A DNA stretch of 32,000 bases, from positions 120,001 through 152,000 of the forward strand of contig NZ_FNLK01000010.1 of the NCBI RefSeq assembly GCF_900105015.1, written 5' to 3'. Source of the DNA: Schaalia meyeri. GTDB taxonomy: Bacteria > Actinomycetota > Actinomycetes > Actinomycetales > Actinomycetaceae. A program made the position numbers and the translations under genes. Below the pieces are notes generated by a model. That model was not told the DNA's origin, did not search any database, and saw nothing but the letters and a program-made list of their open reading frames with translations. Below are positions 1-32,000 of this stretch, piece after piece (position 1 is the stretch's first letter; every line of letters begins with the position of its first letter).

Positions 1-89
1 AGCGGCCAGACGGGAACGCAATCCGGGCGTTAAGAGCCCGCGTCCTTCCAGCCCGAGCCCCCGCAGTTCCAGCGTTTCAGCCCGCGCGC

Positions 90-1160
90 CTACCAGCCGA
101 CGATGCCCGAACCGACCGCCTGCGCCTGGTGGGCCAGGTTCTCGGTGATGACCTTGGCCCGGTAGGGGCCGATCCCCTCGATGGGCTCCAGGTCGGCGAC
201 GGTGGCCGCGCGCAGCTCGGACAGGGAGGCAAAGTGAGCGGAGACCTCCTTGATGGCGCTCCATGACAGGTGGGGCACCAGGGACAGGGCGCGCACGCCC
301 CGGGGGGTGATCTCGCGATCGAGGTCAGCGACCTCGTAGACGTCCAGGCCCAGGATATTCGCGATGGCCGTCAAATCCACGATCCGTTCCGACCCCATCG
401 AGGACAGTTCGGACTCGACGCGGGCAACGTCGCCGGGCTCGCGGATGTAGTCACGCATGACCAGCGCGCGCTCTGACGCGGAGCCTCGCACCAGGTCCTC
501 CACCTGCAGGGCGAGCAGGCGCCCCTCGGACCCCAGCTCCTCCAGGCACTCCGTGATCTCGGAGGTGATGCGCCGAATCATTTCCATGCGCTGCATCACG
601 GTGGCGACGTCGCGCACGGTCGCGCTGTCGCGCATCTCCAGGATCGTCAGGGTCTGCAAAACCTCGTCCAGGCGCTGGCTGTAGCGGTCCAGCGTGTCCA
701 CGGCCAGGTTGGCGCGCGACAGGAGGGCCTCGGGCTCTTCGACCAGGCGGTGTTCGGTGCCCACGTAGATAGAGATCATGCGCATGGACGCCGACAGGGA
801 CAAGACGGGCAGGTGAGTCTGCCGGGCGGTGCGCTGGGCGGTGCGGTGGCGCATGCCCGACTCGTCGGTGGGGATCGTGGGATCCGGGAAAAGTTGAACG
901 TTCGCCTTGCGGATGCGCCACAGGTCGGGGTCGATGATGACGGCCCCGTCCATCTTGCACAGCTCGCGCAGGCGCGCCGCCGTGAACGCGACGTCAAGGT
1001 CGAAGCCGCCCGAGCATATGGACTGCACCTCGGGCGTGTAGCCCAGGACGATGAGGGCACCCGTATGGGAACGCTGGATTCGTTCCAATCCCTCTCGAAG
1101 CGGCGTGCCTGGCGCGACTGCGCGCAGTGCTTCACGAAGGATCGCTGCGTCGGACGTCAA
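90..1160 (-). CDS. disA: DNA integrity scanning protein DisA (diadenylate cyclase)
   Basis: 356-aa ORF. TTG start at 1160 with GGGAGGGA 6 nt upstream. N-terminal DAC-domain motifs (GALIVLG, DGAVIID, GMRHRTA). C-terminal helix-hairpin-helix (IEGIGPYRAKVI). Lies immediately downstream of radA, the conserved radA-disA arrangement. Confidence 0.9.
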   Translation of the reverse strand: MTSDAAILREALRAVAPGTPLREGLERIQRSHTGALIVLGYTPEVQSICSGGFDLDVAFTAARLRELCKMDGAVIIDPDLWRIRKANVQLFPDPTIPTDESGMRHRTAQRTARQTHLPVLSLSASMRMISIYVGTEHRLVEEPEALLSRANLAVDTLDRYSQRLDEVLQTLTILEMRDSATVRDVATVMQRMEMIRRITSEITECLEELGSEGRLLALQVEDLVRGSASERALVMRDYIREPGDVARVESELSSMGSERIVDLTAIANILGLDVYEVADLDREITPRGVRALSLVPHLSWSAIKEVSAHFASLSELRAATVADLEPIEGIGPYRAKVITENLAHQAQAVGSGIVGW

Positions 1161-1196
1161 TGTGGTTCCCTCCCGAGTGAGTAGGTTCGCTCTCTA

Positions 1197-2579
1197 TTAT
1201 TGCGAGTCCGCGGGGAAAGCGACGCGAATCGCCGCCGCCAAATCAGAGACAGTGAACACGGTGATGCCCGAGGCGCCGGTCAGGTCCTGGCTGCCCTGCG
1301 AGGGGACGATAGCGGCCGAAAAGCCCAGGCGGGCGGCCTCGGCGAGCCTGCGCTGCGTGCCCGTGCAGGCGCGGACCTCGCCCGTCAGCGAGATCTCTCC
1401 GACAGCGACCAGGTTGGCGCGAGGGGGCGTACCCCTCACCGAGGACACGATGGAGATGGCCATCGCCAGGTCGATGGCGGGTTCGACGGTGCGAGCCCCG
1501 CCGACCGTGGAAACATACACGTCTGCCCCCGACGCGTCCGCCCCGATGCGGGCCTGCAGGACGGCCAGGATCATGGCGACGCGCGCGTGATCCACGCCCG
1601 ACGTGGTGCGCCGGGGAGAGCCACCCAAGGAGGGAGCCACCAACGACTGGACCTCGGTGGGCAGCGGGCGGCGCCCCTCAAGCGAGACGGTCGCGCACGT
1701 CCCGGGCACGCTCCTGCCGGTGCGCGACAGGAACAGGCCGGACGGGTCCGCGAGGCCGCAGATCCCCGAGTCCGTCAGCTCAAAACAGCCAACCTCGTCG
1801 GTGGGTCCGTAGCGGTTCTTGACCGCCCGCAACAGGCGCAGGCGCGAATGTCGATCCCCCTCGAACTGACAGACGACATCCACCAGGTGTTCCAGGACGC
1901 GCGGGCCCGCGATCCCCCCGTCCTTGGTGACGTGCCCGACCAGCAGGGCGGGCAGGTCGGATTCCTTGGCGACCCGGATCAGTGAGGCCGCGACCGCCCG
2001 CACCTGCGCGACGCCGCCGGCACCCCCGTCGACCTGGGCCGAGCTGATCGTCTGCACTGAGTCGACAATCAGCAGGGAAGGGGCCGCCTCCTGGACGTGC
2101 CCCAGGACGACCCCCAGCTCGGTCTCGTCCGCGATCAACAGGTTCGGCTCCAGCGCCCCGATGCGTTCGGCGCGGGAGCGCACCTGCGCCGCCGACTCCT
2201 CGCCCGTCACGTACAGGACGGGTCCCAGGCCGCACGAGCGCGCCGAGCGCGCAGCGTTTGCCGCGACGGCCAGGAGGAGCGTGGATTTGCCCACACCCGG
2301 CTCGCCGGCGAGCAGGACCACCGCGCCGGGAACGATGCCGCCGCCGAGCACCCGGTCCAGCTCACCCATCCCCGTCGAGCGCCAGGCGGCCCGCTCAGCG
2401 TCCACCTGACCGATGGGCACGGCCGCCTGGCGCGGGGGCGTCGCCGACGCGTGCGCCCACGCCGCCTGGCCGCTCTGATCGATGGTTCCCCACGCCCCGC
2501 ACTCGCGGCACTGGCCCACCCACTTGGGCGAGACCCACCCGCAATCGCAGCAGCGGTACGTGATCTTTTCTTTCGCCAT
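1197..2579 (-). CDS. radA: DNA repair protein RadA/Sms
   Basis: 460 aa with ATG start. N-terminal C4 zinc ribbon (CCDCGW...CRECGAWGT). Walker A GEPGVGKST. KNRYG motif (RadA KNRFG type). C-terminal Lon-protease-like domain (LTGEVR...RRL.EA.RLGF). Confidence 0.95.
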   Translation of the reverse strand: MAKEKITYRCCDCGWVSPKWVGQCRECGAWGTIDQSGQAAWAHASATPPRQAAVPIGQVDAERAAWRSTGMGELDRVLGGGIVPGAVVLLAGEPGVGKSTLLLAVAANAARSARSCGLGPVLYVTGEESAAQVRSRAERIGALEPNLLIADETELGVVLGHVQEAAPSLLIVDSVQTISSAQVDGGAGGVAQVRAVAASLIRVAKESDLPALLVGHVTKDGGIAGPRVLEHLVDVVCQFEGDRHSRLRLLRAVKNRYGPTDEVGCFELTDSGICGLADPSGLFLSRTGRSVPGTCATVSLEGRRPLPTEVQSLVAPSLGGSPRRTTSGVDHARVAMILAVLQARIGADASGADVYVSTVGGARTVEPAIDLAMAISIVSSVRGTPPRANLVAVGEISLTGEVRACTGTQRRLAEAARLGFSAAIVPSQGSQDLTGASGITVFTVSDLAAAIRVAFPADSQ

Positions 2580-2878
2580 GCACCCACCGTAACTCGGGTC
2601 GCCCGCATCTGAGGGCGCGCGAGGGTGCGCAAGGGCGTTCGCATCCGCCCGGCGGGGCGTCCAAATGCACGATTGTGGTCAGGTTCTCGCATGGGGAAAG
2701 ACCGTGGGCAAACGATGGAAAACCGGCGCAAAACCGTCGGATTATGCGACACCTGTTGTTCTCGCGGGGGTTTATCCATAGGGTTGGTCGGTGTGTATCC
2801 TTGGGTGGGGTGGATAATTCGCCCACGGATGCCAACAACGCCCGCAGACAGTGCGCACATCGAGACTGAGGAAGCGAC

Positions 2879-5800
2879 ATGAATAAGGCACGTCAATCGG
2901 CAAACGCCTGGCGCAAGCGGATCCCCGCTATCGCCGTCCTGCTGGTGTCAGCGATGCTGTGCGTGCTGGCGGTCATCTACCGGGGCGTCGAGGTCACCCA
3001 GGTGAGCGTTGACGACGGCGGCATCTGGGTGACCAACCAGGACCGCAAGCTTGTGGGGCACCTCAACTATGACGCCCTGATGCTGGACGGCACGGTCGCC
3101 GTCAAGTCCGCCTCCTTCGATATCGGCCAGGCAGGTGGGGACGTGACGCTGGGTGAGACGGTCACCCGCACGGTGTCTCCCGTGCGCCCGACCTCCTTTT
3201 CCGTCGGCCAGGCGGTAACGCTGCCCGAGGGCGCGATCCAGGTCCAGGGCGGGTCGGTGCTGGCGGTGCTGGACCCCAGCGAGGGCCTGCTGTGGGCCGG
3301 AAAAGCGCAAGAGCCCGCGTCCATGTCCTTTGCGCGCGAGGATGCGGTGGCCAAGGACCTCAGCGGCGGTGTCGTCACCGTGTCCCGCTCGGGCAAGGTC
3401 TTTGCCTTTTCCCCCGATTCGGCCACGCTGGTGACGCTGGAGCAGGCGGGGCAGACGTGGCGCTCAAAGACCACAGAAATCAAGGGATTCAAGGGTGCGG
3501 GACAGCTGTCGATCACCGCGGTGGGGGACAAGCCCATCATCTATGACCAGGGCGGCAACAGCCTCGTAATGCCGGACGGTAAGGTGCGCGACCTCAGCGA
3601 AGACCACATCACCGGCGCCGTCCTGCAGGCGCCCGGAGACGACGCCGCGGCCGTCCTGATGGCCACCGACTCCGAGCTCTTGTCCGTTCCCCTGAACGGG
3701 AAGGGGGCACAGCGCCAGGCGGCATCGGATCAGGGAAAAAAGGGCACCCCGGCCGCTCCCGTGTTTCACCGCGGCTGCTCCTACGGCGCGTGGGCAGGTT
3801 CGGGCGCCTTCCTGCGCACGTGCACGGATCAGTCGCGCAACCAGGCGCAGACGGTATCGACCCTGGCCGAGGCCACCTCCGCGGTGTTCCGCACGAATCG
3901 CACGCGCATCATCCTCAACGACGTGTCGACGGGGACGCTGTGGCTTCCCGACAAGAACATGGTCGTGGTGAACAACTGGGACCAGATCCCCACCGAGGAG
4001 CAGGAGGAAGAGGACACGCCCACCCCGGATCAGCGCGAGCAGGTTTCAGAGCCGGAGCACAAGGATAAGAACACGCCCCCCGAGGCCGTGGACGACGATT
4101 TCGGGATCCGCCCGGGTCGCTCGACGATGCTGCCGGTGCTGGATAACGATTCGGACGATGACGGGGACGTGCTGACGGCACGCGCGGTGTCCGAACCCGA
4201 GTTCGGCGCGGTCGTGCGCACCAGGGGAGGACGCGCCCTGCAGATCACGGACGTGCCGCAGAACATGACGTCGGGGTCAACCTCCTTTACCTACGAGGCA
4301 TCGGATGGCATGGCGGGCGCCACTGCGACGGTGCGGGCGACGGTCCACCCGTGGACCCAGAATGAGGGGCCGCGCCAGATTAAGCACCCGGTGGTGAAGG
4401 TGGGCGCGAACGCGCAGGTGGAGTACAACCTGTTGTCGGACTGGATCGATCCGGACGGCGATCAATTCTATGTGAAGAGCGTGGCGGCGCCCGACGGCAT
4501 GGCGGCGCAGTTCTCGGAGGACGGCACGGTTCAGGTCCGCGACCTGGGTTCGGGTGCGGGCGTGAAGGCGCTGAACGTAACGCTGTCGGACGGGCGCGCG
4601 GAAACCGTGGGTGAGCTGCAGGTGAGCGTGCAGGAGTCGGGGAACGTGCCCCCGTTGGCGCGCGCCGACTTTTACGTGGCCCGAGTGGGCGAGCCGCTGA
4701 CGATCGACCCGATCGCGAACGACACGGATCCCAACGGCGATGCCCTGTCGCTGGTGGCCGCGGGGACGCCGCCGGACGGAACCTCCGTGTCGGCTGACCT
4801 GTCGCGCGGGACGCTGAACTTTACCGGTTCGGTGCCGGGTTCGTTCCAGTTCACGTACACGGTGTCGGACGGCCCCTCCACGTCGGTGGGCGTGATCCGC
4901 GTGGACGTGGTGGCCGACGACACGAAAGCGCTGCCGATCGCGGAGGATGACCTGTCGGTGCTGCCCAGCGGCGGCGCGTCCCTGATCGCCCCGCTGGCCA
5001 ACGACACGGATCCGTCGGGCGGCGTGCTGGTCGTGCAGTCGATTGACGTGCCGGCAAAGTCGGGCCTTGAGGTGACGCTCATCGAGCGCCACCTGCTGAG
5101 GATTACGGCCCCCGGTGGGCTCGCCGACGTGGCGTCGTTTACGTACACGGTGTCCAACGGCGCCGGTTCTGCGACCGCGCAGGTGAGCGTCATCCCCACG
5201 GAGGCCCAGAGCGAGGAGCAGCCGCCGGAGGCGACGCCCGATTCCGCGAAGGTGCGCGCCGACGACATCGGATCGGTGAACGTCTTGTCGAACGACCGCT
5301 CGCCGATCGGCCTGTCGCTGAGCCTGGATCCGGACGTGACGGTTCTGTCCGGTGCGGAGCTGGGCACGGTGTTCGTCACGGGCAACCAGGTGCGTGTGGC
5401 CGCGGGTTCCGAGGCGGGCGTGGTGCGTGTGGCGTACACGGTCGTTGATTCGGTGGGGAACCGTGCGACCTCGACCGTCACCTTCGAGATCGTGCCCGCC
5501 TCTGCGGCGAACAGCGCCCCGGTGCCCAAGGCGTTGAGCGCGTGGGCCGTTCAGGGTCAGATGAGCCGTATTCCGGTGCCTCTCACGGGCATCGACCCCG
5601 ACGGTGATTCGGTCACCCTGGTGGGTATCGATCAGCCGCCCTCGAAGGGCAGCGTCGTGCTGGGGACGGAGTGGCTGGAGTACACGCCCAGCGATGACGC
5701 GACGGGCACGGACACGTTCTCCTACATCGTCGAGGACCGTCTGGGGGTGCAGGGACGTGCGCGCGTCCGCGTGGGTATCGCTCCCCCCGGGAACCAGAAC

Positions 5801-8800
5801 CATAACCCGACGGCCGTGCCGGATGCGGTGACGGTTCGCCCCGGCCGCGAGGTTCGGATTAACGTGCTCAGCAACGACCTGGACGCGGACGGCGACGCGC
5901 TGTCGGTGGACACGGATCCCGCCACCGTGTCGGTGTCGGACACGGCGGCTTCGGTGTCGGTGGCCGAGGACGCGGTGACGGTGCAGGCCCCGGACACCAA
6001 CGGCGTTTTCGTCGTCGCTTTCCAGATCCAGGATGGGCGCGGTGGCCGCGCCCAGGGGCAGCTGACCGTGACGGTGGACGAGGAGGCGCCTCTGCGCGCC
6101 CCGGTCGCCCGCGATGATGTGGTGTCGGTGGCGGACCTGCCCTCGGACTCGAAGCCCGTCAGCGTCGCGGTGCTGGCGAACGACGAGGACCCGGATGGCA
6201 CCACCGGGGCGCTCACGGTGTCGGCCGACGGGTCGAGCGTGAGCGTGTCCGGCCAGAACCTGTCGATCACCCCGGAGGCGCGCCGCCGCCTCGTGGTGTA
6301 CACGGCCACGGACCAGGACGGCCTCAGCGCCAGCGCCGTCGTGACCGTTCCGGGCACAGATCTGTTGGCGCCGCGCCTGAATAACTCGCGCGTCCCGGTG
6401 GCGATGCGCGCGGGGTCCACGATGACCCTGGATCTGAGCGATTACGTGCTGGTACGCGACCGGTCGCGAACCCCGATCATCGCGGATTCCGCGTCGGTTA
6501 AGTCCAACGGCGGCCTGGATTCGGTGTCGTTGCAGGATTCGTCGCACCTGGTGCTGAGTGCCCCCGAGGACGCGTCGGGCCGCGCGTCGGTATCCTTCAC
6601 GGTGCGCGACGGAACGGCGGATGACGTCTCCGCGCTGTCGGCGACCCTCACCATTCCGGTGACGATCCAGCCCGCCCGAAACCTGCCGCCGCGCCTGACG
6701 CCGACGCCCATCCTGGTCGGCCAGGGCGAGACGGTGACGGTCGATCTGACGCAGATGGTTGACGACCCCGACGATCAGGCGAAGAATACCTTCGAGTACC
6801 GTCTGACGAAGGTGCCCGGCGGCGTGGACGTGTCGCTGGATGGTTACAGCATGAGCGTGTCGGGTAAGAAGGATCAGCCCAAGGGGCCCGTCGGCGCGAT
6901 CACGGTCAGCGTGGACGACGGTTCGGGCGCGGTCAGTGCCGACATTCCGGTGACGATCGTAAAGTCTTCGAAGCCGCTCGTGACCACCACGGATGCGCGC
7001 ATCAAGGCCAGCGCCGGTCAGACGGTGGACGTGAACCTGTCGGAGTACACGACGAATCCGTTCCAGCAGCCGCTCACGGTCCTGGATGCCTCCGTGCACG
7101 TGGGCCAGGGAACCGCGTCGGGTAACGGCAACGTGGTGTCGGTGACGCCGAAGGCCGGTTTCCACGGCGACATGATCGTCGTGTACCGCGTCATGGACGC
7201 CACGAATGATCCTGATCGCATCGTGCAGGGCCGCGTCATCGTCAGGGTGCTGGATCGGCCGGATCCGCCGGTGAACGTGACGGCTACGGCGACGGGACCG
7301 GGCAGCGCGTTCGTGTCCTTCCAGGAGGGTGCGGCCAATGGCGGCACCATCTCCGGTTACACGGTGACGGATGTGACTACCGGCGAGAAGTATGGGACGC
7401 GTAACCCCGGCGTGCAGGTCACTGGCCTGAAGAACGGCGAGTACCACACGTTCACCGTCGTGGCGCACAACGAGGCTGGTACCTCCGACCCGTCGGCACC
7501 CTCCTCGAGGGTGCTGGTCGACGTGGCGCCCGAACAGATGGCTGCCCCCACGGTCCAGGGCGTTGACTCTGCCCTGGAGGTTTCCTGGGTTCAGCCTGCG
7601 AACAGGGGGTCGGCGATCAGCTCTTACACGATCTTCGTCGCAGGTTCTTCGGGAGGACAGCCGCAGTCGTATACGGCGGGAGGCGGGGAAACCTTCAAGA
7701 GGATCAATGGCCTGAAGAACGGCGAGGTCTACTCGGTGACGATTCAGGCGCACAATGGTGCGGAGTCGCCCTCGCCCATCTCCTCACGGGGGACAGGCTA
7801 TCCGCACGGCGCCCCGGATACGCCGGGATCGGTGTCGGCCTATCCGCTGCATGCGGAATCGGATCCGTCGTACGCGACGGTCCGGGTGACGTGGACGCTG
7901 GGCAAATCGGGCGGCCGAGGCTGGGGCACGACCACGGTGACGGTGGGCAATGCTCGCGCCGATGCGGCGCCCGGTGCCACGAGTGTGGACGTTCCCGGCG
8001 TGAAGACGGGCGCGAACATCCCGGTGACGGTCACGCTGAGTAACTCTGATGGGGACTCCTCTGGACCCGCGTACGCCTCGACGAACGTTGCGACGACCCC
8101 CGCGCCGATCGCCGCCCCGACCCTGTCGGGCACGGGCAGTGCCGGGGAGCTGCGCGTGGACGGCCTGGCCGTCGCGCCGGGCAACGGCTTCGACGCGGGC
8201 AGCCTGACGCTGCGCTACGCGTGGAACGAGGGCGGCTGCGCGGGCGGTCGGCCCATCTCGAACGGGAGCATCATCCAGGTTGACGGCTGGCAGAGGTACA
8301 CGCTGTTCTTCTGCCAGACCGGCACCGGATTGGGCAACAAGACGGTCGCGTCGCCGGTCGTGTCGGCCAGCGGCACCCCCACGGGCCCGCCCTCGCAGGT
8401 GGGAGTGTCTATCACGAACGTTGGGACGAACAGCGCGACCGTCCGCTGGGATCCGGTGGGCGCGAACCCCGCCCCCAGCGAAATCCGCGTGACCCTGGGC
8501 CAGCACACCCAGGTCGTGGGGAAGGACGCGACGGAGGTAACGTTCACCGGCCTGGATCAGGGCACGCGCTATCAGGCCACGGTCGTGGCTGTCAACTCCG
8601 CGGGCCAAACGACGATGAACAGCCGCCCGACGACCACGACGAAGCTGGATGTGACGGCGACGTGGGTGGGCACCTGCCAGGGCGATGAGGGGCACCGCCA
8701 GAACGGCCCGTGCCACACGTTCTCGCTGAACGCGCCGGGCTGGGGTGGTGCGTCCGTGCCGCACATCTGCACGATCCGCTCCGACATCGATAACGCCACC

Positions 8801-8920
8801 GAGCAGGTCCGTGTCGATTCCCAGGGGCCGATCCCATCGCGAATGGCGACGAAGGCGGACAGCGAGGACGCCTTTAAACGCGACACCCACATCGTCGGCG
8901 AGTGCAAGCCCGAGAGGTGA
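2879..8920 (+). CDS. Giant membrane-anchored surface protein (N-terminal TM, beta-rich domain, about 11 cadherin/Ig-like modules, several fibronectin type III domains, Cys-containing C-terminal domain)
   Basis: 2013-aa uninterrupted ORF. GAGGAAG RBS 5 nt before ATG 2879. TM helix IPAIAVLLVSAMLCVLAVIY. Recurrent module signature (A.DD...V.VL.ND.DPDGD.L.V, e.g. VLDNDSDDDGDVL, IANDTDPNGDAL, LANDTDPSGGVL, VLSNDLDADGDAL, LANDEDPDGT). FN3 signatures from about aa 1461 (PDPPVNVTATATGPGSAFVSF...GLKNGEYHTFTVVAHNEAG; ...GLKNGEVYSVTIQAHNGAE; ...GLDQGTRYQATVVAVNSAG). Confidence 0.9.
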   Translation: MNKARQSANAWRKRIPAIAVLLVSAMLCVLAVIYRGVEVTQVSVDDGGIWVTNQDRKLVGHLNYDALMLDGTVAVKSASFDIGQAGGDVTLGETVTRTVSPVRPTSFSVGQAVTLPEGAIQVQGGSVLAVLDPSEGLLWAGKAQEPASMSFAREDAVAKDLSGGVVTVSRSGKVFAFSPDSATLVTLEQAGQTWRSKTTEIKGFKGAGQLSITAVGDKPIIYDQGGNSLVMPDGKVRDLSEDHITGAVLQAPGDDAAAVLMATDSELLSVPLNGKGAQRQAASDQGKKGTPAAPVFHRGCSYGAWAGSGAFLRTCTDQSRNQAQTVSTLAEATSAVFRTNRTRIILNDVSTGTLWLPDKNMVVVNNWDQIPTEEQEEEDTPTPDQREQVSEPEHKDKNTPPEAVDDDFGIRPGRSTMLPVLDNDSDDDGDVLTARAVSEPEFGAVVRTRGGRALQITDVPQNMTSGSTSFTYEASDGMAGATATVRATVHPWTQNEGPRQIKHPVVKVGANAQVEYNLLSDWIDPDGDQFYVKSVAAPDGMAAQFSEDGTVQVRDLGSGAGVKALNVTLSDGRAETVGELQVSVQESGNVPPLARADFYVARVGEPLTIDPIANDTDPNGDALSLVAAGTPPDGTSVSADLSRGTLNFTGSVPGSFQFTYTVSDGPSTSVGVIRVDVVADDTKALPIAEDDLSVLPSGGASLIAPLANDTDPSGGVLVVQSIDVPAKSGLEVTLIERHLLRITAPGGLADVASFTYTVSNGAGSATAQVSVIPTEAQSEEQPPEATPDSAKVRADDIGSVNVLSNDRSPIGLSLSLDPDVTVLSGAELGTVFVTGNQVRVAAGSEAGVVRVAYTVVDSVGNRATSTVTFEIVPASAANSAPVPKALSAWAVQGQMSRIPVPLTGIDPDGDSVTLVGIDQPPSKGSVVLGTEWLEYTPSDDATGTDTFSYIVEDRLGVQGRARVRVGIAPPGNQNHNPTAVPDAVTVRPGREVRINVLSNDLDADGDALSVDTDPATVSVSDTAASVSVAEDAVTVQAPDTNGVFVVAFQIQDGRGGRAQGQLTVTVDEEAPLRAPVARDDVVSVADLPSDSKPVSVAVLANDEDPDGTTGALTVSADGSSVSVSGQNLSITPEARRRLVVYTATDQDGLSASAVVTVPGTDLLAPRLNNSRVPVAMRAGSTMTLDLSDYVLVRDRSRTPIIADSASVKSNGGLDSVSLQDSSHLVLSAPEDASGRASVSFTVRDGTADDVSALSATLTIPVTIQPARNLPPRLTPTPILVGQGETVTVDLTQMVDDPDDQAKNTFEYRLTKVPGGVDVSLDGYSMSVSGKKDQPKGPVGAITVSVDDGSGAVSADIPVTIVKSSKPLVTTTDARIKASAGQTVDVNLSEYTTNPFQQPLTVLDASVHVGQGTASGNGNVVSVTPKAGFHGDMIVVYRVMDATNDPDRIVQGRVIVRVLDRPDPPVNVTATATGPGSAFVSFQEGAANGGTISGYTVTDVTTGEKYGTRNPGVQVTGLKNGEYHTFTVVAHNEAGTSDPSAPSSRVLVDVAPEQMAAPTVQGVDSALEVSWVQPANRGSAISSYTIFVAGSSGGQPQSYTAGGGETFKRINGLKNGEVYSVTIQAHNGAESPSPISSRGTGYPHGAPDTPGSVSAYPLHAESDPSYATVRVTWTLGKSGGRGWGTTTVTVGNARADAAPGATSVDVPGVKTGANIPVTVTLSNSDGDSSGPAYASTNVATTPAPIAAPTLSGTGSAGELRVDGLAVAPGNGFDAGSLTLRYAWNEGGCAGGRPISNGSIIQVDGWQRYTLFFCQTGTGLGNKTVASPVVSASGTPTGPPSQVGVSITNVGTNSATVRWDPVGANPAPSEIRVTLGQHTQVVGKDATEVTFTGLDQGTRYQATVVAVNSAGQTTMNSRPTTTTKLDVTATWVGTCQGDEGHRQNGPCHTFSLNAPGWGGASVPHICTIRSDIDNATEQVRVDSQGPIPSRMATKADSEDAFKRDTHIVGECKPER
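4076..7258 (+). repeat. About 11 tandem 95-100-aa cadherin-like/Ig-like coding modules inside the giant gene
   Basis: The N-D-x-D-x-D/G-G-D acidic loop motif recurs about every 93-100 residues between aa ~400 and ~1460 (hand-indexed). Modules are diverged at DNA level, not recent duplicates. Confidence 0.7.
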
Positions 8921-8924
8921 GCGC

Positions 8925-10160
8925 GTGAGGAAACTACGTCGGATCCTCCTGGGCGCCTGGCGTGACGCGACTGCCCGGCTGCGGGCGATGCCCGCGTACG
9001 CGGCCCTGGCGCGCTGGCTGGGCGTGTTGACGCCTGCCGGCTGGGCGGTGAGCGTCGCGCTCATCGCCGGAGCGGTCGCCTCGGCGGCCTTCGGCTGGAT
9101 CGAGGGCTTCATCGTGGCCGTGATGGGCCTGGTAGTGCTGGCGGTGGCGATCGCCTCCGTCGCGTCGCCGTCCCCGCTGTCGGTGTCGCTGCGCATGGCC
9201 AGCGACAGGATCGTCGCCGGCGAGGTGGCCGTCGGGCGCGTGCGCGTGGTGAACGAGTCCGGGCGGCGTTCGGGTTCGACGCTGGTGGAGGTCGCGATCG
9301 GGCGCGGCAGCGGCGAGTTCACGGTTCCCCCGATTAGCGGGAACGGGACCTGGAACGAGGCCTTTTCGGTGATGACGAAGCGCCGCGGCGTCATCACGGT
9401 GGGTCCCGCGCGCACCGTGCGAATGGACGGATTGGGGCTTTTGCGCCGAGTGCGCGAGTGGGACGAACCGATCCTGGTGCACGTGCATCCGCCGACGGTT
9501 CGTTTTTCGTTCAACGCGACGGGCATGCAGATGGACGTTGAGGGTGTGGCCAGCGAGAAGCTGACCAGCTCCGACGTGTCTTTCCACGCCCTGAGGGACT
9601 ACGAGCCGGGGGATGACCGGCGCGCGGTCCACTGGGCGTCGACCGCGCGCTTTGGGCGCCTGATTGTCCGCCAGTTCGAAGAGATACACCGGTCGCACCA
9701 CATGGTGTTGCTGGACACCAGGGTCGTTTCGTGGGATCGGCGCGCGTTCGAGACGGCGGTGTCGGTGGCGGCCTCGCTGGCGATCGCGGGTTCGGGAGAG
9801 GCACGCACCGTGTCGATGCACACCGCCGACGAGTGGATTCCGACGGGCACGCCCATGGCGATGCTGGACGCGCTGTCCGAGATGGAAACGTCGATCCGTT
9901 CCGATTTCGCGGGCGTCGTGCGCCGGTGCGTCATGGAGCGCGGCGCCATTTCGGTGCTGTCGATCGTGGTTGGGCAAAGCGTCGATGACGCCGAGGCGGC
10001 GCGATTGGCCAATATCGCGCCGGTCGACGTCGCGGTGTCTATTATTCGTGTCGTCCCGGGGCAAGCCAGGCGCCGCCGCAAGACCAGCCGGGGCGTGATC
10101 ATCGATTGCCCGTCGCTGGAGGATTTGCCGATGCTGATTACCCGGGGGGTGGCGCTGTGA
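8925..10160 (+). CDS. DUF58 domain-containing membrane protein
   Basis: GTG at 8925 lies 4 nt after the giant gene stop, with GAGAGG upstream. The track ORF from 8745 overlaps the upstream gene. Two N-terminal TM helices. Classic DUF58 signature LRDYEPGDDRRAVHWASTARFGRLIVRQFEE. Confidence 0.85.
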   Translation: MRKLRRILLGAWRDATARLRAMPAYAALARWLGVLTPAGWAVSVALIAGAVASAAFGWIEGFIVAVMGLVVLAVAIASVASPSPLSVSLRMASDRIVAGEVAVGRVRVVNESGRRSGSTLVEVAIGRGSGEFTVPPISGNGTWNEAFSVMTKRRGVITVGPARTVRMDGLGLLRRVREWDEPILVHVHPPTVRFSFNATGMQMDVEGVASEKLTSSDVSFHALRDYEPGDDRRAVHWASTARFGRLIVRQFEEIHRSHHMVLLDTRVVSWDRRAFETAVSVAASLAIAGSGEARTVSMHTADEWIPTGTPMAMLDALSEMETSIRSDFAGVVRRCVMERGAISVLSIVVGQSVDDAEAARLANIAPVDVAVSIIRVVPGQARRRRKTSRGVIIDCPSLEDLPMLITRGVAL

Positions 10161-10222
10161 ATGCTGCGCGTCGTGCTCCCGCACCCGGTGTTCCCCGCCG
10201 CTCGTCTGCGCAGGAGACCACC

Positions 10223-12718
10223 ATGGGTGGCTCGGTGCGCCGCGCCGCTCTGCCGTCGTGGTCGCTGCTGGTGCTGGCGGTCCTGTTTGCCGGGCCGGTC
10301 CTTATGTTCGAGGGTGTCTTTGGTGGCGGACAGGGCGCGATCGCGGCCGGTGCGGGCGTCGTGGTCGGCCTGCTGCTGGCCTGGGTGGCCTCGGCGTGGC
10401 GCTGGGATTTGCTGTCGATGACGGCCGGCCTCGTGGCATCGTATTTCCTGTTTGGCGGGGCCGCGGCCCTGCGCGACACGACCCGGTGGGGCGTGGTACC
10501 CACCTCTCGGACCTTGCAGACGCTGGTGATCGGCGCGGTCGAGTCCTGGAAGGATCTGCTGACCCTGACGCCTCCCGCCGCCTCCTACGTGGGGCCCGCG
10601 CTGGTGCCGTGGATGACGTGCCTGGTGTGTTCCCTGGTGGCGGGGGTCGTGACGGTGCGCTACGGGCGCCCGATGTGGGGTTCTGCCGCCCTGATTCTCT
10701 CCGGCGTGATCGCCATCGTGTGGGGTCCCACCCACCAGGCCCCCGGCGTGATCGTGGTGGTCCTGTGGTGGGTTGGCCTGATCGTGTGGTGGTCGTGGGC
10801 CTCGGCGATTGGTCGGGCCCGGTCGGGCGCGGACATCGTCATCGGCATGGCGTCGTCCACCACGTCGGCGTCCACCACCATGGGTGGCTCGTCCCGCCAG
10901 ATTGTGCACGTGTGGTGGCGCGTGGGCATGGCCTCGTTGATGGTCGGCGCGATGGTCGCCGCCGCGATTCCCGCGGGGTCCCTGCTGGGGCCGACGGCCT
11001 CGGACCGCCTGGTGGGGCGTGACTTCGTGGAGCCGCCCGTGGATGCGCGCGAGTACCCGTCCCCGCTGTCGAGCTATCGCCACTACAACAAGGATCTGGA
11101 GAATGAGTCCATGATCCGCGTGTCCAACATGCCCAAGGAGGCGCGCGTGCGCCTGGGCGCGATGGACGTGTACGACGGGACCACGTTCGGGATGGGCGCG
11201 GCGAACACGGACGGCACCGCGGGATACCGGCGCGTCGGTTCGACGATTCCCGGGCGCAGCGCGGACACCGCGCAGACCCAGACGACGGTTTCGACGTCGC
11301 ATCTGCTGGGGCCGTGGGTGCCCACGATCGGACAGGTTTCTGTGCTGCGCTTCGACGGGGCCGACTCTGCGTCGGACGACCAACAGAAGGGGTTGAACTA
11401 CGACCTGTGGGCGGAGACCGCGTTGACGACGGGTCCCGCCGGGGAGATGAACTATTCGCTGAGCACTTCGATGCCGAACGATCACGCGGACGCGGAGTAC
11501 GCCAGCGTGGACGCGCGTCGATATTCGGGGACCGATACGAACGTGCCGAAGGACGTCGATACCCTGGCCTCCGAGCACACGACCACGGCGCGCTCGGATC
11601 TGGAGAAGGCGCGCGCGATAGAGACGTACCTGCACACGCAGGGTTTTTACTCCAACGAGGACTCGATCAATTCCAGGCCCGGTTCCTCCCAGGACCGTAT
11701 CCAGCGCATGATCGGCGCGGACATGCTGGTCGGGGACGACGAGCAGTACGCGACCCTGATGGCGCTCATGCTGCACTCGCAGGGGATCGGAGCGCGCGTC
11801 GTCATGGGTGCCTACCGCGAGGGGACCTCCGGCAGCGTGGATTTGACGGGCAGTGACATGCACGCGTGGGTCGAGGTGGAGTTCCCCGGCGTGGGGTGGG
11901 CGACCTTTGATCCGACGCCGCCGCGCGACCAGCAGCCGACCACGCAGGTCAATCGGCCGAAGTCGGTGCCCAAGCCTCAGGTCCTGCAGCCGCCCGAGCC
12001 GCCCGAGCCGCCGGTCGAGCTGCCGCCGGCGACGCGCGACCAGGCGACGGACCCGCACGACCCCAACGGGCTGCATATCCCGTGGATGGTGATCGGCGCC
12101 GTGTCGCTGTCACTGCTGGTGCTGTTCGGCCCGGTCCTGACGGTTCTGTTGCTCAAGGCGCGTCGCCGCCAGGGCCGTCGCCGCCTGGGGGGCGCCCAGG
12201 CGGTGCGGGGCTCGTGGGATGAGTTGGTGGATACCGCGATCGACTCCGGCCTGGTCGTCGAATCTCACCTGACGCGCCAGGAGGTCGCGTGGGCGCTGGC
12301 CACGCAGTGGGCCCCCGAGGAATCGGGCACAGAGTCCGGCGGCTCGGAGGATGCGGGTGGCTCCGGGGAATCGCCCCGCGGTGGCCGAAAGGCGCGTGGG
12401 CGCCCGGTCGCCGTGCGCGTGCCCGGATGGTCGATGTTTTCCGGCGCGGTTCCCCGCGTCGTGACGGTCGCCCGCCGCGCGGATGTCGCGGACTTTGCTT
12501 CGGCCGGTGCGCGCCAGGAGGACGCTGAGAGGGCCTGGAGCGACGTGGATGAGCTGCGACGCGAATGGGCGTCGTCGGTGTCGGTGTTTGCGCGCGTGCG
12601 CGCCGCTTTGTCGCTGAAGTCGCTGCGCTGGCGCCGCCGCGCCCGCCGTCAGGCGGCCGTCGCCATGAGCAAGCGCCCGTGGGCCAGGTTTGTGGGCCGC
12701 AGGAAAGGGGCACGTTGA
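10223..12718 (+). CDS. TgpA-like transglutaminase-fold polytopic membrane protein (nucleophile Cys replaced by Asp)
   Basis: ATG 10223 has AGGAGA 5 nt upstream. An alternative GTG at 10157 overlaps the DUF58 stop as GTGA. About 6 N-terminal TM helices. Transglut_core region GDDEQYATLMALMLHSQGIGARVVMGAY ... MHAWVEVEFPGVGWATFDPTP. Pro-rich linker, a further TM helix (IPWMVIGAVSLSLLVLFGPVLTVLLL), and an Arg-rich cytoplasmic tail. Confidence 0.85.
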   Translation: MGGSVRRAALPSWSLLVLAVLFAGPVLMFEGVFGGGQGAIAAGAGVVVGLLLAWVASAWRWDLLSMTAGLVASYFLFGGAAALRDTTRWGVVPTSRTLQTLVIGAVESWKDLLTLTPPAASYVGPALVPWMTCLVCSLVAGVVTVRYGRPMWGSAALILSGVIAIVWGPTHQAPGVIVVVLWWVGLIVWWSWASAIGRARSGADIVIGMASSTTSASTTMGGSSRQIVHVWWRVGMASLMVGAMVAAAIPAGSLLGPTASDRLVGRDFVEPPVDAREYPSPLSSYRHYNKDLENESMIRVSNMPKEARVRLGAMDVYDGTTFGMGAANTDGTAGYRRVGSTIPGRSADTAQTQTTVSTSHLLGPWVPTIGQVSVLRFDGADSASDDQQKGLNYDLWAETALTTGPAGEMNYSLSTSMPNDHADAEYASVDARRYSGTDTNVPKDVDTLASEHTTTARSDLEKARAIETYLHTQGFYSNEDSINSRPGSSQDRIQRMIGADMLVGDDEQYATLMALMLHSQGIGARVVMGAYREGTSGSVDLTGSDMHAWVEVEFPGVGWATFDPTPPRDQQPTTQVNRPKSVPKPQVLQPPEPPEPPVELPPATRDQATDPHDPNGLHIPWMVIGAVSLSLLVLFGPVLTVLLLKARRRQGRRRLGGAQAVRGSWDELVDTAIDSGLVVESHLTRQEVAWALATQWAPEESGTESGGSEDAGGSGESPRGGRKARGRPVAVRVPGWSMFSGAVPRVVTVARRADVADFASAGARQEDAERAWSDVDELRREWASSVSVFARVRAALSLKSLRWRRRARRQAAVAMSKRPWARFVGRRKGAR

Positions 12719-14214
12719 TGGACAGTAACGCTCGCGTTGGAATGGTTCCCGTGCTGCCGGGATACCAGTGGATTCGTCCCCTGGGGTCCGGGGGTTTTGC
12801 GGACGTGTTTTTGTGTCGTCAGGAGCTGCCCAGCCGCGATGTCGCGGTGAAGGTGGCGCGCAGGGATCGCGGCGCCGACGGCGAGGCAGGGATCGCCCGC
12901 GAGGCGGATGTTATGGCACTGGTGTCGGGCCACCCCGCGGTCGCGCAGCTGTACGGGGCTGGGCGCACGCCGGACGGCCTGCCGTACCTGGTCATGGAGT
13001 ATTGCCCGGTCGCGAACATTTTGGATCAGGTTCGCGCGAACCCGATGGCCGCGGATCGGGCGCTGTCGATGATGATTCGCATGTGCGGCGGCGCTGAGAT
13101 GCTGCACCGCGCGGGCTATGTGCACCGCGACATTAAGCCCAGCAACATCATGATCAACACCTACGGGTCGCCGGTGCTCACCGACTTTGGCGTGGCCGAT
13201 CCGATGGGGACGGATCCGCGGGGTGGCAGCGACGGTTTCTCGGTGATGTGGGCGCCCCCGGAGCAGATCGCGGGGACCGCCAGGGCTCACCCGACGCAGG
13301 ACGTGTGGGCGCTGGGCGCCACGCTGTGGACGCTGCTGATGGGGCGTTCGCCCTTCGAGGTGCCCGGCGGGGATAATTCGGCGAGGGCGGTCGCGGAGCG
13401 TGTGGCGGCGGGGCGCGTGTCGCGCATCGACCGCCCGGGCGTGCCGGACGCGGTGACGGCCGTGATTCGTCGCGCCATGAGTGTGGATCCCGAGAATCGT
13501 TTCGGGTCCGCGGCGGCGCTGGGGTACGCGCTGCAGACCATTGAGCGCGAGATGCACCGCCCGGTGACGGAGATGAAGCTGAGCGTCGTCGCGTCGGCTT
13601 TAACGCCCGCCTCGGCCCTGTCGCCCGCGTCTGCGGCGGCGTTGGACGCGGAGCGCACGCGTACTCGGCGCGGCAGTTTCGCGGATGTCCCCCAGGGTTC
13701 GGCGAACCAGGCGTGGGACGGGAATTCGACGACCAGCCGGACGGGGCTGGTCGATGGCGATTCGAAGCGTCCCCCGTGGGTGGTGCCGGTGCTGGCGCTG
13801 GTCATGGTGGTTGCGACGGCGGCCCTGGTGGTGGCGATGCTGACGGGCGGCGGACACAGCGTGCACGTGGGCGGCGGATCCACTCCCACGACGGAGCAGA
13901 CGACCGGTCAGACGGGCGGTGCCGATCCGGGTGCGGCTCCGCCCGCGGCGGTCGGCGAGGTGAGCGCGACGCTGGGGGGGACGGAGATCCGCTGGGGGTG
14001 GGAGGTGCCCCATCAGGCGCAGTACCAGGCCGATCAGCTGGCGTTCAAGTACGTGTTGACCCGTCCGGGCGAGGCCGCGGTGGCGGATACCATGCGCCGC
14101 AATAGCCTGACGACGGTGGCGGTCAGCGGCGAGAACTGCCTGACGGTCAGCGTGGTCGTGGAGTCTACGGGGCGTGAGTCCGCGCCGGTTACGCGGTGCG
14201 TGTCGGTGCCGTGA
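12718..14214 (+). CDS. Receptor-type Ser/Thr protein kinase (Hanks type) with single TM and FN3/Ig-like ectodomain
   Basis: ATG 12718 overlaps the upstream stop (TGATG). Gly loop GSGGFADVF, VAVKV Lys, HRDIKPSN catalytic loop, DFG, WAPPE. TM helix WVVPVLALVMVVATAALVVAML. About 130-aa C-terminal extracytoplasmic beta-rich domain. No PASTA repeats. Confidence 0.9.
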   Translation: MDSNARVGMVPVLPGYQWIRPLGSGGFADVFLCRQELPSRDVAVKVARRDRGADGEAGIAREADVMALVSGHPAVAQLYGAGRTPDGLPYLVMEYCPVANILDQVRANPMAADRALSMMIRMCGGAEMLHRAGYVHRDIKPSNIMINTYGSPVLTDFGVADPMGTDPRGGSDGFSVMWAPPEQIAGTARAHPTQDVWALGATLWTLLMGRSPFEVPGGDNSARAVAERVAAGRVSRIDRPGVPDAVTAVIRRAMSVDPENRFGSAAALGYALQTIEREMHRPVTEMKLSVVASALTPASALSPASAAALDAERTRTRRGSFADVPQGSANQAWDGNSTTSRTGLVDGDSKRPPWVVPVLALVMVVATAALVVAMLTGGGHSVHVGGGSTPTTEQTTGQTGGADPGAAPPAAVGEVSATLGGTEIRWGWEVPHQAQYQADQLAFKYVLTRPGEAAVADTMRRNSLTTVAVSGENCLTVSVVVESTGRESAPVTRCVSVP

Positions 14215-14342
14215 CTCCCGCGGGCGAACTTTAGCGGCCTGGGGGCGCGTGAACGTGAACGGGTGGTTGTCGCATCGCGCCCGGGGCGCACCCGAAGCCC
14301 CGCACGGTGTCCACCGATGGGGATTTGACCGGCTCTGATCAT

Positions 14343-14420
14343 GCGCGCGGCGCGCCCCACCCACCCCGAAAGACGGGACGAACGAGGCACCACAGGGGCA
14401 GGGTGTTGCGCGTGTGTCAT
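14343..14420 (-). pseudogene. 5' stub of a third S8 peptidase copy (start codon plus signal-peptide n-region only)
   Basis: Minus-strand ATG at 14420 lies 8 nt after the stop of the 14429-15670 gene, with junction sequence identical to 15661-15681. It encodes MTHAQHPAPVVPRSSRLSGWVGRAAR, matching MTHAQHTTPAAPRSPHPPRPLSGWVGRAAR of the upstream paralog. Homology then stops abruptly and the frame runs into the kinase 3' end. Confidence 0.65.
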
Positions 14421-14428
14421 GGTTGTGG

Positions 14429-15670
14429 TTATTTGCGGTGGTATTTGGGGCTGGTGCCCAGGTGGATTGGTGTGCCGTTTTCTGGGAGCCATAGGAGTGT
14501 TTCGTCTGTGCCGCGGTAGGAGTAGGAGGCATCGAGCGCGACGTCGTCGGAGGGTGGGATCAGTCCGTCGGCGTAGTCTTGTACCTCGCTGGTGGTGGGT
14601 TTGGATCCGCCTTCCTTTTGTGCCAGGGGGTTCTCGTCCGGGTACTGGGAGGGGTCCGTATTCACCAACGGACCAATGTTAGCGGCCCCGTACCCCGTGT
14701 ACTTGTTCCATTCGTGGTTTGGGTTCAGCCCGGTGTGGGTCAGGACTTGCAGGGTCTGGTTCGCCGTGGCATTGGGCCACTTCTGACGAGCCAGAGCCAG
14801 CAACCCGGCAACCAGTGCTGTCGAATTCGAGGTGCCTGTTGTCGTCGTTGTATTGCCGGTATCGAAGTCTCGGACATTGATTGGTCCGCCGATGGCTGCG
14901 GTGGTCACCCCGTTGCCCCAAGAGGAGTAGTTGGCGAACTTGCCGTCGCTGGTGATCGCGGACACCCCCACTACACCAGACCATCGTGATAGGTGCGTGT
15001 CGTTCTCGTCGCGCCCGTTGTTGCCGACCGATGCAACGACGATGACTCCCCGGCTCATCGCGTGGGCTATTGTCCACTTTGTTTCGTCGCTGTCGTCATG
15101 AGTTCCGCCTTGTGAAATGGAGATGATCTGGGCGCCGTCATCAATAGCCTGATTGATCAACTTACCAAAGGTGTCAAGACGCTTCCCGCCCACCGAGCAG
15201 GAACCAGGAGAAACAGAAGATTTGCCTGCAACCTGATACGTGTGCAAGGTGGCATCCGGGGCAACTCCATAATTTTGCGACACCAGGAGCGCTGCCATTT
15301 CACTCGCGTGATACCTGCTTTTGAGCGATGGTTCGATGGTGCATCGGCTTTTGTCGGTGATGTTGGCGCCCTTGAGCTCGGGATCGCTCAGCTCGACCGG
15401 GCCGTCGATGAGGGCGATAGTCACGCCCTTACCCGTATACCCCTTCGCACGAGCAGTATCCAAATGATAATAAGAAAAATACTCCTGCGTCGTAATCACA
15501 TCATCCGCAAGAGCCCGCGCAGGCACCAACACGAGAGCACCAACAGTCAGCGCCAAGACAGAAGCGGCGGCGGTCAGGACGCGCGCAGCACGCCCCACCC
15601 ACCCCGAAAGCGGGCGGGGTGGGTGGGGTGAACGAGGCGCCGCGGGGGTGGTGTGTTGCGCGTGTGTCAT
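14429..15670 (-). CDS. Secreted S8 (subtilisin-family) serine peptidase, T7SS-linked paralog 1
   Basis: 413 aa. Signal peptide (RAARVLTAAASVLALTVGALVLVPARALA/DD). Asp motif VTIALIDGPV. His region SRYHASEMAAL (non-canonical, HGT replaced by HAS). Asn region VGNNG. Ser motif GTSNSTALVAG. No C-terminal TM helix (ends ...LGTSPKYHRK). Confidence 0.88.
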   Translation of the reverse strand: MTHAQHTTPAAPRSPHPPRPLSGWVGRAARVLTAAASVLALTVGALVLVPARALADDVITTQEYFSYYHLDTARAKGYTGKGVTIALIDGPVELSDPELKGANITDKSRCTIEPSLKSRYHASEMAALLVSQNYGVAPDATLHTYQVAGKSSVSPGSCSVGGKRLDTFGKLINQAIDDGAQIISISQGGTHDDSDETKWTIAHAMSRGVIVVASVGNNGRDENDTHLSRWSGVVGVSAITSDGKFANYSSWGNGVTTAAIGGPINVRDFDTGNTTTTTGTSNSTALVAGLLALARQKWPNATANQTLQVLTHTGLNPNHEWNKYTGYGAANIGPLVNTDPSQYPDENPLAQKEGGSKPTTSEVQDYADGLIPPSDDVALDASYSYRGTDETLLWLPENGTPIHLGTSPKYHRK

Positions 15671-15678
15671 GGTTGTGG

Positions 15679-16920
15679 TTATTTGCGGTGGTATTTGGGG
15701 CTGGTGCCCAGGTGGATGGGTGTTGCGTTTTCTGGGAGCCAGAGGAGTGTTTCGTCGGTGCCGCGGTAGGAGTAGGAGGCATCGAGCGTAAAGTTGGTTG
15801 GAGGGGGGATCAGTCCGTCGGCGTAGTCTTGTACTTCGCTGGTGGTGGGTTTGGATCCGCCTTCCTTTTGTGCCAGGGGGTTCTCATCTGGGTACTGGGA
15901 GGGGTCCGTATTTACCAACGCACCCCCGTCAATGGCCCCGTACCCCGTGTACTTGTCCCACTGGTGGTTTGGGTTCAGCCCAGTATGCGTCAGCACCTGC
16001 AGGGTCTGATTCGCCGTAGCCTCCGGCCACTTCTGACGAGCCAGAGCCAGCATCCCGGCAACTAAGGGAGTGGAGATTGATGTTCCTGTTTCCTCGACGT
16101 TCTTGCCTTCGCTGTAGCTGCGTACTGTGGCGGGTCCGCCGATGGCCGCGGTGGTCACCCCGTTACCCCACGAGGAGTATTTGGCGAACTTCCCATCACT
16201 GGTGATCGCGGAGACCCCCACCACACCAGACCAGCGACCGAGGTGCGTGTCGTTCTCGTCGCGCCCCTCGTTGCCCGCCGACGCGACGACGATGACCCCC
16301 CGGCTCATCGCGTGGGCTATTGTCCACTTTGTTTCGTCGCTGTCGTCATGAGCTCCGCCTTGTGAAATGGAGATGATCTGGGCACCATCATCAATAGCCT
16401 GATTGATCAGTTTGCTGAAGGTGGCGAGAGGCTTTCCGCCTGCCGAGCAGGAACCAGAAGAAACAGAAGATTTGTTTGCAACCTGATACGTGTGCAAGGT
16501 GGCGTCAGGCGCCACCCCGTAATCACGTGAGACCAGGAAGGACGCCATCGCCGTCCCATGGGTTCTGTTTGATGCGGATGCTTCGATGGTGCATCGGCTC
16601 TTATCAGTGATGTTGGCGCCCTTGAGCTCCGGCGCGCTGGTATCCACCGGGCCGTCGATGAGGGCGATGGTCACGCCCTTACCCGTATACCCCTTCGCAC
16701 GAGCAGTATCCAAATGATAATAAGAAAAATACTCCTGCGTCGTAATCACATCATCCGCACGGGCCGACGCAGGCACCAACACGAGAGCACCAACGGCCAG
16801 CGCCAGGACGGAGGCGGCGGCGGTCAGGACGCGCGCAGCGCGCCCCACCCACCCCGAAACCAGACGGGGCGGGCGGGGCGTGAAAACATGCATGGGGTTC
16901 ACCATTGGCGAGGATCCCAT
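15679..16920 (-). CDS. Secreted S8 (subtilisin-family) serine peptidase, T7SS-linked paralog 2
   Basis: 413 aa as tracked. An alternative ATG at 16893 (MHVFTPRPPRLVSGWVG...) starts 5 nt after the upstream stop and may be the true start. Canonical motifs IALIDGPV, THGTAMAS, AGNEG, GTSISTPLVAG. No C-terminal TM helix. Confidence 0.88.
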   Translation of the reverse strand: MGSSPMVNPMHVFTPRPPRLVSGWVGRAARVLTAAASVLALAVGALVLVPASARADDVITTQEYFSYYHLDTARAKGYTGKGVTIALIDGPVDTSAPELKGANITDKSRCTIEASASNRTHGTAMASFLVSRDYGVAPDATLHTYQVANKSSVSSGSCSAGGKPLATFSKLINQAIDDGAQIISISQGGAHDDSDETKWTIAHAMSRGVIVVASAGNEGRDENDTHLGRWSGVVGVSAITSDGKFAKYSSWGNGVTTAAIGGPATVRSYSEGKNVEETGTSISTPLVAGMLALARQKWPEATANQTLQVLTHTGLNPNHQWDKYTGYGAIDGGALVNTDPSQYPDENPLAQKEGGSKPTTSEVQDYADGLIPPPTNFTLDASYSYRGTDETLLWLPENATPIHLGTSPKYHRK

Positions 16921-18401
16921 CCGTCGTCCACACGCTTAGCCGGGGTGATGCTCTGATCGTTCCCATACATCTGCGACAGGGGGTTCACATAACCCCGGGG
17001 CAGCCCGTCCTCGTCTCCTTCATCGAACGTGAAGGCCACGTACTTGCGCTTGCGGCCTTTACGATCTTGTTTGCCCGCGCCCGCACCGGCGCCGGCACCA
17101 CCACCCATGAAGCCGCGCCCACCCGCGCCGCCCTTGCCCGCCGAGCCCGCGGCGCCGGCAGCGCCACTGCCGTTCGCGCCGGCCGCGCCCGTGACGCCAG
17201 AGGCGCCCGAGCCCGCGGTGCCGTTTGCGCCAGCGGACGTCGAGGGGGGAGTATAGGAACCAAACCCAGACCCAGAATAAGAACCAACCTTGAGCCCGCC
17301 AGCGGCGCCCAGACCACCCGAGCCCATGCGGGCCGCACCACGCATACCCAGCGCGCCAGCACCCAGCACACCCGCACCACCCAAACGACCAGCCGCAGAC
17401 GAATCAGAGGCACGACCCCCGTTAAGGCGCCACAACGGATGATCCACATCCGCCGCAGGAGCCGGCGTATGACCCCCCACAACACCATTACGATACGCCG
17501 TACCATTAACACGCCGATGCAACAAATCCGTATCCATCAAATCCTGAGGATCCGTAATCGGATTCGTCCGCGACCCCACATCCCCATACGAAGGCTCCCG
17601 CGTAGGCAACGCACCCGAAGCAACCGTCCGATTACGAGCCGCAGCCGCATCAGCCTCACTCCACCACGGCTGATCAAACCCACCCGGATAATCACCCGAA
17701 GAAGGACTACGACCACCCTGGCGACCAAAACCATTCCCAGAAGAATAAACCGAGGGATTGTTGGAACCATTTCCCGAGCCAGGCTCCGTTCCGCCGCGTG
17801 GTTTCTCGAAGTCTTCGCCGATGTCTTTTCCTGGGTCCGGTGCCTCGGTGCCACCGCCCTGTGTCATCCCGGCACCAAGCGCTGTGGTAAGACCGTTGAC
17901 CATGTTCAGTACGCGCGATGCCGCGGCTTCGCGCTGGGCGTTGTTTTGCTCCTCAACCGCAGACGCGTAGGCCTCGCCGGTCGTGAAACGCATCCCCAAC
18001 AGTGACACGCCACCCCCCGGCTCACTCTCAGGAACCGCAACAAGCGGAGCACCACGCATCGCCGCAGTCTTCGCATCCAACAAATCCGGCGAAAGCAACT
18101 CCGCCTCCTTCAGGGCGTTCGCCATCACCTGGCGTCCTGCCACGTACGTGTTGTACCCCTGCTGGTACCTCCTCCGGTATTCCTCGATGCGGCTGATCGA
18201 TCGGTCCACCCACTGGTCCATCGCGTCCCCGGTCTTACCCGTAAAACCATGACCATCGCGATACGCCTTCAAACGATCAATCGCCTGCTCAAAACCCTGG
18301 ATCGTCTTCTCGTGATCAGAATCCCACGCAGCCAACCCACGATTGGCCCGGGCCGCCTCCATAAACACCTTCAAACGCTCATACATCGGCGACGAAACCA
18401 T
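16899..18401 (-). CDS. Candidate T7SS substrate: helical N-terminal domain plus PGRS-like Gly/Ala/Ser-rich region and short charged C-terminal domain
   Basis: ATG 18401 has GAAAGGAAG ending 6 nt upstream; the track starts at TTG 18407. The N-terminal ~110 aa are predicted helix-turn-helix, with FTGKTGDAMDQW at the turn (WXG-like position). A long Gly-rich tract follows (GGAGVLGAGALG..., GANGTAGSGASGVTGAAGANGSGAAGAAGSAGKGGAGG...). The 3' end abuts or overlaps the S8 paralog 2 start. Function is inferred from context only. Confidence 0.7.
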   Translation of the reverse strand: MVSSPMYERLKVFMEAARANRGLAAWDSDHEKTIQGFEQAIDRLKAYRDGHGFTGKTGDAMDQWVDRSISRIEEYRRRYQQGYNTYVAGRQVMANALKEAELLSPDLLDAKTAAMRGAPLVAVPESEPGGGVSLLGMRFTTGEAYASAVEEQNNAQREAAASRVLNMVNGLTTALGAGMTQGGGTEAPDPGKDIGEDFEKPRGGTEPGSGNGSNNPSVYSSGNGFGRQGGRSPSSGDYPGGFDQPWWSEADAAAARNRTVASGALPTREPSYGDVGSRTNPITDPQDLMDTDLLHRRVNGTAYRNGVVGGHTPAPAADVDHPLWRLNGGRASDSSAAGRLGGAGVLGAGALGMRGAARMGSGGLGAAGGLKVGSYSGSGFGSYTPPSTSAGANGTAGSGASGVTGAAGANGSGAAGAAGSAGKGGAGGRGFMGGGAGAGAGAGKQDRKGRKRKYVAFTFDEGDEDGLPRGYVNPLSQMYGNDQSITPAKRVDDGWDPRQW

Positions 18402-18427
18402 GATCAACTTCCTTTCTACAACAACTC

Positions 18428-18958
18428 TCAGTACTCGTGGGGGCCAGAAGCGGCAGTCTGCGCGTTCTGGGTACCCTCGGTCTCCCCACCGGAAGACGCC
18501 GAACCGCCGTCGGCCGAGGAGGAACCCGCGTCGGCCCCTCCCGCACCGCTCTGCTTGGACATCATGCCTGCTTTTTGCAGGGAGGAGGCCAACGCGCTCG
18601 CCTGCGACGAACGGGCAACACCCTCCAGGGCCTGGTTCACGGCCCTAAACGTCTGCTCGTTATCAGCCTCCGTCTCTTCAATGGAGGCCATGGCCTGACG
18701 CATCTTGGTCTCAAACTCCGAAATCAAAGCGTTCTCCTTCGACAGGAGATCCGATATCTCGCCGAACATGTCGCCGGAGCGGTGCCCGAAAGACTCGGGC
18801 CCCCTCTCGGTTCCCCAGACGTCGGGCTTTTGTGCAGACCCCAGCGCATAAGACGACTTCGCAGAAGAATCCACCGCCTCCTGACTCTCCTGCACCTTGG
18901 GAGCAGCCTGCTGCTGCTTATCCCCGTCGTAGGACTGATCCGAACTCGTTGCCATCAT
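18428..18958 (-). CDS. Small acidic, Ser/Gln-rich helical protein of unknown function (T7SS-associated by context)
   Basis: AAGGAG lies 3-6 nt upstream of the tandem ATGs at 18958/18955. Central predicted coiled helix (FGEISDLLSKENALISEFETKMRQAMASIEETEADNEQTFRAVNQALEG). Low-complexity Gly/Ser/Ala tail. No motif I can assign to a family. Confidence 0.6.
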   Translation of the reverse strand: MMATSSDQSYDGDKQQQAAPKVQESQEAVDSSAKSSYALGSAQKPDVWGTERGPESFGHRSGDMFGEISDLLSKENALISEFETKMRQAMASIEETEADNEQTFRAVNQALEGVARSSQASALASSLQKAGMMSKQSGAGGADAGSSSADGGSASSGGETEGTQNAQTAASGPHEY

Positions 18959-19012
18959 GTGCTCCTTATCGTTGATGGAAAACCTAACAGCGCGCCTATG
19001 CGCCAAAACCAA

Positions 19013-19546
19013 CTATTTAGCTACCTTAAACCTACGAACCAACGGCTTATCCGGCTGATCCGCACCATCAATCTTCAACGTCCACACATACACCACATCA
19101 CCACCACTACCCTCAACATCCACCGTCCACGACGAGTAATACTCACAATCCTGCTCCACACACAAATCATAAGAATCCCCACCCAAACGCCAAAAATCAG
19201 TAGCCGACATCATCTTATACACCATGTCGTCCTTATTCACCGAAACCCGATTCTGCGCATCCAACTTAAACTGCTGACCCGAAATACCAGCCGGATCCAC
19301 CCCCACCAACTGAGCACCCACCATCTTACTCAACGCCACAGCCTTCTCACCAATCCTGCGCTTTTCCTGCCCAGAAGCAGAACTCATCTGAGCAATCAAC
19401 TCACGCTTTTGACCCTCCGGAATATTCTGCAACTTACTAATATCAGCAGAACCCCCACGAAACGGAAAACAACCAGACAAACCAACAACAACAAACAAAA
19501 AAGACGAAGCCGCAGCAACAACACGACGAGAAACAAGAGACAACAT
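19013..19546 (-). CDS. Lipoprotein of unknown function (T7SS-associated by context)
   Basis: ATG 19546 is preceded by AAGGGGAG; the track ORF starts earlier at 19576. Signal peptide with lipobox MLSLVSRRVVAAASSFLFVVVGLSG/C. The gene has strikingly atypical composition (plus strand G-poor, A/C-rich). Confidence 0.75.
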   Translation of the reverse strand: MLSLVSRRVVAAASSFLFVVVGLSGCFPFRGGSADISKLQNIPEGQKRELIAQMSSASGQEKRRIGEKAVALSKMVGAQLVGVDPAGISGQQFKLDAQNRVSVNKDDMVYKMMSATDFWRLGGDSYDLCVEQDCEYYSSWTVDVEGSGGDVVYVWTLKIDGADQPDKPLVRRFKVAK

Positions 19547-19614
19547 AACTACTCCCCTTACTTTCAGACTGGTCAATCATACGCACCCCGGGGGGCGCCG
19601 TGTCAAGAATGTGA

Positions 19615-22600
19615 TCACATAGAGGGAGGGGTCCACGACATCTGCGCGGCCACCACCCCCAGATCGCGGTGGACGACCTGCGCGCGTCCCGCCACCGCGC
19701 GCCTGGGTTTCACGCCGTTAATGACCGCGCCCTCCTTGGGATTGCCGGACAGCAGGATGCCGGTGACCGCCAGGTCGCCCATCATCTGTATCACCTTCTC
19801 GAAGGCCGCGCGCGACGCGCCACCCATGCGGCGCGTGATGATCACGTGCAGGCCGATATCGCCCGCCTGCGGCAGCAGATCCAGCATCTCCATCAGCGGG
19901 TTGCCCGACGTGGTGGCCACCAGATCGTAGTCGTCAACCAGGATCCACACCTCGGGACCCGACCACCACGTCCGCTCGCGGATCTGCTCCGGCGTCACGT
20001 CCGATCCGGGCAGGCGCGTGCGCAGGAACTTCGCCAGGTCGCGCAACTGTCCCATAGCCTCCTGGTGGTTGGTCAGGTACCGCAGAGAATAATCCTCGGG
20101 GATGTCGCCCAGCAGGGAGCGGCGCATATCGAGCGTCACGATCTTTGCCTCGGAAGGAGAGTACAGGCGCGTGATCTCCTGGATGATGGAACGCAAGAAC
20201 GCCGTCTTGCCCGTCTTTGCGTCGCCGAAAAGATACAGGTGCGACTCCGAGCGCGTGTTGAACATGAGCGGCCCCAGGCGGGACTCCTCCACGCCCAGGA
20301 TCATGTCGCCGCCGCCGCGCGGCAGAATCTGCTGCTCCGGCAGCTGAGACAGGATCTCCTGGGTCGTGATCAGCTCCGGCAGCAGGCGCAGCTTCGGCCC
20401 CTCGCCGGCCACCAAGGACTCGCGAATCTTTTCCACCGTATAGGTAACGCCCTGTGACACGGTGGCCGGATCCTGGTCCTCGTCCGCGCGGGGCAGGGCC
20501 ACCATCATCTCGTGCCCCACCATGTCGATGCCGCGACCCGGCCGCCCCTTCGGAATACGGGCCGCACCGTCGCGGTTGACGATCGACTCCTTCGGATTCG
20601 CCGTGTGCAGCTCCAGCCTGGACCCGAAAATATCCTGCGCCTCCGAACGAATGTCCATCCAGCGAGCCGCAGAAACCACCAGGTGAACGCCCAAGGACAG
20701 GCCGCGGCTCATCATCGTCGTCACCTCTTTATCCAGGCTGTCGAACTCCGAACGCAGCGCGCCCCAACCGTCGACCACCAAGAACACGTCGCCGTAACCA
20801 TCATCGAAACGCCCCTCCTGGCGCCCCCGCCGGTACGTGTCCATCGAATCGATGCCGTGCTGACGGAAATACCGCTCGCGATCATCCATGATGGACGCGA
20901 TCTCCGCCAGCATACGCGTGCGCGCCTCGGGCGTGTCGCGCGTCGTGATGCCGGCAACGTGCGGTGCGCCATCGAAACCAGCAAACGTGCCGCCACCGAA
21001 GTCCATCACATAGAACTGGACCTCCTGCGGCGTGTAAGTCAGCGACAGGGCCTGCACGATCGTACGCAGCGTCGTCGACTTACCCGTCTGCGGGCCACCC
21101 ACCAGCGCAAAGTTACCGCCCGCACCCGACAGGTCCAAGATCAGCGTCTCGCGGCGCTGCTCCAGCGGCAAGTCGACCGTGCCCAAGGGGACGCGCAGCG
21201 TCCCAGACTCGCGCCACGCGCGCGACACAAAGCCCAGATCCGGGTCCGGCCCCAGATCCGGCATCAGCGTGGCGAACGTATCCGGGATCTCCAGAGGCGG
21301 CAACCACACCTGGTGAGCCGGGTAGCCCTTCCCCTTCATCTTCGCCACGGCGATGTCCATCTCAGACATGTCCGCCCACTCCTCGTCGCCAGCCAGGACC
21401 ACCTCCTGACTCTGATCGACCTCCTCCTCTTCATCACCCATCGAATCCTCGCGCGTGATCACGGGAGCCACAGTAAACGGCAGGATCTCAATCGGAGCGC
21501 TGGGAGCGCCAGCCGTCGACGCCTCGGAAATGGACGCCAACGTTCGGGCCGGCGGGGGAGCCGCCACGTAAGACGCGCGGAAACGGACCAGCCCGTCGCC
21601 GCCAGCCTTCAAGAACCCCGAACCCGGCAAAGGCGGCAGCTTCGCCGCGTCAGGAATACCCAAAACCTCGCGCGAATCGTTCTCCGTGAACGTCTTCAGC
21701 GCCACGCGATACGACAGGTGCGATTCCAGGCCCCGCGCCTTACCCAAATCCATCTTCTGGGAGGCCAACAACAGGTGCACCGACAGCGAACGACCCAGAC
21801 GGCCGATCATGATGAACACCTCGCCGAACTCCGGCTTGGCCACCAGCATTTCCGTGAACTCGTCCAGGACGATAAACAGCGCCGGCAGCGGCGGGAAATC
21901 ATGCTTGCCCGCCAAACGGTCCGCCTCGTAGTCGCTCACGTTCGCATAGTTACCCGCCTGGCGCAGCATCTCCTGGCGGCGAACCATCTCACCCTGCAGC
22001 GCATCCTGCATGCGATCAACCAGCGACAGCTCCGACTCCAGGTTCGAAATCATGGCCGACACGTGCGGCAGATCAGCCATGCCGGCGAAGGTCGCGCCAC
22101 CCTTGAAGTCCACCAGCACCAGGTTCAACTGTTCGGGAGAGTGCGTCAGCGCCAACGCCAACACCAGCGTGCGCAACACCTCGGACTTACCCGAACCCGT
22201 CGCGCCGATCAACAGGCCGTGCGGACCCATACCCTGCTGGGCGGATTCCTTAATGTCCAGCACCACCGGCTTGCCCTCGGGCGTCACCGCGAAGGGCGCG
22301 GCCAAGCGTTCGCGGCCCTCGCGGCGCGTCCACTGCCTCTCCGGGTCGAAATCGCGAATATCACCAATACCGATCAGCTCCATCAGATCCATCTGACGGG
22401 ACTCATCCGAGCGGCCCATCGGCGTGTCCGCCTCTTCCAGGCTCTGCTGGGTCGCAAACGGCGTCATACGCCGGGCGACGGCCTCCGCCTGAATCGCGGA
22501 CAGACGGTCGGCGTGCGCTGTCTCGGGAACCGCGTCCATGGTCACCACGTCGATCACGTCCAAACCATTGTGATCCGGGCTGGGGTGGATCACCAGACGC

Positions 22601-23661
22601 AGCGCCGTGTGCGACTTCATCGGGGTCCACTCGCGCGCACGGCTCATCACCGTCACGCCCCGCACCCCCGCCATCGAAGCGAAGGGGGACGTGGACGGGA
22701 ATTCGGCCCCGTCACACACCAGCAACAGATGAGGCCACTCCGGCATGTCATCGCCCGGCCTGAAAGCCCCGCGCATCGGGATTTCCGGGCCGATCATCTC
22801 CGCCAACTCCGCCGGATCCGTCGAAATCATGCGACCGGGGCCCACCGCGTCACGCACCACCGCCGAGCGTGCCTGGGGCATCCACTTCACCCATTCCCAG
22901 TCATTCAGACGATCCGCGGAGCACAGGACCGCGATCTTCAGTTTCGACGGCTCAATGAAGCATGCCACGTGCATCATGATCGCGCGCATCTCGTCGTAGA
23001 CGGCCTCGCCCTCGCCCGCAACCTCGATGTGGCTGTAATCACCCAGGTACAGGAACTTGCCCACGTTATCCGTGTGGTCGTGGACCCCGATAAAACGATC
23101 CATCGCAGACAGGCACACCACGTCCATCTCCGTCATCGGATCGATCGGCGGACGGTTGAACGTGAGCCCCAGGGGCTGCGTGCCGCTGCCATAGCGGAAC
23201 GCCAGCAAATCGTACGTGTTGCCCTCGCGTGACCACAGGCGCGCCCCGTTGGCCGCCAGGGTCACCAGTGCATCCGGGTCCGGGTACACCCAGTTGTAGT
23301 AGGCCCGCTGCTTCTTGACAACCTTGCGCACAGCCTCGCGCGTCTTAGCCAGATACGACAGGTATTCGCGCCGCTGAGTCACCACGCGCGTCCGATACTG
23401 CGCGAACTGGCGATAAATGTTGAAGCCCACCATGCCCAGCATCGCGACCAGCATGCCGCCGCCCATCAGCATCGAACGCGTGCCGCCGGTCTGCAGGGCC
23501 ATGAAAACCATGACACCCGTGGATCCCAGCATCGGGACGACCATCATCAAGACGTTACCCATCGCTGCGGGTTCGGCCTTCTCCGGCGGTATCTGCAGGT
23601 CAAGGGTGCCGGAGGGCTGCTCCGGAACCTTAGCAGTGCGCCGTTTCTTGCGTGTAACCAT
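19615..23661 (-). CDS. eccC: Type VII secretion FtsK/SpoIIIE-family ATPase EccC (fused EccCa/EccCb, three P-loop domains)
   Basis: 1348 aa. GAGGAGA 5 nt upstream of ATG 23661. Two N-terminal TM helices. Walker A motifs GATGSGKSE, GGPQTGKST and GDAKTGKTA, each in an FtsK-like domain. Confidence 0.95.
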   Translation of the reverse strand: MVTRKKRRTAKVPEQPSGTLDLQIPPEKAEPAAMGNVLMMVVPMLGSTGVMVFMALQTGGTRSMLMGGGMLVAMLGMVGFNIYRQFAQYRTRVVTQRREYLSYLAKTREAVRKVVKKQRAYYNWVYPDPDALVTLAANGARLWSREGNTYDLLAFRYGSGTQPLGLTFNRPPIDPMTEMDVVCLSAMDRFIGVHDHTDNVGKFLYLGDYSHIEVAGEGEAVYDEMRAIMMHVACFIEPSKLKIAVLCSADRLNDWEWVKWMPQARSAVVRDAVGPGRMISTDPAELAEMIGPEIPMRGAFRPGDDMPEWPHLLLVCDGAEFPSTSPFASMAGVRGVTVMSRAREWTPMKSHTALRLVIHPSPDHNGLDVIDVVTMDAVPETAHADRLSAIQAEAVARRMTPFATQQSLEEADTPMGRSDESRQMDLMELIGIGDIRDFDPERQWTRREGRERLAAPFAVTPEGKPVVLDIKESAQQGMGPHGLLIGATGSGKSEVLRTLVLALALTHSPEQLNLVLVDFKGGATFAGMADLPHVSAMISNLESELSLVDRMQDALQGEMVRRQEMLRQAGNYANVSDYEADRLAGKHDFPPLPALFIVLDEFTEMLVAKPEFGEVFIMIGRLGRSLSVHLLLASQKMDLGKARGLESHLSYRVALKTFTENDSREVLGIPDAAKLPPLPGSGFLKAGGDGLVRFRASYVAAPPPARTLASISEASTAGAPSAPIEILPFTVAPVITREDSMGDEEEEVDQSQEVVLAGDEEWADMSEMDIAVAKMKGKGYPAHQVWLPPLEIPDTFATLMPDLGPDPDLGFVSRAWRESGTLRVPLGTVDLPLEQRRETLILDLSGAGGNFALVGGPQTGKSTTLRTIVQALSLTYTPQEVQFYVMDFGGGTFAGFDGAPHVAGITTRDTPEARTRMLAEIASIMDDRERYFRQHGIDSMDTYRRGRQEGRFDDGYGDVFLVVDGWGALRSEFDSLDKEVTTMMSRGLSLGVHLVVSAARWMDIRSEAQDIFGSRLELHTANPKESIVNRDGAARIPKGRPGRGIDMVGHEMMVALPRADEDQDPATVSQGVTYTVEKIRESLVAGEGPKLRLLPELITTQEILSQLPEQQILPRGGGDMILGVEESRLGPLMFNTRSESHLYLFGDAKTGKTAFLRSIIQEITRLYSPSEAKIVTLDMRRSLLGDIPEDYSLRYLTNHQEAMGQLRDLAKFLRTRLPGSDVTPEQIRERTWWSGPEVWILVDDYDLVATTSGNPLMEMLDLLPQAGDIGLHVIITRRMGGASRAAFEKVIQMMGDLAVTGILLSGNPKEGAVINGVKPRRAVAGRAQVVHRDLGVVAAQMSWTPPSM

Positions 23662-23799
23662 CGGGTCTCCTCGCGCTGCGCGCCTCCGTGTTCGATGCGA
23701 TTTCCCCCAGTGTAGCGGAGTGGACTTCCAAGTTTTAACCGACGGTTAGCCGCGGTGCACTACACTGGTCACTGTTGTATCCCTGAGATCGGAGGTCCC
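23662..23799. promoter_or_regulatory. Divergent eccC / eccD intergenic control region with 9-bp inverted repeat
   Basis: 138-bp gap between divergent start codons. CCAGTGTAG (23707-23715) and its exact complement CTACACTGG (23760-23768). GGAGG RBS at 23791-23795 for eccD. No promoter hexamers confidently identified. Confidence 0.4.
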
Positions 23800-25221
23800 A
23801 TGAGCGCCAACATGGTGTCCGTGACCGTTATCGACCAGGACGGCGCCTCCGATTTCGCCGCCCCCCAAGGGACCACGGTCGCAGGATTGTGCGCCATGCT
23901 GGCCATCGACCTGACCGTGCCCTCAGTCCGCTTGACACACGCGGACGGACGCCCGCTGGACAGCGGTTCCGTCCTGGGACAGGAACTGCCCTCCGGATCC
24001 ATGATCGCGCTCTCCAGCCGCGTCCTGTCTGCCCAACAGATCAACGAGGCATCGGCGCGCCAGGAGAACCAGTGGCTGTCCCCCGTGCTGGCCCTGGTCG
24101 GCCTCTGTTTCCTGCTCATCGGCGCCATCAGCTCCCTGTGCCTGCTGCCCCTGGTCGCCGACGCCGCCCTCAGCCAATTTACGCACCCGGAGGACGGACC
24201 CACCTGGGCTCTCGTTGCCTCGTCAATCCCGATCTGGCTGCGCATCCTGTGCTCCCTGATCTGCTGCGCCGCCGCTGCCGCGCCCCTCTTCGTCTCTCGG
24301 TCCGTTCGCTCGCGGCCCGTGATGCTCCTGCTGATGCCTGCCCTCGCCGGATACAGCGCGATCGGCTTCGTGTCGGCCACGGGACTGCACGCCCTGTCCG
24401 TCGCGCCCGTCGTCGGGGTCTGGGTCGCCCTGGTGGTCGCCCTGGCCGTGGTCTCGCTGACGGCCGCCCCCTCCGCGATCAGCGCGATGCTCGCCTGGGT
24501 CGGCGCGACCGCCCTGGTGACGATCAGCGCCTACCCCCTCTTTCACCTGATCGACATCGCTCCGTTGGCCGTCGTGCTGGGCATTTATCTTCTCCTCATG
24601 GCGCCCCGCCTCGCGCTGCGCGTGCCCGACAGTCAGCTCGTTGACGTTTCCGCCGTCCTCACGATCGCCTCCCGCATCCGCCAGGCCCCGACCCAACCCC
24701 CCAGCCCCGTCACCGGCGGGCGCATGGCGACCGCCCTGGGGCACACGGGCGCCCGCAACACTCTGCTGGTGACGGCCTCCGCCATCTTCGTCCTGGCGGG
24801 AGGCATCCCCCTGGCGCGCACCGTCACCCCGACCATCGAAATGGGGCGGGGGCTGGCAGGCTTCATTCTGGTGATCGCGGCGATCCTCACCCTGCTCACC
24901 GCGCCCCGCGCCACCCGAAGCCACCTGGGCCGCATCCTGCCTCGTATCGGGGCCGCCGGCCTGGCGTGCGCCTTCCTCTTCGGCAGCTGGGTCCAATCCT
25001 GGACTGCCCCCGTCGGCATGTACCCCCTGATTCCGATGTGCGTCCTGGTTATCGTCGGCATCTCCATAGCCGCCTGGGCGACACTGTACGAGCCGCAGGG
25101 GCACGCGGCACTGGTCGGCACCATCCTCGATTTCCTCCAAACCTTCTGCATCTTTACACTCTTCCCCGCGGCATTCATGGCCTCGGGCCTGTTCGCGTTC
25201 GCCTGGAGGGCGGTCCTGTAA
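23800..25221 (+). CDS. eccD: Type VII secretion integral membrane protein EccD (paralog 1)
   Basis: ATG 23800 with GGAGG 5 nt upstream; the track start 23755 is a GTG extension. N-terminal YukD/ubiquitin-like beta-grasp (VSVTVIDQDGASDFAAPQGTTVAGLCAMLAIDLT...RLTHADGRPLD...). About 11 hydrophobic helices follow. Confidence 0.85.
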   Translation: MSANMVSVTVIDQDGASDFAAPQGTTVAGLCAMLAIDLTVPSVRLTHADGRPLDSGSVLGQELPSGSMIALSSRVLSAQQINEASARQENQWLSPVLALVGLCFLLIGAISSLCLLPLVADAALSQFTHPEDGPTWALVASSIPIWLRILCSLICCAAAAAPLFVSRSVRSRPVMLLLMPALAGYSAIGFVSATGLHALSVAPVVGVWVALVVALAVVSLTAAPSAISAMLAWVGATALVTISAYPLFHLIDIAPLAVVLGIYLLLMAPRLALRVPDSQLVDVSAVLTIASRIRQAPTQPPSPVTGGRMATALGHTGARNTLLVTASAIFVLAGGIPLARTVTPTIEMGRGLAGFILVIAAILTLLTAPRATRSHLGRILPRIGAAGLACAFLFGSWVQSWTAPVGMYPLIPMCVLVIVGISIAAWATLYEPQGHAALVGTILDFLQTFCIFTLFPAAFMASGLFAFAWRAVL

Positions 25222-26882
25222 TGCCTGACACCACAACGACTCCTTTCGCCCCCGCGACCGCGACGCGACTCGTGGGCGCCTACTTCGTCGACCTGGCGGT
25301 CCTCGGCGCGCTGGCCGGTGCGACCTGGTTCGTGTACTTCACGCCCCTGACGATCACCTTCATCACCGTCGAGGCCGTGGTGGCCTCCGCGATCATGCTG
25401 GGTGCCACCGGACGCACCCCCGGCATGGCGGCCATGCGTGTGTGCCTGATCCGTGACGAAACAGACGCGCAAACCCCCTCCCTCGGCGCCGCCCTGGCCT
25501 ACACGGCCATGACCGTGGCGCTCCAGCTGACCGTCGTCGGCCCCCTCGCCGCGCTCGCCATGGTCCGTGATGGACACACCTGGCTCACCGGAGCGACCCG
25601 CACCCGCCTGGTCGACCTGCGCAAGCACGCGGCGCTCGCGACGGGACCCGCCGCCGTCGGCATGGGGGAGGGGGCCGACCGGCCCCGCCCGGGGCAGGCC
25701 CCCAGCGGATTCGACAGCGTCCACACCAGCCCGGTGTCACAGGAATGGGACGCTCCGACCTCCCCGCTCATGTCAGCCCCCCACGCGATTGACTACTCCG
25801 TGCCCGGAGTCCCGGGTGGTTCCAGTGATTCCACTGTTTCGGGCTACGCCGCACCGGGATTCCCCGGTGGTTCCACTGTTCCGGACTATTCCGCGCCCGG
25901 AGGCCCGGATGGTTCCAGTGATTCCACTGTTTCGGGCTACGCCGCGCCGGGATTCCCCGGTGGTTCCAGCGGCGCCGGTAGCTCTAGTGGCCCCGGTGTT
26001 TCAGGCTATTCCGCGTCCGGACGCTCTGCCGGTCCCAGTGGCCCCAGTGGGCCGGGCTACGCCGCGTCGCAGCAGAGCGTCCCGCCGACCGTGCCGCCGC
26101 GCGCCCCCGTTCCCCCAGCTTCCTCCGATCCCTCGCTCCGCGGGGCCTTAGCCCCGCAAGTCCCTGCGGCCCCCGCCCCCTCCCGGGAGCAGTCCAGCGA
26201 GTCCACGCAATTCGATGCGATTCTTGCGCCTGCCTCGGATACCTCTGGAGGCTCTGGTTTCATGCCCGAGCACCCCGCGCCGCCGCGTACCGCCGTATCC
26301 GGCTCGCGGGTTCCACCCGCCGCCCCCCCAGGAAACGGGGATGTGCCCGGCCGACAGGTGCCCGCGCAGCCAGCCCAGGCCTCGTATGCGATCGGGCAGC
26401 CGGAGAGTGACGCCGCCGGGCAATACGCGCCTCGCACGTCGGGCGTGCCCGCGCCGCCGCCCAGCCGACGCGCCTACCAGGCCGCCCGCAGGAATGATCC
26501 CGACCGGTTGCAGGGGGGTGCTCCCGCCGCGTCGACATCCAGCCCCCTGCTGTGGCTCATCTTCGATTCTGGGCAACGCGAACTCATTGACGCTCCCCTG
26601 ACCCTCGGGCGCGCGCCAGCGTCCGACGAAGGCTCGCGCGCCGTCGTGGTCCCCGACACGACCGTATCGCTGTCGCGCACGCACATGCGTGTCGGCCCCG
26701 CAGCAAGCGGCGCGTGGATCGAAGATGCGTTCTCGGCGAATGGGACGCAGATCCGGACGCCAGACGGGCGCATCGCTGCGCTGGCGGGCGGGCAGGCGGT
26801 CGAGGTTCCCGCAGGCACCGAGATCCTGATGGGGGAGCGGCGCGCCACCATCGTCTACGCCGACGCGGATTCGGTGCGGTGA
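25221..26882 (+). CDS. RDD-domain membrane protein fused to a Pro/Ser/Gly-rich linker and a C-terminal FHA domain
   Basis: ATG 25221 overlaps the eccD stop (TAATG); the track ORF from 24966 is an in-gene extension. RDD family signature (RLVGAYFVDLAVLGALAG ... GRTPGMAAMRVCLIRDETD) with TM helices. About 330-aa low-complexity linker. FHA signature LTLGRAP...TVSLSRTHMRV...IEDAFSANGTQI. Confidence 0.85.
   Translation: MPDTTTTPFAPATATRLVGAYFVDLAVLGALAGATWFVYFTPLTITFITVEAVVASAIMLGATGRTPGMAAMRVCLIRDETDAQTPSLGAALAYTAMTVALQLTVVGPLAALAMVRDGHTWLTGATRTRLVDLRKHAALATGPAAVGMGEGADRPRPGQAPSGFDSVHTSPVSQEWDAPTSPLMSAPHAIDYSVPGVPGGSSDSTVSGYAAPGFPGGSTVPDYSAPGGPDGSSDSTVSGYAAPGFPGGSSGAGSSSGPGVSGYSASGRSAGPSGPSGPGYAASQQSVPPTVPPRAPVPPASSDPSLRGALAPQVPAAPAPSREQSSESTQFDAILAPASDTSGGSGFMPEHPAPPRTAVSGSRVPPAAPPGNGDVPGRQVPAQPAQASYAIGQPESDAAGQYAPRTSGVPAPPPSRRAYQAARRNDPDRLQGGAPAASTSSPLLWLIFDSGQRELIDAPLTLGRAPASDEGSRAVVVPDTTVSLSRTHMRVGPAASGAWIEDAFSANGTQIRTPDGRIAALAGGQAVEVPAGTEILMGERRATIVYADADSVR
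25818..25967 (+). repeat. Near-perfect 57-nt direct repeat with 93-nt period inside the RDD-FHA linker
   Basis: GGTTCCAGTGATTCCACTGTTTCGGGCTACGCCGC[A/G]CCGGGATTCCCCGGTGGTTCC occurs at 25818-25874 and 25911-25967 with one mismatch. It encodes GSSDSTVSGYAAPGFPGGS twice. Confidence 0.85.
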
Positions 26883-27348
26883 TCGCGAGCGGTAGCCGTC
26901 GCTAAAGGCGGCTTCACGGCAGCACGCCGCCCGATGATCGACGCTGTCAAGCAGTAGGCGGACGGGGTCGTGTCCTCCTTCAGATCGCTCACGACGCCTC
27001 TCGCCCCATACCCTAGGATTTGAGGCGCGTTGACCCGCATACGCGCGCCGTCTTTCGATGGTGGTGTATTTGGTGGGTTGGGTGTCTGGTGCGGGGTTGG
27101 GATGGTGGGTGGGCGAGGAGGGGCAGGAGTTGGTAGTCCGGGTTTGTTTCGAGGCGCGTTGGCTCACTTGGCGCGCATAAATCTTGCTGAGGTGTTCGTG
27201 GTGGGCAGCCCTGTTCGCGGGCATGTATGCGCCTTAGCGTGCGCCGTAGAGGGCTGCGCGTATCTTAGCGGGTTGAGAACAGTCAGCCCGATAACGGGGG
27301 TGTGGCCTGCGTGGATGGGGGTGAGCGCGCGGCGCGCGTGAGTCCCGC

Positions 27349-27500
27349 ATCTGGATAGGAAACGGCTTCGTGGATAGGAAACGGCCACCTGGATAGGTTA
27401 CGAGCTTCTGGATAGGTTAATAACCTATCCACGAGTGCATAACCTATCCAGAAACGCACTTCCTATCCACGAACCAGCCGCAAAGGGCAGCAACACCAGC
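27349..27500. repeat. Iteron module A: 4 forward + 3 inverted TGGATAGG cores at exact 19-bp spacing around a 23-bp perfect palindrome
   Basis: TGGATAGG starts at 27352, 27371, 27390 and 27409. CCTATCCA starts at 27424, 27443 and 27462. Palindrome TGGATAGGTTA-A-TAACCTATCCA at 27409-27431. Conserved tail CGAACCAGCCGCAAAGGGCAGCAACACCAGC at 27470-27500. Confidence 0.9.
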
Positions 27501-27571
27501 GGTAGATCATGCGTTTGGGCGGGTCGCCAATCGCAGGCACCGCTTTTTGGGCGATGTTGACGGCAGCCCTG

Positions 27572-27823
27572 CATCTGGATTAGGAAACAGACATGCGGGG
27601 AAATAGTATCTGGGAGATAGTGCTGGGCCGTCGTCGTGGCGGACAGGGAGCAGGCACACGGAGAAACGGACACCTGGATAGGAAACGGCTTCGTGGATAG
27701 GTTACGAGCTTCTGGATAGGTTAATAACCTATCCACGAGCGCACTTCCTATCCAGCAACGCACTTCCTATCCAGCAACAAGCTTCCTATCCACGAACCAG
27801 CCGCAAAAGGCAGCGACACCAGC
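27572..27823. repeat. Iteron module B: 3 forward + 4 inverted cores at 19-bp spacing around the same palindrome, plus a displaced degenerate unit
   Basis: TGGATAGG starts at 27675, 27694 and 27713. CCTATCCA starts at 27728, 27747, 27766 and 27785. Palindrome at 27713-27735, 304 bp from module A. Degenerate CATCTGGATTAGGAAAC at 27573-27589. Tail CGAACCAGCCGCAAAAGGCAGCGACACCAGC at 27793-27823. Confidence 0.9.
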
Positions 27824-27985
27824 AGCAGCGGGGTCGAGCCACTGCGGGTTGACGGTGTCGCGAAAAAACGGCGCGCAACCCCGGCAGTAGTAGCACGCGG
27901 CACCTGATCCCACGCGGGCCGACAGCCACGGGAACGGATCAACGCCCCTGCAGACACACAGCACGCTTCACAGACACACAACAAG

Positions 27986-28015
27986 GCCGCCCACCCCCCG
28001 GTGGGGGCGGGCGGC
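27986..28015. terminator. GC-rich hairpin (13-bp stem with one mismatch, loop CGGT)
   Basis: GCCGCCCACCCCC cggt GGGGGCGGGCGGC. No clear U-tract. Second hairpin downstream of the WXG100 pair. Function uncertain. Confidence 0.3.
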
Positions 28016-28079
28016 GCCACCGCAAACTCACGCGCGGCGCCACCGCAAACCCCGCACAGACATGAGGGCAGGCATAAGG

Positions 28080-28109
28080 GAGGGGCCGCCCCATCTGGGG
28101 CGGCCCCTC
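28080..28109 (-). terminator. Intrinsic-terminator-like hairpin downstream of the WXG100 gene pair
   Basis: Perfect 13-bp stem GAGGGGCCGCCCC atct GGGGCGGCCCCTC, about 22 nt after the stop of the 28131-28412 gene. Only a weak U-rich tail (CCUUAUGCC) on the minus-strand transcript. Confidence 0.55.
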
Positions 28110-28130
28110 TATGCTCTCCGAGCGACGCTA

Positions 28131-28412
28131 TCAGAAGCGGGAAGCGCTGGACTGGTCCGTCTGCTGGTAGTTCGTACGCGCCGAGTCAACGGCGGTCGAG
28201 GTGCGACGCAGGACGTCCTTCAGGCCCTCGAGGCCCTCGTTCCACTTGCGCTGGGCGGCCTGGTAGGCTTCCTGAGCCTGGCCTTCCCACGATGCGACCA
28301 GCTGGTTGAGCGTCTGCTCGAGGTCGCTCAGGCAGCTATCGAGGTTGCCGGCACCGGTGTTGATGTCAGCGGCGGCCTGATCGAGGGCGCCGTACTGTAC
28401 CTGGAAATCCAT
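28131..28412 (-). CDS. WXG100 family type VII secretion target (carries C-terminal YxxxD motif)
   Basis: 93 aa. AGGAGA 5 nt upstream of ATG 28412. WXG motif in LVASWEGQAQEAYQ. C-terminal NYQQTD fits the YxxxD/E export signal. Confidence 0.9.
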   Translation of the reverse strand: MDFQVQYGALDQAAADINTGAGNLDSCLSDLEQTLNQLVASWEGQAQEAYQAAQRKWNEGLEGLKDVLRRTSTAVDSARTNYQQTDQSSASRF

Positions 28413-28433
28413 TTCAGTCTCCTATCGTCTCTA

Positions 28434-28739
28434 TCACAGTCCGCCGAGAAGCTGGGAGAACGAGCTCTCAGTATCAGCCTCGTTGGCTTCCATGGACTGG
28501 TGCGTGCCGCGCAGCTTGTCAGCGAGCTCCTGCAGAGCCTCGTTAACCTTGGTGGCGTTCTCATCCCACTGCTGCATCAGCTGCTGGAACTTGAGAGCGG
28601 CCTCACCAGTCCAGGCGCCGCCGACGGATGACAGGTCGCCCCTGAGGCGGGAGAAGTGACCCTGTAGGTCGGCGTAGGTCGACTCGATTGCCTGTACGCC
28701 CTTAGGAAGGGCGCCTTCCTCGGCCCTCTGGTCTGCCAT
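28434..28739 (-). CDS. WXG100 family type VII secretion target (partner)
   Basis: 102 aa from ATG 28739, with GGAGG 6 nt upstream; the track ORF extends to 28799. WXG motif in VGGAWTGEAALKFQ. Lies 21 nt upstream of the second WXG100 gene, the typical esx pair arrangement. Confidence 0.88.
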   Translation of the reverse strand: MADQRAEEGALPKGVQAIESTYADLQGHFSRLRGDLSSVGGAWTGEAALKFQQLMQQWDENATKVNEALQELADKLRGTHQSMEANEADTESSFSQLLGGL

Positions 28740-28934
28740 GTGAACCTCCATTTGTATGAGTGGACTCTCCCGCGGGGATGCGTGAGAGCATGGGGACATA
28801 CGAATACTAACCGTGTTTCCGATACTTTTATAGATGTTACGCGAAAATCATGACAAATCCTGACCGACAACCTAAACTTACAGGGTTGTGTCGTGTAGTC
28901 AAAAACCCCATCACGCGGCACCGGGGAGGATTCG
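28740..28934. promoter_or_regulatory. Divergent control region between the WXG100 pair and eccD paralog 2
   Basis: 195-bp relatively AT-rich gap (…GATACTTTTATAGATGTTACGCGAAAATCATGACAAATCC…) between divergent start codons. GGGGAGGA RBS before ATG 28935. Promoter elements not confidently assignable by eye. Confidence 0.4.
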
Positions 28935-30296
28935 ATGGCATCGAAAACATCTCGTGGAGTGGCACTGATCCCGCTCACGATTACCTATGGCGTGGATCGC
29001 AACGATGTGACGATTCCGCAGTCGATACCGCTGGTTGAGCTGCTCCCCGGACTGGTTGAGTCTGCCGGTGCTTTCACTGATGAGCCCACAAATGACGGGT
29101 TTGCGGTGCGTACCGCGTCAGGGCGCCTGCTCGATCAGTCGAAGTCGCTGTCCGCACAGGGAGTTCGCGCGGGCGCCTCCCTGACGCTTGAGCCCCTGGG
29201 CGAAGGCGCGGCGGACATGGTTTACGACGATCTGACCGAAGCGGTCGGACAAGTCATCGAAAGGGTGTCCACGCCTTGGACGCGTGAGGATACTCGCACC
29301 TTCGCCGCACTGTCCGCGGCCGCCCTGGTTTTTGTCGCCGCAGTCCTGTTGGCGACCACGCCCCCGGATGCGATTGCCTCCCTGCAGCCCGGGCGCATCA
29401 CGATGCTGAACTACGTGTACGGTGCGATTGGCGTCGTCTCCGCGCTGCTCGTCACCGGCACCTCGGCGGTGGTGACCCGGAAGCACCCGGGGCCCAGCGG
29501 TATCGCCCTGGCTCACACCGCGCCCTTCTTGACCGCCGCCGCGGCCCTGCGTCTGACTCAAAGCCAGTGGAGCGCGGGCGGCTGGATCGCGATTGGGTCC
29601 GGATTGCTGATCGGATCGGTTGCCGCGCTGACGCTGCCGAAGCGCTATCGGATTTCGATCGCTGCGCCGATAGTCCTCGGTTCCATAATTGCCGCGACCG
29701 GCCTCATGGTGCATTTTGGGGCGCTCTCGCAGGTCGGCGTTTCTGCCGTTCTCTTTGCCTTCGTTATCGTGTTGCTGCAGGTTGCGCCGTGGGTGGCGTT
29801 GGCCCACATTCCCGTGCGCATCCTGGACGCGAACACCAGTGAGCAGATTCCCGCTCAGGGGGTGACGGACCAGGTCAGTACCTCCTTCGTCTTCGTCGTG
29901 GCTCTGCGCTCCGGCGGCGCGCTCGCCGCAATCTTCCTGGCCGTCTCGATGATGGCCGCGCCCAGCATTCGTTCGGTCTTCCTCCCGCTGGTTTTGATCC
30001 TGCTCGGTTCGGTCTCCCTGATCCTACAGACCCGCTCCATCCGCGCCCGCGTCGAGGTTCTGCTCGGTGCGCTCACCGGCCTGACGACGATCCTGGTCGC
30101 CGCGACCCTCGCGACCCGCGCGGATCCGACGACACTGTCGTGGATCACCCTCTCGTCAATCGCCGCCGCCTTGATCCTGGTGGTCACGAACGTCGTCGGG
30201 CCTCGCGCCCGCCCGCACCTGACGCGCATCGCGGACACGATTTCTGTGCTGTCGCTCTTTGTCCTGATCCCTCTGGCCGTCTACCTCTGGGGCTGA
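28935..30296 (+). CDS. eccD: Type VII secretion integral membrane protein EccD (paralog 2, divergent)
   Basis: 453 aa. N-terminal YukD/ubiquitin-like domain (LIPLTITYGVDRNDVTIPQSIPLVELLPGLV...FAVRTASGRLLDQSKSLSAQGVRAGASLTLEP). About 11 hydrophobic helices follow. Only weak sequence similarity to the 23800-25221 product. Confidence 0.85.
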   Translation: MASKTSRGVALIPLTITYGVDRNDVTIPQSIPLVELLPGLVESAGAFTDEPTNDGFAVRTASGRLLDQSKSLSAQGVRAGASLTLEPLGEGAADMVYDDLTEAVGQVIERVSTPWTREDTRTFAALSAAALVFVAAVLLATTPPDAIASLQPGRITMLNYVYGAIGVVSALLVTGTSAVVTRKHPGPSGIALAHTAPFLTAAAALRLTQSQWSAGGWIAIGSGLLIGSVAALTLPKRYRISIAAPIVLGSIIAATGLMVHFGALSQVGVSAVLFAFVIVLLQVAPWVALAHIPVRILDANTSEQIPAQGVTDQVSTSFVFVVALRSGGALAAIFLAVSMMAAPSIRSVFLPLVLILLGSVSLILQTRSIRARVEVLLGALTGLTTILVAATLATRADPTTLSWITLSSIAAALILVVTNVVGPRARPHLTRIADTISVLSLFVLIPLAVYLWG

Positions 30297-30299
30297 ACC

Positions 30300-31751
30300 A
30301 TGCCGTCGAGTAAAGACATTCTTGAAGCCCAGCGTTTCAACCGCAACCGCCTGATCACCGCATTCACGTCGGGCACGCCGGACGGCCACGAGGTCGACAC
30401 TCCCTCCCCCGTGCGCCCGCTGATTTTCGGCACAGTCGTCGCCGTCATCATGTGCGTCGTCGGATTGGGCATCCGTTTCTTCAACCCGAATCCGGACCTG
30501 ACCGCCTCGAACTACGTGTTGGTTGACGTCAAGTCCACTGGCGCCCGGTATTTCTGGGCGAACGGCGTGCTTCACCCGATCACGAACGTGACGACGGCCA
30601 GGCTCCTGGCCCAGGAGTCGGGGCTTGAGGTCATCTCGGCCAGCGCCTCGGCCCTCAAGGACATCCCGCGAGGTGCACAGATCGGCCTGCCCGGCGTCCC
30701 CGACGACGTGCCCGCTTCGTCGCAGCTGGGCCACACGTGGCTGTCGTGCGACCTGGAAGATACGTACCACACGTGGATCGCCGAGTCCCTGCCAACCGAC
30801 AACTTCCCCCTGAAAGCGGCCACGTCGGCGCTGGTGACCCCCGATCACGGGGCCACCAAGTACTTCGTGGATGGAACCACGAACAAAAAGTACCTGGTCG
30901 ACGAAACCGATAGCCGACAGAGCGAGTGGGCGCTCGCCTTCCAAAACATCATGGGCTATCCGATCGAGGCAGAACCCGCGTGGGTGGACCTGTTCCCCTC
31001 CGGCACGCCGCTGAAGTCGTGGAGCTACTCGGACATCCCGAACGCCGGACAGCCCGCGAACGAGCTGCCGGGACCGCTAAAGAATGAAAACCTGACGATC
31101 GGCACGGTCATCCAGCAGACCAGCACGAACGGAGAGGTCCTGAACTCATACCTGGTCCTCACTTCGTCGCAGCTGGCGGTGTTTAACTCGACTGCCTCGC
31201 GCCTGTACAAGGACGCGCCGCCCACCCGGCCCTTCCCGACGGACATGTTCAAGGATGTGACCCCCGTTCACGCGGACTTTATCGGCGAAGACTGGCCGCT
31301 CTACGAGCACTTTGCCGACGCCCAGTGGGCCGACCCGAAGGCGGACGCCTCAAGCCGCACCGCCCTGTGCGCTCAGATGTCCACCACCGACCACGCGGTG
31401 CCTCAGCTCGGACTGTACGTGATGCCCAACCAGCGGGCCGTTCAGGCCGCATACGACGCCGAATCCGTGTCCTCCACCTCCGGCCCGACCACCACGCGCA
31501 CGGTGACGGTCGCGGGTGGCTCCGGCGCGCTCGTCGCAATCACCTCGGGAGGCGGAGAGGCTGCGGCCTACGCGTTCGTCTCTGACCAGGGGCACATGCA
31601 CTCCCTCGGGGCCTCTCCCAGTGCGTCGATCAACGCGCTCGGCTGGGCCCAGACGGACGCCTCCGCAATCCCCGAGGCCTGGGCGCTCCTTATCCCGCCC
31701 GGTACCGACCTGACGCCCCAGGCCGCGGCGACCTCAGTGGGGTTGTCGTGA
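30300..31751 (+). CDS. eccB: Type VII secretion protein EccB
   Basis: 483 aa; ATG lies 3 nt after the eccD2 stop. EccB hallmarks: N-terminal SKDILEAQRFNRNRL, a single TM helix (LIFGTVVAVIMCVVGLGI), then YVLV...GVLHPITNVTTARLL...IPRGAQIGLPGVPD...WLSCD. Confidence 0.9.
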   Translation: MPSSKDILEAQRFNRNRLITAFTSGTPDGHEVDTPSPVRPLIFGTVVAVIMCVVGLGIRFFNPNPDLTASNYVLVDVKSTGARYFWANGVLHPITNVTTARLLAQESGLEVISASASALKDIPRGAQIGLPGVPDDVPASSQLGHTWLSCDLEDTYHTWIAESLPTDNFPLKAATSALVTPDHGATKYFVDGTTNKKYLVDETDSRQSEWALAFQNIMGYPIEAEPAWVDLFPSGTPLKSWSYSDIPNAGQPANELPGPLKNENLTIGTVIQQTSTNGEVLNSYLVLTSSQLAVFNSTASRLYKDAPPTRPFPTDMFKDVTPVHADFIGEDWPLYEHFADAQWADPKADASSRTALCAQMSTTDHAVPQLGLYVMPNQRAVQAAYDAESVSSTSGPTTTRTVTVAGGSGALVAITSGGGEAAAYAFVSDQGHMHSLGASPSASINALGWAQTDASAIPEAWALLIPPGTDLTPQAAATSVGLS

Positions 31752-32000
31752 GCCGCGGGCGCGCACGGTCTCGGGTTTTGAGTCGAGGCCTGGTCGGTGC
31801 CGCGCTGACGACGGGCCTCGCGCTCGCGCCCCTGTTTGCGCCCCTTTCCGCTCCTGCGGACCGGGCCGGGGAGTCCTCCGCTTTCGGGCCCGCCGTTGCT
31901 CACGCGGATCCGACGCCTGCACCGAGTGTGCGGCCCACGCCCACGACCCCGCCATCGGAGGCGCCCACGCCGACTCCGAGCTCAAGCGCAGACCAGACCT
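31748..32000 (+). CDS. Partial (5' end only) secreted protein with signal peptide and Pro/Thr-rich linker; possibly the membrane-anchored mycosin, not determinable
   Basis: GTG 31748 overlaps the eccB stop (GTGA). The frame stays open to the window end. It encodes VSRGRARSRVLSRGLVGAALTTGLALAPLFAPLSAPA..., then PTPAPSVRPTPTTPPSEAPTPTPSS. It is absent from the ORF track because it is truncated. Confidence 0.5.
   Translation, partial: MSRGRARSRVLSRGLVGAALTTGLALAPLFAPLSAPADRAGESSAFGPAVAHADPTPAPSVRPTPTTPPSEAPTPTPSSSADQT

Follow-up and report, generated by a model that had tools for sequence, protein, structure and literature searches.

Post-translational gating of secretion by a receptor Hanks kinase and an FHA scaffold is known from the H1-T6SS of Pseudomonas aeruginosa (Fha1/PpkA/PppA). 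Outside mycobacteria, how actinobacterial ESX-type type VII secretion systems (T7SSs) are switched on and how their substrates are ordered is largely unknown. The closest described case is the "Esr2" pathway, linked to Esx, in Schaalia odontolytica F0309, an organism whose system defends against parasitic Saccharibacteria (Wang et al., bioRxiv, September 2026; PMC13622651). According to the part of that preprint used here, deletion of esrA2, the sensor of the Esx-linked kinase module, abolishes secretion of AesA and AesB, leaves EsxA/B secretion intact and does not change Esx protein levels, the loss of AesA/AesB secretion being post-translational. EsrG2, which has a C-terminal FHA domain, is mentioned twice, in the Discussion, and is proposed to modulate EccC via that domain; EsrG-EccC fusions are reported to exist in other genomes, and the GYVNP motif and domain layout of AesB are described. 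The paralogous output protein EsrG1 is phosphorylated on Thr in its disordered linker (T152, or T263 in S. meyeri) upon epibiont infection. This was the only infection-dependent phospho-site detected proteome-wide in S. odontolytica F0309, in an experiment in which Esr2 may not have been activated. The locus-tag numbering in that part of the preprint is internally inconsistent.

More distant systems share single elements of this arrangement. The T7SSe and T7SSf loci of Bacillota encode separate FHA proteins, TseJ and TsfJ, with kinases and/or PPM phosphatases alongside (Garrett et al. 2024, PMC11217815). TsfJ is also predicted to be membrane-anchored, via two TM helices, but TseJ and TsfJ have an N-terminal DUF6382 instead of an RDD domain, belong to another phylum and T7SS subtype and have no EccD partner (PMC11217815). 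In T7SSb, the FHA fold is associated with the ATPase EssC/YukB and needed for assembly, but these N-terminal domains belong to the ATPase chain itself (fusion in cis), do not have the pThr-binding residues and need no phosphorylation to bind the EssB pseudokinase (PMC11217815). FhaB/FipA (Rv0019c) of Mycobacterium tuberculosis is a small, membrane-anchored protein that ends in an FHA domain, but it has just one TM helix, lacks both an RDD domain and a long linker, and belongs to a cell-division context. The H1-T6SS offers the same kinase and FHA gating logic, but in an unrelated secretion system with a soluble Fha1 and a dedicated PP2C.

Here we analysed a window of 32,000 nucleotides from Schaalia meyeri, in which one gene encodes an RDD-type membrane domain, a long disordered linker and, at the C-terminus, an FHA domain (the RDD-FHA protein). 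On sequence evidence, we think it probable, though by no means assured, that this protein is a membrane-anchored phospho-threonine reader of the Schaalia-type T7SS (ESX-type), with pThr binding being predicted. Judged by domain and locus content against the available part of the preprint, its most probable identity is that of the EsrG2 orthologue. Both come from the same genus, have a C-terminal FHA domain and belong to an Esx locus with EccC, EsxA/B and an AesB carrying GYVNP. Both clusters also contain an Ig-repeat surface protein, a vWA/DUF58 protein, a transglutaminase and a Ser/Thr kinase, without a phosphatase, apart from the MoxR and beta-propeller differences given below. A first-pass annotation of this DNA had suggested that a membrane protein may provide the FHA module in trans and so link secretion to Ser/Thr kinase signalling; our results support this model, but since it is already published for EsrG2, the interpretation is not new. 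Two features appear to be new from the sequence, the RDD anchor and the RDD-FHA protein's obligate coupling to an EccD paralogue, neither the domain, the paralogue nor the coupling being mentioned in the preprint's main text. We also add that a soluble, PP2C-linked FHA protein co-occurs in some genomes and is hence distinct from the RDD-FHA protein. Together these three observations are concrete handles on the proposed EsrG2 model, and EccD, besides EccC, may be a docking partner.

Domains of the RDD-FHA protein

The coordinates of all features are collected in Table 1. The target ORF has the same length as the database gene call (P0001), and its product has more than 500 close homologues; with the N-terminal domain as query, 58 representative clusters were obtained. 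No other ORF in the window encodes an FHA domain. The reported overlap of its start codon with the upstream stop codon was confirmed, and GGAGGG is located 12 to 17 nt 5' of the ATG. The TAATG overlap indicates that the two genes are probably translationally coupled, and the target is the second gene of a two-gene operon, after the divergent EccD paralogue.

Table 1. Features of the window discussed in the text
Feature	Positions	Strand	Evidence
Surface filament protein, 2013 aa, EsrA2-like	2879..8920	+	Big_9/cadherin/fn3 repeats
DUF58 (vWA-type) protein	8745..10160	+	DUF58 E 9.3e-09
Transglutaminase-like protein, EsrD2-like	10106..12718	+	Transglut_core E 5.3e-18
Receptor-type Hanks Ser/Thr kinase, EsrE2-like	12565..14214	+	Pkinase E 1.4e-39
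Two tandem mycosin (MycP) genes	14429..16920	-	Peptidase_S8 and TIGR03921 matches
AesB homologue, Esx effector, Gly-rich IDR, GYVNP motif	16899..18407	-	Translation holds 'PRGYVNP'
EccC ATPase	19615..23661	-	FtsK_SpoIIIE E 2.1e-77 over 3 stretches
Divergent EccD paralogue	23755..25221	+	hhalign against canonical EccD; distant orthologues with PF19053
TAATG stop/start overlap	25219..25223	+	TAA 25219-25221, target ATG 25221-25223
Target gene, RDD / disordered linker / FHA protein	25221..26882	+	ORF and translation, 553 aa
RDD-type membrane domain, aa 1-145	25221..25655	+	Sub-threshold Pfam RDD, RDD matches of relatives, hydropathy
Disordered linker, Pro/Ser/Gly/Ala-rich, aa 146-435 (~290 aa)	25656..26525	+	Composition
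FHA domain, aa 436-553, with GR, SRxH, SxNGT	26526..26879	+	Profiles, alignment, AF2, Foldseek
WXG100 protein, EsxA-like, convergent with target gene	28131..28412	-	WXG100 E 1.6e-21
WXG100 protein, EsxB-like	28434..28799	-	WXG100 E 1.7e-15
Canonical EccD, YukD ubiquitin-like and EccD TM domain	28935..30296	+	PF19053 E 1.7e-12, PF08817 E 3.7e-11
EccB	30300..31751	+	PF05108 E 3.6e-49

The N-terminal RDD domain named in the first-pass annotation holds at the level of the family but not for the single sequence, which stays below the Pfam gathering threshold of 24.1 bits (PF06271; 14.5 bits for the full length and 16.8 bits for aa 1-160). Among 46 relatives, the proteins aligned from an exhaustive search with target residues 1-150, RDD was matched in 25 (E<=0.01, best E 4.3e-13), and one close relative is annotated 'RDD family protein [Schaalia meyeri]'. 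This family-level evidence settles the predicted RDD-type assignment. R16, D24 and D79 were taken as RDD signature residues by eye, without an HMM alignment, and R16 and D24 are conserved. Hydropathy marks three hydrophobic segments (residues ~17-40, 41-63 and 88-115). Three TM helices would place the N- and C-termini on opposite sides of the membrane, and the positive-inside count leans only slightly towards a C-terminus in the cytoplasm. For the full length, AF2 gave no usable model (pLDDT 35).

The Pro/Ser/Gly-rich linker was likewise recognized correctly, but is shorter than the ~330 aa first estimated. It contains 52 Pro, 46 Ser, 42 Gly and 41 Ala with 10 Thr, has an AF2 pLDDT below 50 and varies in length, as judged by gaps and variability in the alignment; its coding DNA includes a 93-nt tandem repeat (25791-25968, TRF). 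Since no linker Thr is invariant across the Schaalia alignment (18 sequences), a cis phospho-site is not evident, and the linker 'TQFD' motif is absent from a whole subclade.

For the C-terminus, a canonical FHA domain had been called, with a sub-threshold HMM score named as grounds for rejecting the proposed phospho-Thr control. Such a score was indeed obtained: the C-terminal 120 aa scanned alone reached 15.5 bits (E 0.023) against a gathering threshold of 20.7 bits for Pfam FHA (PF00498), and the full-length protein had no Pfam FHA match at E<=0.1. The family evidence nevertheless supports the domain. FHA was matched in 24 of the 46 relatives (E<=0.01, best E 3.7e-7), and a profile of 34 family sequences matched FHA domains only in the PDB (21/21 at E<=0.01, best 2e-6), GarA, OdhI, FhaA and Rv1747 being among them. 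The AF2 model of the domain is confident (pLDDT 95.1, 11 strands), and among the 50 PDB matches listed by Foldseek all were FHA domains (probability 1.00, TM 0.57-0.78). The motifs also stand: G463-R464, S485-R486-x-H488 and S505-x-N507-G508-T509 are invariant in the 18 Schaalia sequences, and in an alignment of 34 diverse family members each of the pThr-pocket residues G463, R464, S485, H488, N507 and G508 is either invariant or conserved to at least 90%. Profile and model evidence for the family thus settles the predicted FHA fold over the sub-threshold score of the single sequence, and the domain is predicted to be competent for pThr binding. The best NCBIfam match of the target was FhaB_Rv0019c (NF049868; E 7.5e-5, FHA region only); membership in that family was rejected, with 18.9 to 22.8 bits against a cutoff of 125.

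The T7SS locus and the sensor module

EccB, EccC, EccD, MycP and a WXG100 pair are all present, which makes this a T7SSa, or ESX-type, locus. The AesB homologue with its GYVNP motif ties the window to the Esr2-linked Esx system. The two mycosins are 85% identical to each other by pairwise comparison. EccC is transcribed divergently from the EccD-paralogue/RDD-FHA pair and has no FHA match in Pfam. No EccE match was found in the scanned genes of the window, which ends inside the T7SS locus, and none appears among the precomputed Pfam matches for nine related contexts with flanks of ~10 kb.

The gene upstream of the target is, by profile comparison, a divergent EccD paralogue. Its true start is likely the ATG at 23800, giving 473 aa, the length of the database gene calls. 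Taken alone, the sequence matches nothing in Pfam or NCBIfam and shows no BLASTP similarity to the canonical EccD of the window; hhalign relates it to canonical EccD at 96.9% (E 1.7e-10), with 390 columns aligned that take in the N-terminal domain, and its homologue P0240 and distant orthologues carry PF19053.

The sensor module lies at 2.9-14.2 kb, with the eccC operon between it and the target, and consists of a 2013-aa Ig-repeat filament protein, a DUF58 protein, a transglutaminase and, as its last gene, the kinase. The EsrA2-like filament protein has an N-terminal signal anchor followed by a region of ~390 aa without assignment. The DUF58 ORF begins inside the preceding gene, with its actual start probably beyond 8920; the kinase likely starts near 12715, overlapping the transglutaminase stop. 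As noted earlier, a Hanks-type receptor kinase is encoded ~11 kb from the target. With intact VAVK, HRDIKPSN and DFG motifs and a TM helix followed by an ectodomain of ~120 aa, the kinase is, by these sequence features, catalytically intact and of receptor type. The scanned genes of the window gave no PP2C match, also as first described. The Esr modules of the preprint text include MoxR and an EsrA beta-propeller, whereas no MoxR gene was found beside the sensor module of the window and the EsrA-like protein has no beta-propeller match in Pfam.

Conservation of the gene pair

Linkage to eccD across T7SS loci, the check proposed in the first-pass annotation, was borne out. The EccD-paralogue and RDD-FHA pair lies between eccC and esxAB in 22/22 Schaalia/Pauljensenia species representatives, and the same order was found in all 10 distant relatives examined (Actinomyces culturomici-like and S. 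hyovaginalis-like Actinomycetaceae and Propionibacterium-like genomes). In all 32 loci, the RDD-FHA gene thus follows directly 3' of the EccD paralogue, within a locus that holds eccC, esxAB, eccD and eccB. Stop and start codons overlap in nearly every case: the overlap is kept in the Schaalia loci, and five distant loci have an ATGA or GTGA overlap; one distant locus has a 2-nt gap instead.

The kinase is less constant. Kinase and transglutaminase genes are adjacent in distant loci L026, L027, L030 and L032, with DUF58 too in L026, and L027 has a second RDD-FHA paralogue directly beside the kinase. No kinase was found within 10 kb in L025, L028 and L031, so that linkage to a dedicated kinase does not extend to every locus. 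In L030 and L032, a PP2C and a separate soluble FHA protein are encoded beside eccC; there, this protein could be the main signalling output instead of the RDD-FHA protein.

Proposed phospho-threonine gating and its alternatives

A pThr reader in the membrane beside a T7SS, together with a nearby surface-sensor kinase, would make this a tractable case for post-translational T7SS gating. In the model we favour, coupled translation would place the RDD-FHA protein beside the EccD paralogue within the T7SS membrane complex, with the RDD domain as anchor and the FHA domain in the cytoplasm. In response to an outside signal, which in S. odontolytica is epibiont contact, the window kinase would phosphorylate Thr residues of the RDD-FHA linker or of a T7SS component. 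Once bound to such a pThr, the FHA domain would alter the state of EccC or of the membrane complex and license the late substrates AesA/AesB for export, while basal EsxA/EsxB export would not need the RDD-FHA protein.

The same domains could act in cis. The kinase would then phosphorylate the protein's own linker, and the FHA domain would bind the pThr within or between copies, leading to a conformational change or to oligomerisation of T7SS units instead of EccC docking, comparable to EsrG1, GarA/OdhI or Rv1747. EsrG1 as described in the preprint text does share the layout of N-terminal domain, long disordered linker and C-terminal FHA domain, acts as output protein for a surface-sensor module with a kinase and has an experimentally shown linker phospho-Thr; the Thr content of the target linker and the PDB relatives of the FHA profile, which include GarA, OdhI, FhaA and Rv1747, point the same way. 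EsrG1 differs from the target in being soluble, in having a pseudophosphatase-like domain, in acting on transcription and in having its gene apart from esx; the target is anchored in the membrane by its RDD domain, and its partner in coupling is an EccD paralogue. The lack of a conserved linker Thr within Schaalia, with 'TQFD' missing from a whole subclade, tells against a switch in cis, as does the preprint's assignment of the only infection-dependent phospho-site to EsrG1, with the reservation that Esr2 was perhaps not activated. We regard such a switch as unlikely. That the RDD-FHA protein is a constitutive structural subunit, its FHA domain serving as a phospho-independent interaction module as between EssC and EssB, is in our view more doubtful still. 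It would fit the tie to the EccD paralogue in 32/32 loci, which is tighter than the tie to a kinase, the presence of two EccD paralogues with no Pfam EccE match, and the precedent of EssC FHA domains that work without pThr binding (PMC11217815). But the target FHA domain, encoded in trans, keeps all the pThr-binding residues that the EssC domains lack, GR, SxxH and NG being (near-)invariant in 34 diverse members; kinases are often encoded nearby, as are PP2C phosphatases in some loci; and the absence of EccE is judged from precomputed Pfam matches within flanks of ~10 kb.

A role as an envelope or lipid sensor apart from secretion gating, with the RDD domain binding a membrane ligand and the FHA domain relaying to the envelope as FhaB/FipA does in mycobacterial division, seems highly improbable. 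RDD domains are reported to hold a conserved intramembrane binding site that faces the cytoplasm and has no known role (PMC12419801), and FhaB/FipA is the best NCBIfam match; but this match reaches only 22.8 of the 125 bits of the cutoff and covers the FHA region alone. The T7SS-locus position would then reflect co-regulation only, which is hard to accept given the stop/start overlap with the EccD paralogue across two orders. Returning to the phospho-threonine reader, we tentatively suggest, as a reading with well below even prospects, that it is more than one of many exchangeable Esr output proteins, namely a dedicated and obligate subunit of a distinct T7SSa subtype with two EccD paralogues and no EccE, found in Actinomycetales and Propionibacteriales. 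Coupling would keep it stoichiometric with the EccD paralogue and put a pThr reader directly in the membrane complex. Such a subunit would be present without an adjacent kinase (L025, L028 and L031) and would be distinct from the soluble FHA protein linked to PP2C in L030 and L032.

Coupling of the RDD-FHA gene to a divergent EccD paralogue

The first-pass annotation had described the RDD-FHA gene as overlapping the stop codon of the preceding gene, and the junction reads accordingly: TAA (25219-25221) and ATG (25221-25223) share one A to give TAATG, with GGAGGG located 12 to 17 nt 5' of the ATG. The product is identical to a 553-aa database record. Its closest named relatives are a protein of 'Actinomyces sp. 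HMSC062G12', which shares 99% identity and is misnamed 'translation initiation factor 2', and an 'RDD family protein' of Schaalia meyeri. Public names of these genes are misleading (database proteins P0002, P0218, P0174 and P0224): 'translation initiation factor 2' stands for the RDD-FHA protein and 'putative ABC thiamine transporter' for the EccD paralogue. The labels Xylanimonas, Sanguibacter, Isoptericola or Thermobifida are attached to several assemblies with this locus whose sequence is Schaalia-like.

Pfam and NCBIfam scans of the upstream protein alone returned no match, and BLASTP against the canonical EccD of the window detected no similarity. Since single-sequence scans were empty or sub-threshold for both this protein and its RDD-FHA neighbor, family-level analysis was needed. 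PF19053 is present in the most distant detected homologue of the upstream protein, and an hhalign comparison of its family with the canonical YukD+EccD family gave 96.9% probability (E 1.7e-10) over 390 columns, which take in the N-terminal ubiquitin-like region of EccD. The name 'eccD1', assigned earlier from the sequence alone, is therefore a fair one for this divergent paralogue.

Related loci were collected in two ways. A pattern-based genome scan found them only in Schaalia and Pauljensenia, while distant relatives came from an exhaustive search of representative proteins; one candidate from the scan, L023 (Opitutus), was discarded as a spurious FHA match. The 22 related loci from GTDB species representatives are all Schaalia, Pauljensenia or 'Actinomyces', including two mislabelled Xylanimonas and Sanguibacter, and share, as far as the contigs reach, the order eccC (-), EccD paralogue and RDD-FHA (+), esxA and esxB (-), eccD and eccB (+). 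The TAATG overlap and GGAGGG are kept in the Schaalia/Pauljensenia loci. Ten distant family members, from A. culturomici-like, S. hyovaginalis-like, Propionibacterium-like and metagenomic genomes, all have a gene directly 5' of RDD-FHA (PF19053 in nine; the tenth is a cut gene). The junction was read as DNA in six of these loci, five of which have an ATGA or GTGA overlap and one a 2-nt gap, and gene calls of the other distant loci also give 4-nt overlaps. Downstream, nine of the distant loci have a convergent WXG100 pair and then YukD-EccD, EccB and MycP. Conservation of the gene beside eccD in T7SS loci, the check proposed earlier, thus extends across two orders, and both the translational coupling to the EccD paralogue and the conserved place in the T7SS core are established. 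In L025, a Propionibacterium-like locus with the same T7SS core, a transposase comes next, together with genes for a TNT toxin and Imm61-like immunity (16745-21518), which suggests antibacterial toxin cargo in that lineage.

Features of the window discussed in the text
Feature	Position	Strand	Remarks
Ig-repeat surface protein	2879-8920	+	2013 aa
Receptor-type Hanks kinase	12565-14214 (ORF)	+	Pkinase E 1.4e-39
Tandem mycosin (MycP) genes	14429-15670, 15679-16920	-	copies 85% identical over 400 aa
AesB homologue	16899-18407	-	Gly-rich disordered region, 'GYVNP' near C-terminus
Small helical protein	18428-19012	-	just upstream of AesB homologue; probably AesA
187-aa protein	19013-19576		N-terminal hydrophobic segment; between probable AesA and eccC
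EccD paralogue	23755-25221 (ORF), likely start 23800	+	profile-profile comparison, PF19053 in orthologues
RDD-FHA	25221-26882	+	553 aa
Linker-coding tandem repeat	25791-25968		93-nt period
Palindromic modules	about 27350-27475 and 27674-27796		region 27340-27800
Inverted repeat	28080-28109		directly 3' of esxA
Canonical EccD	28935-30296	+	

RDD and FHA domains and the variable linker

Scanned alone, the protein scores 14.5 to 16.8 bits against Pfam RDD (cutoff 24.1) and 15.5 bits against Pfam FHA (cutoff 20.7), the latter solely in a separate scan of the C-terminal 120 aa, and the NCBIfam match to FhaB/FipA (E 7.5e-5) falls far under the cutoff of that family. FHA scores below threshold had been named beforehand as grounds for rejecting the proposal; on the single sequence they are indeed below it, but every deeper test upheld the FHA assignment. 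Residues G463-R464, S485-R486-x-H488 and S505-x-N507-G508-T509 are invariant in 18 Schaalia orthologues. Querying 1.84 billion representative proteins exhaustively by HMMER with residues 1-150 recovered 58 at E<=1e-3; identity was just 27 to 37% in about 45 of these. The C-terminal GR...SRxH...SxNGT signature was found in 35 of 46 aligned relatives, the remainder looking truncated, and Pfam matches the same set in 25 cases for RDD (best E 4.3e-13) and in 24 for FHA (best E 3.7e-7).

A profile built from 34 diverse C-terminal domains gave 21 PDB matches at E<=0.01, all FHA domains (ArnA, FhaA/Rv0020c, GarA, OdhI, Rv1747, CT664, Vps64 and DgcB). A profile of six near-identical Schaalia FHA sequences was uninformative, its top matches being SOD1 and GroEL at E>0.2. 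With the 34-sequence alignment, AlphaFold2 modeled the domain as an 11-stranded beta-sandwich (pLDDT 95.1), for which the 50 Foldseek matches listed from the PDB were all FHA domains. The full-length model, from a shallow 18-sequence alignment, reached pLDDT 35 and was not usable for the RDD domain or for RDD/FHA contacts. At the family level, then, both domains hold, and the FHA domain, whose pThr pocket is intact, is predicted to be able to bind pThr.

The linker is shorter than first estimated, 290 aa (residues about 146-435) in place of about 330, and contains 52 P, 46 S, 42 G and 41 A. Across the 18 orthologues residues 1-145 and the C-terminal 115 residues hardly vary, while the linker differs in both sequence and length. 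Its coding DNA holds 1.9 copies of a 93-nt tandem repeat with a 94% match (TRF), which accounts for the length polymorphism among close strains (494 to 567 aa); periods of 42 and 51 nt are nested inside the repeat.

The sensor module and phospho-threonine control

The Hanks-type receptor kinase noted in the first-pass annotation is corroborated by its Pkinase match, intact VAVK, HRDIKPSN and DFG motifs, and a single TM helix followed by a ~120-aa ectodomain; on these motifs it is firmly predicted to be active. Its gene closes a co-directional block, after those for the Ig-repeat surface protein, a DUF58 protein and a transglutaminase. The kinase most likely starts at the ATG overlapping the transglutaminase stop (12715-12718), and the DUF58 ORF adjoins the 3' end of the surface-protein gene (8745-8920), so the sensor module also looks translationally coupled; in the related locus L026 its genes are joined by 4-nt overlaps. 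Scans of the window genes found no PP2C, as had been remarked, and RDD-FHA as the sole FHA gene.

In L026, L027, L030 and L032 the same T7SS core has a kinase and a transglutaminase gene at its flank, and a cut DUF58 gene is also visible in L026. No kinase was found within 10 kb in L025, L028 and L031; RDD-FHA is thus tied more tightly to the EccD paralogue than to the kinase. L027 has, besides the EccD-coupled copy, a second RDD/disordered linker/FHA paralogue of 515 aa (16559-18106), which scores 144.7 bits with the family FHA HMM and lies between mycP and the Ser/Thr kinase, directly next to the latter. In the more distant Actinomycetaceae loci L030 (1685-3612) and L032 (1915-4406), eccC is followed closely, in the same operon, by genes for a PP2C and for a soluble FHA protein of 415 to 542 aa distinct from RDD-FHA, giving, with the EccD-paralogue/RDD-FHA pair and the kinase/transglutaminase block, two different FHA proteins per T7SS locus.

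A preprint from the Mougous laboratory (Wang et al., bioRxiv, 9 September 2026; PMC13622651) describes in S. odontolytica F0309 the effector pair AesA/AesB, by means of which Esx restricts the parasitic epibiont TM7-008. The Esr pathways reported there comprise EsrA (a surface Ig-repeat filament with a beta-propeller), MoxR, vWA, the transglutaminase EsrD, the kinase EsrE and the FHA output EsrG, with a phosphatase, EsrF, in cluster 1 only; the esx operons contain an integrated Esr2 cluster, and other genomes carry EsrG-EccC fusions. Deletion of esrA2 abolished AesA/AesB secretion and left EsxA/B secretion and protein levels unchanged, the Esr2 sensor being required post-translationally for AesA/AesB export in this close relative (PMC13622651). 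The window has the same phosphatase-free sensor module as Esr2, exactly one FHA gene and an AesB homologue with the diagnostic GYVNP motif, so RDD-FHA is almost certainly the EsrG2 orthologue, judged by gene content rather than locus tag. An attempt to map window genes to OBNOAD locus tags did not succeed; numbering in the preprint's Results and Methods disagrees, and the AesA/AesB order is inconsistent with a simple left-to-right tag count. The induced esx genes are given as 00322-00326 and 00329-00338 (PMC13622651), and we infer that the two uninduced mid-esx genes would, under the Results numbering, fit a two-gene EccD-paralogue/RDD-FHA operon.

To our knowledge, all known cases of bacterial FHA and kinase chemistry are cytoplasmic. 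For this reason, and from the EsrG-EccC fusions, which put FHA on the ATPase, and a weak, ambiguous positive-inside count, in which the segment after TM3 is richest in K+R, the FHA domain would be expected to face the cytoplasm. We know of no established function for the RDD domain. Aravind's group describes in it a conserved binding site that lies within the membrane and faces the cytoplasm (PMC12419801). Here it may anchor the protein in or beside the T7SS membrane complex, EccD being the obvious partner; the kinase would make a pThr ligand, and its binding would license late-substrate export.

Three rival readings were considered. RDD-FHA could be a phospho-independent structural subunit in place of EccE; EssC has FHA domains that lack a pThr pocket (Garrett et al. 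2024, PMC11217815), and the pocket predicted here is intact. It could work in cis through a switch in its linker, resembling EsrG1, GarA or Rv1747; the linker holds 10 Thr between residues 169 and 406, and a search of it in the 18 Schaalia sequences found no invariant phospho-acceptor Thr. Nor does the short EccC N-terminal tail hold a conserved Thr; EccC does have a conserved juxtamembrane Thr, in 'T-x-R-R-E-Y-L', which is probably structural. Less probably, the protein is an envelope sensor without a role in secretion. The synteny supports phospho-Thr control of secretion, as first proposed, and so do independent experiments, made on the pathway rather than on this protein. As a model, such gating is already published (PMC13622651), and an earlier study of other T7SS variants (Garrett et al. 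2024, PMC11217815) had reported TseJ and the membrane-anchored TsfJ as separate FHA proteins, along with kinases and PPM phosphatases. What is new beyond the preprint is modest but concrete: an RDD domain as anchor, obligate coupling to a second EccD of divergent sequence, a distribution over Actinomycetales and Propionibacteriales, and the coexistence in some genomes with a distinct PP2C-linked FHA protein.

Intergenic repeats and effector-side genes

The convergent gap between RDD-FHA and esxA is 1.25 kb (about 0.25 to 0.35 kb in some related loci) and contains two imperfect palindromic modules, each with 3 to 4 direct TGGATAGG copies at exact 19-nt spacing followed by 3 to 4 inverted copies. 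The pattern TGGATAGG-N11-TGGATAGG has 10 matches against 0 expected, and none of the 29 related loci examined contains the motif. An Rfam scan of this repeat-rich region gave chance-level matches only, none credible; for the modules, either a small mobile element or an array of protein-binding sites is conceivable. The perfect 14-nt GC-rich inverted repeat next to esxA (GAGGGGCCGCCCCA / TGGGGCGGCCCCTC, 2-nt loop) probably terminates transcription of the esxBA operon.

On the effector side, the 187-aa protein has no family match. Related Schaalia loci have one MycP copy at the position of the tandem pair, and in the upstream-most copy of the window H-A-S replaces the H-G-T motif that the other copy has around the catalytic His.
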